From assembly GCA_947626145.1 (NCBI GenBank), contig CANQRB010000002.1, positions 68,339-132,338 on the forward strand: a stretch of DNA of 64,000 bases. The letters are read 5' to 3'. The notes beneath the pieces are model-generated. The model was not told the origin of the DNA. It worked only from the letters and a program-made list of their open reading frames with translations, and ran no database searches. Positions 1 through 64,000 of the stretch are shown here, piece by piece; position 1 is the stretch's first letter; the number at the start of each line of letters is the position of its first letter. The stretch comes from an uncultured Clostridia bacterium (GTDB lineage Bacteria > Bacillota > Clostridia > UMGS1883). A program made the translations under genes and the position numbers.

Positions 1-1
1 G

Positions 2-595
2 CCGAAGGAAAGGGAGATAATCACTCTGGGCGGCTACGGCAATATGGACTTCTATGACATGAAGGGCACCGTGGAGGAGCTGTTCGACGCCATGGGCATC
101 ACAAATGTGACCTTTGACACCGCCGCCCCCAACCCCATATATCATCCCGGCAAGAGCGCGGATATATATGTTAATAAGAAGAAAGTCGGTACGGTGGGGG
201 AGGTACACCCCGATGTCTGCGGCAATTATGACGTCGGCGAGACCTATCTGGCCGAGATTGATTTGGACTATGTGCTGAAGTGCGCCGGCAGGGACGTAGT
301 TTATAAGTCCCTGTCCCGATTCCCCGCCGTCACCCGTGACCTGGCCATGCTGGTGGACGACGGAGTTAAGGCCGCCGACATAGAAAACGTTATCCGCCGT
401 GCCGCCGGAAACCTGCTGGAGGAGCTTGAGCTTTTCGACATCTATAAGGGCAGCCAGATACCCGAGGGCAAAAAGAGCGTCGCTTACAGCGCCACCTTCC
501 GCGGCGACAAGACGCTCAAAGAAGAAGATGTTACTAAAATTTGGAACAAGGTGCTCAAGAGCCTTGAACACAATCTGGGCGCCGCTCTCAGGTAG
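2..595 (+). CDS. pheT: phenylalanine--tRNA ligase beta subunit, C-terminal fragment (gene begins upstream of the window)
   Basis: In-frame from the window edge. The C-terminal FDX-ACB-like motifs (RFPAVTRDLA, SVAYSATFRGDKTL) are typical of PheT. Confidence 0.85.
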   Translation, partial: PKEREIITLGGYGNMDFYDMKGTVEELFDAMGITNVTFDTAAPNPIYHPGKSADIYVNKKKVGTVGEVHPDVCGNYDVGETYLAEIDLDYVLKCAGRDVVYKSLSRFPAVTRDLAMLVDDGVKAADIENVIRRAAGNLLEELELFDIYKGSQIPEGKKSVAYSATFRGDKTLKEEDVTKIWNKVLKSLEHNLGAALR

Positions 596-674
596 AATGT
601 CAGAATATCCTGACGGAAGCCGTTGAATTTTGTAAAATTTTCACGAAAACTGCTTTTGTAAATATTTTGTGGTT

Positions 675-726
675 AAAAATGGGCAAAAAACGTTACGTTT
701 TCAGCCCATTTTTAATTTATACATAA
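675..726 (+). terminator. Rho-independent terminator after pheT
   Basis: Long near-perfect inverted repeat aaaaatgggc...gcccattttt with an inner aaaacg/cgtttt stem, followed by a T-run. Confidence 0.6.
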
Positions 727-764
727 AAAATTTAAAATTTTTATAAAAAATCTACAAAAAACAC

Positions 765-793
765 TTGAAGTTTTTAGAGTTTTTGTGTATAAT
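765..793 (+). promoter_or_regulatory. sigma-A type promoter of the sugar-uptake operon
   Basis: TTGAAG, 17-nt spacer, then tgTATAAT (TGn-extended -10), about 40 nt upstream of the first SBP gene. Confidence 0.5.
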
Positions 794-843
794 AGTAGTA
801 TGCAAGCAGTGTGCAAAATTACTAAAAAAGGATGTGGAAAAAA

Positions 844-2982
844 ATGCGCGTAAGGTTAAAAGCTTTGCTTGCCGTAACATCGGCGGTCGCTCTGACCGCG
901 GTGTCCCTTGCCGGGTGCAAACCTTCAAGTCAGGGTAAGACGGGCGCCGTAACGAACATCGTTATAGGTACCCACGCCCAGCAGGAGGACGACCCCAACT
1001 GGGTGGATGAGATCACCGGCGAGTCCACCATGAATCCGGATTATCTCCGGGCGGCGGAAAAAGCTCTTGCCGTAGTTGAGGAAAAGCTGAACGTAAAGAT
1101 ATCCTGGTCTCAGTACGCCAGCGATCTCCAGCAGCTTCTTCTTCAGACGGTTCTGGCGGGTGACCCGTATTGCGATCTGGCCGTGCTTTGGAACGGTGTT
1201 CAGGGCAATATCATGAACCAGAACATACTCCAGCCTTTGGATCCTTATGTTGACAACGTTTTCTTCGGTGAGGACGATGCCGACAAGTCATGGATACCCA
1301 TAGGCAAGACCTTCGGCAGCTATTACCTCATGAACCGCGACCTGCTGTTCGTGAATACCTGGCCGATATGCTACAACATTGACTACATAGAGGCGGTTCC
1401 CGCCCTTAAGGAAAACGGACGGACGGTATATCCCTCCGACCTGTATCTCCGGGGAGAATGGACCTGGAGCAGGTTTGAGGATTACCTCACCAAGATAAAG
1501 GCTTACTATAACGGCAAGAAGGGCCCGGTCAATTCTTCCAATGACATCGTTCCCTTCAACACCAACTACAGCTACGCGGTGCTCATGGCCATAGCTTCCA
1601 ACGGCCAGGCCGTTTACGACGGCGCCAACATGAGCTTCGACACGGCCGAGGCCAAGTCCGCCATAGAGTATATGGACAGGATGATCAACTCCGATCTTAT
1701 CTCCTGCTCCACGGTAAGCGATACGTCCATCGACTCCGGCTGGCTTACCGAGACCGACGCCTTCTGCAACGGCGAGACCGTTTTCACAAACGTTGCCCGC
1801 TGGCAGATGGATAACGCCGGCAGCGCCCTTGCCTCCAGAGGCGAGAGCATGGGCATCATTCCCTTCCCCCGGCCGGACAACGTACCCGCTCCCACCGATG
1901 AGGAAGTAATGAACAACGCCTCCCAGTACCGCATACTCAGCCCGGCGGCCGACAGCGTGGGCCTGATGAAGGGTCACGACGCCGAGCGCAGCGAGCTGGC
2001 GCTTGAGGCCTACGCCACCTATAAGAGCGAATACTACAAGGCTTACGGCGGCGTTGACAGCATAGACGAGTACATGAATCAGCAGGCCGGCCCCGAGGCC
2101 CTGTCCTTCGGTGTGGATATCCTCCATCCCGAGACCGGCGACGATATACTCAAGATATTTGAGCTTATGGGCCGCACAAAGGTTAACGACTACTCCGAGG
2201 CCATCGGCGTGTTCTGGACCTGGACTGACATAGCCGGAAGATCCATCTACGGCTTCGGCGGAACTCCCAAGTATGCCACGGCCGTTGAGGCGAATAAGAA
2301 TACCGTATACGAAAAGCTGGACAATATGTCCAAGGCTCTGAGAAAGGGCGAGGTTGTGGATGATATCGCTCCCTCCGCCAGCACTAAAGAAAGCAACTCC
2401 CTCATTTTTGAGCGTGATACAAAGCCCGCCGACATCAACTGGGCGGATCGGATCAAGGCCAACGACAACGTTGACGGCGATTACGACATCCAGATGGACG
2501 GCACCAAGATTCAGCTCAGAAAGCACGTGGACGAGGACGCCGTTGACGAGGACGGCGAACCCATCCCGCAGGAGGAGTGGCTCGACGGTAAGATGACCGT
2601 GAATTATTCCGGTGTTGACTTCAACACCCCCGGTCAGTACCCCGACGGCATAGTTATCACAACTACCGACTATGCCGGCAATAAGAACGAGCAGAAGTTC
2701 GAGGCCTTTGTTTATGACGATCAGAGCACTGAGCCTCCCACTCTGAAACTCAAGGAAGAGCTTCCCAAGATCGGCGTCGGCACCGACACCTCCAGCTATA
2801 ACTGGGGCAATAACTGTGTCGAGACGGCTACCGATGTAAACGGCATCGACCTTAAGTCGAGAGTTTCCGCCGTGGTCACCGACCTGGATGTGACCGTTCC
2901 CGGAACCTACCCCGTTGAGATCTATGTGGAAGACTTCGCTCATAACATTACAAGAGTGGCAACAGAACTTACGGTAGAATAA
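844..2982 (+). CDS. ABC transporter sugar-binding lipoprotein (SBP family 1) with a ~200-aa C-terminal Ig-like beta-sandwich extension
   Basis: Lipobox LAGC after the signal peptide. SBP_bac_1-like core. The C-terminal tail (NYSGVDFNTPGQYPDGIVITTTDYAGNKNE) resembles Big/DUF5011-type Ig-like domains. Start chosen at the second ATG (844), which has an AGGA RBS; the ORF track begins at 832. Confidence 0.8.
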   Translation: MRVRLKALLAVTSAVALTAVSLAGCKPSSQGKTGAVTNIVIGTHAQQEDDPNWVDEITGESTMNPDYLRAAEKALAVVEEKLNVKISWSQYASDLQQLLLQTVLAGDPYCDLAVLWNGVQGNIMNQNILQPLDPYVDNVFFGEDDADKSWIPIGKTFGSYYLMNRDLLFVNTWPICYNIDYIEAVPALKENGRTVYPSDLYLRGEWTWSRFEDYLTKIKAYYNGKKGPVNSSNDIVPFNTNYSYAVLMAIASNGQAVYDGANMSFDTAEAKSAIEYMDRMINSDLISCSTVSDTSIDSGWLTETDAFCNGETVFTNVARWQMDNAGSALASRGESMGIIPFPRPDNVPAPTDEEVMNNASQYRILSPAADSVGLMKGHDAERSELALEAYATYKSEYYKAYGGVDSIDEYMNQQAGPEALSFGVDILHPETGDDILKIFELMGRTKVNDYSEAIGVFWTWTDIAGRSIYGFGGTPKYATAVEANKNTVYEKLDNMSKALRKGEVVDDIAPSASTKESNSLIFERDTKPADINWADRIKANDNVDGDYDIQMDGTKIQLRKHVDEDAVDEDGEPIPQEEWLDGKMTVNYSGVDFNTPGQYPDGIVITTTDYAGNKNEQKFEAFVYDDQSTEPPTLKLKEELPKIGVGTDTSSYNWGNNCVETATDVNGIDLKSRVSAVVTDLDVTVPGTYPVEIYVEDFAHNITRVATELTVE

Positions 2983-3002
2983 TGAACGGAGGGATTTGAA
3001 AC

Positions 3003-5987
3003 ATGGAGGCAAAAACCAAAAAACGTCTCATAATATGGGGCGTTATCATCGCGGTAATCGCGCTTCTGGTGCTGCTTGCGTTCGTGCTCCCCGGTTCAAA
3101 GGACACTGTGGCCAATTTCGGCGTGTCCGGACGGTTTGTGGATGAATCCTATCAGGCTTATCTTGACGATAACCGCTATGATGAATCCAAGGCCGGCCCC
3201 ACGGCTCCCGTTGAAGTTGACATAGCGAACTTTGTTGCCGATCCGGAGACCGGCGCCGTGGCGGACAGCCAGGGTGTCAAGATTGGCGAACGCGGTGACA
3301 TCACCTGGAACTTCGATGTTGCTCAGGCAGGTTTCTACAACATCAAGTTCAAGTATTTCTCCGTGGAGGGCACAAACGCCACTCCTCAGAGAAGCGTACA
3401 GATCGACGGCGAAACACTGTTCGACGGTATGAAGCAGATTTCCTTCCAGAGGGAGTGGCTCAACAACGACGGTGAGATCGCCAACAGAAACGGAAACGAG
3501 ATCAGGCCCAACGCCACCGAGATCTATGACCCCGATGGATATGAGTTCTTCTATTCCGATGAGAATTACCGCTCTCTTGAGCCCTACAAGTTCTACTTCA
3601 GCGCCGGCCCGCACACACTGACGCTGGTTGAGGCCAAGGAGCCTGTCAAGATCGCCGGCATCACTCTTTGCCAGGCGGAAGAACCCCCTACATATGAGGA
3701 ATATCTGGCCCAGAACCCCGGCAGCAGCTACGCCGGTGAAAATCTGACCGGCCAGGCCGAGCGTACCGACGACGTGGTGACCAAGATCATCAAGTCATCG
3801 CCCTCTATCGGTATGTCCTCCGACTACTCCAGCTCCAACACGGTGCCTTATCATCACTGGAACGTTCTGCTGAACACTCTGGGCGGCACCAGCTGGCAGA
3901 CACCCGGCGACAGTGTTGAGTGGGTTGTCAACGTTCCCGAGGCAGGCTATTATCAGCTTTCCTTCCGCGGACGTCAGTCTACCAACCGCGGCGTTAAGAG
4001 CTACCGCCGCCTGACCATCAACGGTGAGGTTCCCTTCGAGGAGGCCAAGAAGGTCGGCTTCGACTTCTCCGGTTCCTTCCAGAACTACGTTGTGGCCAAC
4101 AACGGCGAACCCGCCCTCTTCTATCTGAACGCGGGCGAGAACAGAATAGGTCTTGACGTATGCCTGGGCGACTTCGCCAACGCTTACACAAAGATCAGCC
4201 AGACGGTACAGGATCTGAACAACTTCTATCTTAGAATAGTTAAGATCACCGGTACCGTTCCCGATACCCACATCGACTACGAGATCGAGGACAAGATCGA
4301 CGGCTTCAAGGCCACCATGCGTCAGCAGGCCAAGAACCTGAACGCCATCGTTGACGAGATGGTTGAGATAACCGGCGAAAAGGGCTCCAACACCACCAAC
4401 CTGGAGAAGGTTGCCCAGCAGGCCGAGCGCTTTGCCGAGGATCCCGAGCGCGTTGTTAAGGAGATCGGCGACTTCAAGAGCAATATTTCCGCTCTGTCAA
4501 CATGGATGCTGACAATTTCGGAAATGCCCTTTGAGGTTGACAGCCTGACTCTCAGCGCTCCCAACGCCAAGCTTAAGCCCGCCGAGCCCAACGGCCTTAA
4601 GGCCGCTTACCACGAGGCCATCCGCTTCTTCGCCACCTTCTTTGTTGACGAGACTCAGATGGACGACAGTGCCAAAGACAAGGGCGCTCTCAAGGTTTGG
4701 ACCCAAACCGGCCGTGACCAGTCCAACATCATCAAGAACCTTATCGACAGCGATTTCGCTCCCAACAACGGCATCGCGGTCAACCTTCAGCTTATTCCCG
4801 CGTCCGTAATCCTTCCCGCTACTCTGGCGGGCAACGGTCCCGACGTGGCGCTGAACATGGGTCAGGCCGACATCATGAACTTCTCTTACAGAGGAGCCCT
4901 TCATGACCTGACACAGTTCCCCGACTTCCAGGAGCAGGCCGACCGCTTCTATCCCAGCGCTCTCCAGACCGTTACATATCACGGCGGAGTTTACGGCCTT
5001 CCCGAAACCGAGAACTTCAGCATGATGTTCTACCGCGAGGATATCCTCAACGAGCTGGGCCTCACCGTTCCCAAGACCTGGGACGAGGTAGGCGAGATGA
5101 TCTCCGAGCTGCACATCAACAACTATGACTTCTATATGCCCTCCAGCCTGATGATAAACACCATGGTTTATCAGAACGGCGGCGACCTCTACCACGGCGC
5201 CGAGGGTGAGACCTATTACGACAGAGACGGCGATCCCGTCAAGGATGCCAACGGCGCTCAGGCTGCCGGCGTATCCACCGACTACGGTATCGAGTCCGGT
5301 CTGAGAGATGAAGAGGCCATGATCGCCTTCAAGCGTCTGTGCGAGTTCTTTACCGCTTATGACCTGCCCGTATCCGCCGATTTCTCCAACCGTTTCAGAA
5401 CCGGTGAGATTCCCATCGGCGTAGCCGACTACACCACATTCAACACTTTGGAAATCTTCGCTCCCGAAATCAAGGGCCTGTGGAACTTTGCTCCCCTGCC
5501 CGGCTTCCAGAAGGCGGACGGCAGCATCGACAACACCGCCGTTGCTTCCTCCGTACACACAACCATCCTCGAGAGCAGCGACCGTCAGGATGACGGCTGG
5601 ACTTTCATGAAGTGGTGGCTGTCCGACGACATTCAGGCCAGCTTTGCGACCACCGTTGAGGCCATCATGGGCAGCGGCGCCCGTTACGCCACCGCCAACC
5701 CCAACGTGCTGAAGAGACTTCCCTGGTCCGCGGCTCAGGCCGACACCCTGCTTTCGCAGTTTGAAAAGACTGTAGGTATCCCCGACGTTCCCGGATATTA
5801 CATGACGACCCGTATGGTTGACATGGCTTATAAGAACGTTGTTACCGACGGTCAGAATCCCCGTGAGGCTCTCTACCTTAACGTTAAGGATATCAATGAC
5901 GAGCTTACCAAGAAGAGAAAGGAATTTGACCTTTCCTACATCGAGGACGGAACATATCATGAGGAAGGGAGTGAGGTAAATGAGTAA
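3003..5987 (+). CDS. 994-aa membrane-anchored extracellular solute-binding protein with N-terminal tandem CBM-like beta-sandwich repeats
   Basis: GGAGGG RBS and an N-terminal TM anchor. Two homologous ~120-aa repeats (GDITWNFDVAQAGFYNIKFKYF / GDSVEWVVNVPEAGYYQLSFRG) precede a C-terminal SBP family-1 domain (DGWTFMKWWLSDDIQASF). Confidence 0.8.
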   Translation: MEAKTKKRLIIWGVIIAVIALLVLLAFVLPGSKDTVANFGVSGRFVDESYQAYLDDNRYDESKAGPTAPVEVDIANFVADPETGAVADSQGVKIGERGDITWNFDVAQAGFYNIKFKYFSVEGTNATPQRSVQIDGETLFDGMKQISFQREWLNNDGEIANRNGNEIRPNATEIYDPDGYEFFYSDENYRSLEPYKFYFSAGPHTLTLVEAKEPVKIAGITLCQAEEPPTYEEYLAQNPGSSYAGENLTGQAERTDDVVTKIIKSSPSIGMSSDYSSSNTVPYHHWNVLLNTLGGTSWQTPGDSVEWVVNVPEAGYYQLSFRGRQSTNRGVKSYRRLTINGEVPFEEAKKVGFDFSGSFQNYVVANNGEPALFYLNAGENRIGLDVCLGDFANAYTKISQTVQDLNNFYLRIVKITGTVPDTHIDYEIEDKIDGFKATMRQQAKNLNAIVDEMVEITGEKGSNTTNLEKVAQQAERFAEDPERVVKEIGDFKSNISALSTWMLTISEMPFEVDSLTLSAPNAKLKPAEPNGLKAAYHEAIRFFATFFVDETQMDDSAKDKGALKVWTQTGRDQSNIIKNLIDSDFAPNNGIAVNLQLIPASVILPATLAGNGPDVALNMGQADIMNFSYRGALHDLTQFPDFQEQADRFYPSALQTVTYHGGVYGLPETENFSMMFYREDILNELGLTVPKTWDEVGEMISELHINNYDFYMPSSLMINTMVYQNGGDLYHGAEGETYYDRDGDPVKDANGAQAAGVSTDYGIESGLRDEEAMIAFKRLCEFFTAYDLPVSADFSNRFRTGEIPIGVADYTTFNTLEIFAPEIKGLWNFAPLPGFQKADGSIDNTAVASSVHTTILESSDRQDDGWTFMKWWLSDDIQASFATTVEAIMGSGARYATANPNVLKRLPWSAAQADTLLSQFEKTVGIPDVPGYYMTTRMVDMAYKNVVTDGQNPREALYLNVKDINDELTKKRKEFDLSYIEDGTYHEEGSEVNE

Positions 5988-6924
5988 AGAACAAACAGCG
6001 GCTGCAAAGCCAAAAAAGAAAAAGCTTGAGGCAATGAAGTGGTCAAACGCCTGGAAGCTTCACAAGGAAAAATACCTTATGATACTCCCCTTCGCGCTCA
6101 TCTTCATATGCTTCACCGCCATCCCCGTACTGGTTTCCATAGTTTTGAGCTTTACTAACTTCAATATGCTTCAGACCCCCGATTTTATAGGGCTCGGTAA
6201 CTATATCAACCTTATCGTATTCGATGACATTTTCCTGATAGCCATGAAGAACACCATGCTCTTCGCTCTGGTTACAGGTCCTATCAGCTACCTGATGTGC
6301 TTCGTGTTTGCCTGGCTCATCAACGAGCTGCCCCCCATACCCCGCGCGCTGCTGACCCTGGTGTTCTACGCACCCTCCATTTCCGGTAACGCCTTCGTTA
6401 TCTGGAAGCTGCTGTTCAGCTCCGATATGTACGGCTACATCAACGCCTGGCTGCTGAACATAGGGATCATCGACAGTCCCATACTGTGGTTCGAGACGGC
6501 GGAATACATTATGCCCATTCTGATTATAGTTCAGCTGTGGCTGAGCCTGGGCGTATCCTTCCTGTCCTTCATCGCCGGACTTCAGTCCGTTGATAAGACC
6601 ATGTATGAGGCCGGCGCCATCGACGGTATCAAGAACCGCTGGCAGGAGCTGTGGTACATAACCCTGCCCGCCATGAAGCCCCAGCTGATGTTCGGCGCGG
6701 TAATGCAGATCACATCCTCGCTTTCCGTCGCCAGTATATCCACCGAGCTGGCCGGTTTCCCGTCAGTAGACTATGCGGGTCATACGATTCTGACCCACTT
6801 GAACGACTACGGCAGCACCCGTTACGAAATGGGCTACGCGTCTGCCATAGCCACGGTAATGTTCTTTATAATGATTTTCGCTAACATCATCGTACAGAAG
6901 CTTTTGAGAAGGGTGGGTGAATAA
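5980..6924 (+). CDS. carbohydrate ABC transporter permease (MalF/LplB-type)
   Basis: Six-TM binding-protein-dependent inner-membrane component. Overlaps the upstream gene by 8 nt (translational coupling). Confidence 0.9.
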   Translation: MSKEQTAAAKPKKKKLEAMKWSNAWKLHKEKYLMILPFALIFICFTAIPVLVSIVLSFTNFNMLQTPDFIGLGNYINLIVFDDIFLIAMKNTMLFALVTGPISYLMCFVFAWLINELPPIPRALLTLVFYAPSISGNAFVIWKLLFSSDMYGYINAWLLNIGIIDSPILWFETAEYIMPILIIVQLWLSLGVSFLSFIAGLQSVDKTMYEAGAIDGIKNRWQELWYITLPAMKPQLMFGAVMQITSSLSVASISTELAGFPSVDYAGHTILTHLNDYGSTRYEMGYASAIATVMFFIMIFANIIVQKLLRRVGE

Positions 6925-6927
6925 AGC

Positions 6928-7818
6928 ATGATCAATCCTATAAAGAAATTTAAACAGTATCTTGATCATCGCAGGATAACCCGCCGGAACCGTTCGCTGG
7001 GCGTGGATATCGCGCTGACGGTCTTCCTGGGAGCCTTCGGTCTGTTCTCAGTCCTGCCTCTCTGGCTGATCATCATCAACGCCTTCAAGCCTTTGAACGA
7101 GGTATTCCTGTTCCCGCCCCGGTTCTACGTTTCCAACCCCACTCTCGACAACTTCCGCGACCTGTTCCAGATCGTGGGTAACAGCTGGGTTCCCTTCAGC
7201 CGTTACATCTTCAACACCTTCTTCATCACCTTCCTGGGCACGGCCGGCACGGTTATATTCGGCTCCATGGCCGCCTATCCTCTGGCCAAGTACAAATTCC
7301 CGGGCAGCGGCGCCATGAGCAGCATCATAACCTACTCCCTGATGTTCAACGGCACCGTAACGGCTATCCCCAACTATATCATCATGAGCAAGATTCACCT
7401 CGTTGATACATATTGGGCGGTCGTTATTCCGGCCATCGGCTCTACCCTGTGCCTGTACCTGATGAAGAACAACATGGTACACATACCCACATCTCTGCTC
7501 GAGTCCGCCAAGATCGACGGCTCCAGCGAGTTCGGAATTTACTGGAAGGTTGTAATGCCGCTGGCAAAACCCGCATGGATAACGGCTATCATACTTTCGT
7601 TCCAGTCCCTGTGGGGCGCCACCGGCGGCAACTTCATCTACACCGAGAAGCTGAAGCCCATAACCTACGCGCTCAGTCAGATCATCAGCGCAGGTATCGT
7701 GCGTACCGGTGTATCCTCGGCGGTTAACCTGATTATGCTGGCAGTGCCTATCGCGGTATTCGTATTCTCTCAGAGTAACGTTATCGAAACGATGGCCAGC
7801 TCCGGCATGAAAGATTAA
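6928..7818 (+). CDS. carbohydrate ABC transporter permease (MalG/LplC-type)
   Basis: Six-TM permease with an EAA-like loop; starts 4 nt after the previous stop. Confidence 0.9.
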   Translation: MINPIKKFKQYLDHRRITRRNRSLGVDIALTVFLGAFGLFSVLPLWLIIINAFKPLNEVFLFPPRFYVSNPTLDNFRDLFQIVGNSWVPFSRYIFNTFFITFLGTAGTVIFGSMAAYPLAKYKFPGSGAMSSIITYSLMFNGTVTAIPNYIIMSKIHLVDTYWAVVIPAIGSTLCLYLMKNNMVHIPTSLLESAKIDGSSEFGIYWKVVMPLAKPAWITAIILSFQSLWGATGGNFIYTEKLKPITYALSQIISAGIVRTGVSSAVNLIMLAVPIAVFVFSQSNVIETMASSGMKD

Positions 7819-7832
7819 GGGGGTGCAAAGTG

Positions 7833-9329
7833 ATGACAAAAAGAATAATCAGCCTTGTTACGCTCGTTCTCTTATGCTTCACATTTGCAACCGCTTATGC
7901 CGAGCATACTGACGACAGCAGTTACATTTACGATTATTGGGGCAGCGCAAATCAGAGCCTGAACGCCTTTGAGCTTTCCACCGTTATCAACAGTGACAGC
8001 GTTGAAGGCGCGTCCATCAAGAGCGTTGACGACGTTTACGTTCACAATGACAGGATCTACATCGCGGACTCCCTTTCCAACGCGGTTCACGTTCTTGACC
8101 GGGACTACAACCTGGTGAAGGAGATCAAGATAATCCGCGACGAAGAGGGCAAAATCGTTGTTGATGACAGCAATAACAAGCAGGCCATCCTCAACGCTCC
8201 CGAGGGAGTTTTCGCCAATGACCGCAGCCTCTACATTGCCGACACCGGCAACAACCGCATATTCGTTCTGGATATAAACGCCAAGGACGAGGCGGGTGAA
8301 AACACCTATCCCATGACTATGGTTATCAATAAGCCTGAAAACATGGTAGGTTCCACCGAGTTTATTCCCTCCAAGATAGCTGTTGACAACGCCGACAGAC
8401 CCTTTGTAGTCGTAAAGAACAGCACCGAGGGTATCATCGAGCTCAACACCGACGGCAGCTTCTCCCGCTACTTCGGCGTTAACTCTCCTCAGGTAAGCCT
8501 GATCGACTTCTTCTGGAAGTCCATAGCTTCCGACGAGCAGAAGGAAAAGATGAGCAAGATCTACGCTCCCGCCTTCACAAACGTTGAGACCGACTCCGAC
8601 GGCTTCGTATATGCGGTTACCACCGATACCGCTTCTGAGGAAATGGCCTTCCGTTTCAACGCCAAGGGCTCTAACGTGCTCCGCAAGTTCGGCTACAGTG
8701 AGATCTTGGGCGACCTGCCCAGCGCCTCCTCCACCGACGAGAGCGCGACAAAGAGCACATTCGTGGATGTGGCGGTTTCCGACTACGGCGTTTATGCCCT
8801 ACTGGACACCTCCAAGAACAGAGTGTTCCTTTACAACTTTGACGGCAACCTGCTCACCGTTTTCGGCGGCAAGGGCGACACAAAGGGTAAATTCAACACT
8901 CCCTCCTCCATCTGCTGGATGGGCCAATCCCTGATCGTGGGCGACAGCAAACTGGCAAGCGCCTTCGTGTTCACGCCTACCGATTTCGGTTCCCTTGTGC
9001 TTGAGTCTGAGGAAATGTACTTCAATGGCGATTTCGACGGCGCGGCCGTCAAGAACAAGCAGATCGTTGCGATGAACGCCAACTACGATCACGCCTATGT
9101 TTCCATCGGCAAGAACGAGCTCATGCGCGACAACTACAAGGCCGCCATGGATAACTTCAGGCTGGGCAACGACAAGACCTATTACTCCACGGCCTTCGGC
9201 GGCTATCGGAATCTGCTCATTCAGAAGTATTTCCCGATTTTCGCCATCGTGTTCCTTGCCTTCGTTGTATGGGTACTCTGGACAGAGATAGCCTACAACC
9301 GGAAGCAGAAGAAGTTAGAAGAGCTATAA
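7833..9329 (+). CDS. secreted NHL-repeat beta-propeller protein with a C-terminal TM anchor
   Basis: Signal peptide. Repeated NHL-like blades (DRIYIADSLSNAVHVLD, SLYIADTGNNRIFVLD, SLIVGDSKLASAFVF). C-terminal hydrophobic helix (FPIFAIVFLAFVVWVLW) followed by a basic tail. Confidence 0.7.
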   Translation: MTKRIISLVTLVLLCFTFATAYAEHTDDSSYIYDYWGSANQSLNAFELSTVINSDSVEGASIKSVDDVYVHNDRIYIADSLSNAVHVLDRDYNLVKEIKIIRDEEGKIVVDDSNNKQAILNAPEGVFANDRSLYIADTGNNRIFVLDINAKDEAGENTYPMTMVINKPENMVGSTEFIPSKIAVDNADRPFVVVKNSTEGIIELNTDGSFSRYFGVNSPQVSLIDFFWKSIASDEQKEKMSKIYAPAFTNVETDSDGFVYAVTTDTASEEMAFRFNAKGSNVLRKFGYSEILGDLPSASSTDESATKSTFVDVAVSDYGVYALLDTSKNRVFLYNFDGNLLTVFGGKGDTKGKFNTPSSICWMGQSLIVGDSKLASAFVFTPTDFGSLVLESEEMYFNGDFDGAAVKNKQIVAMNANYDHAYVSIGKNELMRDNYKAAMDNFRLGNDKTYYSTAFGGYRNLLIQKYFPIFAIVFLAFVVWVLWTEIAYNRKQKKLEEL

Positions 9330-9333
9330 TGAG

Positions 9334-9969
9334 GTGAAAATGATGAAAAAGTTATTAGAAGATTTCAAATATCTGACGTACGTCATTTTCCATCCATTTG
9401 ATGGCTTCTATGAGGTACGCTTCAGAGGCAAGGGCAATTTGGCCCTGGGCGCCATAATACTTATACTTTACGGTCTGCTGGCCATAATCAAGTATCAGTA
9501 TACGGGCTTTATAATGAACAACAATCCACTGTTCGCCATGAACAGCGTGACGACATTCATCTTCGGCATATTCCCGTTCCTGCTCTTCTGCATAAGCAAC
9601 TGGAGCGTGACGGCAATATTTGAGGGAAGCGGTAAGTTCAGCGACATCTTTATCGTGCTCACCTACGCCCTCTTCCCCAAGCTGGTGCTGGATGCTGTGA
9701 TCGTTATCCTCAGCAACGTTGTTACCGCCGAGGAGGCCACGATCCTCACCGCCATCAGCGCCGCGGGCAGCGTATTCTTCGCCTTTCTGGTATTCGCGGG
9801 TCTGTGCGTGGCTCATGAGTATACCGCCGGCACCAACGTTGCCATGTTAGTGGCCACCTTCGTTGCGGCGATAATTATCATCTTCCTGGCCATTCTGTAC
9901 ATTACCCTTATTCAGAAGGCGGTATCCTTCGGCTACACCTTCGCGGCTGAATTTATGAAGAGGTGGTGA
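9334..9969 (+). CDS. YIP1 family membrane protein
   Basis: ~210-aa polytopic membrane protein with a Yip1-like arrangement. GAGGTG RBS; overlaps the next gene. Confidence 0.75.
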   Translation: MKMMKKLLEDFKYLTYVIFHPFDGFYEVRFRGKGNLALGAIILILYGLLAIIKYQYTGFIMNNNPLFAMNSVTTFIFGIFPFLLFCISNWSVTAIFEGSGKFSDIFIVLTYALFPKLVLDAVIVILSNVVTAEEATILTAISAAGSVFFAFLVFAGLCVAHEYTAGTNVAMLVATFVAAIIIIFLAILYITLIQKAVSFGYTFAAEFMKRW

Positions 9970-9974
9970 TTGAT

Positions 9975-12860
9975 ATGAAAAACTTTTTAAAGAATTTAAG
10001 CGTGCTTAAAATACTTTGCATCGCGTTGGTAATATTCTTGGTGGTTGAGTTCGTATCATGGCTGCCTCAGCTGGGAACCAAGGCCACGGCCCTTCCCGGT
10101 GTGACCTCCAGCGAGCTTGCGAACCCGCTGAACACTGTTGACACCACCTCTGACGGCTGGGTAACGGTCGCCGAGGAGGGCGGCAAGCAGCTTATGGTCA
10201 ATCCCTCAAATCTCAACATAAGAGTCGTTGACACGGCAACCGGTACATATTGGGAGTCTGTCAGCGACACTCAGGAGTCCAGCTCCACTCCCGGCGGTCC
10301 CGTTTCGATAACCTATATCGACGGCGCCGGCGCCGAAAAGGTCTGGAACGGCTACAGCTACAGTATCCAGGACGAGGGCGAGTCCATTACCGGCGAGGAA
10401 GTTGAGAAGAAGTACAGCATCGAGCGTATTCCCAACGGCTTCCGTGCCAACATGACCTTCGCCAGTGAGGAGTCCACCAACCTTGAGGAATATATGCCCA
10501 AGATGGTAAGCGTTGAGCGCTATAATGAGTTCTTCATTGACAAGGTGCAGGAGCTGGTTGACAACGGCACCATTACCGCCGAGACTCAGGCCAGCTACAA
10601 CAACGCTCTGGATAAGATTTACGCTCTCTCCGACGACGAGACCCACTACTATAACAAGCTGGCCGGTACGCCTCCCGTATCCGCTACAAGAATACTTATC
10701 GACCTGAGCAAGAAGGTAAATTACACTGTTGACGAAATTCGTATCGACAGCCAGGAGTTTGACTTCACCTTCACCGTTACCGAAAATCCCCGGTTCATCG
10801 TTCCCGTTGAGTTCACCCTTGACGGCGGCGATCTGGTGGTAAACGTTCCCACCGGCAAGATCGTCAACGAGAGCCAGGAAAACGAGCAGGGCGAGAAGGA
10901 GTATCAGCTTAAGGCGATACACATTATGCCCAACTTCGGTCTGGTCAAGTCCGATGAGACAGACAACGGATTTATCTTTGTTCCCGACGGCAGCGGCGCC
11001 CTCTTTGACATCAACAGCTACGACAGCGGTTATGCCGAGTACAGCCGCCCCGTTTACAACAACACCTATTACGACACGCTCTACAATCAGAGCGAGTTCC
11101 GTGAGAATATCACAATGCCCGTATTCGGTATGGGCAGCGACGCCAACCGCATAGAGGCTCCCGCCGAGGAGGAAGAACCCGCAGAGGGTGAGGCCGCCGA
11201 GGGTGAGGAAGCCGCTGAGGGCGAAGAAGCTGCCGAGGAGGAGGAACCCGCCGAGGAGCCTGCCGAAGAACCTGCCGAGGAGGAAGCTCCCGCTGAGGAG
11301 CCCGCCGCCGAGGGCGAGGCTGCTGAGGGCGAGGCTGCCGAGGGCGAAAATCCCGCTCTTGAAGTTGCTCCCGGCCCTGCGGTTAAGCCTTATAACGGCT
11401 TTATGGGAATCATTGAGAGCGGCGACACCACAGCCTCCATCAATGTCAAGCTGGCCGCCACCGGCGACGTTGCCGCCGACGCTCCTTACAACAAGGTATA
11501 CCCCAGCTTTGACGTAATGCAGATAAGCAGCGTTAAGGTATTCGGACCTTACAGCGATAACGACGCCCGTTTCACCGCTATGACCGACAGCTTTGACATG
11601 GACTGCAGAGTCCGTTACAAGCTCTATACCGACAACGCCAACTACTACACCATGAGCCAGTCTTACCGTGATTACATAATCTCTGCCTACAATCTTAAGG
11701 AAAAGTCCGCTGAGGAAACCACCGCTCCGAGAGTATTCCTGGACGTTATATCCTCCCTTACTATCGATGCCCGTTTCGTAGGCGTTCCTTACGACAAGAC
11801 TGTTTCAATGACCACTTATGATGAACTTGCGGAGATTTATGAGGATCTTAAGGCTGTCAATCCCATCGTAAGCTATAAGGGAGCCTTCAACGGCGGTATT
11901 TACAACAAGGTAAATTCCGACGCCAAGCTCACCTCCAGCAACGGCAGCAAGTCCGATCTGGACGCCCTGCTCAGAGATCATTGGGATTCCCTTTACCTCA
12001 ATGTAAATCCCTCTCAGGTTTACAAGACATCCTCGTCCTTCAAGACGAAGCACGCCCTTGTAAACTTCAACGGCGAGCCTCTCAGAACCTATGAGTACAA
12101 CATCCCCACCGGCGAGTTCAATATGCACGGCAACGGCTTCTACACCGTGGCGCCCGCATATCTCCCCAATATTGTTGAGAAGTTCTCGGCGGCGGCCGCC
12201 GATTATAAGAACCTGAGCATCGGTGATCTGGGTAATCTGTATTACGAGGATCTCCGTGACGGCAAGCATTGCTCACCTTATCAGGGCGAACAGGTTATCC
12301 AGAACGCTCTTCAGACTCTCTCTCAGGATCGTAAGCTTGTGCTTTACAATCCCAACGCCAATCGCATCGGATATGCGGCTGTCGCGGCCGACATTTCCAG
12401 AGAGAGCAGCGACTACGGTCTTATAAAGGAGAACGTTCCCTTCCGTCAGCTGGTACTCAACGGACTTACCGATTATACCACACTCAGCGTAAACACAGCG
12501 TCCTCCAACAAGGCTTACTTCCTGCTTCAGGCTATGGAGCTTGCCGCGTTCCCCAAGTATACCATCACCGCCAAGGGTGTGGCCAATCTTAAGGAGAACA
12601 ACTACAACGAGCTCTTCGCCACAGAGTACAGCATCTTTGCCGATGAGATCAAGGAAATGGATCAGACCATCAAGGACGAGTTCGCCAAGATCGGTACCAC
12701 GAGAATTAAGTCCCATCAGGTTCTTGCCGACAAGGTTTACGAGACGACCTATGAGACAGGCGTTAAGGTTATCACTAACTACAACACCTTCAGCGTAACG
12801 GTCAACGGAGAAACTCTGGACGCTCAGAGCTATGTCATTAAGGAAGGAGGGGATGAATAA
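9975..12860 (+). CDS. large membrane-anchored extracellular protein, DUF5696-like, with an internal acidic EPAEG low-complexity linker
   Basis: N-terminal TM and a ~960-aa ectodomain. I recall this gene neighbourhood (large SBP + permeases + YIP1 + DUF5696) from Paenibacillus/Clostridia loci, but the family assignment is from memory and not verified. Confidence 0.65.
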   Translation: MKNFLKNLSVLKILCIALVIFLVVEFVSWLPQLGTKATALPGVTSSELANPLNTVDTTSDGWVTVAEEGGKQLMVNPSNLNIRVVDTATGTYWESVSDTQESSSTPGGPVSITYIDGAGAEKVWNGYSYSIQDEGESITGEEVEKKYSIERIPNGFRANMTFASEESTNLEEYMPKMVSVERYNEFFIDKVQELVDNGTITAETQASYNNALDKIYALSDDETHYYNKLAGTPPVSATRILIDLSKKVNYTVDEIRIDSQEFDFTFTVTENPRFIVPVEFTLDGGDLVVNVPTGKIVNESQENEQGEKEYQLKAIHIMPNFGLVKSDETDNGFIFVPDGSGALFDINSYDSGYAEYSRPVYNNTYYDTLYNQSEFRENITMPVFGMGSDANRIEAPAEEEEPAEGEAAEGEEAAEGEEAAEEEEPAEEPAEEPAEEEAPAEEPAAEGEAAEGEAAEGENPALEVAPGPAVKPYNGFMGIIESGDTTASINVKLAATGDVAADAPYNKVYPSFDVMQISSVKVFGPYSDNDARFTAMTDSFDMDCRVRYKLYTDNANYYTMSQSYRDYIISAYNLKEKSAEETTAPRVFLDVISSLTIDARFVGVPYDKTVSMTTYDELAEIYEDLKAVNPIVSYKGAFNGGIYNKVNSDAKLTSSNGSKSDLDALLRDHWDSLYLNVNPSQVYKTSSSFKTKHALVNFNGEPLRTYEYNIPTGEFNMHGNGFYTVAPAYLPNIVEKFSAAAADYKNLSIGDLGNLYYEDLRDGKHCSPYQGEQVIQNALQTLSQDRKLVLYNPNANRIGYAAVAADISRESSDYGLIKENVPFRQLVLNGLTDYTTLSVNTASSNKAYFLLQAMELAAFPKYTITAKGVANLKENNYNELFATEYSIFADEIKEMDQTIKDEFAKIGTTRIKSHQVLADKVYETTYETGVKVITNYNTFSVTVNGETLDAQSYVIKEGGDE
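11160..11350 (+). repeat. in-frame tandem 18-bp (6-codon) repeats encoding an (E/A/G/P)-rich acidic linker
   Basis: gagggtgaggccgccgag-like units repeated about 10 times; protein sequence EEEEPAEGEAAEGEEAAEGEEAAEEEEPAEEPAEEPAEE... Confidence 0.7.
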
Positions 12861-13807
12861 TGAAACAGGAAGCGAATGTGGCAGATAAGACAAAAAAGAC
12901 AAGAAAGCCACTTACCTTCGCCACCACCCAGAAGATAAACGGTTATGTTTTCCTGGCGCCGTGGATAATAGGTTTCCTCTTGTTCTTCATGATCCCGATA
13001 GTAAACACCGTTATCTATTCCTTTAACAAGGTTGAGGTTGGCGACACCGGCGGTATGGCCATGGAGTTTGTCGGCACGAACAACTACTTTGACCTGTTCA
13101 ATACCGAGGTTTCCACCCAGTCTCAGCAGTTCATCCGCGTATTTACCGACGAGAACTCCGACGTTCTCCTCAACACCCCCCTGATAGTAATATTCAGCCT
13201 GTTCTGCGCGCTGCTCGTCAACGCGAAGTACAAGGGCCGGGGCATAGTCCGTGTAATCTTCTTCCTGCCCATAGTTCTCGGTCTTACGATAGTAACTGAC
13301 ATGATAACCGTATCGGGCGGCGGCGGAGACATCACCGCAGTGGCCACGACGGCCACGGAGGAGTCAAGCTTCCTGATGAACCTGTTCACTCAGGTAGGCT
13401 TCCTCCCGAAAGAAGTAATTTCCTTCATTGTCGGCGTTATCAGCGACATCTTCGGCATTGTTTCCAAGGCCGGCGTTCAGACGCTGATGTACCTGGCCGC
13501 CCTCCAGTCCATCAACCCCTCACTTTATGAGGTTGCCAAGATCGAGGGCTGCACGACATATGAAACCTTCTGGAAGATAACCTTCCCCATGGTTGGCAAC
13601 ACAACGCTCTTCATCTTCGTATACACTCTGGTTGACCTGTTCCTGGCCTCCAAGATGTCTGAAGAGATTTACGCGTTTGCCTTCCAGAGCAACAAGATCG
13701 GCGTCGGAAGCGCCCTCTCCGTATGCTTCCTGCTGAACGTGCTTGTAGCGCTGGTAATCATGGTTTTAATTCTGACAAAGGTGGTGAAATTAGACTATGG
13801 CAAGTAA
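12860..13807 (+). CDS. carbohydrate ABC transporter permease (MalF-type), second pair
   Basis: Six-TM permease. Its ATG overlaps the upstream stop (taATGa). Confidence 0.9.
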   Translation: MKQEANVADKTKKTRKPLTFATTQKINGYVFLAPWIIGFLLFFMIPIVNTVIYSFNKVEVGDTGGMAMEFVGTNNYFDLFNTEVSTQSQQFIRVFTDENSDVLLNTPLIVIFSLFCALLVNAKYKGRGIVRVIFFLPIVLGLTIVTDMITVSGGGGDITAVATTATEESSFLMNLFTQVGFLPKEVISFIVGVISDIFGIVSKAGVQTLMYLAALQSINPSLYEVAKIEGCTTYETFWKITFPMVGNTTLFIFVYTLVDLFLASKMSEEIYAFAFQSNKIGVGSALSVCFLLNVLVALVIMVLILTKVVKLDYGK

Positions 13808-14840
13808 GACTAAAACCAAGGTCAAGGGCCAGAGCTTCGGCGCCTGGCTCAAGGATAAGTGGAACGACAACTCCATTACCGATCCGCTCCACCGTACCCG
13901 TTACCTCCAGAATTTGGTGTTCCGCATCTTTGCGATCTCCCTCATTCTGGGTATGTGCTTCACCATTCTCTATCCCATCATCAAGCTGTTACCCATGGTG
14001 CTCAACGACGTTGAGGATCTGGGCAACCCCGATATCGTATGGGTACCCAAGACCTTCTCGCTGGTGAGCTTCAAGGCCGCCATCCGGTTGGTTTACGGTA
14101 ATTTCTCCATCATCCTCTGGTCACTGCTTTACGCGGCCAGCATAGCCGTTATCCAGGTGTTCATCAGCGCCATGGCCGGTTATGTTCTGGGCAGAATAAA
14201 GGTGCCCGGCGGAACGCTGATCTTCTTCCTGATCATCGTTACCTTCGTTGTTCCCAATCAGGCTTTGCTGATTTCCCAGTACCTGCGCTTTAAGAATTTT
14301 GACATCTTCGGAATTTTCACCGCCCTCACCGGCGGCCCCATCGACCTGATTAACAAGCCCGCCACCTTGTATCTGCTGTCGTTCTTCGGCTTTGGTCTCA
14401 AGCAGAGCATGTTCATCTACCTGTTCCGCCAGTTCTTCATGGGTCTGCCCAAGGAGCTGGAGGAGGCCGCCCTTATCGACGGCTGCGGCTTCTACAAGAC
14501 CTACTTCAGAATTGCCCTGCCCAACGCCACTCCCACCATCATGACGGTTGCTATCCTGTCCTTCGTGTGGAACTACGGCGACACCTATTACACCGGTTAC
14601 TTCTATCCGGAAGGACCCTTCGCGGCTGTTAAGCTGTCCCAGCGGTTCGCCGCTTCCCAGTCCGACACCATCGTTACGGCGGTGCAGACCTGGTTCGACA
14701 AGCCCGCTGCCTCGGCTTTCGCCTTCGATGCCGTTAAGCAGGCGGCCGTGCTCATCTTCCTGGTTCCCCTTCTGATCGTATACTTCTGCGTTCAGAGGAG
14801 CCTTGTAGAGAACATGGAGCAGTCCGGTCTGGTTGGATAA
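13797..14840 (+). CDS. carbohydrate ABC transporter permease (MalG-type), second pair
   Basis: Permease with an extended N-terminus; overlaps the upstream gene by 11 nt. Confidence 0.9.
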   Translation: MASKTKTKVKGQSFGAWLKDKWNDNSITDPLHRTRYLQNLVFRIFAISLILGMCFTILYPIIKLLPMVLNDVEDLGNPDIVWVPKTFSLVSFKAAIRLVYGNFSIILWSLLYAASIAVIQVFISAMAGYVLGRIKVPGGTLIFFLIIVTFVVPNQALLISQYLRFKNFDIFGIFTALTGGPIDLINKPATLYLLSFFGFGLKQSMFIYLFRQFFMGLPKELEEAALIDGCGFYKTYFRIALPNATPTIMTVAILSFVWNYGDTYYTGYFYPEGPFAAVKLSQRFAASQSDTIVTAVQTWFDKPAASAFAFDAVKQAAVLIFLVPLLIVYFCVQRSLVENMEQSGLVG

Positions 14841-14862
14841 GGCATTCCAGAAAAACAATAAA

Positions 14863-14890
14863 GGAACCGCTTCGGCGGTTCCTTTTGTTG
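14863..14890 (+). terminator. Rho-independent terminator of the sugar-uptake operon
   Basis: ggaaccgc-ttcg-gcggttcc followed by ttttgttg, 22 nt after the last permease stop. Confidence 0.75.
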
Positions 14891-15097
14891 TGTCGAAAAA
14901 ATGCGGCCTTGTACCGTAAATGATAATTAGGAATTAGAAATGAGGAATGAGGAATAGATTGTGAGGCAAATTTATTTGTCGTTGGTGTGACGGTGATGTA
15001 ACCTTTCTTCCGTAGGGACGGCCATTGGCCGTCCGCCATAAAACATTTACTTTTGCAATAATGAACGAAATTATCAATTAAATATATCCGCACCGTC

Positions 15098-15778
15098 TTA
15101 CGATAAAAATGATAAATACCCCGTAGGGCGCGACGAGGAGACACGTCTCCCGGCGCATCGAAAACAATCATTCAATATTGATTCTATCTCCGATATGCCG
15201 TCCGCCGTCAAATCGGGCGGGCAAGTGAGCGCGCGTACATTTCCGAGTGCGCCGTGGCCCTGCTTTACCCACAGAGTCACCATGCCTAGCAGTTGGGCCG
15301 GGGCGATGTCGTTGTCCAGCCGGTCGCCTATCATCATGGCCTCCGAGGGCTTGCAGCCCGCTGTCTCAAGAGCCTTGCGGAAAATTTCCGTATTCGGTTT
15401 GGCCGTCCCCACGTCTCCGGAGCCCACAATGACCTTGAAATACCTGCCTATGCCGTAACTCTCCAGCCTTTCCCGCAGACCCGCGTTCTGATTTGCGACG
15501 ACGCCGAGGGAATACCGCTCTGACAGCTTTTCCAAAAGCTCTTCGGCGCCCGGATATAACCGTTCCAGCTCACCCGGCCATACGCCCTTCCGAAGGCCGA
15601 ACAGCTTGCAGGCCTCATTGAAGCCGTCGAGATTTTGGGCGGCAAAGCGGCAATATGCCCTCTCGAAATCCTCAAAGCTCACATCTGTCCCGGCCACGGT
15701 ACGCCGCACCCACTCCGACTGACAGTCGGTCTCGTCGATGAGGGTGGAACCCAGGTCAAAAAACAGCCATTTTATCAT
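15098..15778 (-). CDS. HAD family hydrolase (subfamily IA-like)
   Basis: N-terminal FFDLGSTL (DxD-type motif I) and a later GDxxxD motif. The C-terminal ~40 aa of the ORF may be over-extended. Confidence 0.75.
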   Translation of the reverse strand: MIKWLFFDLGSTLIDETDCQSEWVRRTVAGTDVSFEDFERAYCRFAAQNLDGFNEACKLFGLRKGVWPGELERLYPGAEELLEKLSERYSLGVVANQNAGLRERLESYGIGRYFKVIVGSGDVGTAKPNTEIFRKALETAGCKPSEAMMIGDRLDNDIAPAQLLGMVTLWVKQGHGALGNVRALTCPPDLTADGISEIESILNDCFRCAGRRVSSSRPTGYLSFLS

Positions 15779-16128
15779 TGAGCCGCCTCCTGCGGGGGCC
15801 TGTCCTCAAGATGCTCCTTTCCCCAATGACACAGCTCCAGAAGAATGGGGGAGAGGCTCTTTCCCTTTTCGGACAGGGAATATTCCGTCCTTGGCGGGAC
15901 TACCGGATAGACCTTCCGCTCTATCATTTTGTCCGCCTCCAGTTCACGGAGCTGCTGGGTCAGCATTTTTGCCGTGGCTTGGGGCACCAGCCGCTGAAGC
16001 TCGCTGAACCTCAGCGTTGTGCCTATCAGGTGCCAGAGTATGATGGCCTTGTATTTTCCGCCGATGAGGTGGATCGTGGCCTCGATGGGGCAGTTGTAGC
16101 CCTCGCATTTGCAGCAGGGTCCCGGCAT
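15775..16128 (-). CDS. HxlR family transcriptional regulator
   Basis: CPIEATIHLIGGKYKAIILWHL...RFSELQR... is a typical HxlR winged-helix sequence; 4-nt overlap with the HAD gene. Confidence 0.8.
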   Translation of the reverse strand: MPGPCCKCEGYNCPIEATIHLIGGKYKAIILWHLIGTTLRFSELQRLVPQATAKMLTQQLRELEADKMIERKVYPVVPPRTEYSLSEKGKSLSPILLELCHWGKEHLEDRPPQEAAQ

Positions 16129-16307
16129 AAAATCAGTCCTTTCACATCATAGTTTCAAAATAGATAGTATATTACATAAAAGTGCGTTCTTGCCAAAATG
16201 ATAATTGTATGCTACAATTATAGCACAGCCCAAAGGAAAATGCAAGCATAAAATTTCTTCCGCATGAAAAAATAATTTAAAATGATTATTTTTGGGAGGA
16301 ATATTTT

Positions 16308-17234
16308 ATGATAAGAACAGACCTTGCCGTGGAAGCCCGCGAAATGCGGGGCAAAGGCGTGGCCGGGGTGGAGAGCCGCTCCGAGGAGAAGGATGGCGTC
16401 ACCGTCACCACCGTGGAGATAACCAGCCCCGAGGGTGCGGAGAAAATGGGAAAGCCCATGGGCGTCTATGTCACCATTGAAACCGGCGATCTGTCCGAGG
16501 CCGAGGCCCGCAAGGCCGCGTCCGACGCTTTGGCCCGGGAGCTGGGCCTCATGATGGAGGGCAAGGACTGCGGCCATGTGCTGGTGGTGGGGCTGGGAAA
16601 CGACCATATGACCCCCGACAGCATTGGCGTAAACACCGCCCGTCAGATATTTGTGACCCGTCACCTGAAGGAATATATGCCCGAGGAGTTCGGCTCCGCC
16701 CGGACGGTCAGCTCTGTGGCCCCCGGTGTGCTGGGCACCACCGGAATTGAAACGGGGGAGAGCGTGGCCGGCATAGCCCAGCGCATCGGCCCCACCCTGA
16801 TAATCGCCGTGGACGCCCTGGCCTCCAGGAGCATAGCCCGCATAGGCCGGACGATACAGCTCACCGACACCGGAATAAGCCCCGGCAGCGGAGTTGGCAA
16901 CAGCCGCAAGGAGCTGTCCCGGGCCACTCTTGGCATACCGGTTCTTGCCGTGGGTATACCCATGGTTGCGGACGCGGCCACGGTGGCCGACGACGCCATC
17001 GGCATGGTCATCAGGGAAATGAAGGACGAGGCAAAGGACGAGGCCGTCAGGCTCCTTCAGGGTCTTGAGGATAACGACCGTTACGCCCTGATATACGAGG
17101 CTCTGGAGCCCAACGCGGCGAATATGTTCGTGACACCAAAGGACGTGGATGCTATAGCCGACAGGGCGGCGGAGATACTCCGCGACGGAATAAATTATGC
17201 TCTCCACGGCGAAAAATATCAGATTTTTTATTAA
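16308..17234 (+). CDS. gpr: germination protease (spore protease GPR)
   Basis: Strong similarity to Bacillus Gpr throughout (RTDLAVEA..., IAVDALASRSIARIGRTIQLTDTGISPGSGVGN). GGGAGG RBS. Confidence 0.9.
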   Translation: MIRTDLAVEAREMRGKGVAGVESRSEEKDGVTVTTVEITSPEGAEKMGKPMGVYVTIETGDLSEAEARKAASDALARELGLMMEGKDCGHVLVVGLGNDHMTPDSIGVNTARQIFVTRHLKEYMPEEFGSARTVSSVAPGVLGTTGIETGESVAGIAQRIGPTLIIAVDALASRSIARIGRTIQLTDTGISPGSGVGNSRKELSRATLGIPVLAVGIPMVADAATVADDAIGMVIREMKDEAKDEAVRLLQGLEDNDRYALIYEALEPNAANMFVTPKDVDAIADRAAEILRDGINYALHGEKYQIFY

Positions 17235-17302
17235 ATCTGTAAATTCCTATTGCATTTTTCCGGTATTTGTGTTATGCTATAACGATGAAAGAAGGTGTCC
17301 AT

Positions 17303-18466
17303 GTGGTTTATTTTGACAATGCGGCGACCACAAAGGTAAAACAGGAGGTTCTGGATGCCATGCTCCCGGTTTTCACCGAGAATTACGGCAACGCGTCCTC
17401 GACATACACAACTCCCGGCATCAACGCCCGGGAGGCTTTGACAAAGGCCCGCCAAACCGTGGCGGCGGCTATCGGCGCCACCGAGAGGGAGATTTACTTC
17501 ACCGCCGGTGGCAGCGAGTCCGACAACTGGGCCATCAAGGGTTATGCCCTGAAGAATAAGGCCAGGGGCAATCATATTATAACAACTACGGTGGAGCATC
17601 ACGCCGTCCTCCACACCTGCGAGTTTCTGGAGAAGAACGGCTTCGAGGTGACTTATGTCCCCGTGGACAGCGAGGGCATGGTTCATGTGGAGGACATCGA
17701 AAAGGCCATTAAGGACAACACTGTCCTTGTGACCGTTATGTTCGCCAACAACGAGATAGGCACCGTCAACCCCATCGCCGAGATAGGCGCCCTCTGTCAT
17801 GAGCGGGGCATCGTGTTCCACACCGACGCGGTTCAGGCGGTGGGCGCCGTGCCAATCGACGTAAAGGCCATGAACATTGATATGCTGTCTATGTCCGGCC
17901 ACAAGTTCCACGGCCCCAAGGGCATCGGCGCCCTTTATATAAAGAAGGGCCTTCGCCTTGACAACCTCATCCACGGCGGAGCTCAGGAACAGGGCCGACG
18001 GGCCGGCACCGAAAACGTCCCCGGCGCGGTGGGCATGGCGGCGGCGCTGAAGCTGGCCGTGGATCACATGGAGGAAAAGACCGCCAAAATCACCGCCATG
18101 CGGGATAAGCTCATCGACACTATCCTTGCGGAAATTCCTTACGTCCGCCTCAACGGCCACCGGACGAAGCGTCTGCCAAACAATGTGAGCATCTGCTTCC
18201 GCTACATCGAGGGCGAGTCCCTGCTCCTCAGCCTTGACATGAAGGGCTTTGTGGTTTCCAGCGGCAGCGCCTGCACCTCCGGCTCCCTTGACCCCAGCCA
18301 CGTGCTGCTGGCCATAGGTCTGCCCCACGAGATAGCCCACGGCTCCATGCGCGTCACCCTCAGCGACCTTAACACCATGGACGAGGTGGACGCCTTCCTG
18401 AAGGAGCTGGGCCCGATAGTAAAAAGACTGAGAAGTATGTCCCCCCTGTTTGAGGGTGTGGAGTAA
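17303..18466 (+). CDS. nifS: cysteine desulfurase NifS/IscS
   Basis: VYFDNAATT start and the SGHKFHGPKGIGALY PLP-lysine motif. GTG start at 17303 was chosen for its AGAAGGTG RBS; an in-frame ATG at 17285 is an alternative. Confidence 0.9.
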   Translation: MVYFDNAATTKVKQEVLDAMLPVFTENYGNASSTYTTPGINAREALTKARQTVAAAIGATEREIYFTAGGSESDNWAIKGYALKNKARGNHIITTTVEHHAVLHTCEFLEKNGFEVTYVPVDSEGMVHVEDIEKAIKDNTVLVTVMFANNEIGTVNPIAEIGALCHERGIVFHTDAVQAVGAVPIDVKAMNIDMLSMSGHKFHGPKGIGALYIKKGLRLDNLIHGGAQEQGRRAGTENVPGAVGMAAALKLAVDHMEEKTAKITAMRDKLIDTILAEIPYVRLNGHRTKRLPNNVSICFRYIEGESLLLSLDMKGFVVSSGSACTSGSLDPSHVLLAIGLPHEIAHGSMRVTLSDLNTMDEVDAFLKELGPIVKRLRSMSPLFEGVE

Positions 18467-18485
18467 TATATAAGGAGTGATAGAC

Positions 18486-18938
18486 TTGTACAGTGAAAAG
18501 GTAATGGAACACTTTGCCAATCCCCGCAACGTGGGCGAGATAGAGGACGCCAACGCCGTGGGTACCGTGGGCAACGCCAAGTGCGGCGATATTATGAAGA
18601 TGTACATGAAGATCGAGGACGGCATAATCAAGGACGTCAAGTTCAAGACCTTCGGCTGCGGAGCGGCCATCGCCACCAGCTCCATGGCTACCGAGCTGGT
18701 TAAGGGCAAGACCGTTGAGGAGGCCCTCGAGCTCAGCAACAAGGCCGTTATCGAGGCCCTTGACGGACTTCCCCCCGCAAAGATACATTGCAGCGTGCTG
18801 GCCGAGGACGCCATCAAGGCCGCCCTTGAGGACTACTACCACCGCCGGGGCGAGACCGCTCCCTTCGAGTGCGGCGGCGACTGTCACGACTGCGCCCACG
18901 CCCACGAGCACGGCATGGATGATGCTGCCAAAGAATAA
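18486..18938 (+). CDS. nifU: Fe-S cluster assembly scaffold protein NifU/IscU-type
   Basis: MYSEKVMEHFANPRNVG...GNAKCGD...FGCGAAIA conserved cysteines. TTG start 8 nt after an AAGGAG RBS. Confidence 0.9.
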   Translation: MYSEKVMEHFANPRNVGEIEDANAVGTVGNAKCGDIMKMYMKIEDGIIKDVKFKTFGCGAAIATSSMATELVKGKTVEEALELSNKAVIEALDGLPPAKIHCSVLAEDAIKAALEDYYHRRGETAPFECGGDCHDCAHAHEHGMDDAAKE

Positions 18939-18944
18939 AGTGAA

Positions 18945-18973
18945 AATGCTCCGCGGAGACGGGGCATTTTTTA
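18945..18973 (+). terminator. Rho-independent terminator after nifU
   Basis: augcuccg-cggaga-cggggcau stem-loop followed by UUUUUUAUU. Confidence 0.7.
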
Positions 18974-18997
18974 TTGGTCATGCTGGCGGCCAAAACA

Positions 18998-19273
18998 CTA
19001 ATTCAAAATGTCATTTACTATTTGTTTCAAATGAAAAATCTGTTCGTTGGAAAGGCCAGTGATGTCCAAATATCTTTTGTCGTTCAGTTCCAATAAATAG
19101 TCGGCGCTTACCGAAAAATATTTTGTCAGTTTTATCAGCATATCCACTGACGGCAGTATATTATTGTTTTCCCAGTTGGAAATGCACTGTTTGGTAACGC
19201 CTATGTCTTTCGCCATCTGTACCTGACTTTTCCCTGTTTGTGTCCGAAGGAGCCTTATTCTATCGCCAAGCAT
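18998..19273 (-). CDS. XRE family helix-turn-helix transcriptional regulator
   Basis: LGDRIRLLRTQTGKSQVQMAKDIGVTKQCISNWE is a canonical Cro/C1-type HTH. Confidence 0.75.
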   Translation of the reverse strand: MLGDRIRLLRTQTGKSQVQMAKDIGVTKQCISNWENNNILPSVDMLIKLTKYFSVSADYLLELNDKRYLDITGLSNEQIFHLKQIVNDILN

Positions 19274-19322
19274 TTGTATACCTCCGTCAATTATTTATAT
19301 ACAAATTATTATATACAAACTA

Positions 19323-19351
19323 TTGACAAATTAAAAATACTATGGTATACT
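19323..19351 (+). promoter_or_regulatory. sigma-A type promoter upstream of the LRR surface-protein gene
   Basis: TTGACA, 17-nt spacer, TATACT. Confidence 0.5.
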
Positions 19352-19397
19352 AATAATTGACAAATCATTATGTAAAAAAATTAAGGAGGAAACACAA

Positions 19398-20465
19398 ATG
19401 AGCAAGATTAAAAAATGTCTCGCCGTACTGGTGTGCATGGCAATGGTTCTTGTGCCGGGAGCGGCTTTTGCGGGTGAGATGAAATGGAAGACGGATGCTT
19501 ATACCGAAGATGGCCTTGGGTACTGTAGACTTAAAAACGGCGGTATTTGCATTACGGATTATAACGGCGACAATGGCAAAGTTTTCGTTCCCGCAGAGAT
19601 TGAGGGTCTGCCTGTGACGGCTATCGGAGATTGTGCGTTTGAGCACGACTATATTACCAGTATCACGTTGCCTGCCAGTGTGACGGAGCTTAACGAATGG
19701 CCTTTTGAAGATTGTTGGAATCTTGAGGAAATAATCATTGAACCTGATAATAAGAATGATAATAAAAATATTGTAAGTATGGATGGGGTATTATTTGAAG
19801 AGTTGGATGATAGGTGGCTTTTATTTCAATACCCCCAAGGGAATACACGGACAAGCTATGTTGTCCCATATGGAGTGAAAAGCATTCACGAAATGAGATC
19901 TCTCAAGCTCACCAGCGTTACAATTCCAAACAGTATTGAGAGTTTCGGGATTGTGTATTGCCCTAATCTCACTGATGTGTACTATACAGGAAGTGAAGAG
20001 GAGTGGGCTAATATCACCTGTTACTTTGGCGACATTATAGATCCGTCGTATATGACCACCACAATTCATTACAACTCCCCAATGCCGGAAACAACACCTC
20101 TTGTATCGGACAGCGTACCGGAAATAAATGTTACGGTCAACGGCAGTAAAATAGATTTTGACGTGCCGCCAAAGGCCATCGACGGCACTACCATGCTGCC
20201 CGTCAGGCTCGCGTTGGAGCCTCTTGGCGCAGAGTTTGTGTGGGACGGCGAAAACAACACCGTAACAATCACCGCAAAGGGCAAGACAATAGTCCTCACC
20301 ATCGGCAGCGCCACGGCCCTCGTTGACGGCATTGAAAAGCTCATGGCCCAGCCGGCCATGGCGACGGACGGCCGCACGCTCATACCTATCCGCTTCGTTT
20401 CGGAGGAGCTTGGCTATAATGTAGATTGGGACGGCGAAACAAGCACGGTTATAATTGAGGGATAA
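19398..20465 (+). CDS. secreted leucine-rich-repeat (BspA-like) protein with a C-terminal copper amine oxidase N-terminal (stalk) domain
   Basis: Signal peptide. AT-rich LRR segment (ITSITLPASVTELNEWPFEDCWNLEEIII). C-terminus DGTTMLPVRLALEPLGAEFVWDG...DGRTLIPIRFVSEELGYNVDWDG is a typical Cu-amine-oxidase N-terminal domain repeat. Confidence 0.75.
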   Translation: MSKIKKCLAVLVCMAMVLVPGAAFAGEMKWKTDAYTEDGLGYCRLKNGGICITDYNGDNGKVFVPAEIEGLPVTAIGDCAFEHDYITSITLPASVTELNEWPFEDCWNLEEIIIEPDNKNDNKNIVSMDGVLFEELDDRWLLFQYPQGNTRTSYVVPYGVKSIHEMRSLKLTSVTIPNSIESFGIVYCPNLTDVYYTGSEEEWANITCYFGDIIDPSYMTTTIHYNSPMPETTPLVSDSVPEINVTVNGSKIDFDVPPKAIDGTTMLPVRLALEPLGAEFVWDGENNTVTITAKGKTIVLTIGSATALVDGIEKLMAQPAMATDGRTLIPIRFVSEELGYNVDWDGETSTVIIEG

Positions 20466-20520
20466 TTTAAGCGGCTTCGGTGACATCTGTCACAGCGGAG
20501 AAGAATAACCAAACACAAAC

Positions 20521-20552
20521 AAAAAGGCCGGCCCGAGGGTCAGCCTTTTTAT
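20521..20552. terminator. bidirectional terminator between convergent genes
   Basis: A-run, then a ggccggccc/gggtcagcc imperfect stem, then a T-run. Confidence 0.55.
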
Positions 20553-20611
20553 TATTTGTGTTGTGTTATCAACAGAATAACCGGTCTTTCAATCCGGATT
20601 ATGGACGTTCT

Positions 20612-21547
20612 TTAAAAAGATACCTTTTCGGCGCTGATAATTTCGCCTTTTTCCATATCTATTTTTAAATCATAAGTCACATAGTCATCTCCGTCGCCTT
20701 CACCGGACGCTACGCACCGTATCGAGAAAACCGACCCGTCCAGTGACGGCGCGACTGAGGAGGGTAAGCTTCTGCCCCGCTCGGCATCCAGATCGAGTAT
20801 ATTCAAGGAGTACAGCTCGTCCATAAGGTCTATGCTTTTTTCTTCCTGACCGCGCTTGCCCCAGATAAAATCCGTCTGTCCGTTAAAGGTGTTGGCGTGA
20901 TAGCCGACATAACACTCGTCGTTGTATATATAATATGTCTGCCAGGCACGGGAGGACGACCATATATAGTTTTCGTTCCACACCGGTCTGAAAGCGTCGC
21001 GGCTGTCGATAACAAGACCGCTGTCGTTGTCGAATGAGTAATCCCAGCCGAAGCTTTCGTGCGCAAACTTCCATGTGAGAGGGAAATACGTTATGTCGCG
21101 GAAATTGAGTATGGGATATTCCTCGGCATTGTTGTCGAGGAAACGGGCCACTCTTATCTCGTTGACGGCAATATCGTAATCCGCTATCAACGCCGTGTAG
21201 CTCGGCTTGTTGTTGGGACTGTCGGAGACGTCGGGCACAAGGGTGTCCGTCCGCGTACCGCTGTTGCCGATGAAAAATGTCATGTTCTGAGCCTCAATCA
21301 GGGGTGTCCTGTCGCCAAATTTTGTTTTCAGACCCATAAATTGAGTGAGATTGTATGTCATGGGAATATACGTTATACCGTCATACACGATAAGGGGATA
21401 TTCGCTGTTGACATTGTCGATTTTTTCTCCGTTTAAGGTTATGTCAAAATTGGGTATTGTCACCGTCACCTCTTCCGCAGCGTAAGACGTCACGGAAAAC
21501 ATCATACATATTACTGCGAGTGAGAGAAATGCCATTAATTTTTTCAT
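20612..21547 (-). CDS. secreted protein, paralogue A (shared leader module; N-terminal region resembles the Cu-amine-oxidase N-terminal stalk fold)
   Basis: Signal peptide MKKLMAFLSLAVICMMFSVTSYA is identical to the paralogue at 21693-22706. The body has no recognisable catalytic motif. Confidence 0.65.
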   Translation of the reverse strand: MKKLMAFLSLAVICMMFSVTSYAAEEVTVTIPNFDITLNGEKIDNVNSEYPLIVYDGITYIPMTYNLTQFMGLKTKFGDRTPLIEAQNMTFFIGNSGTRTDTLVPDVSDSPNNKPSYTALIADYDIAVNEIRVARFLDNNAEEYPILNFRDITYFPLTWKFAHESFGWDYSFDNDSGLVIDSRDAFRPVWNENYIWSSSRAWQTYYIYNDECYVGYHANTFNGQTDFIWGKRGQEEKSIDLMDELYSLNILDLDAERGRSLPSSVAPSLDGSVFSIRCVASGEGDGDDYVTYDLKIDMEKGEIISAEKVSF

Positions 21548-21690
21548 GTAAAAAATCCTTTCTGTTAAAACTTTCAGTCAGAGGTCGGTCAACAGCTCCG
21601 ATTTGTTGAAGCTGTTGGGTTGATTTAAAAGAACAGCGTTGAATGATATGTGCAAGGCGGGCGCGCCGATTATTCCGCCCGGTTTAGGAA
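21477..21690 (-). repeat. 5' promoter-leader module, copy A (duplicated at 22627-22840)
   Basis: ~84 nt are 100% identical and ~115 nt ~85% identical between the two copies. The module covers the first ~25 codons plus ~140 bp upstream. Confidence 0.8.
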
Positions 21691-21692
21691 TC

Positions 21693-22706
21693 CTACTGTA
21701 TATTTGCGTATGTAATGTCCGGATTTTGATAGTACACGGCCTTGCCATCGGCGGAATATTCGCTCATGCAAAGGTGGGGGAGACAGTAGGCCCGACTCAG
21801 CATCCGATGTATGTCCTGCCATACAGCGATAGAGTCCGGAGCATCTCCGTCGTAAAGACCAAGCTCACGTCCGCAGGCAAGATAGCCCTCCGGCCAACCG
21901 CCGAGGCTTTCGGCGTATTCGCCGTAACCGAGGGAGCAGACGATCATTTTGAGCGCCACGGCGTTTGTGACAACGCCGTCAGGCAGGAACTTTCCCCCTC
22001 CGACGCCGTTTATGACCTTAAGCCCGATAAGCTGATCGACTGCGGCCTTAAAAGGAGCGTCCTCCGGCACATCTGAAAACGGGTACTCGCTAAAGCTTAT
22101 GCTCTGCACGGTCTCTCTTTCGGGAGGCAGCAAATTCCTTATAAGCACGGACATATCGGCCCGGCTGACCGTACTGTCGTCGGTGAGGGGCAGATTTGCG
22201 CTCAGGTCTTTTGTGCCGCCGGCAGAGGCCGTGGCTGTCAGATGCGGGAAGGACGTTTCGGCGGCGGGTTCAAGATACGCGCCGTATACGCCTCCGGTGA
22301 GTTGTGCAAAGTTTATCGCGGTGGATATGTATACGGAGTAGGTGTTTCCGCTCTTCAAACCGGTAAGCCTAAACTCCCCTGCGGATATGGGCCCCACCAT
22401 TTTTTGGGGGCAGCCGGGAATGTCATTTTCGGTGACATACTCCATTTCCGTCCAGTCATACAGGGAAACATAATACTCCATTTCATTTCCGCTGTCAGGT
22501 TGGAAGCGAACTATCAGCGCGTTTTCGTCATCGTCAAGTGTGATATCGCTGAAATTTATGGTCTTTGCCCAGTCCCTTACAGGGGTTGCATTTGGCTGGT
22601 CGCAAAATTCCCCCTCTATGGGGAGCTTAAGGGTCTCGGCGTAAGACGTCACGGAAAACATCATACATATTACTGCGAGTGAGAGAAATGCCATTAATTT
22701 TTTCAT
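21693..22706 (-). CDS. secreted protein, paralogue B, with a C-terminal SLH-like segment
   Basis: Identical signal peptide to paralogue A. FSDVPEDAPFKAAVDQLIGLKVINGVGGGKFLPDGVVTNAVALKMIV resembles an S-layer-homology domain. Confidence 0.65.
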   Translation of the reverse strand: MKKLMAFLSLAVICMMFSVTSYAETLKLPIEGEFCDQPNATPVRDWAKTINFSDITLDDDENALIVRFQPDSGNEMEYYVSLYDWTEMEYVTENDIPGCPQKMVGPISAGEFRLTGLKSGNTYSVYISTAINFAQLTGGVYGAYLEPAAETSFPHLTATASAGGTKDLSANLPLTDDSTVSRADMSVLIRNLLPPERETVQSISFSEYPFSDVPEDAPFKAAVDQLIGLKVINGVGGGKFLPDGVVTNAVALKMIVCSLGYGEYAESLGGWPEGYLACGRELGLYDGDAPDSIAVWQDIHRMLSRAYCLPHLCMSEYSADGKAVYYQNPDITYANIQ

Positions 22707-22840
22707 GTAAAAAATCCTTTCTGCTGAAACTTTTCGTCAGAAGCCGGTCAACAGCTCCGATTTGTTGAAGCTTTTGACCTTATTTAAAAGAACAGTGTTG
22801 AATGATATGTGCAAAGCGCGAGCGCCGATTATTTTACCGG
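22627..22840 (-). repeat. 5' promoter-leader module, copy B
   Basis: See copy A (direct alignment within the window). Confidence 0.8.
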
Positions 22841-23485
22841 ATACTCAAGGCTGACGGACCCGGTCTCGGCTATGTAGTCCACCTTGGCGCCCAGCTCCTC
22901 GGCCACTATACGCACGGGCACATAGAGCATATCGTTAATCATTCTTGCGCAGGGCGCCGTGGGAACGTAATAGCCCTCGTCCCTGTTCTTGCGCATACCC
23001 ACCAGATTAGGCAGTATTTCCAGCACGGTCCCGCCGTCAGTCACTGTGGCCACAAAGCTTTCCGCGTCCCAGTTCACGCTGTACCCCAGCTCTCGGAACA
23101 CGTCGACAGGCACCAGCGTCCGCCCGTTGTGGGCGAAGCACTTTCCCGACCATGCGCTGGCTGTTCCGTTGACCGTAAGGCCAAGCCTGAGGCCGTTAAG
23201 CTCAAAGTCGCCGTAAAGGCCCGCCTCGTCGTCATAATAAAGGGCCGGCTGTTCGTAGAATGTGCCGTCTCCCCGCTCCTCTATGCCGCTGGAGTAGAGG
23301 GAGCAGTCATACAGCCCGAAGGTCTTTTCAAGGTTGCCCTCGTCAAAGCTGTAACGGCGGCAAAACTCCTCGATCTTCGGCGCGATCTCCTCACGGACGT
23401 CATACTCTCTGGCCAAAGCCACGCCGGAGCCGAGAGTGAGGGCCGAGACCGTGAGGGCGGCTATCACCTTTTTGGTGCTTTTCAT
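22829..23485 (-). CDS. secreted copper amine oxidase N-terminal (stalk) domain protein
   Basis: Signal peptide. C-terminal NGRTLVPVDVFRELGYSVNWD...DMLYVPVRIVAEELGAKVDY tandem stalk-domain repeats. Confidence 0.7.
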   Translation of the reverse strand: MKSTKKVIAALTVSALTLGSGVALAREYDVREEIAPKIEEFCRRYSFDEGNLEKTFGLYDCSLYSSGIEERGDGTFYEQPALYYDDEAGLYGDFELNGLRLGLTVNGTASAWSGKCFAHNGRTLVPVDVFRELGYSVNWDAESFVATVTDGGTVLEILPNLVGMRKNRDEGYYVPTAPCARMINDMLYVPVRIVAEELGAKVDYIAETGSVSLEYPVK

Positions 23486-23533
23486 TTAAAATATCTCCTT
23501 TCTTTTTTGGGGCTTTTTATACCCCCCTTATTA

Positions 23534-24253
23534 TTAAAAACGTTTTAAATTCCAGAAATCGGACATGTTTTTAAAAATGGGTTCCATGCTTACGTTTGAG
23601 GCGATTTTTACCATTGTTTCCTTTGATATGCTGCCGGCCATATGAAAGAGATTGTTTTCGTCATGCCAAATGATGGCGTTGTGAGTGGTTTTTGAAATAA
23701 ACACGGCATCGTATCCGTTTATTTCAATTTCCTCAAGCTCGGCGTTTTCAGTATCCAAGGACGGTGTGCCCCTTCTGCCTATCAGGGAAATGTCAAACCA
23801 ATCATCGCCGTTGACGAAATTAAAATACTCTGTGTGCATATCGATGCTTATGCTGTAATCTGTGCACTTAAAGCCGTGAGGGATGAAATTTAATTTCATG
23901 TACTCATCTGTGTCTTCTTCGTCGAACTGATAGAAAAATTCAGTGTCAGGCGCGTTCTTGTCAAACACATAGCTGATGAATTTTTCCCTCAGCGCCTCAA
24001 CGCTCATGACGGTTCCGCCAAGGCCGACAAAGGCGATCAGCGTAATGCAGGCGGCGGCTCTCATTATTTTTAAGTGGAGGGGAAGGGGGCGTCTTTCTAT
24101 CATGCGCAGTATTTTGCGCCGGGCCTTCGGCGTCATTACCGGCGCGTCGGCCCGCGCCGCAGGTTCCGTACCCCCCCCCAGCTCATCGGCGGCCTCCCTT
24201 GCGGCCTGCGCGACAATAATGTCCATAATATTGCCGTTTTCCGCGTCAGTCAT
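23534..24253 (-). CDS. putative anti-sigma factor (single TM; C-terminal DUF4367-like domain)
   Basis: Overlaps the ECF sigma gene by 8 nt. One TM (ITLIAFVGLGGTVMSV) and an extracytoplasmic C-terminal domain. Confidence 0.6.
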   Translation of the reverse strand: MTDAENGNIMDIIVAQAAREAADELGGGTEPAARADAPVMTPKARRKILRMIERRPLPLHLKIMRAAACITLIAFVGLGGTVMSVEALREKFISYVFDKNAPDTEFFYQFDEEDTDEYMKLNFIPHGFKCTDYSISIDMHTEYFNFVNGDDWFDISLIGRRGTPSLDTENAELEEIEINGYDAVFISKTTHNAIIWHDENNLFHMAGSISKETMVKIASNVSMEPIFKNMSDFWNLKRF

Positions 24254-24809
24254 TTTTGTATTCCTCCAATCTTTTCATGATTTGTTTCTTTGCCCGAAAA
24301 TACCGCTTTTCCGCCGCGGACGGACTGATGCCGAGTATGCCGGCCGTCTCCTCGAGGCTGTGGCCGTATGCCGACCTCAGCAGGAACGCATCCTGATAAA
24401 TCGGCTTCAGCTCCTTGACGGCCTGTTTTATGTACTCTATCAGCTCACGGGTGAGCAGTATTTCCGACGGCCCGGGGCCCGGCTCGGGAAAGTCGGCCTC
24501 GCTGTCGTCGGCGGACTGCTCGTGGCTGTCCAGCCGTCCCCGGCTGCGCAGTATGTCTATGGCGGCGTTGCGGCCCGCTATCTCCAGATATTTTCTGGTG
24601 GAGTTTACGCTGCTTTCGTCTATTCTGTCGATATTGCCGATGACCCTGACAAAGGCCTCCTGACAGGCGTCCTCGGCAAGAAATCTGTCCTCCAGCAGGC
24701 CCAGCGCCACCCGGTAGACAAAGTCGCCGTAGTCCGTATAAAGCTTTTCGGCCTTGCGCCGCTGGGATTCGCTCAGGTCCGAGCGAGGCTTACGTATGCG
24801 CATCTTCAT
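24246..24809 (-). CDS. RNA polymerase sigma-70 family ECF sigma factor
   Basis: Region 2 (DACQEAFVRV) and a region 4 HTH (SLEETAGILGISPSAAEKRYFRAKK). Confidence 0.85.
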   Translation of the reverse strand: MKMRIRKPRSDLSESQRRKAEKLYTDYGDFVYRVALGLLEDRFLAEDACQEAFVRVIGNIDRIDESSVNSTRKYLEIAGRNAAIDILRSRGRLDSHEQSADDSEADFPEPGPGPSEILLTRELIEYIKQAVKELKPIYQDAFLLRSAYGHSLEETAGILGISPSAAEKRYFRAKKQIMKRLEEYKND

Positions 24810-24873
24810 TCTCCGTTCTTATGTCTTCAATATTAATAACGTTTTAAAATGACATATCCGGACAAATTTTTTA

Positions 24874-24906
24874 TAAAAAAGCGCCCGCATGAGCGGACGC
24901 TTTTGT
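24874..24906 (-). terminator. Rho-independent terminator after eda (minus strand)
   Basis: gcgtccgc-ucau-gcgggcgc stem followed by UUUUUUAU on the minus-strand transcript. Confidence 0.65.
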
Positions 24907-24918
24907 GATATGCGGAAT

Positions 24919-25563
24919 TTAGTTGCCCCGGGCTTCCTTTACCTTGCGGACAAATTCCTTTGCGGTGGCGGTGATTGCGCCATAGTCGCCGGTCTTGGCT
25001 CCGCCGGTGAGGGCTCCGCCAACGCCGATGGCGCAGGCTCCGGCCTTTATCCACTCGGCCACGTTGTTCACGTCTACGCCGCCGGTGGGCATGAGCTTGG
25101 CCTGGGGAACCGGGCCCTTTATGGCCTTCAAAATCTTGGGGCCGAAGGCCTCGCCGGGGAATACCTTTACCACGTCGGCTCCGGCTTCCATGGCGGCGAC
25201 AACTTCCTTGATTGTCATTGCGCCGGGCATGGCGGGCACGCGGTAGCGGTTGCACAGGCGGACGGTCTCGGGGTCAAAGTAGGGGCTTACAACGTACTGA
25301 GCGCCGCTGAGAATGGCAATTCTCGCGGTCTCGGAATCCATAACGGTTCCGGCGCCCAAAATCATGGAGCCGTCGGAGTATTCTTTGGCCAGCTCCTCGA
25401 TTACCTTGTGAGCAAAGGGAACGGTGAAAGTCAGCTCGATGGCGGGCACGCCGCCCTCCATGCAGGCGTCGGCGATGCGCTTGGCCTTTTCGCCGCTGTC
25501 GGCCCGAACCACGGCCACAACGCCCACGTCGGTTATTTTGGTGAGTACAAGTTCTTTATCCAT
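24919..25563 (-). CDS. eda: bifunctional 2-keto-3-deoxy-6-phosphogluconate / 4-hydroxy-2-oxoglutarate aldolase
   Basis: VVAVVR...GGVPAIELTF...GAGTV...KVFPG...KLMPTGGV conserved KDPG-aldolase motifs. Confidence 0.9.
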   Translation of the reverse strand: MDKELVLTKITDVGVVAVVRADSGEKAKRIADACMEGGVPAIELTFTVPFAHKVIEELAKEYSDGSMILGAGTVMDSETARIAILSGAQYVVSPYFDPETVRLCNRYRVPAMPGAMTIKEVVAAMEAGADVVKVFPGEAFGPKILKAIKGPVPQAKLMPTGGVDVNNVAEWIKAGACAIGVGGALTGGAKTGDYGAITATAKEFVRKVKEARGN

Positions 25564-25606
25564 TTTTGCAACACTCCTTTATTATTTTTACACCTTTTGG
25601 TGTATT

Positions 25607-27511
25607 TTACCTTGCTTTGGTCTCGATCTCCTCGAGTATCTTCGCGGTGAAGTCCTCGAGGGTCATGGCGCCCAGATCGCCGTCCTTGCGGGAGCGGACG
25701 CTGACAACGCCGTTCTCGATGTCCTTGTCGCCGGCGACAAGCATATAGGGCACCTTTTCAAGCTGGGCCTCCCGTATCTTGTAGCCGATTTTTTCGTTGC
25801 GCTCGTCGATTTCAACGCGGATGCCCTTTGCGTCGAGAGCGTCCTTGATTTTGTTCATATAGTCCATGTGACGGTCGGCTATGGGCAGCAGCTTTACCTG
25901 CACGGGATTAAGCCAAGTGGGGAAGGCTCCGGCAAAGTGCTCGGTGATAACGCCGATGAAACGCTCGATGCTGCCGAACATGGCCCGGTGTATCATGACC
26001 GGACGGGCCTTGGTGCCCTCGGGGGTGGTGTATTCCAGCTCGAAGCGCTCGGGCATCTGCATATCCAGCTGAATGGTGCCGCACTGCCAGGTACGGCCCA
26101 GCGAATCCGCCAGATGGAAGTCTATCTTGGGACCGTAGAAGGCTCCGTCGCCCTCGTTTATGGTAAATTCCTTGCCCATGTCGCCGACGGCCTTTTCAAG
26201 GGCCTCAGTGGCCATGTCCCAGGTCTCCTTTTCGCCGATGTGATCCTCGGGCATTGTGGAGATCTCGATGCTGTAGCTGAGGCCGAACACGGAGTAAACT
26301 TCGTCAAAGAGACGCACAACGTTCTGAATTTCGCTCTCTATCTGATCCCAGGTCATGAAGATGTGGGCGTCGTCCTGAGTGAAGCAGCGCACACGGAACA
26401 GGCCGTGGAGGGCGCCGGACAGCTCGTGCCTGTGAACAAGGCCCAGTTCCGCCATTCTCATGGGCAGCTCCCGATAGGAGTGGGGAGTCAGCTTGTATAC
26501 CAGCATACAGCCGGGGCAGTTCATGGGCTTTACGGCGTAGTCCTCATCGTCAATGACGGTGGTGTACATATTGTCCTTGTAGTGATCCCAGTGGCCGCTG
26601 CGGTGCCAAAGCTCCTGATTGAGGATTATGGGGGTGGTTATCTCCACATAGCCGTAGCGCTTGTGTACCTGGCGCCAGTAGTCCAGCAGGGTATTGCGCA
26701 GCACCATGCCCTTTGGCAGGAAGAAGGGGAAGCCCGGGCCCTCGTCCATCAGGGCGAAGAGACCCAGCTCCTTACCCAGCTTGCGGTGGTCGCGCTTCTT
26801 TGCCTCCTCCACGGCGGCGAGATAGGCCTCCAGCTCGCTTGCCTTGGGGAAGGCCGTGGCGTAAATTCTGGTGAGCATCTTGTTCTTCTCGCTGCCCCGC
26901 CAGTAAGCGCCGGCGGTGCCGGTGAGCTTAAAGGCCTTGACCGGGCCGGTGGACATCAGGTGAGGGCCTGCGCACAGGTCGGTAAAGTCACCCTGCTTAT
27001 AGAAGGATATGACGGCGTCCTCGGGCAGGTCGTTGATGAGCTCCACCTTGTAGGGCTCGTTCTTTTCTTCCATGAATTTTATGGCCTCTTCCCGGGGAAG
27101 CTCGAAGTATTCAAGGGGAAGGTTCTCCTTGACGATCTTCTTCATTTCCTCCTCGATTTTTGGCAGATCCTCCATTGTGAGGGCCCCGTCCGCGTCGAAG
27201 TCGTAGTAAAAGCCGTTGTCGATGGCCGGGCCGATGGCCAGCTTAATATTGGGATAGAGCCGCTTCACCGCCTGAGCCATAATGTGGCTGGCCGTGTGGC
27301 GGAAGGCGTGGCGGCCCTCGTCGGTATCAAAATTACAAAATTCAACAGTGCAGTCAGCGGTCAGGGGAGTTCGCAGGTCTGTCATTTTTCCGTCCACCAG
27401 CGCGCAGCAAGCGTTGCGGGCCAGACCCTCACTTATGGATTTCGCCGCATCTATGAGCGGAATGCCGGGCTCAAATTCCCTGATGTCGCCCTTAAGGCTG
27501 ATCTTGAGCAT
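25607..27511 (-). CDS. thrS: threonine--tRNA ligase
   Basis: Full-length ThrS: N-terminal TGS domain, class II catalytic core and a C-terminal anticodon-binding domain. Confidence 0.95.
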   Translation of the reverse strand: MLKISLKGDIREFEPGIPLIDAAKSISEGLARNACCALVDGKMTDLRTPLTADCTVEFCNFDTDEGRHAFRHTASHIMAQAVKRLYPNIKLAIGPAIDNGFYYDFDADGALTMEDLPKIEEEMKKIVKENLPLEYFELPREEAIKFMEEKNEPYKVELINDLPEDAVISFYKQGDFTDLCAGPHLMSTGPVKAFKLTGTAGAYWRGSEKNKMLTRIYATAFPKASELEAYLAAVEEAKKRDHRKLGKELGLFALMDEGPGFPFFLPKGMVLRNTLLDYWRQVHKRYGYVEITTPIILNQELWHRSGHWDHYKDNMYTTVIDDEDYAVKPMNCPGCMLVYKLTPHSYRELPMRMAELGLVHRHELSGALHGLFRVRCFTQDDAHIFMTWDQIESEIQNVVRLFDEVYSVFGLSYSIEISTMPEDHIGEKETWDMATEALEKAVGDMGKEFTINEGDGAFYGPKIDFHLADSLGRTWQCGTIQLDMQMPERFELEYTTPEGTKARPVMIHRAMFGSIERFIGVITEHFAGAFPTWLNPVQVKLLPIADRHMDYMNKIKDALDAKGIRVEIDERNEKIGYKIREAQLEKVPYMLVAGDKDIENGVVSVRSRKDGDLGAMTLEDFTAKILEEIETKAR

Positions 27512-27553
27512 TGAAATAACTTCCTTTCTTGTATAACGTATTCCTGTTAAATA

Positions 27554-27582
27554 ATTATAACATAACGGGAAAAGCTTGTCAA
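27554..27582 (-). promoter_or_regulatory. sigma-A type promoter of thrS
   Basis: Minus strand: TTGACA, 17-nt spacer, TATAAT, about 40 nt upstream of the thrS ATG. This leaves no room for a T-box leader. Confidence 0.55.
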
Positions 27583-27652
27583 TATTTTATTTTTCCGGAT
27601 AAATAAAAAATATGAAAAATGAAAAAATTGTGAACAAAAATCAAATTAGGTG

Positions 27653-27681
27653 TTGACAGGCTTTTGTCAATATTGTATAAT
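27653..27681 (+). promoter_or_regulatory. sigma-A type promoter of the GH43-GH51 gene
   Basis: Perfect TTGACA, 17-nt spacer, TATAAT, 43 nt upstream of the ATG; an AGGAGG RBS follows. Confidence 0.6.
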
Positions 27682-27724
27682 ATAAATTGGTATTACACTG
27701 TCGCCAAAAAAGGAGGTTTTTTAC

Positions 27725-30700
27725 ATGACATTCAAACAAGGCGGAATTAAGGTCATGGCGTTTGTGCTGGCTCTTGCCATGGCGCTGACCGTAATTCCCG
27801 GACTCGCCTTCGCGGCCGATTTGAGCCCCGAGCTTAGGGCGGCTTACGACGCGCTGACGATCCACAATGCGGACGACGTCCGCGAAAGCTTAAATCTCCC
27901 GTCAGTGGGGGAGAACGGCGCGGCCATCACCTGGGCCTCGTCTGACGAAAGCATAGTTTCTACAAAGGAAATTGAAAACGAAGGATATTTCCCCACCCCG
28001 GCCGGCGTCGTTACCCGGCCCGCGGCGGATACGGAGGTTACCCTTACCGCGACTCTCACCCTCGGCGGCGAGAGTGTGGAGAAGGTTTTTGACCTGACCG
28101 TAAAGGCCGCTCCGGACAACAGCGTTTCCGCCCTTGAGGTGGACAACAGCGAGGATGGGGCTTACCTTTTTGTATATTTTACCAACAACGGCAAGGCCGA
28201 GCAGCAGATATACTTTGCCGTCAGCAAGGACGGCCTCAACTGGACCGAGCTCAACAACCGCTATCCCGTGCTGATATCCACCCTTGGCGACCGTGCCGTC
28301 CGTGACCCTTACATAATCCGCAGCAACGAGGGCGACAGGTTCTACCTCATCGCCACCGACCTTGACGCCAGCGGCGGCGATTGGACCGGCTACCAGTACA
28401 ACGGCAGCAAGAACATAATGGTCTGGGAGTCCACCGACCTTATAAATTGGAGCGATCAGCGGGAGCTGCTGGCCTCCACCCTGCCCGAGCAGGGATGTAC
28501 CTGGGCGCCCGAGGTAACCTATGACCCCGAAACTCAGAACTATGTCATTTACTGGTCCTCCAAGATGACCGACGGGAGCAATCCGCGTTACAAGCTGAAC
28601 GCGGTTTATTACGCCACCACCCGCGACTTTGTGACCATGAACAGCGAAAAGCCCGAGCTCTTCGTTGAGGGCAAGCTGGGCCAGACCGGCATCGTTGAAC
28701 CCGGCGCGGACAATTACAATGAAAATATAACCGTAATCGACACCACCGTGCTCCAGTCTGAGGTTGACAATAAATTTTACCGCGTGACAAAGCACGAGGG
28801 CGAAAGCAAGGTTTTCATCGAAAGCTCCGACAAGCTTCTGGGAAAATACGAGCCGATCGCGGGTGCGAACGTTTATACCAATCCGGATTTTGCCGGCGTT
28901 GAGGGCCCCGAACTCTACCGCTTGAAGGATGGCCGCTACTGCCTGCTCCTTGACCGTTTCGGGAATGGCGGTTATATGGCCGCTGTCACGGAGGATCTTT
29001 CCACAGGCGTATTCTCCAAGATGACCGAGGCCAGCAGCTTCCCCGTGGCCCGTCACGGCGGCGTTCTGAAGATAACGGATGAGGAATACGACAGAGTGCT
29101 CAATTACTACAACAACAACGCTGAAGCAGCTGCTCCGGGCGAGGCCGGCAGCGGCCCCATTGCCGCCTATGACTTCAACGACGGTACCGCAAAGGACACT
29201 ACCGGCAACGGCAACGACGGCAAACTTATCGCCAACGCCGCTGTGGTTGACGATGCCGAAAAGGGCAAGGCGCTCAGCCTTGACGGCAGCACCGACGCCT
29301 ATATGGAGCTTCCCGTGGGACTTTTGGACGGCAGAAACGAGCTGACGGTTTCCATGGACGTGCTTCACAACAACGCGAATAATGATAATTACTTTAACTT
29401 TGCTCTGGGCAACAGCGATACCCGCTATCTTTTCGCCCGTGCCCGGGGAGATATGTCCTATGTGGCAATCACAAAAGGATCGTATCAGAATGAGGAGAGC
29501 GTTACCGGCCCCGCGGTGCCCGGCAATCAGTGGACAAATCTCACCTTCACCGTTTCCGCCGCGGACAGTACCATGAAGCTGTACATAAACGGCAAGCTCG
29601 CCGCCGAAAATGCGAACATGGATTTGACGGTCTCTGACCTGGGCAACGCCACAAAGGCATATATCGGCAAGTCTTTTTACGGCAATGACAGGTTTGCCAA
29701 TATGAAGGCAGACAATGTGGAAATTTACGACCGTGTGCTCTCCGCCGATGAGATATATGAAAAATTCTCTCCCGCACCCACCAGCATATATAGCCTGAGC
29801 GTGGACGCCGGAGAACAGGGCGCCGGCATAACTCCCGGCACCGTGGGCCTCTTCTTTGAGGATCTGAACACCGCCGCCGACGGAGGCATCTACAGCGAGC
29901 AGATCAACAACCGTTCCTTTGAGGCTCTTGACGCCAAGGGCGACAAGGTGAACCCCGCCAAGATACCCGGATTTGCGTGGACAACCGTTGGCGATGCGAC
30001 CGCCGCTTACAACACTGACGAGCCGCTTAATAACAACAACAAGACCTATCTGACGCTTACGGCCGCGGCCGAGGGCGACGGTATTGAAAACAACTGCTAC
30101 GCCGGAGACGGCAGCAACAGCACTCCCGTCAGCAAGGGCATGAACGCCGCCGCCGGTGCCAAGTACAACGCCAGCCTCTTTGTGCGGGGCAGCTACGACG
30201 GAGAAATAAAGATGCAGATCGTCAGCGGCGACAAAGTCATCGGCGACGTTACCTTTAACGGCGTGACCGACACATTCGCTAAGAAGATCGGTGTTATCAC
30301 CGCCGTCGAGGACTGCGACGACGCCCGGGTGAGAGTAGTGCTTTCCAAGCCCGGTACCGTTGACATTGATATGATCTCCCTTATTCCTCAGCAGACCTTC
30401 AACGGCCGCGACAACGGCCTCCGCGCCGATTTGGTAGAGAAGCTGGCTCTGCTTCATCCCGGCTTCCTGCGCTTCCCCGGCGGCTGCATAATCGAGGGCT
30501 ACAATCTGGCCAACCGTTACCAGTGGAAGCAGACCGTCGGCCCCGAGGAGCAGCGCATCCTCAACTGGAACCGCTGGCAGACCGAGGGCACAATGAACTA
30601 CGCCTACTGCCAGACCTTCGGACTGGGCTTCTATGAATACTTCCTCCTCTGCGAGGATCTGGGAGCGGAGCCCGTTCCTGTGCTGAACGTGGGCCTTGCC

Positions 30701-32917
30701 TGCCAGTATCAGACGAAGGAAGCTTCTTCCAAGGAGGATTTCTACAGTACGTACCTTCCCGACTTCCTTGACCTTATCGAGTTTGCCAACGGAACCCCTG
30801 CCGATGGCTGGGAGGATATTGATTACTATGCGGTAGACACCGCAAATCCCGATACCTTTGGCAACAACTGGGCCAACCTCCGCGCCCTCATGGGACATCC
30901 CGAGAGCTTTGACATGAAGTATATCGGCGTCGGCAACGAGCAGATAGACACTTCCGACTATACCAACGTTGACGCCGACGGCTGGGCTGACAACGGCAAC
31001 AACTTCTTTGCCCGTTATGAAGCCATCGAGAAGGCCGTTCATGAGGAAGATCCCGACATGAGGCTCATTTCCACCTCCGGTCCCTCCGCCGACGACGCAG
31101 GAGACCAGTACGTTGAAAACGGCGGCGTGGGAGCCTTCTCCAAGGCGTGGAACTGGGCGAACGAGAAAGTAAAGGAAAATCCCGACTTTACCTATGCCGT
31201 TGACGAGCATTACTACAAGCAGCCCGACTGGATCCTCGCCAACGTGAACCGTTACGATATGTACGACCGAGATGGCGCCGCCGTGTTCGCCGGTGAGTAC
31301 GCTTCCCGTTGGTGGGAGGAGCTTCGCGGCAACACCTGGGAGGCCGCCCTCTCCGAGGCCGCCTTCATGACCGGCTTTGAACGCAACTCCGACGTGGTCA
31401 AGATGGCCAGCTTTGCTCCACTCTTTGCCAAGGAGGGCGGTTATCAGTGGTCGCCCAACATGATCTGGTTCGACAACGCCGACAGCTACGGCACCCCCGA
31501 CTATTACGTTCAGCAGATGTACAGCCGCAACAGCGGTGACTATAATGTAAAGACTGTTTTGAATGACAAAACCGACGACTATGCAGGCATCGTGGGCGTG
31601 GGCACATGGCTCACCGCCGCAAGCTTCCGCGATTTGAAGGTCGTAAACGACGACACCGGCGAGGAGATAAAGGTTGACGGATGGCAGGATACCACCGAAG
31701 GCAGCTTTGCCAAGGGCGGCGACTGGACGGTAAACGAGGACGGCTCGGCGGCCCAAACCAATATCGGAGCCGATAACGGAACCTATCTCTTTGCGAATAT
31801 GGAACCTGTTACCGCCAGGAATTTCACCGTGACGCTTAAGGCCACCAAGACCGACGGCGCCGAGGGCTTCACCGTTCCCATTATGGCCAAAGACAATAAC
31901 AACCTTATCCACTGGAACGTGGGCGGCTGGGGCAACAACGCTTCCTCCTTTGAAAACCGCGTAAACGGCGGAAATAACAGGGTTGGCGACTATGTGGGCA
32001 CTGTCCTTGAAACTGGCCGCGAGTACGAGCTGAAGATAGTTGCCAAGAACGGCACTCTTTACGGCTATATTGACGGCAAGCTCATCAACACCTTCAATTA
32101 CGACACCGACACCGTCTATGCCAACGCCATTAAGGACGAGGCCACCGGCGATGTGATCGTAAAGCTTATCAATTATTCCAATAACAGGGTCAGCCTTCCC
32201 ATTGAAATAAAGAATGCCGACCTGACCGGCAAGGCCACCGAATATCTCATGACAGGAGAATTCCTTGACAAGAACAGCCTTGCCGATCCCGAAAAGGTTG
32301 CTCCCGTGCGCAGCGAGATCGACCTTGCCTCCGGCGAAGTCTACACCATGCCCGAGTACAGCTTTGCGGTGCTCAGGTTCCACACCGGCGGCACGGTTGC
32401 CGTAAACAAGATCGACACCGTGGAGCTCACCGTTGACCTTGACAGTGACTTTGAGCTTCCCTCAAGCGTAACGGTATACACCGGCGATGGCGGCGAGGAG
32501 CAGCGGTCAGTCAGGTGGATACTTCCCGAGGCCGGCGTATTCGCCAACGAGGGCACCTTCAAGGTGTTCGGCCGCGTGGACGGCACCGAGCTTGACGCCG
32601 TGGCCATTGTGACCGTGGTCGCCAACACCGGAAAGCTTCCCGTAATCGACGCCGACATTGACGCTCTGATAGACGGCGAGGACGCTTTGATCTCCTTCAA
32701 TGCCGAGACCGCCGGCAGCTACAGAGGTATCGTTGCTGTCTACGGCGAGAACGGCATGGAGTCCGTACAGACCGTCGAGTTTACAGGCACTCACGGCGAA
32801 ATGACCGTCAAGGGTGCGGATCTGACCGGCAAGACCGTGAAGATCATGCTCTGGACAGCCGATGGGGTCAAGCCCGTCACCGACGCTGTTACGGTCGATC
32901 CCTCCGCGAATGGCTGA
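27725..32917 (+). CDS. secreted 1730-aa multidomain glycoside hydrolase: GH43, LamG/ConA-like lectin domain, GH51-like alpha-L-arabinofuranosidase, and C-terminal beta-sandwich/Ig-like modules
   Basis: Signal peptide. GH43 five-bladed propeller motifs (VRDPYIIRSNEGDRFYLIATD, WAPEV). LamG-like middle domain. GH51 motifs (FFEDLN..GG.Y, RFPGGC..EG, acid/base GVGNEQ, nucleophile FAGEYA). Confidence 0.85.
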   Translation: MTFKQGGIKVMAFVLALAMALTVIPGLAFAADLSPELRAAYDALTIHNADDVRESLNLPSVGENGAAITWASSDESIVSTKEIENEGYFPTPAGVVTRPAADTEVTLTATLTLGGESVEKVFDLTVKAAPDNSVSALEVDNSEDGAYLFVYFTNNGKAEQQIYFAVSKDGLNWTELNNRYPVLISTLGDRAVRDPYIIRSNEGDRFYLIATDLDASGGDWTGYQYNGSKNIMVWESTDLINWSDQRELLASTLPEQGCTWAPEVTYDPETQNYVIYWSSKMTDGSNPRYKLNAVYYATTRDFVTMNSEKPELFVEGKLGQTGIVEPGADNYNENITVIDTTVLQSEVDNKFYRVTKHEGESKVFIESSDKLLGKYEPIAGANVYTNPDFAGVEGPELYRLKDGRYCLLLDRFGNGGYMAAVTEDLSTGVFSKMTEASSFPVARHGGVLKITDEEYDRVLNYYNNNAEAAAPGEAGSGPIAAYDFNDGTAKDTTGNGNDGKLIANAAVVDDAEKGKALSLDGSTDAYMELPVGLLDGRNELTVSMDVLHNNANNDNYFNFALGNSDTRYLFARARGDMSYVAITKGSYQNEESVTGPAVPGNQWTNLTFTVSAADSTMKLYINGKLAAENANMDLTVSDLGNATKAYIGKSFYGNDRFANMKADNVEIYDRVLSADEIYEKFSPAPTSIYSLSVDAGEQGAGITPGTVGLFFEDLNTAADGGIYSEQINNRSFEALDAKGDKVNPAKIPGFAWTTVGDATAAYNTDEPLNNNNKTYLTLTAAAEGDGIENNCYAGDGSNSTPVSKGMNAAAGAKYNASLFVRGSYDGEIKMQIVSGDKVIGDVTFNGVTDTFAKKIGVITAVEDCDDARVRVVLSKPGTVDIDMISLIPQQTFNGRDNGLRADLVEKLALLHPGFLRFPGGCIIEGYNLANRYQWKQTVGPEEQRILNWNRWQTEGTMNYAYCQTFGLGFYEYFLLCEDLGAEPVPVLNVGLACQYQTKEASSKEDFYSTYLPDFLDLIEFANGTPADGWEDIDYYAVDTANPDTFGNNWANLRALMGHPESFDMKYIGVGNEQIDTSDYTNVDADGWADNGNNFFARYEAIEKAVHEEDPDMRLISTSGPSADDAGDQYVENGGVGAFSKAWNWANEKVKENPDFTYAVDEHYYKQPDWILANVNRYDMYDRDGAAVFAGEYASRWWEELRGNTWEAALSEAAFMTGFERNSDVVKMASFAPLFAKEGGYQWSPNMIWFDNADSYGTPDYYVQQMYSRNSGDYNVKTVLNDKTDDYAGIVGVGTWLTAASFRDLKVVNDDTGEEIKVDGWQDTTEGSFAKGGDWTVNEDGSAAQTNIGADNGTYLFANMEPVTARNFTVTLKATKTDGAEGFTVPIMAKDNNNLIHWNVGGWGNNASSFENRVNGGNNRVGDYVGTVLETGREYELKIVAKNGTLYGYIDGKLINTFNYDTDTVYANAIKDEATGDVIVKLINYSNNRVSLPIEIKNADLTGKATEYLMTGEFLDKNSLADPEKVAPVRSEIDLASGEVYTMPEYSFAVLRFHTGGTVAVNKIDTVELTVDLDSDFELPSSVTVYTGDGGEEQRSVRWILPEAGVFANEGTFKVFGRVDGTELDAVAIVTVVANTGKLPVIDADIDALIDGEDALISFNAETAGSYRGIVAVYGENGMESVQTVEFTGTHGEMTVKGADLTGKTVKIMLWTADGVKPVTDAVTVDPSANG

Positions 32918-32929
32918 TTAAGCAACAGA

Positions 32930-32962
32930 AATCGCTCCCCTTCGGGGGAGCGATTTTGTGTT
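32930..32962. terminator. bidirectional Rho-independent terminator (convergent GH gene and nadE)
   Basis: aatcgctcccc-ttcg-ggggagcgatt followed by ttgtgtt. Confidence 0.7.
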
Positions 32963-33019
32963 GGTTCTGTGTTCCAAAATATAGACGACGGCGTATTTCT
33001 CTCGAAATATAGAATTTTT

Positions 33020-33757
33020 TTATTCCCCGATTTTCGGGTCAAAGCTGGGCATGAGCTGGAGCTTAAACAGATTGGCCTTATGCTTGCGGTCGATGAGCTC
33101 CTTCTTGGCCTGGTCGTCGATCTTTCCGGTGCGGATATACACGTCAAGCTCAGCGTAGGTGAAGCCAAGGTTTTCCTCGTCGGTCTTTCCGCAAAGGCCG
33201 TCGATGGGCACCTTATCAACAAGCTCGCTCGGCACGCCGAGGATGCGGCCCACCTCCTTAAGCTCCGTCACCGTCAGGTGGGAGAGGGGAGAGAAGTCCC
33301 CCGCCGCATCGCCGTACCGTGTGGAATAGCCCACCCAGTCCTCGGAGAGGTTGCAGGTGTTTGCCACCCTGCCGTTGGAGGACTGGCCTATGGCGTACAG
33401 CGTGGCCATCCTTATCCGGGCGGGGAGGTTGGTTCTCGACTGCTCGGAAATCTCCAGCCCCTCGGGCATACTGTTCAGCAGGGCGTCCACGGCGTCCTTT
33501 ATATTAACGACATAATGCTTAATGCCAAGGTGATTTACCAGCTTATAGGCCATGCCTATGTCGTGCTGTTCGCCCTTTGGCATCAGAACGCCGATAACCC
33601 TGTCCCGTCCAAGGGCCTCAACACACAGGGCCGCCGTTATGGAGCTGTCCTTGCCGCCGGATATACCCACGATGGCGTTGCAGCCCGGCCCGTTTTCCTC
33701 GAAAAATTTCCTTATCCACTCCACGCACTGATCCTTGATTTTTATAGCGTCAAACAT
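33020..33757 (-). CDS. nadE: ammonia-dependent NAD(+) synthetase
   Basis: PP-loop ATP-pyrophosphatase signature GISGGKDSS; the size (245 aa) and overall similarity fit NadE. Confidence 0.9.
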   Translation of the reverse strand: MFDAIKIKDQCVEWIRKFFEENGPGCNAIVGISGGKDSSITAALCVEALGRDRVIGVLMPKGEQHDIGMAYKLVNHLGIKHYVVNIKDAVDALLNSMPEGLEISEQSRTNLPARIRMATLYAIGQSSNGRVANTCNLSEDWVGYSTRYGDAAGDFSPLSHLTVTELKEVGRILGVPSELVDKVPIDGLCGKTDEENLGFTYAELDVYIRTGKIDDQAKKELIDRKHKANLFKLQLMPSFDPKIGE

Positions 33758-33790
33758 AGCTTTATACCTCCGTTTCGTATTTTTTACATT

Positions 33791-33819
33791 ATTATACTAC
33801 ACAAAAACGGATTTTTCAA
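33791..33819 (-). promoter_or_regulatory. sigma-A type promoter of nadE
   Basis: Minus strand: TTGAAA, 17-nt spacer, TATAAT. Confidence 0.5.
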
Positions 33820-33881
33820 TCATTTTTTATGCTATGTTATCGACCTGTTTTTTCATTTATGTTAAAGGATGTACGGGATTT

Positions 33882-34928
33882 TTAATCCGCCGTTTTCGGA
33901 GCCTCGCTGCGGTCATAGATGACGCTGTGTACGGTTCCGTCGGGGTTGTGGGTTTCGGAGCGGCTTTCAAACACCTCCGCCCCGTTTACCTCAAAAATGT
34001 GCTTTTCCACGAGCGCGCCGTCCTCGCTGTATTTTGCCCATGTGAGAGTGCCGTCGGCCTCGCTGCCGTCCCAGGACGTTTCGTAAACAAAGCGCTCGCC
34101 GTCCTCCAGATATTCCTGCGTGCCGATAAAGTCGGGATACTTCCAATATTCCCCGTCCTTTTTCATTTCAGAGAAACGGTTCGACGCCTCGGCGCTCATG
34201 TCCGGCAGAATCGTATCAAGGTCGGAATAGCTGCAGACCTCCGCCTCATGGCCGATACTCTCCACATAATTTCGGACATGGCTGAATTCCTGCTCTTGCA
34301 GTTCGTCGTATCTGTCCTGAGCGTCAATGGCCTCATCCCAAAGGTCAGGAGGGAACATCTCCTTTATGGACGGCAGATAATAGCTGCCGTCCTCGGGCGC
34401 GCTGATGCCCTCCATAACAAAGCTGCCCTCCGGATTTTCAATCACCTCAAATTTCATGGGTATGGCTCCGCTGCCGCTGTCCTTGACGAATTTTCCGTTT
34501 ATAAAGGAGTAGCCGCCGATAGATGTAATGGCGTAAACAGTGTGTCTCTTTTTGCCGTCTGTTGGATGCTCCCTGACGTCGTCCCGCAGGATAATGTGCC
34601 CGCTGGACCAGAACTCCGGATCGGCATAGCCGCCGCTGCCGGAAATGAGGGCCGCCGATATTGCCTTGTCCAAACTGTCAAATTCAGATGGCCCGACGTT
34701 ATTCTCCGGCCCGACCGCCTGACCGTTGGTGCTTGTCGGCGGTTCCTCGCTCTTACAGGCCACCAGCGCGCCGGCAGAAAAAGCGGTCACGGCCGCGAGG
34801 GCGATAAGTCCCGCGCCCAGCTTCTTTGTCTTTGTGCTAAGTATGTTTGCAAAACGTTCCTTCGCTTTTTCGCCGCTCTCGCTGAAGGACGTGGACAGGA
34901 ACGGCGGCTCAATAAATTGCTTCTTCAT
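33882..34928 (-). CDS. BlaR1-family C-terminal cassette 2: junction motif + TM + ~290-aa extracytoplasmic domain (stand-alone)
   Basis: Begins MKKQFIEPPFLSTSFSESGEKAKERFANIL, then a TM helix. Has its own GAGGGGG RBS. The N-terminal ~60 aa are homologous to cassette 1, but the ectodomain is unrelated. Confidence 0.65.
   Translation of the reverse strand: MKKQFIEPPFLSTSFSESGEKAKERFANILSTKTKKLGAGLIALAAVTAFSAGALVACKSEEPPTSTNGQAVGPENNVGPSEFDSLDKAISAALISGSGGYADPEFWSSGHIILRDDVREHPTDGKKRHTVYAITSIGGYSFINGKFVKDSGSGAIPMKFEVIENPEGSFVMEGISAPEDGSYYLPSIKEMFPPDLWDEAIDAQDRYDELQEQEFSHVRNYVESIGHEAEVCSYSDLDTILPDMSAEASNRFSEMKKDGEYWKYPDFIGTQEYLEDGERFVYETSWDGSEADGTLTWAKYSEDGALVEKHIFEVNGAEVFESRSETHNPDGTVHSVIYDRSEAPKTAD
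34741..34928 (-). repeat. ~190-bp junction module, copy 2 (homologous to 35761-35961)
   Basis: Nucleotide alignment within the window: a ~60-nt core is >90% identical (cgccgctctcgctgaaggacgtggacagga), with flanks ~75% identical. Confidence 0.7.
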
Positions 34929-35973
34929 ACTCGTTTTCCCCCTCGATGTAAAATAGTGTCCGCACCTTTATGGGCTCCAAATTTGCGCTGCTCATCAAAT
35001 AGTGCATAATGCCCTCGTGGGTAAGGCTTGTATCGTCCAGCAGATAAAAGTTCGCCGCTCCGTAGTCATTAAAAACTCTGAGATGGTCGTACTCGCCGTA
35101 ATCCAGATACAGGCCGTCGCCGAACCTGTCGCGGCTGTTGTCCTTGCCGCCGTAATAGCGGTACCCGTCATAGACCAGCCTTGAAAGAATCGGGTCGCCC
35201 TCAACGGTGTACTGTACCACGTCAAGGGAGGCCGGGCGGCGATTTTTCACGTCCTCCAGAAAAGTGTCCAGAAGCGGCCTGTTCTCCGCGCCCATGTAGT
35301 TTAACACAAGGGCGTGCTCCCGAAACTCCTCCGGCTCAGCGGCTTCGAGATATTCCCGAACGGTAGGACTTTCGATCTCCGCCATGGCGCCGGCGTACCG
35401 CCGCGCAAAGGCACCGGCGTTGGTGCCGTCACCGGTGTCCGCTTTCCTTGGGTTATGCCATTCGGTGCCGCCGCTCCCGTCGCGCCAGGCCACGGAATTC
35501 AGCTCCGGCTCAAGGATCAGTATGAGGTCGGCGTACTGCAGCATTATGCGGCAGCAGTCGTACTCTCCCTTTTCGCCGAAGGGCTCCGCAAAGGACAGCA
35601 TTACCTCGGGCATATTGTCCGCCGTTCCGTCGCCGTAGTTTATTTCCGTTTCAAAGGGGCCAAGCCTGCCGGCGATATCAAGCGCGGAGGTTATTTCGTC
35701 GATGTCCCCGCCCCGCAGAGCGTAAAGCTCCGTCGCCTTGCCGGTCAGTATGGTTTCCTCCTCGAGCGGCGCGGGCCTCTCATTTTTACAGGCCACCAGC
35801 GCCCCGACGGCGAAAACGGTCACGACCGCAAGAGCGATGATCCCCGCACCCGACTTTTTAGTCCCCGTGTCCAGTATGTTCGCAAAGCGGTCTTTCGCCT
35901 TTTTGCCGCTCTCGCTGAAGGACGTGGACAGGAAGGGAGGGGAGATGTATTTATTTTTCATGGATTGCCCCAC
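34909..35973 (-). CDS. BlaR1-family C-terminal cassette 1: junction motif + TM + ~290-aa extracytoplasmic domain
   Basis: Begins (MGQS)MKNKYISPPFLSTSFSESGKKAKDRFANIL, then a TM helix. Its ATG at 35961 lies inside the last codons of the M56 gene at an A5 tract. Confidence 0.65.
   Translation of the reverse strand: MGQSMKNKYISPPFLSTSFSESGKKAKDRFANILDTGTKKSGAGIIALAVVTVFAVGALVACKNERPAPLEEETILTGKATELYALRGGDIDEITSALDIAGRLGPFETEINYGDGTADNMPEVMLSFAEPFGEKGEYDCCRIMLQYADLILILEPELNSVAWRDGSGGTEWHNPRKADTGDGTNAGAFARRYAGAMAEIESPTVREYLEAAEPEEFREHALVLNYMGAENRPLLDTFLEDVKNRRPASLDVVQYTVEGDPILSRLVYDGYRYYGGKDNSRDRFGDGLYLDYGEYDHLRVFNDYGAANFYLLDDTSLTHEGIMHYLMSSANLEPIKVRTLFYIEGENEYEEAIY
35761..35961 (-). repeat. ~190-bp junction module, copy 1
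   Basis: See copy 2. Confidence 0.7.
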
Positions 35974-36760
35974 CTCGTTTCATGGTTTTTAATACCGTCA
36001 TGGAGTAAAGCCTGCGGAACTCCATATCCTTACCTCTTGTCACGGCGTCGTCGCAGGAGTATTCCAGGTCACGGTTGGCCTGACGCACCATGAGGTACAC
36101 AAGGGGATTGAACCAGTGGGCGGCGTTGGCTGTCAGGAGCAGCAGCTTGTACCACAGATCCCTGCGGCGGAAGTGGGTGTATTCATGGGCGAAAACCACA
36201 TTCAGCTCCTCGGGGGTCAGCTCAATTTCCGGCAGAAGTATTTCCGGCTTAAAAAATCCGGTGAGCATGGGGCTTTCGATGGCGCCGCACCGGAACACCG
36301 GCACCCCCTTATAGTCCCCCTCGGGTCGCAGCCGTGACCTAACAGTCAGCTTAAACCGCCAATAAATTATGATGTGAAACAGCATAAATCCTGCCGCGCC
36401 AACAGCCCAGATAATGAGGAGCAGCCGTTCCAGCGTCATTACCGGAGCGTAAGCGGCGGAATTGACGGCGGCCGCCGGGTCGGAGGCGGCCCTTTCCCTC
36501 CGCTTGCTTTCAGGCATCACGGTGACGGGCAGAGCGGCGCCGGGAGGACTTATGACCACAGTCCGCTCCGGCGCGGTGATGGTCACCGGAGCCTCGGGCA
36601 GTGCAAAGCTCACGGGAATGAGGAGCCGCACCGCCAAAATGAGCCACAGGATGTATTTTCCCTTCGCCATATACCGTTTGTCAATAAATTTGTTGAGTAT
36701 GAGCACCAAAAGGATAACCACCGACACCGAAAGGGAAATTTCAAGAACCGTCGAAATCAT
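35951..36760 (-). CDS. BlaR1/MecR1-family M56 peptidase, transmembrane protease domain only (269 aa; no in-frame sensor domain)
   Basis: HExxH zinc motif (FAHEYTHF) in the typical M56 context, with four TM segments. The ORF stops at HEK*, immediately before the conserved post-protease motif that continues in the next ORF. Confidence 0.8.
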   Translation of the reverse strand: MISTVLEISLSVSVVILLVLILNKFIDKRYMAKGKYILWLILAVRLLIPVSFALPEAPVTITAPERTVVISPPGAALPVTVMPESKRRERAASDPAAAVNSAAYAPVMTLERLLLIIWAVGAAGFMLFHIIIYWRFKLTVRSRLRPEGDYKGVPVFRCGAIESPMLTGFFKPEILLPEIELTPEELNVVFAHEYTHFRRRDLWYKLLLLTANAAHWFNPLVYLMVRQANRDLEYSCDDAVTRGKDMEFRRLYSMTVLKTMKRGGAIHEK

Positions 36761-37128
36761 TCCTTTGCCCCCCTGATAAAGTCCTCCAGTTCAGCAAGGT
36801 CAGAGTCGGTGATGGCCCGCCCGTCATAGAGCGACGCCACCAGCGCGGTCAGGGAGCCCATATGTACCTTTTGCAAAAAGCTTGCGCTTTCCCGCCGAAC
36901 GTAATCCTCCCGATCCACAAGAGGGGTATAGACGTTTATCTTTCCCCGCTTTTCACAGCTGAGGAAGCCGCGGTCGCAGAGCCGCGACAGGAAGTTCAGC
37001 AGCGTGGATTTTTTCCAGCTTTTGTGCAGCCTTTCCAGCAGCATTTCGGAGGTCACGGGCCCGCCCTCGTCCCACACGGCCATCATTATTTCAAATTCGC
37101 TGTCCGGCAGTCTTTTGTTTTCCGTCAT
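36757..37128 (-). CDS. BlaI/MecI/CopY family transcriptional repressor
   Basis: Winged-helix N-terminus (SEFEIMMAVWDEGGPVTSEMLLERL...STLLNFLSRLCDRGFL) and a C-terminal dimerisation helix. 4-nt overlap with the M56 gene. ATG start at 37128 with an AGGGTG RBS. Confidence 0.85.
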   Translation of the reverse strand: MTENKRLPDSEFEIMMAVWDEGGPVTSEMLLERLHKSWKKSTLLNFLSRLCDRGFLSCEKRGKINVYTPLVDREDYVRRESASFLQKVHMGSLTALVASLYDGRAITDSDLAELEDFIRGAKE

Positions 37129-37140
37129 AAAAATCACCCT

Positions 37141-37186
37141 ATATTTTACATTTGTCTAATTTCAATTTATATTTTACACCTGTCGA
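37141..37186 (-). promoter_or_regulatory. two BlaI-type operator half-dyads (TACA-N-TGT) overlapping the blaI promoter and transcription start
   Basis: Direct repeats atattttacatttgtc / atattttacacctgtc. BlaI/MecI operators are built on TACA/TGTA dyads. Confidence 0.4.
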
Positions 37187-37199
37187 ATATATTTGTCAA
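37171..37199 (-). promoter_or_regulatory. sigma-A type promoter of the blaI-M56 operon
   Basis: Minus strand: TTGACA, 17-nt spacer, TAAAAT. Confidence 0.5.
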
Positions 37200-37257
37200 T
37201 AGTTTTTTTAAAATTTTTTTGGACGGACGCGCCGGCAAAACAGCGTAAAAGACAAAA

Positions 37258-37300
37258 AGCCCGCCGGAACGCGAACGCTTCGGCGGGCCTTTGTTTTTGG
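37258..37300. terminator. bidirectional terminator downstream of the XRE gene
   Basis: gcccgccg ... cggcgggc 8-bp stem, T-rich on both sides. Confidence 0.55.
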
Positions 37301-37499
37301 CCGATCGTTTTTCAAATTCGTCAGGAACAGCATATATGAGATGTGTCGGCTCAAATTTTTGCATCCGGAACTCGGGAACAGAGATCATGATGCGGCCGGG
37401 ATTCTATACGTTGATGCCGCAGACAGTAAAGATTTGTCCTTCTCCGCTGGATATCCGGTCGGCATATATGTACATCTCATCGCGTTGGCGGGGTTTAGC

Positions 37500-37733
37500 C
37501 TACGAAAGCAAATCCGAGACAGAAACGCCCATGTATGCGGCTATGCTGCATACCGTGCTCAGCTTGGGATTGGTCAGCTTACGTTCGAGCAGACTGATCT
37601 CATCCGGGCTTACGCCGCACTTTTCGGCAAATGTCTCTTGAGTTTCGTTGGCAGTATGGCGAAACTTTTTCATATTTGCTGATAAAGCTTCAATTTCCGT
37701 CATTTCGTCACCCCTTTGTACAAAATTATACAT
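37500..37733 (-). CDS. XRE family HTH transcriptional regulator (small)
   Basis: ETQETFAEKCGVSPDEISLLERKLTNPKLSTVCSIAAYMGVSVSDLL is a Cro/C1-type HTH. Confidence 0.65.
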   Translation of the reverse strand: MYNFVQRGDEMTEIEALSANMKKFRHTANETQETFAEKCGVSPDEISLLERKLTNPKLSTVCSIAAYMGVSVSDLLS

Positions 37734-37844
37734 GATTTTTATGAATTTGTACAGGGATTACATTACGGATTTGGAAAATTTTAGAAAAAAATTTTAGGCG
37801 CGGTTTCGCTGCCGGCCAAGCGGAACCGCGCCGGATTAAAATCA

Positions 37845-39143
37845 CTATCGATCGGTCGGCAAGCCGATCAATATTATGCCGGTGAACATTTTATCCTTGG
37901 CGTCATAGAACCATTTCATGCTGCCGTCATAGTTTTTCAGAGCGTGGCAGATGCTGGACATCCCTATGCCGTGGGCGTCCTTATCCTTTTTTCGGGTGAG
38001 GAGCCGCCCGTCCTCCGCGGCGGGCTCGGCGTCGCAGCTGTTTTCCAGCTTGATGGCGGCGTAGGCATTGTTTACGGTGTAAAGGCTCAGGAATATCTTT
38101 TTTCCTTCGGAATGTGCCGTGCTTTCGATGGCGTTGTCAAGCAGATTGGCGAAAATGGCGACTATGTCCGTGTCGGAAATAAAGGATATATCCACGTTTT
38201 GCACGTCGATCTGGAGGTCGATGCCCTCGCGGCTGCAGGTTTCCATTTTCTGCGATAAGATAATGTTCAGCGTCTTGTTATCGGTGTATTCCGCAAGCAG
38301 AAATTCTCTGCTTTTATTCCGCAGGCCGCGTATCAGACTCAATATTTTATCGGAGCTTTCGCTGTCGGTGAGCAGCCCCTCAATGCTGTTGTAATAACTG
38401 TTAAAGTCGTGGGTCATTATTCTGAGCTCGTCGTACTTTTCCCGCAGCAGCTCATAGCTGCGCCAGTCCAGCTCGTTCTTGTGCTCCATTTCCTGAAATT
38501 GGCGTATTTTTGCGTTTTTTTCGGCAATCATATCAAAGACCACACAGTTGGCGTAGTTGGCCGCTATGACAAAAAAATACAGGCAGAGGAAGCCGACCCG
38601 GTCATAAAATGAAAACTGCTTGATCATCTCGTCCATTACAAATATAAAAACCGTACTCGCCGCCGGGAACACCAAAAGCAGCAGCTGTTCCTTAAGGGCG
38701 CCCTTTAATTCCCCCAGCTTCATGAACCGTTTCAAAATGAGGACAAGCAAAAAGTATATAAACTTTGACGAAACGGAGAATATCCAATAAAAACCGTCCG
38801 GCAGCCCGGCGGTATCGGAATGTATCCCCGCAGCCGTCAAAAACAGCGCCTCGCCGGCCATCATAAAAGCCGTAAGAAGAAAGGTCTTAAGGGCCGCCGA
38901 CCATATTTTTTCCTTGTAACCGAGAATAATAACGGTAAAAATCATTATAAAGCCGCTTATCAAATTCAAGCTGGAATTGCCGAAGCCGCATATTACCGCG
39001 TGAATCAGATAACCGATTACCGCCGTAAGATTGCTTTTAAGTCTTGACTTTCTGTATGTAAGCGTAGAATTTGCAAAATAAATGAATATCAAACATTCCT
39101 GCACGATTGAAAAGATTGTTGGCAGCAAGACGCCGAGGCTCAT
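37845..39143 (-). CDS. sensor histidine kinase, AgrC/LytS-like (HPK10-type, pairs with the LytTR regulator)
   Basis: Six or seven N-terminal TM helices (AT-rich DNA). C-terminal GHKL ATPase motifs (NLLDNAIESTA, GIGMSSI). Confidence 0.85.
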   Translation of the reverse strand: MSLGVLLPTIFSIVQECLIFIYFANSTLTYRKSRLKSNLTAVIGYLIHAVICGFGNSSLNLISGFIMIFTVIILGYKEKIWSAALKTFLLTAFMMAGEALFLTAAGIHSDTAGLPDGFYWIFSVSSKFIYFLLVLILKRFMKLGELKGALKEQLLLLVFPAASTVFIFVMDEMIKQFSFYDRVGFLCLYFFVIAANYANCVVFDMIAEKNAKIRQFQEMEHKNELDWRSYELLREKYDELRIMTHDFNSYYNSIEGLLTDSESSDKILSLIRGLRNKSREFLLAEYTDNKTLNIILSQKMETCSREGIDLQIDVQNVDISFISDTDIVAIFANLLDNAIESTAHSEGKKIFLSLYTVNNAYAAIKLENSCDAEPAAEDGRLLTRKKDKDAHGIGMSSICHALKNYDGSMKWFYDAKDKMFTGIILIGLPTDR

Positions 39144-39868
39144 CTGATCTCACCTGCCCGCATAAAAAATTTTTTGTCAAAGCCGCCGTAACACCTTCTG
39201 GACATGGCCGCCGTATATTTTCTGCCGCCGTATGCGAGAGTGACGCTTTGCCGGTCATAATCGGTCACGTAGCGCATATTCACGTAAAAGCTCTGGTGGG
39301 ACTGGGCGAAATACGCGGCCTCCTTCTCTATGAGACTTTTCACCGTTTTAAACGGTTCTTCCGCAATAAAATCGTAGTCCTTAGACACAACATGGGTGTG
39401 CCTGGAAATATTTTCGATATAGATGATCGAGGCCGTTTCAATATCCAACGAGACCTTATTTTTCCGATTGGTGAGGGAAATGCGCCTGTCTCTGTCTTTT
39501 ATCTTCTCCAAAGCACTGTCTATGCCGCGCTCCAGCCTTGACCTGTCAAGCGGCTTTGGCAGAAAACGGAATGCCCCCACGTCAAAGGCCTTGTCCAGAT
39601 AGATCTGATAGTTGGTGATAAAGAACACAAAACAGTTTTTGTTTTTTTCGAGGAGTTTTTTTGAGAGGGCAATCCCGTCGACCCCGTCCATTTTAATGTC
39701 GAGAAAGGCCATATCATAGTCCGCGCCCGCACTTAAAAGCTTGTTCGGGTCATGAAAAATACAGTATTCACGGTCGGTCTGTTTTTCTGTAAATATCGAA
39801 TTTATCATTTCTATTTCGGCGTTGAGGTCAGAGAGCTCGTCGTCACATACGGCTATTTTTAATTTCAT
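39140..39868 (-). CDS. LytTR family two-component response regulator
   Basis: Receiver domain (CDDE...D...K) followed by a C-terminal LytTR DNA-binding domain. 4-nt overlap with the kinase gene. Confidence 0.9.
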   Translation of the reverse strand: MKLKIAVCDDELSDLNAEIEMINSIFTEKQTDREYCIFHDPNKLLSAGADYDMAFLDIKMDGVDGIALSKKLLEKNKNCFVFFITNYQIYLDKAFDVGAFRFLPKPLDRSRLERGIDSALEKIKDRDRRISLTNRKNKVSLDIETASIIYIENISRHTHVVSKDYDFIAEEPFKTVKSLIEKEAAYFAQSHQSFYVNMRYVTDYDRQSVTLAYGGRKYTAAMSRRCYGGFDKKFFMRAGEIR

Positions 39869-39888
39869 AGTTTCGCCTCCGTAATATT

Positions 39889-39917
39889 ATTGTACAAAAA
39901 ATAAAATGGATTGTCAA
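39889..39917 (-). promoter_or_regulatory. sigma-A type promoter of the two-component operon
   Basis: Minus strand: TTGACA, 17-nt spacer, TACAAT. Confidence 0.5.
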
Positions 39918-40103
39918 TCTTTTAATTTCATTTAAAAGCGGCGCCGAAAACGGTGCCGCTTTCATTATATAATTGCCTTGTCGAAATTTCAATAGTCATG
40001 ACAAAAACGGTAGAAATATTACAAAAATGGTAAGCAGCTATAGCTTAAAAAGCTTTTTATTTATGTCATATCGCAAGCACGGTTTCGGCATGAAAAAACA
40101 GGT

Positions 40104-40142
40104 TTCAGCCCGGGCAGAAACCTGTTTTGTTTTATATCACGG
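40104..40142 (-). terminator. Rho-independent terminator after the dCMP deaminase gene
   Basis: aacaggtttc ... gaaacctgtt stem followed by UUUUUU on the minus-strand transcript. Confidence 0.65.
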
Positions 40143-40150
40143 TTTTTGCT

Positions 40151-40648
40151 TCAATATCCCATCATGTCTCCGAGGCTGTCGTCGTTGTCTATCCAGTCCC
40201 GCTGAACGTCGATGACCGTATATTCGTCACGGGTGTTCCTGACGACCACCTTGGCAATACCGGCGTTTATTATCATACGCTTGCACATGGCACAGCTGGA
40301 CGCATCGGGCACCAGCTCGCCGGTTTTGCAGTCCCGTCCGGCCAGATACAGGGTGGCGCCGATCATATCCCGGCGGGGAGCGCTGATAATGGCGTTGGCC
40401 TCGCTGTGAACGCTGCGGCACAGCTCGTAGCGCTGCCCTCTCGGTATCTGGAGCTGCTCCCGGCGGCAGAAGCCCAGATCGGTGCAGTTCCTGCGGCCTC
40501 TGGGAGCGCCGGTATAGCCCGTGGAGATTATTTCGTCGTTGTTCACTATTATTGAGCCGTAGTTGCGTCTGAGGCAGGTCCCTCTTTCGATTACGGACTC
40601 GGCAATGTCCAGATAATAGTTGTGCTTGTCACGGCGCTGAACCATCAC
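40151..40648 (-). CDS. deoxycytidylate (dCMP) deaminase, ComEB-like
   Basis: Zinc-binding H-A-E (HSEANAI) and PCxxC (SCAMCKRMI) motifs of the cytidine/dCMP deaminase family. Confidence 0.85.
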   Translation of the reverse strand: MMVQRRDKHNYYLDIAESVIERGTCLRRNYGSIIVNNDEIISTGYTGAPRGRRNCTDLGFCRREQLQIPRGQRYELCRSVHSEANAIISAPRRDMIGATLYLAGRDCKTGELVPDASSCAMCKRMIINAGIAKVVVRNTRDEYTVIDVQRDWIDNDDSLGDMMGY

Positions 40649-43155
40649 TGAGCTCCTCCCTGACCCGTAACTACCCTGTCGCCGGACGATAGACCGTCGA
40701 GTATCTCAATATAGCCGTCCTTGGTTACGGCTCCGGTCCTGACGGGCACCTCGGTCACCTGGCCTCCCTCACGGAGGATGCTGACCTTGCCGTCCTTCAC
40801 CAGCTCCTGGGGAACGGTGACGGCGTGGGGAGCATAGTAGGATACGATGTTCACATCGGCCATCATGCCGTCACGGTAAAGAGACGGGTCCTCCAGTGTT
40901 ATGTAGCCGATGTATTTGTCGGGGTTGCTTTCGGAGGGAACAAGATTTTCTATTGAGGCTATCTGGTTGGTGGTGGTGTTCAGCTCCTCCCAAACGGAAC
41001 TGTCAAAATTGCTGCTCCTTATCATTTTATATGTGACGGCCAGCGGAACTTCAAGTCCGGCCGCCAGCGAGGCGTCCATTTCCACGGCCAGCATGAGGCT
41101 GGTTGCGGGTATGACTACCACCGCGTTCATGCCCACGGCGGCGGTGTCGCCCTCTTTGAGGAAGAGCTTCTGCACATATCCGTCCACGGTGGCCTTTACG
41201 GTGTAGTTTTCCAGCTCGGTTTCCAGCTGCTCCAGCTCGAGCCGGGCCTCCCGTGCCTCATAGCTGTTGGAGCTGCCGCCGGAGGATGTGCCGGCAACCT
41301 GACGCTGATTTTCGACGGTTGCGATTATGCTGCCGGAGTTTACCCGATCGCCCTCTCCGACACGGAAGCTTATTTTTCCGCCGGAGGTGGCCGACAGGGA
41401 GACTATTGACGTCCTGCCCTTGGTAACATTGCCTGAAACCCGTTCGCCGTTTACCGCGACGGTGGCGGTAGAGCCGGCCGCTGTGGTGGAGGAGAAGCTT
41501 ATAACGGCGCTCCACATGGGCTGTGGAGTTTTGCTGTCGTCCTGCCCGGAGCCGCCTGTCTGATTGTTTGGCTGGGTCTCGGACTGATTGCCTGATTGAG
41601 TACCCGTTTGAGTATTCGACTGGTTCTCGGACTGGCTGCCGGACTGGGCACCCGTTTGGGTCTCGGATTGAGTTCCGGACTGGGTGTCCGCATCGGTGTC
41701 TTTGTCGTCTGAGCCGGTGTTTGCCGAGCTGCTTCCGCTGCCAGAGCTCTCGGATGAGGTTCCGGTGTCGGAGCCGGAAACGGATTCCGTATCGCTGTCC
41801 TCGTCGTTTTCACCGTTTTCAGGATCGGCGGGAGCGGCGCTTATCTGGCTGACCGAACGGACGGTGCCCTGAGTGGTGGCGCCGTTGCTGTAAACGCTGA
41901 CGCTTTGACCCACGCTTATGCGGTTCTTAAGTACGACCGTGACCTGATTGGTGGCGGGAACGGTTATCTCGGCCACGATGTCGCCGGTGCTTACCGTGTC
42001 GCCGGAATCCACTCTGAGGGCGGTAACGGTGCCGCCGGCGGAAGCGGTTATATTGGCGCGGGTGGTTTCGGTACGTGTGGAGGTGGACGATGAGGACGAA
42101 AGAGAGGCTATCCTTTCCTCAAGCAGGTCTATGCGCGCCTGAAGATTGGAGCTGTCCACGGTATATATGGTGTTGCCCTTGCTGACATAGTCGCCCTCCT
42201 TAACCTTGAGGCCGGTGACCTTTCCGGTGGCGGCGAACATGGTGGTAATCACATCGGGGCTGGTGACCTTGCCGTTGAGAGTCTCCTGCAACTGGATGTC
42301 CTGTACGGTGACGGCCACGGTCTCCGGAAGCCGGGGCTCAGCCTTTCTGTCCCGTCCGCGGACAAAAACAACGACCAGCACCGCCACTATCAGCACGGCG
42401 GCCAGCGCCGAGGCGCCTATGATGGCGGGTCTGAACTTTATGATGCCGGAATCTTCATCCTGATCTTCCTCGGGAGCGTCATTGACGGGCACCGGTTCCT
42501 CGGGAGTCCTGAGACGAAAGCGGCTTGTATTCTTTGGTGCGGGATCTTGGGCGGCGTCCCTCAGCTTGCGGATCTCATCGGGAGAGGAGATCCTTGTGTC
42601 GGATATATCCTTCTGACGGGCAGACTCCTGTGCGGGGCGTGGCTGCTCTGCGGAGCCTGTATCCCTGACTGTCGGTTCGGGCTGTTTTGCCGGAGCTGTT
42701 TCCTTCATGACCGGCTTGGGCTGCCCGGTATTTGCGGCCGCAGCCTCGTTGTTCCCGGCGGGTTTGCTGGGTTTTTCACGCAGCTTTGCTAAGTCAATTT
42801 TTCCGGTCTTTTCGGAGGCCGTTGCTTCGGCAGCTTTTTCGACCTTTTCAACCTTTACGGCCTTTTCTGACTTCTCAAGGTTGGCGGCCTTTGGCCGCTC
42901 CGCCGGCTTTTCCCGCCTTTCAGGCTGTTCCGAACGTTCGGTCACGCCGGTTTTCTTCGGCCTGTCGGGATTTGCGGCCCTGTCGGTGCCTTCGCCCTGC
43001 TTTTTCCGACGCTTTTCCGGACGCTCCTCCGGCTCGTAGTCGTCGTCATCGTTGGTATATTTTTGGTAACTTTTAATGAAAATTGTCAGGCAGACGCCGA
43101 AAAGTACGGCGACTACGGCCAGAACCACAGACGCGATCTCAAGCATCTCGTCCAT
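40645..43155 (-). CDS. 836-aa HlyD-family membrane-fusion (periplasmic adaptor) protein with an N-terminal TM, a ~210-aa charged disordered cytoplasmic segment, a second TM, and a Ser/Thr/Gln-rich linker
   Basis: Biotin-lipoyl-like and beta-barrel adaptor segments (GKVTGLKVKEGDYVSKGNTIYTVD; coiled-coil LEERIASL / LELEQLETELENY). AAGGAG RBS. Confidence 0.75.
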   Translation of the reverse strand: MDEMLEIASVVLAVVAVLFGVCLTIFIKSYQKYTNDDDDYEPEERPEKRRKKQGEGTDRAANPDRPKKTGVTERSEQPERREKPAERPKAANLEKSEKAVKVEKVEKAAEATASEKTGKIDLAKLREKPSKPAGNNEAAAANTGQPKPVMKETAPAKQPEPTVRDTGSAEQPRPAQESARQKDISDTRISSPDEIRKLRDAAQDPAPKNTSRFRLRTPEEPVPVNDAPEEDQDEDSGIIKFRPAIIGASALAAVLIVAVLVVVFVRGRDRKAEPRLPETVAVTVQDIQLQETLNGKVTSPDVITTMFAATGKVTGLKVKEGDYVSKGNTIYTVDSSNLQARIDLLEERIASLSSSSSTSTRTETTRANITASAGGTVTALRVDSGDTVSTGDIVAEITVPATNQVTVVLKNRISVGQSVSVYSNGATTQGTVRSVSQISAAPADPENGENDEDSDTESVSGSDTGTSSESSGSGSSSANTGSDDKDTDADTQSGTQSETQTGAQSGSQSENQSNTQTGTQSGNQSETQPNNQTGGSGQDDSKTPQPMWSAVISFSSTTAAGSTATVAVNGERVSGNVTKGRTSIVSLSATSGGKISFRVGEGDRVNSGSIIATVENQRQVAGTSSGGSSNSYEAREARLELEQLETELENYTVKATVDGYVQKLFLKEGDTAAVGMNAVVVIPATSLMLAVEMDASLAAGLEVPLAVTYKMIRSSNFDSSVWEELNTTTNQIASIENLVPSESNPDKYIGYITLEDPSLYRDGMMADVNIVSYYAPHAVTVPQELVKDGKVSILREGGQVTEVPVRTGAVTKDGYIEILDGLSSGDRVVTGQGGAQ
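41520..41700 (-). repeat. imperfect tandem repeats encoding the TQSG/SQSE-rich linker
   Basis: Repeated ggtctcggactg-like units; protein sequence DTQSGTQSETQTGAQSGSQSENQSNTQTGTQSGNQSETQ. Confidence 0.6.
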
Positions 43156-43247
43156 CTCCTTTTTCTTATACTTTTCCTATGGGCCCGGGAGGCCTGTTCA
43201 AGTTTATTTCTTCAGGAAAAATAATATTCCCGAATCTTTATCTCACA

Positions 43248-44486
43248 TTATTGATAGAGCGGATATTTGCCGCAGAGGGCCGCTACACGGGCCGTTATTT
43301 CGGCACGCCTGTTGTCCAGATCTGTGAGGGTCAGGAATATGAGGTCGGCGATTTCGTCCATATCCCCTTCCTTCATGCCTCTGGTTGTCACGGCGGGAGT
43401 ACCCACACGGATGCCGCTGGTGATGAAGGGACTCTGAGGATCGAAGGGAATGGCGTTTTTGTTAACGGTGATGCCCACCTCGTCAAGGAGCTTTTCGGCC
43501 TCCTTGCCGGTGATGTTTTTATTGCGCAGATCAACCAGCATCAGGTGATTGTCGGTGCCGCCGCTGACGAGGTCAAAGCCTCTGGCGTTCAGCGCCGCGG
43601 CCAAAGCGGAGGCGTTTTTCTTTATCTGGAGCTGATATTCTCTGAATTCGGGGGAGAGGGCCTCTTTCAGACACACGGCCTTGGCGGCGATGGTGTGCAT
43701 AAGGGGGCCGCCCTGTATTCCGGGGAAAATGGCCTTGTTTATCATCTTGAGATGCTCTTCCTTGCAAAGGATAAGGCCGCCCCTTGGGCCACGGAGAGTC
43801 TTGTGCGTGGTGGTGGTCACGAAGTCGGCGTAGGGCACGGGATTGGGGTGCAGTCCCGCCGCCACAAGACCGGCGATATGGGCCATGTCAACGAGGAAAT
43901 AAGCGCCGACCTCCCTGGCTATCTCCGCAAATTTGGCGAAATCTATCTCTCTCGGATAAGCGGAGGCTCCGGCAAGGATGAGCTTTGGCCTGCTCTCCAG
44001 CGCGAGACGGCGAACCTCGTCATAATCGATGACCTGGGCGTCCTCGGTTACGCCGTAAGGAACTATGTTGAAATACTTGCCGCTCATGTTCACGGGGCTG
44101 CCGTGGGAAAGGTGGCCGCCGTGGGCAAGGCTCATGGACAGCACGGTGTCGCCGGGCTCAAGACAGGCGAAGAACACCGCCATATTGGCCTGAGCTCCGC
44201 TGTGGGGCTGGACGTTGGCCGCCTCGGCGCCGAAGAGCTCCTTGGCCCGTTCGATGGCCAGATTTTCGACCACATCCACAAATTCGCAGCCGCCGTAATA
44301 GCGCTTGCCGGGGTAACCCTCGGCATATTTATTGGTGAGGGGGGTGCCGATGGCTTCCATAACCGCCTCGCTGACGAAATTCTCGCTGGCTATGAGCTCG
44401 ATTTTCGAGCGCTGACGGTTGACCTCGGCCTCGATGGCCGCGGCGACCTCCGGGTCAAAAGCCTTTACCTTGTCGATATTATACAT
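43248..44486 (-). CDS. glyA: serine hydroxymethyltransferase
   Basis: Full-length GlyA with the PLP-lysine region [14 protein letters not shown]. Confidence 0.95.
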
Positions 44487-44620
44487 CCTGTTACCTCCGT
44501 CAATAATTATTGAAAATCTTTCACTAATATTATAATAGGTTTTAATGTTATTTACAAGTGTTTTAAGTGAATTTTTTGAAAAATTTTGTCACGGCGTTCA
44601 AATATGTTTCCGAAAACCTA

Positions 44621-44649
44621 TTGACAACCTCGAAAATTTGACGTATAAT
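44621..44649 (+). promoter_or_regulatory. sigma-A type promoter of nth
   Basis: TTGACA, 17-nt spacer, TATAAT. Confidence 0.55.
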
Positions 44650-44675
44650 CATATCATAAGTAATGAATCGAGGCC

Positions 44676-45311
44676 TTGAAAATGAATAGACAGGAGCTTG
44701 CAGACAAATTTGTGAAAATTATGGAGGAAACCTATCCCGATGCGGTGTGCTCGCTGGAATGTGAGGATCCTCTTCAGCTTCTGATTTCCGTCCAGCTGGC
44801 GGCTCAGTGTACCGATGCCAGAGTGAACATTGTCACCCGGACGCTTTTTCCGAAATATCCCGACGTTTACGCCTACGCCAACGCGGACCTGCACGAGCTG
44901 GAGCAGGATATTAAGCCCACGGGCTTTTACCACAATAAGGCGAAAAATATAATAGGCTGCTGCCGGCGGCTGATTGATGTCTACGGCGGCAAGGTGCCCG
45001 ACACCATGGAGGATCTGCTGAGCCTGCCCGGAGTGGGGCGTAAAACCGCCAATCTGATTTTGGGCGACGTGTTCCACAAGGGCGGAATGGTCATCGACAC
45101 CCACGCCAAGCGGATATTAAAACGGGTGGGCCTGACTAAGGAAACCGACCCGACCAAGGTGGAGTTTGATGTCGAGACTCTCATCCCAAGGGAAAAGCAG
45201 TCGGATTTCTGTCACAGGCTGGTAATTCATGGACGGGAGCTCTGTGACGCTCGGAAACCCAAGTGCGAGCTCTGTCCCGCCAGAGAAATATGCGAGGAAG
45301 TCCGGAGTTAG
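44676..45311 (+). CDS. nth: endonuclease III (DNA glycosylase/AP lyase)
   Basis: HhH-GPD motif (LPGVGRKTANLIL) and a C-terminal 4Fe-4S cysteine cluster (C-x6-C-x2-C-x5-C). Confidence 0.9.
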   Translation: MKMNRQELADKFVKIMEETYPDAVCSLECEDPLQLLISVQLAAQCTDARVNIVTRTLFPKYPDVYAYANADLHELEQDIKPTGFYHNKAKNIIGCCRRLIDVYGGKVPDTMEDLLSLPGVGRKTANLILGDVFHKGGMVIDTHAKRILKRVGLTKETDPTKVEFDVETLIPREKQSDFCHRLVIHGRELCDARKPKCELCPAREICEEVRS

Positions 45312-45370
45312 GATTTTGGGGGAATACTTTGAGGTCACAAAAAAACACCTCTCAAAAAAGATAGAAAAAA

Positions 45371-45405
45371 TTCCGGGTTCACTTCGGTGCACTCGGAATT
45401 TTATG
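45371..45405. terminator. bidirectional terminator between nth and the AraC regulator gene
   Basis: 12-bp stem ttccgggttcac-ttcg-gtgcactcggaa with one mismatch and one GU pair, flanked by A- and T-runs. Confidence 0.7.
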
Positions 45406-45439
45406 TTGCTGACAAATGAGTTATATTTCTATACCGACT

Positions 45440-46219
45440 TCACTCCGCGGCCTTCATCCGCGCGTAGTTCTTCGGCGATATTCCCATGACCGCCTTGAAA
45501 TTTTTTCCAAGGTGAAATTTGTCGCAGAAGCCGCACATGGAAGCGATCTCGTCCAGCGAATAGCCGCTCTGATCCAGAAGATTGCAGGCGACCTTTATGC
45601 GCACCCTGTTGATGTACTGGGGGATCGAGCAGTTCTGTTCAGCCTTGAACAGCTTGCCGCAGTAGGCGGGATCAAGATTTACAAGGTTCGCCAGCTCCTT
45701 TGCGGTGATGGGATGCATATAGTATTCGATTATATAGCGCTTCATCTTTTCCACCGCCGGATGCGAGCTCTTAAGCTCGCTCTTGTAGAACAGATGCGAC
45801 AGGAAAAGCACCATCATTCCGTCCAGATCCATCTGGAAGCCTATGGGGCGCGATATGTATATGTAGTTCATCTTGTGGAGAATGTCCATCAAAGCGTTCA
45901 TGCTGGAGGGCTTGAAAATCGCCGTTTTGGTGAGTGAGGTCGAGCGGGGCGCCTGAAAATCCAGTGCCGATATTATGAACCTGTCCGAGTTGACCCATGC
46001 CTTGCGCCAAACTCCGGGCGCGACAAGAAAGACCTCCCCGCTGTTGATAATGTTTATAGCGCCGTCTATCTCACAGCTTATGGAGCCCTCGTGGACGATG
46101 ATTATGGCCCAATGGTCCAGCCAGCGGTCAAGGACCCAGCTTTTGTCCCTGGGCTTCTGGCAGGCGATATAGGTTACGTGGGGCAGGACGTTTTGCGGCA
46201 GTTCAGGATGATTAGTCAT
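45440..46219 (-). CDS. AraC family transcriptional regulator (cupin sensor + HTH)
   Basis: C-terminal AraC-type double HTH (ITAKELANLVNLDPAYCGKLF...SLDEIASMCGFCDKFHLGKNFK). Confidence 0.85.
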   Translation of the reverse strand: MTNHPELPQNVLPHVTYIACQKPRDKSWVLDRWLDHWAIIIVHEGSISCEIDGAINIINSGEVFLVAPGVWRKAWVNSDRFIISALDFQAPRSTSLTKTAIFKPSSMNALMDILHKMNYIYISRPIGFQMDLDGMMVLFLSHLFYKSELKSSHPAVEKMKRYIIEYYMHPITAKELANLVNLDPAYCGKLFKAEQNCSIPQYINRVRIKVACNLLDQSGYSLDEIASMCGFCDKFHLGKNFKAVMGISPKNYARMKAAE

Positions 46220-46339
46220 AAGTTAAGCACACCTCTTGCAGTCTGTATAGTATAATTATATACTTTTGATACTTCCGCGTCAAGGGCGAAGAGAACAAAA
46301 TTTACAAATTTTTTTTGGTAAAAGAGCCGGATAAAGGCG

Positions 46340-46368
46340 TTGACATTGTACAAAAAATGCGGTATAAT
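46340..46368 (+). promoter_or_regulatory. sigma-A type promoter of lgt
   Basis: TTGACA, 17-nt spacer, TATAAT. Confidence 0.55.
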
Positions 46369-46397
46369 AAATTATCATTATTCGGGCTGGTGAAATA

Positions 46398-47240
46398 ATG
46401 AAAACTATTGCTTTTCCTAAACTGGGCCTCAAATTTACTCTCGATCCGATCCTCGTCCATTTCGGTGACGGCGGCATACACTGGTACGGTGTGATCATTG
46501 CCGCCGGGGTGCTGCTGGCTCTGCTCCTGTGCGGCTGTCTGTACAAGGGCAGAGGGAGGAACCCCGAGGAGCTGGTGGACTTTTTGCTCTGGGCCCTGCC
46601 GTTCGGCATTGTCGGCGCGAGACTGTATTATGTTGTCTTTTCCTGGGACAGCGGCTCTTATTCCGGTGACCCGATGGAAATATTTCGGGTGTGGAACGGG
46701 GGCCTCGCCATATACGGCGGCATAATAGCCGGCTTTGTTGTGGCGGTGATTTTTTGCCGTGTAAAGGGAATAAGCTTCCTTGAATTTGCCGATGTGTGCG
46801 TGCCCGGCGTGGCTCTGGGCCAGTGCATGGGCCGCTGGGGCAACTTTGTCAACGGCGAGGCCCACGGCGGCGTTACTTCTCTGCCCTGGGGCATGACCAT
46901 CAACGGTGGTGAGCCTGTGCATCCGACCTTTTTGTACGAAAGCTTGTGGAGCCTTGCCGGTATGGTGATACTGATCATACTGGTGAAAAAAAGCAAGGCG
47001 CCGGGAAGCGCCCTTTTTACCTATTTTATATGGTACGGGACAGGAAGGTTTTTTATCGAGGGTATGCGTACGGACAGCCTTTATATTCTGCCGGGCATCA
47101 GAGTGTCCCAGATAGTGGCCGCCGTGACGGTGATCTGCGGAATTATCGGCCTGATAATTACTGCCCTGCGCCGGAAAAGGGTCGGTGCGACAGAGGACGC
47201 TCCCTATAACGTCCATACTCAGGCGGAAGATAAATGTTAA
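46398..47240 (+). CDS. lgt: prolipoprotein diacylglyceryl transferase
   Basis: Lgt signature segments (HWYGV, RVWNGGLAIYGG, GRWGNF, HPTFLYES). Confidence 0.9.
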   Translation: MKTIAFPKLGLKFTLDPILVHFGDGGIHWYGVIIAAGVLLALLLCGCLYKGRGRNPEELVDFLLWALPFGIVGARLYYVVFSWDSGSYSGDPMEIFRVWNGGLAIYGGIIAGFVVAVIFCRVKGISFLEFADVCVPGVALGQCMGRWGNFVNGEAHGGVTSLPWGMTINGGEPVHPTFLYESLWSLAGMVILIILVKKSKAPGSALFTYFIWYGTGRFFIEGMRTDSLYILPGIRVSQIVAAVTVICGIIGLIITALRRKRVGATEDAPYNVHTQAEDKC

Positions 47241-47378
47241 GAAATTGTGACAAACTGATAAAACCACTTGACAACAATATATTAAATGTATAAAATTATA
47301 TATGTGTCAGTCTGTGATAGTTTGCGTTACGGCTTTCATGAGGCTTTCATATTTAATTTTTTATAAGGAGAGATAAGG

Positions 47379-50300
47379 ATGAAGAGATTCAGATCAGTGC
47401 TTTCCGTTCTTCTTGCCCTGACGATGGTATTCACCTGCTTCGCGGCTTTTGCCGATGACGGCGATACTACCGGCGTGATGACGGAAAGTACCGAGAGAGA
47501 AATTGTAACAAACTTTTCTGATGTGGATCCCAGTACCACAGTTGGCAAAGCCGTCACTGAGCTTGCCATCAGAGGCATAATCAACGGCCGCCCCGACGGT
47601 ACCTTCGGCCCTGACGAGAACATAACCCGTGCTGAATTTTCGGCAATTATTGTCCGTTTGAACAATATGGATATGGGTCTTGGAAGCGACGCGGTGACCG
47701 GCTTTACCGACCTTGACGCCGACGAGAATTTCAAGTGGGCCCGTCCATATATTAAAGTTGTCAAGGATATGGGCTACATGGACGGCGTGGGCGACAATAA
47801 GTTCGCCGCCGGCGATCCCGTGACCTTTGAGCAGGTAGTGGCCGTTCTCATGCGTATGCACGGCTGGGGCCCCACCTGTGATCTCGAGGCGCAGTCCACT
47901 CCCAACGCAACATGGTCTTACGGATATATCCACCATGCCAATTCCGAGGGACTTACCAGAAACGCCATGTCCGCCCAGAACGAACCCACCAAGGCCGTTA
48001 CCCGCGGTATAGTGGCCATTCTGGCTAACAATTCCCGCGGCATACGTGACCTTGAGATGGTCGTTGATCCCGACACCGGCGCCGTCAGCTATCAGCCCAG
48101 CAGCGTCAGCACAAGCTCCGGCGGCAGCAAGGGCAGCAATGGCAGCGGCAGCAACTCAAGCTCCGGCAAGAACGACGACAATATCATCAACGGCATCGTT
48201 ACCGCCACCTATCTGGCCTATATCGACGATCCCGAGGAAAATCTCAACAGAAATGAGATAGTTGTCGGCGACGAGGTTTACACCATAGGCAAAAAGTGCA
48301 TGGAGACCGTGGACATCTATGACCTTCTTGGCCAGAGAGTAAAAATGGTCTACGACGATATGGACGATATCATCACCAACATCAGCGTTACGGACTACGA
48401 GTCCACCGACATCTATTCCGGCTATGTCGGCGGCAGCAATAAGTTCTATCTGGGCGTTGACAACGGAAAGATACAGTATGCCAGCAATCCCGACACCTTC
48501 CGGACAGGCTCCGTTGCTCTCAAGGGCGTTGTTATCTACAACGGCAAGCTTATTGAGGACTTTGAGGCCGAGGATCTTGACGATCCCGACAGCCCCTACT
48601 ATTTCAAGAACGGTGTAATTGAGATAGCTGAAAACGGCAGATACAACTTCGTAAAGATATCCAATTATGACACCTATGTTGTCAACGGTACCAGCACAAG
48701 AAGCAACGTTGACTACATTACCCTCAAGTATAAGTACGACGATGATTTCGTTGACAATAACAACAGGATCGAGATGCCTGTCAGCGACGACGCCGATTAC
48801 TTCACCTTCCGCCGCGGCAGCACAAACATTGCCGAAAAGGATAATAAGAGAAGCGAGCTTAAGGCTTATGACGTACTGAGCGTGCTCCGTTCGCCCGAGG
48901 ATGCCGACGGTCCCACCGTGCTCAAGATAGAGGTCACCAGGAACAGCGTCAACGGGCAGCGGGTATCCAGCGTAAGCGGTGACGACGACTTTATGTTCCT
49001 GATGGGAGAACGCTACTATGAGTACAACTACGAGTACGGGAACTTTGTGAAGAATGAGGACGAGGATGTGACCGCCCTTCAGCGCGGTTCCTCCGGTGTC
49101 AATCTCTACCTTGACTACATCGGCCAGATAGCCGCCGTTACGGTTTCGGATACGGGAGATAACGGCTCCTACGCCTACGGCTATCTTCTGAGCCTGCTCC
49201 AGGACGACAGCGAGAGCGATTATGACCTTGAGCTCTATATCATGGAGTCCGACGGTACCCGTCATGAGCGCGGCACCAGCACCACAATACAGATCGACGG
49301 CAAGAGATATGATACGGACGATGAGGATATCCTTGACGTTCTTGAGGATTCCGCAAATGAGGCCAATGAATCCTATCTCAACACCTCCGCCGGCAACGAT
49401 GTGGATAACCTTCAGTATCAGCAGCCGATAAGATATAAGCTCAACAGCAAAAATCTTGTAACCGCCATAGACACTGTTGCAAACTCTAATATTGACGGCA
49501 ACGATCTCGTTCTTTCTGCCCGTATCGACGACAGCACCACCGATGACGGCCTCCGTCAGTACAACCGTTCCAGCGGCTTCGCTTACGATGATGAGGACGG
49601 CGATGAGGCTCACTTTGTAATAAGCAGCACCACCAAGATATTCTTCATCCCTGACGACAGGACAGACTTTGAACTCTACGGCAAGCGTACCACTTCCACG
49701 TTCACCAGCGGAAACAGCTACTATGTGGAGGCATATAATGTAGGTACTACCAGCTCCAACAGAGCCGATGTGGTATTCATCTACAAGATGGACGACACCA
49801 TGGTATTCAACTCCAAGTCCTCCTTCCTCATCATAACCGATTACGGCCAGAACAATGACGATGAAGAGACCATAACCGGCTATAGAGGCAACTACAATGG
49901 CGGCGGCTCGGTAGCAACCACCACCACCACGGTTAAGCTTAACTACAGCCAGATGAATTCCGACGCGAGAGAAGACTACCGCAGCCTTGGCAAGGGCGAT
50001 ATTGTCCGCTATCTCACCGGTTCCGACGGCAGGGTGACAGACCTCGAGCTTTGGCTTGACGCTTCCGATCCCATTCAGGACGAGCCTGTGGGCAGCGTGA
50101 GAGAGGCTTTGGAGAACCGTGTTCTCGCTATCAGAAGCAACTCCACGGAGCCTGTTGACGGCGACGCGTATAATGCGGCCTTCCGTCTGGCCTACGGTAC
50201 GGTACTCCGTCACGAGACCGATATCAAGAGCATCACCGTTACTCCCACCCTTGTTGAGGACGACATTGAAATGGTAGACAGCGGCACCGGCGTGGTAGCC

Positions 50301-50495
50301 CACCTCTATAGCAGCAGCACCAAGGTGTTTGTTTACAACGGCAGGAGCGGCGCCGAATATATCGACGGCGAGGATGCCTTCGAGGACATTCAGGCTTATG
50401 AGGATGGCAACGACGGCAGCGTGGTTGTTACCTTCTCAACCGGTGACACCACCAACAGCGCCAGTCCCTTCAGAATGATTTATATCATTCACTAA
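47379..50495 (+). CDS. S-layer protein: signal peptide, three N-terminal SLH domains, and a ~800-aa surface domain
   Basis: SLH motifs (FSDVDP...AVTELAIRGIINGRPDGTFGP, FTDLD...KWARPYIKVVKDMGYMDG). GS-rich linker. No catalytic motif recognised. Confidence 0.8.
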   Translation: MKRFRSVLSVLLALTMVFTCFAAFADDGDTTGVMTESTEREIVTNFSDVDPSTTVGKAVTELAIRGIINGRPDGTFGPDENITRAEFSAIIVRLNNMDMGLGSDAVTGFTDLDADENFKWARPYIKVVKDMGYMDGVGDNKFAAGDPVTFEQVVAVLMRMHGWGPTCDLEAQSTPNATWSYGYIHHANSEGLTRNAMSAQNEPTKAVTRGIVAILANNSRGIRDLEMVVDPDTGAVSYQPSSVSTSSGGSKGSNGSGSNSSSGKNDDNIINGIVTATYLAYIDDPEENLNRNEIVVGDEVYTIGKKCMETVDIYDLLGQRVKMVYDDMDDIITNISVTDYESTDIYSGYVGGSNKFYLGVDNGKIQYASNPDTFRTGSVALKGVVIYNGKLIEDFEAEDLDDPDSPYYFKNGVIEIAENGRYNFVKISNYDTYVVNGTSTRSNVDYITLKYKYDDDFVDNNNRIEMPVSDDADYFTFRRGSTNIAEKDNKRSELKAYDVLSVLRSPEDADGPTVLKIEVTRNSVNGQRVSSVSGDDDFMFLMGERYYEYNYEYGNFVKNEDEDVTALQRGSSGVNLYLDYIGQIAAVTVSDTGDNGSYAYGYLLSLLQDDSESDYDLELYIMESDGTRHERGTSTTIQIDGKRYDTDDEDILDVLEDSANEANESYLNTSAGNDVDNLQYQQPIRYKLNSKNLVTAIDTVANSNIDGNDLVLSARIDDSTTDDGLRQYNRSSGFAYDDEDGDEAHFVISSTTKIFFIPDDRTDFELYGKRTTSTFTSGNSYYVEAYNVGTTSSNRADVVFIYKMDDTMVFNSKSSFLIITDYGQNNDDEETITGYRGNYNGGGSVATTTTTVKLNYSQMNSDAREDYRSLGKGDIVRYLTGSDGRVTDLELWLDASDPIQDEPVGSVREALENRVLAIRSNSTEPVDGDAYNAAFRLAYGTVLRHETDIKSITVTPTLVEDDIEMVDSGTGVVAHLYSSSTKVFVYNGRSGAEYIDGEDAFEDIQAYEDGNDGSVVVTFSTGDTTNSASPFRMIYIIH

Positions 50496-50514
50496 ACCGG
50501 TATTTAACGGCAGA

Positions 50515-50537
50515 GGAAGGGCCTTTCGGGCCCTTCC
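50515..50537 (+). terminator. GC-rich hairpin after the S-layer gene (putative terminator; weak T-run)
   Basis: ggaagggcc-tttc-gggcccttcc, not followed by a clean T-run. Confidence 0.4.
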
Positions 50538-50698
50538 GTCAGCCGGGCGCTTTGGGCCGTATAAAAAACAATAAAGGTAAAATAACAAATCCATGTTGAA
50601 AATCCGCCGTTTTTAATAAAAAGGGGCGGATTTTCTCAATTTATTTTGACGGCCCTGTGTTATGGTTATGTTTTACTACAGAGAAAGGAAGAAGATGT

Positions 50699-51475
50699 AT
50701 GAACGTGCGGCATCCTGACATTGAACGGCTTGAACGGCGTATGGGCTATACTTTTCGGGATCATCAGCTGCTCCGGACGGCCCTGACCCACACCTCCTAC
50801 GCCCACCAGTTCGGAGTGGAGAGCTATGAACGGTTAGAGTTTTTGGGCGATGCTATACTTGGCTTTATCATCGCCCAAGAGCTTTACCTGGATAAAAAGT
50901 TCCCCGAGGGTATGTCCACCCGTATAAGGGCGGCTCTGGTCTGCGAGGACACGTTGGCCGAGCTTTCCGCCCAGATAGGAATTGACGAGTTTGCCCTGAT
51001 TGGCACCGGCGCCGAAAACTGCGGCGAGCGCCACCGCAAGTCCATTATGGCGGATATGTTTGAGGCCCATGTGGCCGCCATGTATCTGGACGCCGGTCTG
51101 GAACAGACCCGCGGCTATGTGCTGAAGGTTTACGGCGACAGGATAAAGAATATGATAACCGAGGGACACTTCATAGACCATGACTACAAGAGCCGGCTGC
51201 AGGAGAAGATTCAGGGCAAGGACCGGAACGTGACCTATGAGGTGATAAACGAGGTCGGGCCGGTGCATGACTGTGTTTTCACCGTGGCGGCGGCAATCGA
51301 GGGGAAATATATAGGCACCGGTGTTTCCAACAGCAAAAAGAAGGCCCAGCAGCTGGCGGCCCGGGCGGCTATGGAGAAGATCAAGCGTATAGAGGAGGAG
51401 CTGTATGACAGGGGAGAGAACCCTGACAGCGAAAACATACTTCGTGAGCTCATCGGCGGCGGGGAGCAGTCATGA
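50699..51475 (+). CDS. rnc: ribonuclease III
   Basis: RNase III signature ERLEFLGDAILG and a C-terminal dsRBD. Start at the internal ATG (50699), which has an AGGAAG RBS. Confidence 0.9.
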   Translation: MNVRHPDIERLERRMGYTFRDHQLLRTALTHTSYAHQFGVESYERLEFLGDAILGFIIAQELYLDKKFPEGMSTRIRAALVCEDTLAELSAQIGIDEFALIGTGAENCGERHRKSIMADMFEAHVAAMYLDAGLEQTRGYVLKVYGDRIKNMITEGHFIDHDYKSRLQEKIQGKDRNVTYEVINEVGPVHDCVFTVAAAIEGKYIGTGVSNSKKKAQQLAARAAMEKIKRIEEELYDRGENPDSENILRELIGGGEQS

Positions 51476-52446
51476 ACATTCCCGTCTTTGTGCCTCATGT
51501 TGGCTGTCCCAACGACTGCGCTTTCTGCAACCAGCGCTCCATTACCGGCGTCACGGAGGCTCCCGACCCCGGGGAGGTGGAGCGGATAGCCAACGAGTAC
51601 CTTTCCGGCGGCAAGGCCGGCTCCCACACCATAGCTTTTTTCGGCGGCAGCTTCACCGGAATTGAACCCGGGCTCCAGCGCAGTTATCTTGCTCATGCAA
51701 AAAAATACCTTGACGCCGGAAGAATTTCCGGCATCAGGCTCTCCACCCGTCCGGATTACATCGGCCCGGCGGAGCTGGATCTGCTGGCGGAATACGGGGT
51801 CACCAATATTGAGCTTGGCGCCCAGTCCATGGACGACGGAGTGCTTGCGGCGGCGGGACGGGGTCACAACTCGGAGGCAGTCCGCCGGGCGTCGCACATG
51901 ATAAAGGAGAGGGGCTTTGTCCTTGGCCTCCAGATGATGACGGGCCTGCCGGAGGACACGCCTGAAAAGGCTCTGGCCACGGCGGAGGAATTTATCGCCC
52001 TCGGAGCGGATGAGACCCGCATTTATCCGACTCTTGTCATGGAAAACACCCGCCTTGCCGCCATGTATCGGGCGGGGAGCTATAGGCCCCAGTCTGTTGA
52101 AGAGGCCGTGGAGCTCGGCGCGGTTTTGTACGGAAGGTTCCGCGCCGCCGGAGTGAAAGTCCTGCGCATAGGTCTCAGCGACAGCGAGGATTTAAAGGGC
52201 GGCTGTGTGGCCGGCCCGTATCATCCCGCCATGGGGGAGCTGATTATCGGCCGTTATGTGCGCAATCAGCTGGAAAGCATGGCGGAAAACGGCAGACTGG
52301 ACATACGCGCCCCCAAAAAGTATTTCAGCAAAATTGTGGGAATTAAGCGCTGCAATGCGGAATATTTTCTGAAAAAGGGCGTGGCCTTCTCTCTGACGGA
52401 GGGGAATGATCCCCTTGTGAACGGAAAATACAGTCTCGATTTTTGA
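51472..52446 (+). CDS. radical SAM protein (ELP3/TIGR01212-like)
   Basis: CPNDCAFCN radical-SAM cysteine motif near the N-terminus; 4-nt overlap with rnc. Confidence 0.8.
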   Translation: MNIPVFVPHVGCPNDCAFCNQRSITGVTEAPDPGEVERIANEYLSGGKAGSHTIAFFGGSFTGIEPGLQRSYLAHAKKYLDAGRISGIRLSTRPDYIGPAELDLLAEYGVTNIELGAQSMDDGVLAAAGRGHNSEAVRRASHMIKERGFVLGLQMMTGLPEDTPEKALATAEEFIALGADETRIYPTLVMENTRLAAMYRAGSYRPQSVEEAVELGAVLYGRFRAAGVKVLRIGLSDSEDLKGGCVAGPYHPAMGELIIGRYVRNQLESMAENGRLDIRAPKKYFSKIVGIKRCNAEYFLKKGVAFSLTEGNDPLVNGKYSLDF

Positions 52447-52455
52447 GGTGATGAT

Positions 52456-52989
52456 ATGCGGATACGCCCTGTGACCCTTGCCGACGCTCCGGCCCTTGCG
52501 GAAATATATGCCCCGTATGTGGCCGAAACCGACGTTACCTTTGACACGGAACCCCCGACGGCGGAATGGTTTGAAGCAAAAATCAAAAATATAACAGCAT
52601 TTTATCCCTTTATCGTCGCGGAAGAGGGCGGTGAAATTATAGGATACGCCTACGCCCACGAGTTCCGGCCGCGGACGGCCTTTATCTGGTCGGTGGAAAC
52701 GACGGTCTATGTCCGCCGCGGCCGTCTTGGCGGAGGAGTGGGGAAGGCTCTGTGCCTGAAGCTGGAGGCTCTGCTGAAGTCCCGGGGGATAACAAATCTC
52801 TACGCCTGTATAACCGACACCAACGCCGGAAGCATAGCCTTTCACGAAAAAATGGGTTATAAATATATCGGACGCTTTGAAGGCTGCGGGTATAAGCTCG
52901 GTCATTGGCTTGGCGTTGTCTGGCTCGGGAAGGTCATCGGCGAACGGACCGACCCGCCGGGAGAGGTAAAAGCCGTTGAAAATATTTGA
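52456..52989 (+). CDS. GNAT family N-acetyltransferase (phosphinothricin-acetyltransferase-like)
   Basis: GNAT acetyl-CoA fold motifs (RRGRLGGGVGKAL). Confidence 0.8.
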   Translation: MRIRPVTLADAPALAEIYAPYVAETDVTFDTEPPTAEWFEAKIKNITAFYPFIVAEEGGEIIGYAYAHEFRPRTAFIWSVETTVYVRRGRLGGGVGKALCLKLEALLKSRGITNLYACITDTNAGSIAFHEKMGYKYIGRFEGCGYKLGHWLGVVWLGKVIGERTDPPGEVKAVENI

Positions 52990-53036
52990 TTATTATATAA
53001 AAAATTCCTTTTTTGAAAATTTTTTATAAATTCCTC

Positions 53037-53065
53037 TTGACTAATGGACAAATTTTTTGTATAAT
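53037..53065 (+). promoter_or_regulatory. sigma-A type promoter of secDF
   Basis: TTGACT, 17-nt spacer, tgTATAAT (extended -10). Confidence 0.55.
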
Positions 53066-53111
53066 GGATATTGTTGTAAAACTAAAGTAAGTGTTAAGGA
53101 GGGATTGGTAC

Positions 53112-54479
53112 ATGAAAGCGAAAAGCGTCATTTCATTTGTACTGATTATGATATTGATCGCCGCCTTTGCCACTGTCTGTGTGGGCGACATCAGTATCGG
53201 CAACTTCAGAGTCCCCAGTGTTCTCGACAGAGACAAGGGCATCAAGCAGGGTCTTGACCTTGTGGGCGGCTCTATCATAGTTTTTGAGCCCAAGGACGTG
53301 GAGCTTTCCAAGGTTACCCCGGCTCAGATGGACAGCGCCGAGGCCGTGCTCCGTGCGCGTCTGGACTCCATGGGCCAGAACGAGGCCACTATCTCCCGTC
53401 AGGGAGCCACCAGCATCCGCGTTGAAATTCCGGATATGGACGATCCTCAGCAGGCCGTTGACCTCATCGGTCAGGTGGCCAAGCTGGAGTTCCGCTATAT
53501 GTATACCGACACCGCCGAGGACGGCAGCCCCAGCTATGATCTGGCCATGGAAGGCAGCAGCGACTACGTCAAGAACGCCTCCATGGAGTTTGGCCCCGTC
53601 AATCAGGGCGGCAATTCCGAGTATTATGTAAGCCTTGAGCTCACCGCCAAGGGACAGGAGGCCTTTAAGGAGGCCACCAGCAACGCCGTGGCTCAGTCCT
53701 ACAACGGCAGGGCCATAGCAAATCAGATAGTTATCGCTTTGGACGAGGACATTGTCAGCGCTCCCAGTGTTGACGAGGTCATCGACAGCACAACCTGCAT
53801 AATTCACGGCAGCTTTGACGCCGAGTCCGCCAACAATCTGGCCAGCGTCATCAACAGCGGTTCGCTGCCCTTCGCCCTTCAGGACGCGGAGCTCCGCAGC
53901 GTGGGCCCCACCTTGGGTTCTCAGGCTCTGGACACATCTCTCAGGGCGGCCCTCATCGGTATCATCCTTGTAATGCTGTTCATGCTCCTGTTCTACCGCC
54001 TGCCCGGCCTTGTGGCTGACATCAGCCTTGTGGCCTATATTTCCATCACGCTGCTCATCATGGCCGGCTTCTTCATCGGCGACGGCGTGACCAGTGGCTA
54101 CCGCATTACACTGACCCTGCCGGGTATCGCCGGCGTTATCCTCTCCATAGGTATGGCCGTTGACGCCAACGTTGTAATTTTCGAGAGGATAAAGGACGAG
54201 CTTCGTCAGGGCAAGAGCGTCGGCGCCGCCGTTGACGGCGGATACAAGCGCGCCATCACCGCCGTAATCGACTCTAACGTAACGACGATCATCGCCTGCG
54301 TTGTGCTCTACATTTTCGGCAGCGGCACCATCAAGAGCTTCGCCATCACTCTTGGCATCGGTATTCTTGTAAGTATGTTCTCCGCCATCTTCCTTACGAA
54401 GTGGCTGCTCAAGCTCATTGTGGGCTTCGGCGTAAGAAGCAACTGGCTCTACGGAGTAAATAAAAGGAGGGATGCCTGA
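53112..54479 (+). CDS. secD: protein translocase subunit SecD
   Basis: SecD periplasmic domain and a C-terminal six-TM region. ATG with an AAGGAGGG RBS. Confidence 0.9.
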   Translation: MKAKSVISFVLIMILIAAFATVCVGDISIGNFRVPSVLDRDKGIKQGLDLVGGSIIVFEPKDVELSKVTPAQMDSAEAVLRARLDSMGQNEATISRQGATSIRVEIPDMDDPQQAVDLIGQVAKLEFRYMYTDTAEDGSPSYDLAMEGSSDYVKNASMEFGPVNQGGNSEYYVSLELTAKGQEAFKEATSNAVAQSYNGRAIANQIVIALDEDIVSAPSVDEVIDSTTCIIHGSFDAESANNLASVINSGSLPFALQDAELRSVGPTLGSQALDTSLRAALIGIILVMLFMLLFYRLPGLVADISLVAYISITLLIMAGFFIGDGVTSGYRITLTLPGIAGVILSIGMAVDANVVIFERIKDELRQGKSVGAAVDGGYKRAITAVIDSNVTTIIACVVLYIFGSGTIKSFAITLGIGILVSMFSAIFLTKWLLKLIVGFGVRSNWLYGVNKRRDA

Positions 54480-55375
54480 TGAGTCCCACTAAAAACAGAA
54501 AGATATTCTTCTCAATTTCCGCCGTCCTGGTTATCGCCAGCATCCTGCTGATGATATTCAAGGGCTTCAACATGGGTATTGATTTCACCGGCGGCAACCT
54601 GTACCAGTTCGAGCTTGGCAAGACCGTCACCTCCGAGATGGAGGATCAGATAGAGTCCATCGTGGCTGAAAAGGCCGGCACCTCCGACATTTCCGTTCAG
54701 GCCACAGCCGGCACACAGGTCATCGTCAAGACTCCCGAAATGTCCAACGAGACCAGCGACGCCATCATTGAGGCCGTAAAGAACGAATTCTCCATCGGTC
54801 AGGAGAACGTGATGAACAATGAAAAGGTAAACGGTACCGTCAGCGGCCGTCTCATCGGCGACGCTCTCAAGTCCGTGCTCATCGCCATCGCTCTCATGCT
54901 TCTGTATATCTGGTTCCGTTTCGACTTCCAGAGCGGCACCAGCGCCGTTATGGCACTGGCTCATGACGTTATCATCATGCTGGGCTTCATGTCCCTCTTC
55001 GGAGTGGCTATTAACAGCCCCTTCATCGCCGCGGTGCTCACCATTGTAGGTTATTCCATCAACGCCACCATCGTTGTGTTCGACCGTATACGTGAGAACG
55101 GCCGTCTCATGCAGAAAGCGACCCCCAACGACATCGCCGACGACGCCATCCGTCACAGCTATACCAGAGCCATTAATTCCTCTCTGACCACGCTGTTCAC
55201 TATCGGCGCCCTGTATGTTATGGGTGTGACCTCCATTCGTGAGTTCGCTCTTCCCATCGTTATCGGTATCGTAGTGGGCACATATTCCTCCCTGTTTATC
55301 GCCGGTTCCTTCTGGGCCTGGTGGAAGGGTCTGGGAGCAAAGCCCGCCGCCGCTAAAAGCGCGAAGAAAAAGTAA
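54479..55375 (+). CDS. secF: protein translocase subunit SecF
   Basis: SecF family; its ATG overlaps the secD stop (cctgATGa). Confidence 0.9.
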   Translation: MSPTKNRKIFFSISAVLVIASILLMIFKGFNMGIDFTGGNLYQFELGKTVTSEMEDQIESIVAEKAGTSDISVQATAGTQVIVKTPEMSNETSDAIIEAVKNEFSIGQENVMNNEKVNGTVSGRLIGDALKSVLIAIALMLLYIWFRFDFQSGTSAVMALAHDVIIMLGFMSLFGVAINSPFIAAVLTIVGYSINATIVVFDRIRENGRLMQKATPNDIADDAIRHSYTRAINSSLTTLFTIGALYVMGVTSIREFALPIVIGIVVGTYSSLFIAGSFWAWWKGLGAKPAAAKSAKKK

Positions 55376-55396
55376 TAAAATCCCGATGAATTAAGT

Positions 55397-55432
55397 AAAA
55401 TGAGAATGGCATCAGTCATTCTCATTTTTATT
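55397..55432 (+). terminator. Rho-independent terminator after secF
   Basis: Perfect 10-bp stem aatgagaatg/cattctcatt followed by TTTTATT. Confidence 0.7.
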
Positions 55433-55445
55433 ATGTGGTGATTTT

Positions 55446-56216
55446 ATGAGACGTTTTTTACCCGTTCTGCTTGCGCTTGCGCTTTTTTCCGCCGGATGCG
55501 CTCCCGCGGAGGAGACCGCCTCGGAGACCGTGACGCTGGATAACACTACCAAGGGCTGGGGCTTCCGCCGCATGGATCCGAGGCCGGAGTTCACCGCCGA
55601 ACAGACCTCCGAGATGGAGACCTTCGGCTGTTATTACATGGGCGAGGACGACAAAAGCCTGTATCTGACCTTTGACGAGGGCTATGAAAACGGCTATACC
55701 GGTCAGATTTTGGACGTTTTAAAGGAAAAACAGGTTCCGGCGGCCTTTTTTGTCACCGGGCCGTACCTCAAAACCGAAACGGAGCTGGTTCGGCGCATGG
55801 TGGATGAGGGGCACATTGTGGGCAATCACAGCGTAAATCACCCTTCTTTGCCCGACCTGAGCGATGAGGAGATAGAGAAGGAGCTTTACGACCTTGATCT
55901 GATGTTTTATGAGCGCTATGGCCGGCACATGAAATATCTCCGCCCCCCAAGAGGCGAATACAGTACGAGAGTGCTTGATATTACAAATAAAATGGGCTAT
56001 ACCAGCGTCTTTTGGTCGGTTGCCTATGTGGATTGGAAGACCGACGCCCAGCAGGGCAGCCGACACGCTCTTGACAGCGTGCTTCCCCAGCTCCACGGCG
56101 GGGCGGTGATACTGCTGCACGCCGTTTCCTCCGACAATGCAGGGGCCATGGCCGAGCTGATCGATACCGCCCGGGCGCAAGGCTATGTTTTTAAAAGTCT
56201 GGACGAATATAAGTGA
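55446..56216 (+). CDS. polysaccharide deacetylase family lipoprotein (PdaA-like delta-lactam-biosynthetic de-N-acetylase)
   Basis: Lipobox SAGC. NodB-homology motifs (YLTFDEG, HSVNHP). Confidence 0.8.
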   Translation: MRRFLPVLLALALFSAGCAPAEETASETVTLDNTTKGWGFRRMDPRPEFTAEQTSEMETFGCYYMGEDDKSLYLTFDEGYENGYTGQILDVLKEKQVPAAFFVTGPYLKTETELVRRMVDEGHIVGNHSVNHPSLPDLSDEEIEKELYDLDLMFYERYGRHMKYLRPPRGEYSTRVLDITNKMGYTSVFWSVAYVDWKTDAQQGSRHALDSVLPQLHGGAVILLHAVSSDNAGAMAELIDTARAQGYVFKSLDEYK

Positions 56217-56266
56217 CGGTCTCCGGGGATAATTCATAGGAGAATTAGCCCCGGAGGTGTGCGTTT

Positions 56267-57421
56267 TTGAGGTACTTAAAAAGAATATCAACGGCCCTTA
56301 TACTGTGCGTGCTGCTGTACTGCTCGGGCCTGCCGGGGACGCTGCCCGAGGAGCTGGTGCTGTTTTCGGGCCGTCCTGTGAGCCGTGAGCTGGCCAAAGG
56401 GGTGAAGCTGGAGGAGCTGCCCGACAGTGTCAGCGCTTCGGCGGAGACCGTGGTGGCCTATGACGAGGGAGAGTACGAGGCAAAGCTGTCAATTCTCGGG
56501 GGCCTTGCCAACAGGAACGTCCGCTTGCGGGTGGTAAGTCCCAAAACCGTCACCGCCATGGGACGGCTGGTGGGAATTAAGCTCATGAGCCGGGGGCTGG
56601 TGATCATCGGCTTTGCGGACTTCTATTCCGGCTCCGGTCTGGAAAAGGGGGATATAATTCTGTCGGTTAACGGACGGGCGGTGGAGAGCTATCACGACCT
56701 TGCCGCCGCTGTTGCCGGAGGCGAGGCGGAGCTTGAGATACAGCGTGAGGATCGCCGTCTGATCAGGCGGGTCAGGCCGGTGGTCTGTGAGGACGGAACC
56801 AGTCGGCTTGGGCTATGGGTGCGCGACAGCGCCGCCGGAGTGGGAACGCTGACCTTTGTGGACGGTGAAAACGGAATTTTCGGGGCCCTGGGCCACGGCA
56901 TCAGCGACAGCGACACCGGCGTCCGTTTTCCGGTGCGTAAGGGTACCGTTGAGGAGTCCGTGGTGGCCTCGGTGATCAAGGGCCGCCGCGGGGCCCCCGG
57001 CGAAATAACGGGGGCCTTTGTCACCGGCGCGGAGACCCTCGGCACTATCGACAGCAATACCGAGTGCGGCGTTTTCGGTCATGTGCTTGCGGATATGGGG
57101 GAGGGTGAGGAATACCCCGTTGGACTGTCCGGCGAGACCGGCGTGGGCGACGCCGAGATAATCTGCGACGTTGGACAGGGCCGGCGGCACTATGGGGTAA
57201 AGATACTTCGGGTCAATCGGCTGGGCACCGTAACAAAAGGGATTTTGCTTGAGATAACCGATCCGGAGCTGCTGGAGCGCACCGGCGGCATAATCCAGGG
57301 CATGAGCGGCAGCCCCATAATACAGAACGGCCGTCTTGTAGGGGCGGTGACCCATGTGCTGGTGAACGACCCGACCTGCGGATACGGAGTGTTCGTGGAG
57401 AATATGCTGCAATACGAATAG
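56267..57421 (+). CDS. spoIVB: SpoIVB peptidase (stage IV sporulation protein B, S55)
   Basis: PDZ domain plus the C-terminal S55 serine-peptidase region (GIIQGMSGSPIIQNGRLVGAVTHV). Apparent TTG start. Confidence 0.9.
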   Translation: MRYLKRISTALILCVLLYCSGLPGTLPEELVLFSGRPVSRELAKGVKLEELPDSVSASAETVVAYDEGEYEAKLSILGGLANRNVRLRVVSPKTVTAMGRLVGIKLMSRGLVIIGFADFYSGSGLEKGDIILSVNGRAVESYHDLAAAVAGGEAELEIQREDRRLIRRVRPVVCEDGTSRLGLWVRDSAAGVGTLTFVDGENGIFGALGHGISDSDTGVRFPVRKGTVEESVVASVIKGRRGAPGEITGAFVTGAETLGTIDSNTECGVFGHVLADMGEGEEYPVGLSGETGVGDAEIICDVGQGRRHYGVKILRVNRLGTVTKGILLEITDPELLERTGGIIQGMSGSPIIQNGRLVGAVTHVLVNDPTCGYGVFVENMLQYE

Positions 57422-57448
57422 AAAATAGGGGACGGTTTAAAAATTCTC

Positions 57449-57477
57449 TTGACTTTTTCCGCCATTAGTGGTATAAT
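57449..57477 (+). promoter_or_regulatory. sigma-A type promoter of the acyl-CoA ligase gene
   Basis: TTGACT, 17-nt spacer, TATAAT. Confidence 0.5.
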
Positions 57478-57524
57478 ATTTAGATAGAAATTAACAAAAC
57501 GGAAACAAAATGGGGGAAAACATT

Positions 57525-59162
57525 ATGACCGAGGATTTCAAGAGTATTTTTGAGCGGGAGTACACTTGGATAGAGGGATATATGCGGAGCGTCCGCCGCT
57601 TTGCGGACAAGCCCGCCATGTTCGACACCGAAACGGGACGGGGCTGGACCTATGCCCAGCTGAACCGGGATGTGAACCGAATGGCCCGCGCCCTTCAGTC
57701 CGACGGGGTGGGAAAGGGCAGCGTCGTCATGTATCAGCTGTTCAACCGGCCCGCCTTTGTCTTTACTTATGTGGCGGCCCAAAAGCTCAGGGCGGTGAAC
57801 TGTCCCTCCAATTACCGTCTCGGGGCCGGAGAAATAGCCATGAACATTGACGATTCCCGACCGGTGGTCTTTATTTTCGAGGCGAAACACGCCGATGAGG
57901 TGAAAACGGCCGTCGAAATGTCCGTTCATAAGCCGAAAAGGCTCGTCATGCTGGACAGCGAGGGCAAATGTCCCGATTGGGCGACCTCATACGAGGAATA
58001 TATGGCCGGACGAAGCGACGCCGAACCGGAGACCGACGGCGAGCACAATATCTATGACGAAACCACACGCCTTTACACCTCCGGCACCACCGGACGGCAG
58101 AAGGGTGTGCCCCTCACCAGCATCAACGAGGTGCTTTCCGCCCACGACGTTATGATACATTTCCCGATGAACCACACCGACCGCACCATGAACACCACGC
58201 CATGGTTCCATCGGGGCGGCCTGCACTGCGCCGGCCCCTGCCCCACGCTTTACGCCGGCGGTACGCTCTATGTTATGCGCCGGTTCAATGCGGAAAAATG
58301 CCTCGAATATGTGGAGAAATTCGGCATAACCTTCGTGATAGGCGTGCCAACGGTGCTTGACGCCCTTTCCGACGCTCAGGACAAGGCCGGCCGTGACCTC
58401 AGCAGTCTTCGGGGCATAGTGACCATGGGTAGCGCCCTTGAGCGGGCGGCCTGCATCCGTTACCAAAAGACCCTGACACCGAACATATTCAACGGCTACG
58501 GCACCACCGAAACCTTCTGGAACACCTTCCTCCGTCCCTTCGATCTGCCGGAGTATGCGGGCACCGCAGGCGGCGCCTGTGTGGACGACGAGGTGCGGGT
58601 CGTAAAGCTCTTTGACGGCCGCCGGGCCGAGCCTGACGAGCTGGCCGAGCGTGACGGCTCCGAGGTGGGCGAGGTCATAATCCGTTCCCCCGCCAAGTCG
58701 CCTTATGCCTATTTCAACAACGAGGCCGAGTCCGAGGCCAAGTTCCACGCCGGTTTTGTCTACACCAACGACCTGGCTACCTGGACGGAAAACAGCTATG
58801 TCACCATAGTTGGGCGCAAGGACGACATGATAATCTCCTCGGGTGAGAACATTTATCCCACTCAGGTGGAGGAGGTGCTCAACTCCCATCCAAAGGTCAG
58901 GGACTGCATCGTCACCGCCGCTCCGGATAAGGTGCGCGGCGAGCTTGTAACCGCCTATGTGGTTAAGGCCGACGAAAGCCTGACCTGTGAGGAGCTGGAT
59001 CAGTTCTGCAAGGACAGCCCCATGATAGCCAACTACAAGCGGCCTCGGTATTACCGGTTCATCAGCGAGATACCACTCAATGTCACCGGCAAGAAGCTCC
59101 ATTACAAGGCCAAGGCCATGGCCGCTCAGGATATGAAGAACGGCCTTCTGTACAGAGTGTGA
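57525..59162 (+). CDS. AMP-dependent synthetase/ligase (acyl-CoA synthetase family)
   Basis: AMP-binding motif YTSGTTGRQKGV and the overall ANL-superfamily organisation. Confidence 0.85.
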   Translation: MTEDFKSIFEREYTWIEGYMRSVRRFADKPAMFDTETGRGWTYAQLNRDVNRMARALQSDGVGKGSVVMYQLFNRPAFVFTYVAAQKLRAVNCPSNYRLGAGEIAMNIDDSRPVVFIFEAKHADEVKTAVEMSVHKPKRLVMLDSEGKCPDWATSYEEYMAGRSDAEPETDGEHNIYDETTRLYTSGTTGRQKGVPLTSINEVLSAHDVMIHFPMNHTDRTMNTTPWFHRGGLHCAGPCPTLYAGGTLYVMRRFNAEKCLEYVEKFGITFVIGVPTVLDALSDAQDKAGRDLSSLRGIVTMGSALERAACIRYQKTLTPNIFNGYGTTETFWNTFLRPFDLPEYAGTAGGACVDDEVRVVKLFDGRRAEPDELAERDGSEVGEVIIRSPAKSPYAYFNNEAESEAKFHAGFVYTNDLATWTENSYVTIVGRKDDMIISSGENIYPTQVEEVLNSHPKVRDCIVTAAPDKVRGELVTAYVVKADESLTCEELDQFCKDSPMIANYKRPRYYRFISEIPLNVTGKKLHYKAKAMAAQDMKNGLLYRV

Positions 59163-59210
59163 TAGAAACTGCAAAAAACCGTTGCCTCATATTATTGGTT
59201 ATATACACAA

Positions 59211-59245
59211 AAAGTTCGGTATATCGCCGAACTTTTTACATTTTT
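59211..59245 (+). terminator. Rho-independent terminator after the acyl-CoA ligase gene
   Basis: aagttcgg-tatatcg-ccgaactt followed by tttacatttttt. Confidence 0.55.
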
Positions 59246-59330
59246 TCTCTTGCTTTTTCCTTGAATTAATAGTAGAATATATAATAGTAAAATTATATAC
59301 CGACGGAAGAGCGCATGAGGGGGAATTAAC

Positions 59331-60626
59331 TTGAAATTTAAGTGGAACGATGACGACCAGAAGTATCTGAAGCTGGGCCTGACACTTTTCGGCGTGGTGG
59401 TCCTGAGCATTCTGGCCTATCAGGTGCTGAACCGTATACCCATACTCACCGTAGGCGTAATAAAGCTGCTGGACTGCCTGCGGCCCATACTGTACGGTCT
59501 GGCCTTTGCCTATGTGCTCATTCCCTGCCTTAAGCTCTTTGAGAATTTAGCCCTTAAAATATTCAAAAATCCCACGGCCCATGGCCGCCGTGTGATACGT
59601 ATGGTCTGCGTCCTCATAACCTGGGGCCTGACGCTGGCCCTGCTGTCCGCGTTGGTAATGCTGGTAGTGCCCGAGCTGGCATCCAGCATCGAGGGCATAA
59701 TCAACAACACCTCCACTCAGGTGAACCGCCTGATACGATGGGTAATGAATATACTTCGGGACAACCCCGATATACGCAAGAGCATTATTTCCCAAATCAA
59801 AAATCTGTACGGCGACTTCACCACTCTGATGGGCAATCTCACCAACATCATGAACATGATACCCGACACCGGCACCCTCGTTTCCAACCTTTCCAGCGGG
59901 GTGATAAGCGCCGTTTCCACCGTGTTCCACTTTGCCATCGGACTGATAGTTTCGATTTATGTCATGAGCTCCAAGGAGCTTTTCACCGCTCAGACCAAAA
60001 AGATGATTTACGGCATCTTTCCGACCCACACCGCCAACGGCATAATCGGCGTGACCCGTTCCGCCCATCAGAAGTTCGGCGGCTTCTTCATCGGCAAGAT
60101 AATCGACTCCATAGTGATCGGCATCCTCTGCTTTATCCTGCTTTCCGTTTTCCGAATCCCCTATGCGGTGCTGGTGAGCTTCGTGGTCGGCGTCACCAAC
60201 ATAATTCCCTTCTTCGGCCCCTTTATCGGCGCCATACCCTGCGCCATTATCATACTCCTGTCCAGTCCGCTGAAATGCCTGTATTTCATCATAATCATAA
60301 TCGTGCTTCAGCAGGTGGACGGCAATATTCTGGGGCCGAAGATACTCAGCAGCTCCATCGGCCTGTCCAGCTTCTGGGTAATGTTTGCCATTTTGGTGTT
60401 CGGCGGCCTGTTCGGCTTCCTGGGCCTGCTCTGCGGAGTGCCGCTCTTTGCGGTGATTTATGAGCTGATATCCGAATCCATCAGCAAAAAACTCCATAAT
60501 AAGAAACTGCCCACCGATACCGATATGTATGAAGATCTTGACTATGTGAACTCCGAAACAGGAGAGACCATAAAATTCAAAGCAGAAAAGGATGAAACTG
60601 ATGTATCTAAAGGTAAACAAAAATAA
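59331..60626 (+). CDS. AI-2E family transporter (UPF0118/PerM-like)
   Basis: Eight-TM protein with the typical AI-2E C-terminal region (FFGPFIGAIP...VLQQVDGNILGPKIL). TTG start with an AGGGGG RBS. Confidence 0.85.
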   Translation: MKFKWNDDDQKYLKLGLTLFGVVVLSILAYQVLNRIPILTVGVIKLLDCLRPILYGLAFAYVLIPCLKLFENLALKIFKNPTAHGRRVIRMVCVLITWGLTLALLSALVMLVVPELASSIEGIINNTSTQVNRLIRWVMNILRDNPDIRKSIISQIKNLYGDFTTLMGNLTNIMNMIPDTGTLVSNLSSGVISAVSTVFHFAIGLIVSIYVMSSKELFTAQTKKMIYGIFPTHTANGIIGVTRSAHQKFGGFFIGKIIDSIVIGILCFILLSVFRIPYAVLVSFVVGVTNIIPFFGPFIGAIPCAIIILLSSPLKCLYFIIIIIVLQQVDGNILGPKILSSSIGLSSFWVMFAILVFGGLFGFLGLLCGVPLFAVIYELISESISKKLHNKKLPTDTDMYEDLDYVNSETGETIKFKAEKDETDVSKGKQK

Positions 60627-62460
60627 GCTTAAGGTCAAGGTTAACCCCGACATGATAGGCTTGTTCTTCGAGGACATAAACTACGCGGCCGACGGCGGAC
60701 TTTACGCCGAGCTGCTGGAGAACCGTTCCTTTGACTACTTCCCCAGCAAGGTTGACGCCTATAAGTCGCCCCTCACCGGCTGGAAGGCCATAGGCGGCTG
60801 TGAGCTTCTGGCGCGGAAAACCGACCCCATGAACGAGGTAAATCCCGGCTACGTCCGTGTCATGGCCAAGGCCGGCGGCGGATTGGCCAACAGAGCTTAT
60901 GAGGGCTGCTGTCTGGAGGAGGGCGAGGAGTATAAATTCTCCTTCTATTCCCGCGGCAGCTATGGCGGTAAGGTGATTTTCAGCCTTGTGAGCGGCGGCG
61001 AGGTCGTCGCCTCCGCCGAGTTTGACGGCGTTCCCGAAAAATGGGAAAAGCGCGAGGCCGTGATAAAGGCGGGCAAAACCGTGTATGACGCCGAGCCGAG
61101 GATAACCCTCTCCGAGGACGGGGAGATAGATCTGGATATGTGCTCCCTTTTCCCCAAGAAGACCTTTAACGGGCGGGAAAACGGCCTCCGCCCTGACCTT
61201 GCGCAGGCCCTTAAGGACATAAAGCCCGGCTTTATGCGCTTCCCCGGCGGCTGTATCGTTGAGGGCAACGGTCTGGCAAACCGCTACCGCTGGAAAGACA
61301 CCGTCGGCCCCATCGAGACCCGTAAAATCAACTGGAACCGCTGGCAGGAGGGGGGCGTTGGCGTAACTGCCACCAACTATTACCAGAGCTACGGTCTGGG
61401 ATTTTACGAGTATTTCCTGCTTTGTGAGGACATCGGCTGTCAGCCTCTCCCCGTGCTGAACTGCGGCATGGGCTGTCAGTTCCAGTGTGAGGAGCTTGTG
61501 CCGGTTGACGAGCTGGACGAATATATCCGGGATGCCCTTGATTTAATTGAGTTCGCCAACGGCTCCGCCGATACCGAATGGGGCGCAAAGCGGGCGGAAA
61601 TGGGCCATCCCGCGCCCTTCGGCCTGAAATATCTGGCAATAGGCAACGAACAGTGGGGCGAGGAATATTTCCGCCGGTTCGAGGCCTTCCAAAAGGTGAT
61701 TTCCGAAAAGCATCCGGAGATACTGCTCATCACGTCCTCTGGACCGGCCTGTGCGGGCAAGGACTTCGAGGCCGCGTGGAACTGGCTGGACGAAAAGGAA
61801 CCCGGCTTTGCCTACGCCGTTGATGAGCATTACTATGTGCCCTCCCACTGGATGTTCGCCAACACCCACCGCTATGACGACTATGACAGGAACGGCCCCA
61901 AGATTTTTGCCGGTGAGTACGCCTGCCACGTGGGCCCGGCTCAGCCACGGCCCAATAACCTCGAGGCGGCGCTGGCCGAGGCGGCCACGATGGTCGGCTT
62001 CGAGCGCAACGCCGACGTAGTGCGGCTGGCCAGCTATGCGCCGCTGTTCGCCAGGGAACACTTCACCCAGTGGACACCGGACATGATATTCTTCAACAAC
62101 CACGAGCTCATGCTCACGCCCTCATATTATGTGCAAAAGATGTTCGGCAACAATCTGCCGGAATATACGGTGGAGTTTTCCTGCACCCACGGCGAGAACC
62201 TCTATATCAGCGCCGGAGTCAGGGGGGACGAGGTGATAGTCAAGCTGGTGAACGTCAGCCCTCATTCCCGCACCGTCCACTTCGGCTGTCAGGGAGGCAC
62301 GGCGGAATACCTCACCGCCGAGGGCCGTCACCCCAAAGAGATAATGGAGAAAAAGAACACCATGGAGGAGAAATATGAGGTCGTGCCCGTGACGGAGACC
62401 TTTGACGGGGCCGAATACACCCTTAAGCCGTTTTCGTTCACCGTGATAAAATACAGGTAA
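60601..62460 (+). CDS. intracellular GH51-like alpha-L-arabinofuranosidase (no signal peptide)
   Basis: Domain-for-domain paralogue of the GH51 module of the 1730-aa enzyme (FFEDINYAADGGLY, RFPGGCIVEG, AIGNEQ, FAGEYA). Confidence 0.8.
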   Translation: MYLKVNKNKLKVKVNPDMIGLFFEDINYAADGGLYAELLENRSFDYFPSKVDAYKSPLTGWKAIGGCELLARKTDPMNEVNPGYVRVMAKAGGGLANRAYEGCCLEEGEEYKFSFYSRGSYGGKVIFSLVSGGEVVASAEFDGVPEKWEKREAVIKAGKTVYDAEPRITLSEDGEIDLDMCSLFPKKTFNGRENGLRPDLAQALKDIKPGFMRFPGGCIVEGNGLANRYRWKDTVGPIETRKINWNRWQEGGVGVTATNYYQSYGLGFYEYFLLCEDIGCQPLPVLNCGMGCQFQCEELVPVDELDEYIRDALDLIEFANGSADTEWGAKRAEMGHPAPFGLKYLAIGNEQWGEEYFRRFEAFQKVISEKHPEILLITSSGPACAGKDFEAAWNWLDEKEPGFAYAVDEHYYVPSHWMFANTHRYDDYDRNGPKIFAGEYACHVGPAQPRPNNLEAALAEAATMVGFERNADVVRLASYAPLFAREHFTQWTPDMIFFNNHELMLTPSYYVQKMFGNNLPEYTVEFSCTHGENLYISAGVRGDEVIVKLVNVSPHSRTVHFGCQGGTAEYLTAEGRHPKEIMEKKNTMEEKYEVVPVTETFDGAEYTLKPFSFTVIKYR

Positions 62461-62473
62461 AGGATCTGATCTC

Positions 62474-63103
62474 ATGAAAAAGAAATATAACGTACGGACA
62501 ATGGTGCTTTTTGCCATGTTTGTGGCAATAATAGGCATATTGAGCGTGACGCCGCTGGGAATGATACCCATGGGAGTCATCAACGCCACCACTATCCATA
62601 TACCGGTCATAGTCGGAGCCATAATTCTGGGCCCGAAATTCGGCGCGGCTCTGGGCGGCGTATTCGGGTTGATCAGCTTTTTAAAGGCGACTATGGCGCC
62701 CAACGTTTCGTCCTTTGCCTTTTCGCCCCTCGTTCCCGTACCCGGTCTGGGGCGGGGCAGCCTTTGGGCGCTGGTAATAGCCTTCGTGCCCCGCATACTG
62801 GTGGGTATTGTGGCCTATTACGTCTATGTGCTGATAAAGAAGATAAGCAAGAATGAGGCTGTGTCCATGGGCGTTGGGGCCTTTATGGGCTCCGTAACCA
62901 ACACCGTGCTGGTGATGGGCCTCATCGGCCTTGTATTTGGCGACGCTTATTCTCAGGTTGCGGGCAAGGCCTTCAGCGTTATCCTCCGCAGCACCGTCCT
63001 CATCAATGGCATACCCGAGGCCCTTGTGGCCACGGTAATTTCCGTGGCGGTGTGCAAGGCCGTCAAGGCTTATATGAAGAGGAAGGGACCCGCCGATGCG
63101 TGA
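62474..63103 (+). CDS. ECF transporter S (substrate-capture) component
   Basis: ~200-aa six-TM protein of the ECF S-component type. Confidence 0.7.
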   Translation: MKKKYNVRTMVLFAMFVAIIGILSVTPLGMIPMGVINATTIHIPVIVGAIILGPKFGAALGGVFGLISFLKATMAPNVSSFAFSPLVPVPGLGRGSLWALVIAFVPRILVGIVAYYVYVLIKKISKNEAVSMGVGAFMGSVTNTVLVMGLIGLVFGDAYSQVAGKAFSVILRSTVLINGIPEALVATVISVAVCKAVKAYMKRKGPADA

Positions 63104-64000
63104 GATAAACATCAATGAGATAGAAAACGTCAAGATCGGCTCGGCCGAGAACTCCGAAGCCGCCACCGGCTGCACCGTTATTATATGTGAGCGCGGAGCT
63201 TCCGCCGGTGTGGATGTCCGCGGCGGCGGCCCCGCCAGCAGGGAAACTGAGCTCTTAAGCCATCAGGCCACCTGCTCCGCCATACACGCCGTCCTTCTCA
63301 GCGGAGGCAGCGCCTACGGCCTCGATGCCGCCGGCGGAGTAATGGAGTACCTTGAAAGCAAGGGCGTGGGCCTAAGCGTTGGCCCGGCGGTGGTGCCGCT
63401 GGTCTGCCAGTCCTGCATCTTCGACTTGGGGATAGGCAGTCATAAGGTGCGCCCGGATAAGGAAATGGCAAAAAAGGCCTGCGAAAACGCCGAGCTGAAC
63501 GTTCCCCGCTCCGGTAATTACGGCGCCGGAGCCGGCGCGACCGTGGGTAAGCTCCTTGGCCCGGATTTCGCCATGAAGTCCGGATTGGGGCTGTACGCCC
63601 TCCAGCTTGGGGAGCTCAAGGTTGGGGCCGTTGCGGCGGTCAATGCCTTCGGCGATGTGCTGAACGAGGACGGGAGCATTGTCGCCGGTCTGCTGAACGC
63701 GGATAAAAGGACGTTCCGTGACAGCGAAAAGACTCTGTACGAAATGGCGGAGATACCGGCGGGCAATACCACCATCGGCGCCGTTATCACCAACGGAAAA
63801 TTCACCAAGGCCGAAATGACAAAAATCGCTCAAATGGCTCAGGACGGTCTTTCCCGGGCCATAAGGCCGGTTCATACCACTATGGACGGGGACACGGTTT
63901 ACGGCCTGAGCGTTGGCGATATTGAGAGCGGCGTGGACTTGTGCGGAACTTTGGCGGCAAGGGTAATGGCCGGAGCCATTCGCCGGGCCGTGCTTTCCGC
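63096..64000 (+). CDS. P1/S58 family peptidase (DmpA-like L-aminopeptidase), 3'-truncated by the window edge
   Basis: Ntn-hydrolase DmpA/OAT-fold motifs (GSAENSEAATGCTVII, GGGPASRETELL, ITNGKFTKAEMTKIAQMAQDGLSRAIRPVHTTMDGD). Overlaps the S-component gene by 8 nt. Confidence 0.8.
   Translation, partial: MREININEIENVKIGSAENSEAATGCTVIICERGASAGVDVRGGGPASRETELLSHQATCSAIHAVLLSGGSAYGLDAAGGVMEYLESKGVGLSVGPAVVPLVCQSCIFDLGIGSHKVRPDKEMAKKACENAELNVPRSGNYGAGAGATVGKLLGPDFAMKSGLGLYALQLGELKVGAVAAVNAFGDVLNEDGSIVAGLLNADKRTFRDSEKTLYEMAEIPAGNTTIGAVITNGKFTKAEMTKIAQMAQDGLSRAIRPVHTTMDGDTVYGLSVGDIESGVDLCGTLAARVMAGAIRRAVLS

Follow-up and report, generated by a model that had tools for sequence, protein, structure and literature searches.

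The window analysed here, a 64-kb stretch of DNA from a rabbit-gut Clostridia bacterium, was found to carry nine co-oriented genes (g1 to g9, positions 832-14840, forward strand) encoding two sugar importers and three membrane-anchored surface proteins. An earlier note on this DNA had spoken of ten genes, while its own listing sums to nine. All junctions from g1 to g9 were 20 nt or shorter. The overlaps of 8, 1 and 11 nt described before were recovered, and that of 7 nt exists solely when g7 is read from GTG 9963 instead of ATG 9975, the start with the better ribosome-binding site; the remaining overlap, of 4 nt, was not found, g5 and g6 being separated by a 4-nt gap. The promoter placed at 765-793 is present as a sigma-70-like candidate on the forward strand (TTGAAG-17-TATAAT, 10 of 12 matches, a consensus match only) within a 236-nt AT-rich intergenic region 3' of pheT. 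Promoter-like sites in this region numbered 17 against 11.2 ± 3.5 in shuffled sequences, so that the excess is not clear, and no Rfam element was detected in positions 1-16000. Close to the terminator claimed at 14863-14890, a G+C-rich hairpin of 11 pairs, six of them G-C, was located at 14860-14885 between the convergent g9 and HAD hydrolase genes (the latter at 15098-15778, minus strand). This hairpin scores on both strands, with the better T-run on the minus strand, and is likely to act as a bidirectional terminator. The short junctions, together with one promoter-like site and one hairpin, supported the view of a single tightly packed operon without an ATPase gene. Its flanks in the window are pheT and the HAD hydrolase gene, with no adjoining regulator or CAZyme gene, and the domain calls made earlier for the operon genes were all verified by family, structure-based and sequence matches.

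The first gene, g1 (S1, 832-2982), encodes a lipoprotein solute-binding protein (SBP) with an LAGC lipobox; its true start is probably M5 (nt 844), which is invariant in the ortholog alignment. In this protein, a MalE-like fold (residues ~40-505) is followed by two Ig-like domains at the C-terminus (~515-716). A Foldseek search with its AF2 model (pLDDT 90) retrieved MBP-Ig fusions and sugar SBPs (7c68, 7x0m; TMt ~0.6). Bact_surface_Ig-like matched eight of the nine g1 orthologs, and SBP_bac_1 scored under its cut-off on g1 (24.4 bits). The product of g2 (S2, 3003-5987) is an SBP of 994 amino acids that is anchored by an N-terminal TM helix (residues 10-28) and continues with two CBM-like beta-sandwich segments (~60-225 and ~290-395), a helical spacer (~400-550) and the SBP domain (~555-990). 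SBP_bac_1 matched residues 577-879 (E 7e-20), and the CBM_35 match was borderline (28.1 bits, cut-off 28). No internal repeat was detected in g2 by BLAST, and motifs common to both CBM-like segments were seen by eye. The best PDB sequence match of g2 was Lin1841 from Listeria innocua (5ysb; E 1e-23, residues 554-887), which we take to be the SBP for beta-1,2-glucooligosaccharides. At 397 amino acids, Lin1841 has no TM anchor, CBM-like domains or stalk such as g2 possesses, and since the similarity between the two is moderate, its specificity is not transferable.

Both permease pairs are composed of one MalF/UgpA-type and one MalG/UgpE-type subunit, each matching BPD_transp_1. Pair 1 comprises g3 (F1, 5980-6924; EAA loop YEAGAIDG...LP), which is 70-78% identical to its Paenibacillus and Cohnella orthologs, and g4 (G1, 6928-7818; ESAKIDG...MP). 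Pair 2 comprises g8 (F2, 12860-13807), with the EAA-like loop YEVAKIEG...FP, and g9 (G2, 13797-14840), with the EAA loop EEAALIDG...LP. The EAA coupling loops are thus retained in all four permeases, while the corresponding subunits of the two pairs share just 22% (g8/g3) and 23% (g9/g4) identity. No ORF with Walker A and LSGGQ motifs was found anywhere in the 64-kb window, nor was an ABC ATPase encoded inside the cassette in any of 105 related loci. CUT1-family (type I) importers of Bacillota that lack an ATPase of their own, such as AraNPQ and GanSPQ of B. subtilis, use the shared MsmX/MsmK, and it is a reasonable inference that both importers described here are driven by an MsmX-type ATPase common to several systems.

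Three genes lie between the two permease pairs. The product of g5 (N, 7830-9329) is a secreted NHL beta-propeller protein that has a signal peptide and a helical region and is anchored by a TM helix at its C-terminus (residues 470-488); NHL was recognised at 22.1 bits (cut-off 20), and the protein matched the NHL domains of TRIM71 and SOQ1 (E 2e-11 to 2e-7). The following gene, g6 (Y, 9334-9969), encodes a Yip1-family protein (E 6e-12; 46.2 bits, cut-off 28.6) with about five TM helices according to hydropathy. The third, g7 (D, 9975-12860), encodes a DUF5696 ectoprotein (E 1e-124) with an N-terminal TM anchor and an acidic low-complexity insert at residues 395-470.

Structure prediction for g7, which the earlier note had proposed in search of a glycoside-hydrolase fold, yielded an AF2 model (pLDDT 83, pTM 0.82) with just such a GH129/GH101-like fold, namely, an N-terminal beta-sandwich, a (beta/alpha)8 barrel and a C-terminal beta-sandwich. 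Foldseek placed 5opq (E 4e-25) and 5wzr (E 1.5e-18) at the top, followed by GH101, GH36, GH31 and GH13, and the target TM-scores against GH129 structures were 0.66-0.70. A comparison of the g7 profile with PDB sequences likewise reached GH129 at E 2e-6 to 1e-4, matches that are weak but collinear. The fold is that of retaining alpha-glycosidases, and g7 shares with GH129/GH101 enzymes, represented by the alpha-N-acetylgalactosaminidase NagBb (5wzn) and the 3,6-anhydro-D-galactosidase ZgGH129 (5opq), the three-domain architecture, the barrel and an Asp after a barrel strand where the nucleophile is expected. In contrast to these enzymes, g7 belongs to a separate Pfam family, DUF5696 (some 6,500 clusters when grouped at 50% identity), with an identity to GH129 of ~10%, is membrane-anchored, and is always found inside an ABC transporter cassette. 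D751, located two residues past a barrel strand in the motif [LIV][SA][LIV]xD[LM]G, and E810 were regarded as the candidate nucleophile and acid/base, respectively. At position 751, 96 of 125 family members (about 80%) carry Asp and one subfamily carries Thr; at position 810, just 65% of the family have Glu or Asp. The best-conserved acidic residues are D338 in the N-terminal domain, D590 in the strand assigned as barrel strand 1, and E855 in a barrel helix.

The conservation of this arrangement was assessed by a synteny census of the 105 related loci. DUF5696 is immediately preceded by NHL with Yip1 in 67 of 68 loci, and immediately followed by the F2-G2 pair in 74 of 77. Moreover, NHL and Yip1 are fused as one protein in 20 of 67 loci and Yip1 and DUF5696 in locus P0205, both fusions being consistent with the predicted membrane topologies. 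The full gene order is kept in Clostridia from rabbit, goat and deer gut, in Paenibacillus, Cohnella, Niameybacter and Mobilitalea, and in a Spirochaetia MAG; it even persists where the DUF5696 proteins of the cassettes are just 22-25% identical. The arrangement, recurring in many Bacillota, is therefore not accidental, and the linkage and fusions indicated that NHL, Yip1 and DUF5696 form an integral part of the cassette and are not chance insertions; the earlier note had proposed to test the conservation of the block of YIP1, DUF5696 and the second pair. Between Clostridia and Paenibacillaceae, the pair 1 permeases are 67-78% identical, as against 32-43% for DUF5696.

The census further revealed that the operon consists of two modules, A (g2-g3-g4) and B (g5 to g9, served by g1). 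Module A is a membrane-tethered giant SBP, whose two CBM-like domains sit on a helical stalk, with its own MalF/MalG-type pair; module B is an anciently diverged second pair always accompanied by the NHL propeller, the Yip1 protein and the GH129/GH101-like DUF5696 protein. Among 50 long-flank loci, module A was upstream of module B in 45, downstream in two and absent in three (adjacent in 47 of 50), and variants with module B alone were identified (L070, L084-L086, L094). S1 was at the 5' end in 33 of these 50 loci, directly after G2 in 11 and undetected in six, and it remains with module B where module A has moved or is missing. The earlier view that the first pair alone has SBPs attached to it thus did not hold. 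Because S1 follows pair 2 in 11 loci and persists without module A, each permease pair probably has one dedicated SBP; the six loci in which S1 was undetected imply that pair 2 may sometimes have none.

Regulators (LacI, AraC) and catabolic genes (GH30_2, GH35/GH42, GH43, GH84, galK/galT, GH10, GH26, GH130 and sulfatases) adjoin the cassette in relatives. A plant galactan, e.g., type II arabinogalactan, would agree with GH30_2, GH35 and GH43, and host-type glycans with GH84, galK/galT and an aldose epimerase. Although these neighbours point more than one way, they hint at a galactose-rich glycan, and the substrate of this ortholog group is probably galactose-containing; since no regulator or CAZyme gene adjoins the cassette here, this assignment rests on other genomes, whose neighbours vary. 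An arabinofuranosidase-domain (GH51-type) protein is indeed encoded 13 kb away in the window (27725-32917), as had been pointed out. Its proposed link to the operon was not supported, as housekeeping genes lie between them and such a gene was absent from the other cassette flanks examined.

Taken together, the GH-like fold, the linkage and the fusions are best fitted by the reading offered earlier, and we consider it on balance probable, by a modest measure, that the operon encodes a surface glycan-processing complex feeding two importers powered by a shared MsmX-type ATPase. In this mechanism, the Yip1 protein would serve as a membrane hub by which both the propeller and the GH129-like protein are kept on the cell surface, beside permease pair 2. 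A polymeric or oligomeric glycan would be captured by the CBM-bearing SBP and trimmed by the GH129-like protein through D751 as nucleophile and E810 as acid/base, possibly with involvement of the propeller. Two distinct products would then be imported, one via S2 and F1-G1 and the other via S1 and F2-G2, with an MsmX/MsmK-type ATPase from elsewhere in the genome powering both translocators.

One alternative concerns the catalytic step. DUF5696 could be a degenerate GH-like glycan-binding protein or scaffold, the NHL-Yip1-DUF5696 trio then being an accessory for assembly, gating or sensing of translocator 2. In favour of this, the expected barrel positions hold, besides D751, no acidic residue that is kept family-wide, substitutions occur at 810 and 751, D338, D590 and E855 are located as described above, and YknW offers a precedent for an assembly modulator without catalysis (PMC4887032). 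The nucleophile-like position and context of D751, kept in 80% of members, the intact three-domain GH129 architecture and the glycoside hydrolase genes that often surround the cassettes nevertheless render a non-catalytic role unlikely. We regard it as rather improbable that the system serves not foraging but the salvage or remodelling of glycans of the cell's own envelope or matrix (e.g., exopolysaccharide, secondary cell-wall polymers or spore-related glycans), with re-import of the fragments. The lack of an adjoining regulator or CAZyme gene, seen both here and in several MAGs of gut Clostridia, would agree with such a role, as would the flanking housekeeping or sporulation-related genes, which are pheT, gpr and nifSU in this window and Cu_amine_oxidN1 and 3D-domain genes in the relatives, and the SLH-domain envelope proteins encoded in the window; the LacI/AraC, GH30_2, GH35, GH43, GH10, GH26, GH130 and galK/galT genes that lie beside the cassette in Paenibacillaceae, in Niameybacter and Mobilitalea and at many metagenomic loci speak against it, and the CBM-bearing SBP suggests that an external polymer is captured.

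Other alternatives concern the relation between the two importers. Both pairs might belong to one super-complex on one pathway, e.g., as a scaffold or receptor pair and a channel pair. The co-location of the modules in 47 of 50 loci and the unusually high conservation of the pair 1 permeases, which suggests many interaction constraints, would be accounted for; yet all four permeases retain EAA loops, as expected of two separate ATPase-binding dimers, and the variants with module B alone lack pair 1, so that such a machine appears highly improbable. Chance adjacency of two ordinary, uncoupled sugar ABC importers with three unrelated genes between them is strongly disfavoured: each module does contain standard CUT1 parts and module A can move or be lost, but the order NHL, Yip1, DUF5696, F2, G2 is preserved down to 22-25% identity, natural fusions occur, and module A mostly stays adjacent.

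The favoured surface complex was finally compared with known systems; DUF5696 was not mentioned in the literature searched, and no published study of the cassette was found. Like AraNPQ and GanSPQ, the cassette has MalF/MalG-type pairs with EAA loops, SBP_bac_1-type SBPs and no operon ATPase; unlike them, it combines two anciently diverged pairs in one operon with a 994-aa TM-anchored SBP bearing CBM-like domains and three conserved embedded non-transporter membrane proteins. A bacterial Yip1-family membrane protein encoded in an ABC transporter operon is also known from YknWXYZ of Bacillus subtilis, where YknW modulates assembly of the YknXYZ complex (PMC4887032). YknYZ, however, is an exporter of the MacB type that has a membrane-fusion protein, whereas in the cassette the Yip1 protein is accompanied by permeases of the importer type together with an NHL propeller and a GH-like ectoprotein. 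In the Sus-like utilisomes of Bacteroidota and in Gram-positive polysaccharide utilisation loci, functions for surface glycan capture are encoded together with a surface enzyme and a transporter. The resemblance to these is a functional analogy only, the cassette having no SusC/SusD homology and employing ABC importers across a single membrane, and we know of no counterpart of the fixed accessory trio in the described Gram-positive loci. The CAZyme sets beside the cassette family are varied, as expected of a reusable uptake platform.

Between positions 832 and 14840 of the window, nine co-oriented ORFs were identified on the forward strand, namely g1 (832-2982), g2 (3003-5987), g3 (5980-6924), g4 (6928-7818), g5 (7830-9329), g6 (9334-9969), g7 (ending at 12860), g8 (12860-13807), and g9 (13797-14840). 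For g7, an ATG at 9975 was better placed as the start than a GTG at 9963. The genes are tightly packed, with neighbours either overlapping (by 8, 1, and 11 nt) or lying 20, 3, 11, 4, and 5 nt apart. The earlier note had counted ten genes, but its own list likewise totals nine; among the overlaps it described, those of 8, 1, and 11 nt were found, the one of 7 nt arises only with the GTG start of g7, and the one of 4 nt does not exist. The gene number was the chief correction to an observation that was otherwise real and mostly accurate, and the domain calls were borne out by Pfam and NCBIfam.

A promoter-like sequence, TTGAAG-17-TATAAT, was located at 765-793 within the 236-nt AT-rich spacer downstream of pheT. 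Since such matches were not clearly commoner in the region (17 observed) than in shuffled sequences (11.2 ± 3.5), it was regarded as a candidate only. At the opposite end, an 11-pair hairpin (14860-14885) lies between g9 and a convergent HAD-hydrolase gene. Searches of positions 1-16000 detected no Rfam elements, riboswitches, or leaders, and nothing in the content of the operon pointed to a defence system or a mobile element.

The g3/g4 and g8/g9 products (pairs 1 and 2) were identified as MalF/UgpA-like and MalG/UgpE-like permeases. Pfam BPD_transp_1 scored above its cut-off in g3, g4, and g9; g8 fell below it (18.9 bits) but matched UgpA with an E value of 5e-13, and the EAA coupling loops read in the sequences were intact in all four proteins. 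Because the two pairs are only 22-23% identical to each other, they are ancient paralogs. Meanwhile, no ORF combining Walker A and LSGGQ was present in the 64-kb window, and none of the 105 related cassettes contained an ABC ATPase. Of the features of a CUT1 type I ABC importer, the locus carries two BPD_transp_1 subunits with EAA loops together with an extracytoplasmic solute-binding protein (SBP) of the SBP_bac_1/MalE-like class, the latter being recognized in g2 by sequence and in g1 by predicted fold.

The g1 product has a lipoprotein signal (LAGC), and the likely start of its translation is the second Met (nt 844 rather than 832), as this residue (M5) does not vary among the orthologs and stands immediately before a signal peptide typical of lipoproteins. 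By sequence, SBP_bac_1 matched g1 below the threshold (24.4 bits). The single sequence found no match among PDB sequences, and the profile matched an Ig-like domain alone. An AlphaFold (AF2) model built from 46 homologs (pLDDT 90) was matched by Foldseek to MBP-Ig fusion proteins and to sugar SBPs such as 7c68 and CbpB (7x0m), and Ig-like domain families were matched at the C-terminus in eight of nine g1 orthologs. Taken together, the model matches and these Ig-like tails indicated that g1 is a MalE-like SBP with two Ig-like domains. In the g1 homologs P0460 and P0462, an S-layer homology (SLH) domain takes the place of the Ig-like tail, suggesting alternative modes of anchoring the g1-type SBP to the cell surface.

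The larger SBP, g2, consists of an N-terminal TM helix, a helical spacer, and a clear SBP_bac_1 domain (72.7 bits), whose best solved relative was Lin1841 (E 1e-23). It also gave a borderline CBM35 match, and a second segment shows the same motif pattern; BLAST revealed no internal repeats in the N-terminal region, the two CBM-like segments being linked by motif-level resemblance only. In one close relative (L004, ~90% identical), the corresponding gene (1663-4615) is broken up into two ORFs (1663-2148; 2402-4615), possibly reflecting a frameshift, pseudogenization, or misassembly.

Between the two permease pairs, g5, g6, and g7 encode three membrane-anchored proteins. The g5 product has a signal peptide, a TM helix at the C-terminus, and NHL repeats, which Pfam NHL scored at 22.1 bits (cut-off 20); it was matched by the NHL domains of TRIM71, Thin, and SOQ1 (E 2e-11 to 2e-7). 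The g6 product belongs to Yip1 (PF04893, 46.2 bits against a cut-off of 28.6) and has about five TM helices by hydropathy. The g7 product carries a TM anchor at the N-terminus and matched DUF5696 (PF18952) with 417.6 bits (cut-off 25.6; E 1e-124).

The earlier note had proposed structure prediction of the DUF5696 protein as a check for a glycoside-hydrolase (GH) fold, and a GH129-like fold was indeed found. An AlphaFold model of g7 built from 46 homologs (pLDDT 83, pTM 0.82) gave as top Foldseek matches 5opq (ZgGH129, E 4e-25), 8rzk, and 5wzr (NagBb, E 1.5e-18) with TMt values of 0.65-0.70, followed by GH101, GH36, GH31, GH97, and GH13 structures. The predicted three-domain fold was that of GH129, with an N-terminal beta-sandwich, a (beta/alpha)8 barrel, and a C-terminal beta-sandwich. 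In addition, the DUF5696 family profile aligned with GH129 chains weakly but collinearly over short stretches (E 2e-6 to 1e-4). These GH families are known for acting on alpha-glycosidic bonds, and in most of them the nucleophile is an Asp located where a barrel strand ends. In g7, D751 is situated two residues past strand 746-749 in the motif [LIV][SA][LIV]xD[LM]G. Based on position and conservation, D751 (Asp in 96 of 125 diverse DUF5696 members) was chosen as the candidate nucleophile and E810 in R-E-S-S (Glu or Asp in 81 of 125) as the candidate acid/base. We hypothesize that g7 may be catalytically competent. With an identity of ~10%, the data did not support membership in GH129 itself; the relation stands at the superfamily level.

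Within the N-terminal domain of g7, residues ~395-470 (window 11160-11347) form an acidic, Pro/Ala/Glu-rich, low-complexity insert, which is encoded by degenerate 15-42-nt tandem repeats and has a pLDDT below 50 in the model. The orthologs in Paenibacillus, Cohnella, and Niameybacter lack this insert, and even close relatives show a break in their tblastn alignments at that point. Some larger DUF5696 proteins (several of 1200-1900 aa) bear long extensions that no Pfam family matches.

A genome scan revealed all nine genes in the same order in Clostridia MAGs sampled from rabbit, goat, and roe deer, in an Oscillospiraceae MAG, and in Niameybacter, two species of Paenibacillus, and Cohnella. The closest match was CANRJP010000059, a rabbit-gut Clostridia MAG, with 98% identity. 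Between Clostridia and Paenibacillaceae, the pair-1 permeases share 67-78% identity, whereas DUF5696 shares only 32-43%. Distant DUF5696 loci (22-25% identity) retained the same order, i.e., SBP, F, G, NHL, Yip1, DUF5696, F', and G', with variants in which NHL and Yip1 are fused (~710 aa) or the first permease pair is fused; in addition, P0205, a family representative, is a Yip1-DUF5696 fusion. At the P0072 locus, the first permease pair is a single 588-aa fusion protein.

A metagenome scan supplied 80 further loci, and HMMs derived from the nine proteins were used to classify all ORFs. Across the 105 related loci, which are non-independent samples spanning 22-98% identity, the linkage of Yip1, DUF5696, and the second permease pair, proposed earlier for a comparative test, was kept: NHL was directly upstream of DUF5696 in 67 of the 68 loci with enough flank (Yip1 separate in 47 and fused in 20), and F2-G2 followed it directly on the downstream side in 74 of 77. 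In two of the F2-G2 exceptions, ~4 kb has been inserted between the F2 and G2 genes (L071, 12734-16667; L104, 12734-16624), which may represent a mobile element or an extra gene. The three membrane-anchored proteins are linked by synteny and by natural fusions, the topologies of which agree with one another.

In the 50 long-flank loci, S2-F1-G1 (module A, the counterparts of g2-g4) was upstream in 45, downstream in two (L068 and L095), and absent in three, while the g1-type SBP occupied the 5' end in 33, came right behind G2 in 11, and went undetected in six. Where module A was moved or missing (L068, L070, L084-L086, L094, and L095), the g1-type SBP still adjoined NHL-DUF5696-F2-G2 (module B). 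The proposal that the SBPs serve only the first permease pair was therefore wrong, and the ATPase-less cassette consists of two modules with two SBPs and two permease pairs whose EAA loops are intact. No second cassette was found within the flank of the Mobilitalea locus, and the context of the g1 paralog P0448 runs to the contig end. A Spirochaetia MAG (L022, GCA_026002455.1) carries the cassette in a Spirochaetia-assigned contig, followed by two GDSL esterase genes, with identities of 33-39% for DUF5696 and 66-71% for the pair-1 permeases; the cassette may have come from Bacillota by horizontal transfer, or the contig may be misbinned.

Among 1.84 billion cluster representatives, the DUF5696 profile matched 6,493 proteins at E ≤ 0.001 and 3,886 at E ≤ 1e-30. 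The family, found in Bacillota of gut, rumen, and soil, comprises about 6,500 clusters at 50% identity. The NHL component had at least 860 relatives, in Anaerocolumna, Mobilitalea, Anaerotaenia, Paenibacillus, Cellulosilyticaceae, and Tissierellaceae. Within the literature library searched, DUF5696 was mentioned in no paper, combinations of Yip1, NHL, and ABC transporter terms yielded nothing relevant to the cassette, and looking for new GH families akin to GH129 or GH101 likewise turned up nothing on DUF5696.

As for the substrate, the operon in the window is flanked by housekeeping genes, pheT upstream and HAD hydrolase, gpr, nifS, and nifU downstream, with thrS farther on. Neither a regulator nor a recognized CAZyme, which along with the transporter mark a Gram-positive polysaccharide utilisation locus, adjoins it. 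Related cassettes have LacI or AraC regulators and CAZymes such as GH30_2, GH35, and GH43 next to them: LacI, aldose epimerase, GH84, galK, and galT in Niameybacter and UMGS1389; GH30_2 upstream and GH43, GH30_2, GH35, and LacI downstream in Cohnella and Paenibacillus; and GH38, AraC, and a Melibiase_C protein in Mobilitalea. A census of 92 further neighbours counted LacI (6-7), GH30_2 (6), GH35 (5), GH42 (4), GH10, GH26, sulfatase, GH2, and AraC (3 each), and GH130 and pectate lyase (2 each). These neighbours weakly suggest a galactose-containing glycan as the substrate for the ortholog group of the window. The combination of GH30_2, GH35, and GH43 would, with low confidence, fit type II arabinogalactan. 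The variety of neighbours across the family is as expected of a reusable uptake platform.

The usual description of a carbohydrate ABC importer in Bacillota comprises one SBP and two permeases. The present cassette, a CUT1-type ABC uptake locus, has in addition an accessory module that is fixed and widespread, and a GH-like family to which no function is assigned; judged by the present evidence, it falls short of a categorically new principle. In the scheme we favour, Yip1 would anchor both the propeller and the GH-like ectoprotein next to F2-G2. A glycan would be captured by the CBM-bearing SBP and trimmed by the DUF5696 protein, and its products would be imported by two translocators, F1-G1 served by S2 and F2-G2 served by S1, with a shared MsmX-type ATPase powering both. 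The interpretation offered in the earlier note was right in spirit, except for its assignment of the SBPs to the first pair only and its arabinofuranosidase link. A stronger version, which we advance only tentatively, is a Gram-positive 'utilisome' in which NHL-Yip1, DUF5696, and pair 2 form one machine, so that Yip1-held alpha-glycosidase-like enzymes of a new family cleave the captured polymer and pass the product directly to a dedicated ABC translocator. If so, the eight-gene unit would be a reusable Bacillota glycan-uptake platform that is retargeted to different polysaccharides as its SBPs and DUF5696 enzyme diversify, in the manner of the SusC/D pairs of Bacteroidota.

Among the rivals to the favoured scheme, a non-catalytic accessory or sensor complex is somewhat doubtful, and salvage of the cell's own envelope glycans is unlikely. 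That the whole cassette forms one composite machine seems improbable. Mere adjacency is very improbable; the trio of extra membrane proteins is co-inherited with the second permease pair from 98% down to 22% identity. The only relevant precedent found for a Yip1-family protein working with an ABC transporter is YknW, which modulates assembly of the Bacillus YknXYZ exporter (PMC4887032). If the trio docks on the transporter, the cassette would represent the first enzyme-coupled ABC importer architecture of its kind and a new role for bacterial Yip1, and an active GH129-like protein would make a candidate for a new GH family. The cassette provides a compact, recognizable marker for an unstudied glycan-acquisition route in gut Clostridia, and the system constitutes a large, cleanly defined, and experimentally tractable gap.

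Farther along the window, positions 27725-32917 encode a 1730-aa multi-domain protein with a GH51-type alpha-L-arabinofuranosidase (ASD1_dom and Alpha-L-AF_C) and Glyco_hydro_32N-like, Laminin_G_3, and Big_4 domains. Since gpr, nifS, nifU, and thrS intervene, this protein is probably unrelated to the operon, and no such link was seen in the other loci examined. The window further encodes a cell-envelope protein with Cu_amine_oxidN1 and BspA-type LRR (19398-20465), a 337-aa SLH protein (21693-22706), and a 1038-aa SLH-domain envelope protein with no other recognized domain (47379-50495), as well as, on the minus strand, a GHKL-domain (HATPase_c_5) protein (37845-39143) and an 836-aa HlyD/biotin-lipoyl-like membrane-fusion-type protein (40645-43155).

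Follow-up and report, generated by a model that had tools for sequence, protein, structure and literature searches.

The closest described systems are BlaR1/MecR1-BlaI/MecI of S. aureus and B. licheniformis (cryo-EM structures 8EXP-8EXT; PMC9834060). The locus described here shares with them an M56 gluzincin protease with HExxH and Glu/Asp; a loop L-S-x-S|F, followed by the active-site Arg of helix alpha9, the fourth transmembrane helix (TM4) and an extracellular sensor; a neighbouring winged-helix repressor that has its cleavage region near the C-terminus; and ACA-N2-TGT dyads at the autoregulated promoter. In BlaR1 the loop is an in-cis autocleavage substrate and blocks the access of BlaI, and Arg294 of the domain-swapped helix alpha9' completes the active site (PMC9834060). 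The purified wild-type BlaR1 sample contains both cleavage products, the N-terminal 1-283 and the C-terminal 284-585, and a B. licheniformis double mutant in Arg293 and Arg294 is severely impaired in activity (PMC9834060). Because Arg294 lies in the active site and the double mutant is impaired, an M56 core without alpha9 is expected to be incomplete. Full-length BlaR-like proteins that do not sense beta-lactams (M56-DUF4825, M56-M23 and C. difficile CenR), as presented in the passages searched of PMC13492132, have the same protease, junction module and upstream BlaI-like gene as our locus, and share ectodomain families with the split systems (DUF4825, M23 and unannotated domains); however, they are single chains with one sensor each, whereas the sensors here are separate and multiple. 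The survey of InterPro architectures, in those passages, presents fused architectures only, with no mention of separate or multiple sensors (PMC13492132). In the literature we found no paper describing a split BlaR1-type protease with separate sensors, in agreement with the initial annotation of this DNA, which regarded tandem alternative sensors on a BlaR1-family protease as undescribed.

The window (the whole 64-kb stretch of DNA that was analysed) contains four consecutive genes on the minus strand: a blaI-like gene (36757-37128), an M56 protease gene (35951-36760), and the genes of sensor 1 (34909-35961) and sensor 2 (33882-34928). The first gene encodes a BlaI/MecI-type winged-helix repressor (Penicillinase_R PF03965, E 5e-27) of 123 aa when read from the ATG at 37128, a length that was also called in the identical contigs, and its stop overlaps the start of the M56 gene (ATGA). 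Alignment to MecI (1SD6/1OKR) places LVAS99|L100YDG opposite N101|F102; this is the predicted site at which the protease would cut the repressor, with Leu at P1', unlike characterised BlaI proteins, in which Phe is almost invariant. Upstream of the repressor gene there is a sigma-70-type promoter (37171-37199, minus strand; TTGACA, a 17-nt spacer and TAAAAT, with 11 of 12 consensus matches). Two 17-nt boxes of the form GACAnnTGTA accompany it on the same strand: box 1, GACAGGTGTAAAATATA, an ACA-N2-TGT dyad at 37168-37184, overlaps the -10 hexamer, and box 2, GACAAATGTAAAATATA, at 37140-37156, lies in the 5' leader. Both are kept in related loci. An equivalent promoter layout precedes blaI in the loci that we label L006, L011, L012, L013 and L015. 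Of the six related loci examined, five keep this promoter and both ACA-N2-TGT boxes, the exception being L008, with a single box about 107 nt upstream. By analogy with the TACA/TGTA dyads known from BlaI/MecI/CopY repressors, the boxes are probably BlaI operators; a BlaI/MecI-type repressor gene next to the protease gene, with such dyads at its promoter, is as expected of BlaR1/MecR1-type systems. The scan of the 64-kb window returned these two copies, versus 0.04 expected by chance, and no candidate regulon member besides the operon itself; no beta-lactamase or PBP gene is linked to the operon.

The M56 gene (35951-36760, minus strand) encodes a protease core of 269 aa without a sensor (PF05569, E 1.2e-43, profile positions 2-269 of 296). 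Hydropathy indicates three TM helices, and the gluzincin domain carries HEYTH together with the downstream Glu and Asp ligands that correspond to E242 and D246 of BlaR1 (alignment to 8EXP, residues 157-272). The HExxH and Glu/Asp features of BlaR1/MecR1 are thus present in the core; what is absent is a single chain that spans the membrane four times and ends in an extracellular sensor, as TM4 and the ectodomains are encoded by separate genes. The protein stops just past helix alpha8 (RLYSMTVLKTMK), ending in GGAIHEK (final codons GCA ATC CAT GAA AAA TAA); its own extracellular part is no more than a loop of about 50 residues, with no ectodomain, and its NCBIfam blaR1_generic score is 85.8 versus a cut-off of 400. 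As the initial annotation described, this end at HEK and an A5 tract fall within an 11-nt overlap with the next reading frame (35951-35961, minus strand; ATG at 35961-35959, A5 at 35958-35954 and TAA at 35953-35951). The sequence GAGGTG is located 9 nt upstream of this ATG, and the sensor 1 frame begins MKNKYISPPFLSTSFSESGKKAKDRFANIL. Removal of one A joins the two frames (...AIHENKYISPPFL...), as had been proposed, in a continuous protein of 616 aa, slightly shorter than the estimate of about 620.

Sensor 1 (34909-35961, minus strand; 350 aa) consists of a junction module (aa 1-35, comprising a leader, the loop LSTS14|F15 and a helix with Arg25), a TM helix (aa 36-61) and an ectodomain with a match to DUF4362 and a relationship to DUF4825 proteins; stand-alone orthologues of it exist (P0001 and P0136). 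Sensor 2 (33882-34928, minus strand; 348 aa) starts 20 nt ahead of the sensor 1 stop, with GAGGGGGAA some 8 nt before its ATG, and opens with MKKQFIEPPFLSTSFSESGEKAKERFANIL. The junction module recurs in this protein, together with a TM helix (aa 37-60), followed by an ectodomain from a different family, and BLASTP between the two ectodomains found no similarity; the second cassette is therefore what it was first taken to be, a gene with its own ribosome-binding site, a repeated junction module and an unrelated ectodomain. The sensor 2 ectodomain is predicted by AlphaFold2 with pLDDT of about 90, and produced no Pfam match, no family and no significant structural neighbour of the predicted fold. 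Neither Pfam nor NCBIfam matched a penicillin-binding sensor domain (PF00905, class D beta-lactamase-like) in the sensors.

The junction module corresponds residue by residue to the functional elements of BlaR1. LSTS|F aligns to the autocleavage loop L280-S-H-S283|F284 of S. aureus BlaR1 (8EXP), and Arg25 aligns to Arg294 of helix alpha9; both sensors therefore carry the loop (P4 Leu, P1 Ser and P1' Phe) and the alpha9 Arg beside TM4, in trans rather than in cis. Every sensor starts with MK..I.PP.LST(S/A)FSE.GK..K.R...IL, followed by a TM helix. In full-length homologues the motif directly continues the M56 domain: 62 of the 120 best matches have it at residues ~273-313, again with a TM helix next, which bears out the earlier suggestion that it is the C-terminal continuation of M56 domains. 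In the stand-alone sensors (n = 111), Arg25 and Ile29 are conserved in 100%, the P4 Leu in 95% and the P1' Phe in 92%; P9 of the Pro-Pro pair is conserved in 99% of them versus 21% of fused proteins.

The same separation of genes was found in at least 12 other loci, in which a truncated M56 gene is followed by 1-4 sensor genes (one sensor in L008, L018 and L026; two in L006; three in L012, L015, L021 and L025; four in L013/L014; at least two in L011; and at least one in L020 and L023). These loci include the closest relative, L006, with an M56 protein 87-89% identical to that of the window, and a cultured isolate, Desulfosporosinus sp. BG (L026). Their junctions show at least six geometries (the 11-nt overlap, an ATGA overlap and spacers of 1, 14, 52, 69 and 86 nt), and in L026 every frame of the 86-nt spacer contains a stop; the sensor start codons nevertheless keep a fixed position relative to the motif throughout, with Shine-Dalgarno-like sequences upstream of the sensors at the window, L006, L008 and L011 junctions. 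In the window, L006, L011 and L012 alike, the type A sensor gene comes before type B, and the 20-nt overlap is kept. A junction-profile search of 1.84 billion representative proteins yielded 295 matches at E <= 1e-3. Among the best 150 of the 295 matches, 111 (clusters at 50% identity) begin with the module and 33 are fused M56 proteins; the stand-alone proteins have a median length of 327 aa, and HExxH occurs in none. Conversely, of the 110 M56 relatives newly retrieved, 81 have a length of 254-300 aa, and all 81 contain HExxH and end within about 30 residues of alpha8. The ectodomain families DUF4825 and M23 are common to fused and split forms. Congeners, too, can differ in having the split or the fused form: relative to the corresponding halves of the fused protein P0004, identity is 88% for the M56 protein of L026 and 80% for its sensor, which argues for equivalent function. 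Sequence comparison thus indicates that split genes are a natural and conserved arrangement in many Clostridia and do not result from a frameshift. Of the three readings that the initial annotation had offered (a homopolymer indel, including slipped-strand switching, a +1 frameshift at AAA-UAA, or a genuinely two-piece sensor/protease), only the last survives, since orthologues also have separate genes.

We consider it likely that this is a four-gene autoregulated operon encoding a naturally split BlaR1-type protease, with the sensors as partners in heteromeric receptors. Within the split-receptor model, we infer the physical assembly, cleavage in trans, the ligands and the regulon. The M56 gene supplies the protease core alone, i.e., TM1-3 and the cytoplasmic gluzincin domain through alpha8, and each sensor is a type II membrane protein with about 35 cytoplasmic residues (the loop and the alpha9 Arg), TM4 and a distinct extracellular domain, which would join the core non-covalently. 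The sensor loop would sit in the catalytic cleft and inhibit it, while the sensor Arg would complete the cleft. A signal perceived by the ectodomain may then lead to cleavage or expulsion of the loop, and the freed protease would cut the BlaI-like repressor, derepressing the operon, and possibly other targets, via the two promoter boxes. BlaR1 after autocleavage also consists of two fragments, 1-283 and 284-585; here, the two parts are given by the genes. Unlike in BlaR1, the genetic break lies about 13-14 residues upstream of the scissile bond, so that the loop, Arg, TM4 and sensor are on separate polypeptides. In addition, the sensor polypeptides number two here and as many as four in relatives, and the PF00905 domain, the linked beta-lactamase or PBP gene and the Phe at the repressor P1' position (predicted to be Leu) are all missing.

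Another explanation is that the core signals alone, and that the sensors are competing substrates, decoys, anti-protease regulators or proteins matured by M56 through removal of the leader (about 13-14 residues). The intact scissile motif, the free N-terminal leader and the Pro-Pro specific to stand-alone sensors are consistent with it, and the BlaR1 loop is itself a substrate. However, the invariant Arg25 is the equivalent of an active-site residue, the core without alpha9 should be incomplete, and the M56 protein has no ectodomain beyond its short loop; together with the identity of 80-88% between fused and split orthologues, this makes the explanation rather unlikely.

The two sensor genes share a 155-nt direct repeat (35786-35940 in sensor 1 and 34753-34907 in sensor 2, minus strand) with a 30-nt exact core (35905-35934 and 34872-34901). 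The repeat reported initially is real, although somewhat weaker than described: identity is 75% over 190 nt, 80% over 155 nt ungapped and exactly 90%, rather than above 90%, over the best 60 nt. This repeat, along with near-identical modules on different ectodomains in L015 and L021, could suggest a programmed cassette system in which homologous recombination switches the ectodomain next to the protease. We regard such a system as very improbable: since the repeats are direct, crossing-over would delete sensor 1 instead of swapping the cassettes, the ORFs listed for 32000-39500 include no recombinase, and both cassettes are complete genes of one translationally coupled operon, with their own Shine-Dalgarno sequences and ATG codons, so that expression needs no swap. 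The gene order is stable in four loci, and at synonymous sites the two window modules are no more alike than paralogue pairs from different genomes (60% versus 64-66% identical codons), which gives no indication of conversion after the divergence from L006. Shufflon-like switching was rejected on these grounds.

It is equally doubtful that the A5 tract or AAA-TAA serves as a regulatory device, yielding some M56-sensor 1 fusion by slipped-strand ON/OFF switching or programmed frameshifting. The geometry of the window and L006, which also keeps the 11-nt overlap with A5, permits the frames to be joined by the loss of one base or by the corresponding ribosomal shift, but the overlap is not kept beyond this closest relative: elsewhere, joining would take a different shift, or the genes are 14-86 nt apart. 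The window and four independent Illumina metagenome assemblies have the identical tract; the five represent one clone (100% identity), and show no length variation at the assembly level. This excludes an assembly error, as distinct from minority length variants in the reads, which it does not address. The A-richness is explained by the Met-Lys-Asn-Lys codons, i.e., by the conserved Met-Lys-Lys/Asn start of all sensors, and contingency tracts are typically 7 or more, so five A residues are short for one. A phase-variable contingency locus and a programmed frameshift gene were accordingly rejected, the former given the invariant tract and the latter given the varied junctions and the L026 spacer.

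That a one-base insertion in A4 recently broke (or only appears to break) a full-length gene, with cassette 2 as a degraded blaR1 paralogue remnant, is extremely unlikely: deleting one A does restore the standard BlaR1-family order, and fused homologues at 40-50% identity exist, but the tract recurs in L006, twelve other loci are separated with different junction sequences, stand-alone sensors form 111 clusters and truncated M56 proteins number 81, the sensor starts keep their position relative to the motif, with Shine-Dalgarno-like sequences at the four junctions named above, and the catalytic and loop residues are all under evident constraint.

Returning to the split receptor, many-sensors-to-one-transducer designs are known from several chemoreceptors that signal to one CheA and several kinases that feed Spo0F. 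The analogy lies in varied ligand-binding inputs, one conserved docking module and a single output; the output here would be repressor proteolysis as opposed to phosphotransfer, and there is no homology. Two or more sensors on one protease/repressor pair would let a single output integrate different signals, and, if the model is correct, a multi-input BlaR1 receptor family is widespread in Clostridia, with at least 111 sensor clusters at 50% identity and arrays of 1-4 sensors. We lean slightly toward a version in which one M56 core is inhibited and completed in trans by several sensors, the repertoire of which would evolve via recombination of the junction-plus-TM module of about 60 residues. 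In L015, the ectodomains of c2 and c3 are of different families and BLASTP matched c1 to no other cassette, and yet the c1 and c2 modules are identical in 97% of DNA positions and 94% of codons. Such near-identical junction-plus-TM modules joined to different ectodomains, seen in both L015 and L021, show that recombination or gene conversion at the module takes place over evolutionary time.

The operon lies on the minus strand and consists of four tightly packed genes, each of which overlaps its neighbor: a BlaI/MecI-type repressor (36757-37128; PF03965, E 5e-27), an M56 peptidase of 269 aa (35951-36760; PF05569, E 1.2e-43, profile positions 2-269 of 296), sensor 1 (34909-35961; 350 aa, with a weak DUF4362 match) and sensor 2 (33882-34928; an ORF of 348 aa that had no match in the Pfam or NCBIfam search). 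The repressor stop and the M56 start overlap as ATGA; the M56 stop and the sensor 1 start overlap by 11 nt, comprising the ATG (35961-35959), an A5 tract (35958-35954) and the TAA (35953-35951); and the two sensor genes overlap by 20 nt. Both sensors are preceded by Shine-Dalgarno-like sequences (GAGGTG, 9 nt upstream of the sensor 1 start, and GAGGGGGAA, ~8 nt upstream of the sensor 2 start), and both begin with a common N-terminal module, MK..(F/Y)I.PPFLSTSFSESG.KAK.RFANIL, followed by one transmembrane (TM) helix (aa 36-61). No similarity between the two ectodomains was found by BLASTP. On re-reading of the sequence, the initial annotation had described the genes, the A5 overlap and the repeated module accurately; the repeat itself stands, and only its identity figures were slightly generous, the module DNA of the two sensors being 80% identical over 155 nt and 90% over the best 60 nt, with an exact run of 30 nt.

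It is almost certain that the M56 and sensor genes are truly separate and that this split architecture is a conserved one. Stand-alone homologs were found for sensor 2 (P0122-P0130, 37-85% identity) and, in one case, for sensor 1 (P0136); all of them start at the same Met-Lys-Lys position before the motif, none contains an M56 domain, and their genomic contexts are all blaI, followed by a truncated M56 gene and sensor genes. The geometry of the M56-sensor junction varies among the retrieved comparison loci. The same 11-nt overlap as in the window is found in L006 (M56 of 269 aa, two sensors), and an ATGA overlap in L008 (268 aa, one sensor), L015 (265 aa, three), L018 (263 aa, one) and L021 (265 aa, three); L025 has a short overlap, ~8 or 23 nt by the start chosen (278 aa, three). 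Spacers were found in L011 (1 nt; 278 aa, at least two sensors), L013/L014 (14 nt; 262 aa, four), L012 (52 nt; 260 aa, three), L020 (69 nt; 270 aa, at least one), L023 (~25-40 nt, by the start chosen; M56 gene call broken into 52 + 189 aa, at least one sensor) and L026 from the cultured isolate Desulfosporosinus sp. BG (86 nt, with stops in all frames; 294 aa, one sensor). The sequence of L024 is cut just upstream of its sensor gene, and L022 was a chance match and was dropped.

Deletion of one A would place M56 and sensor 1 in one frame, as an artificial fusion of 616 aa with the peptide AIHENKYISPPF across the junction, and a homopolymer indel or a frameshift had initially been offered as causes of the split. 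The varied geometries indicate that the split did not arise from one homopolymer slip or a conserved frameshift signal, and both causes are contradicted by the differing junctions across 12 comparison loci; the sensor start is A-rich because it codes for Met-Lys-Lys/Asn. An assembly error at the A5 tract is excluded, because four contigs from ENA metagenomes of different samples (assemblies ERZ27249467, ERZ27060228, ERZ27249462 and ERZ27249252) match the window at 100% identity over 1.9-7.4 kb, A5 tract included, the four contigs and the window representing one clone. The split proteins of Desulfosporosinus sp. BG are 88% (M56) and 80% (sensor) identical to the halves of a fused 628-aa D. fructosivorans protein, and fused and split forms thus appear to be interchangeable in evolution.

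A profile of the 59-residue module, searched against 1.84 billion cluster representatives, retrieved 295 proteins at E <= 1e-3. Among the best 150 of these 295, 111 start with the module (residue 12 or earlier), with a median length of 327 aa and HExxH in none of them, and 33 have the module at residues ~260-390 behind an M56 domain, with HExxH in 33/33. When M56 alone was the query, 81/110 newly retrieved relatives were 254-300 aa long, all of them with HExxH and all ending no more than ~30 residues from the RxYSMTILKxMK helix. These truncated relatives were retrieved only with M56 as the sole query; with the artificial fusion as query, a word-indexed protein search retrieved sensor 1 (100% identity) and none of them, so that with a long query the candidate pre-filter can hide short relatives. 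The named sources are Clostridia (Oscillospiraceae, Eubacteriales, Acetivibrio, Desulfosporosinus, Desulfitobacterium and rabbit-gut 'Lapin' MAGs). It should be noted that the genome-contig and metagenome-contig scans used very narrow peptide patterns, and the 7 loci and 1 locus obtained are examples, not a census.

In the 2023 cryo-EM study of S. aureus BlaR1, the autocleavage loop (residues 271-289) was proposed to act as an autoinhibitory plug and the domain-swapped helix alpha9 to complete the neighboring active site (PMC9834060). The P4-P1' residues (L-S-H-S|F) form a beta-strand in the cleft, with the cis cut between Ser283 and Phe284; Arg294 on alpha9' is salt-bridged to Asp246 and directed at P1'; and BlaI is sterically excluded by the loop, intact or cut (PMC9834060). 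The purified wild-type sample contained both the 1-283 and 284-585 fragments, beside uncleaved protein (PMC9834060). The artificial fusion was aligned to this structure (8EXP) over residues 157-318 (phmmer against the PDB), and residue correspondences were obtained by counting along the alignment. The M56 piece holds the equivalents of His201, Glu202, His205, Glu242 and Asp246, and its C-terminus lies opposite about residue 272, just past helix alpha8, with the Tyr261 and Ile265 equivalents present. The LSTS|F of the sensors corresponds to Leu280-Ser281-His282-Ser283|Phe284, and the Arg of their KDRF to Arg294. The Pfam M56 model reaches only profile position 275 of 296 on the fusion, which by itself is no proof of continuity; the continuity of M56 into the module follows from the alignments to full-length homologs and to 8EXP.

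Every one of the 111 stand-alone sensors (among the best 150 of 295) has Arg25 and Ile29, 95% have P4 Leu and 92% P1' Phe, and the fused M56 set has the same conservation pattern at these module residues. The alignment to BlaR1, together with this conservation, places the genetic break at a seam that is natural in the structure of BlaR1, and the residues that the cryo-EM model calls critical are those kept fixed on the separate sensor protein. Two features mark stand-alone sensors specifically: an I-K-P-P leader, 10-13 residues long, and a Pro-Pro immediately before the loop (P9, 99% versus 21% in fused proteins).

We suggest that sensor subunits and the M56 core would form a heteromer, in which the sensor loop plugs the active site and the sensor Arg completes it. 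Residue-level homology to BlaR1, co-occurrence and conservation make this mechanism moderately probable; the statement as a whole, separate genes together with the plug-and-complete heteromer, we regard as rather likely. BlaR1 and MecR1 control beta-lactam resistance in MRSA. A natural family that breaks the receptor exactly between alpha8 and the loop, and keeps P4, P1' and Arg on a separate protein (92-100%), is thus an independent evolutionary test of the plug/alpha9 model. It is also a ready two-component system for dissecting the BlaR1 model, since in trans one can add, titrate or mutate the plug, the Arg and the sensor. Judging from gene content, BlaR-type signaling can be many-to-one, a single protease having 1-4 different sensors, a design that would change the annotation of thousands of Firmicutes genes now labeled "M56 with no recognisable C-terminal domain" or "hypothetical membrane protein". 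The BlaR/BlaI family and the diversity of its fused C-terminal domains are already known (PMC9834060; PMC13492132), about 15,000 M56 proteins being sorted into 254 fused architectures in the latter. A provisional literature search of incomplete coverage found no paper on separately encoded sensors or multi-sensor arrays per protease.

The stand-alone sensors of at least 200 aa (n = 91) included DUF4825 (26), LytR_cpsA_psr (7), DUF4362 (4), Peptidase_M23 (3) and DUF881 (2) ectodomains; DUF4825 and M23 occur fused to M56 as well. OAD_beta Pfam matches in 12 sensors were treated as spurious; in the one examined (P0142, a stand-alone sensor), the match was below threshold and lay on the TM helix. 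Sensor 1 belongs to the DUF4825/DUF4362 group, and its structure model is poor (pLDDT 49). The sensor 2 ectodomain model (pLDDT ~90) comprises a helix-on-sheet (cystatin/NTF2-like) domain, a helical linker and a beta-meander, for which a structural search gave no significant neighbor. Its homologs in Anoxybacillus (P0131-P0135, 27-30% identity) have a plain N-terminal TM anchor without the junction module; their NCBI label, 'transcriptional regulator', looks like a mis-annotation. With DUF4825, LytR-CpsA-Psr, M23, DUF881 and unknown folds among them, the ectodomains suggest that what is sensed is a cell-envelope signal and not a beta-lactam. In both sensors, GALVAC(K) closes the TM helix and contains a lipobox-like L-V-A-C (34750-34760 and 35783-35793, minus strand), at which the ectodomain might be processed by signal peptidase II and lipidated; an LVACN/S ending is frequent in fused homologs too, and is not universal (L008 and L013 are without the motif). 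In S. aureus BlaR1, the signal peptidase SpsB cuts the linker after TM4 (PMC9834060).

The region of a near-consensus promoter, TTGACA-17-TAAAAT (37199-37171, minus strand), carries two GACAnnTGTAAAATATA boxes of the pattern (G/T)ACA-N2-TGTAAAAT, one overlapping the -10 hexamer and one downstream, where chance alone would give 0.04. This arrangement also stands in front of blaI in L006, L011, L012, L013 and L015; L008 differs in having a single box ~107 nt upstream. The 64-kb window contains no further copy, which leaves autoregulation as the only regulation visible here. The MecI cleavage site N101|F102 aligns with LVAS99|L100YDG of the repressor, and this predicted site has P4 Leu and P1 Ser in common with the sensor loops. 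The repressor 'SASF' (residues 81-84), considered by analogy with STS|F, was rejected, since the MecI alignment points to LVAS99|L100 instead.

Recombinational swapping of sensors through the repeated module had also been proposed. In the window lineage, the two modules use the same codon at 60% of their identical residues, which does not exceed the value for cross-genome paralog pairs (64-66%) and is below that for orthologs (72-80%); thus, gene conversion has left no detectable trace since the lineage diverged from L006, and nothing suggests a programmed cassette switch in this operon. In L015 and L021, nearly identical modules front different ectodomains; thus, module-level recombination, or homogenization driven by the shared protease partner, is part of the evolution of the family. 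The modules of the first two L015 sensors have 97% nucleotide identity and 94% identical codons; BLASTP matched the first ectodomain to none of the other cassettes compared, and the second and third belong to different families. The two L011 modules are 87% identical at the protein level.

Immediately upstream of the operon are genes for a small HTH_3 regulator and a LytTR response regulator/HATPase_c_5 histidine kinase pair (37500-39868, minus strand), which are probably unrelated to it, because L006 and L008 do not share this neighborhood. Beside the operon region, the plus strand (27725-32917) encodes a secreted multidomain protein of 1730 aa that, to judge from its sequence, looks like a glycoside-hydrolase or carbohydrate-binding type. 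The antisense ORFs across the sensor genes (33735-35009, 424 aa, and 35314-36093, 259 aa, both plus strand) are most likely GC-rich shadow ORFs. In L011, a tyrosine integrase and an HTH_17 excisionase-like gene lie directly upstream of blaI (69-1478), and in Desulfosporosinus sp. BG an IS200-type Y1 transposase directly follows the sensor (10058-11008 of L026). A subgroup of truncated M56 proteins (~282-287 aa; P0300, P0302, P0304, P0308, P0309, P0312, P0314 and others) ends in a loop-like tail, ...TLSTYLNGG(x)NE followed by the stop, and may retain, on the protease piece, a plug that is vestigial or alternative.
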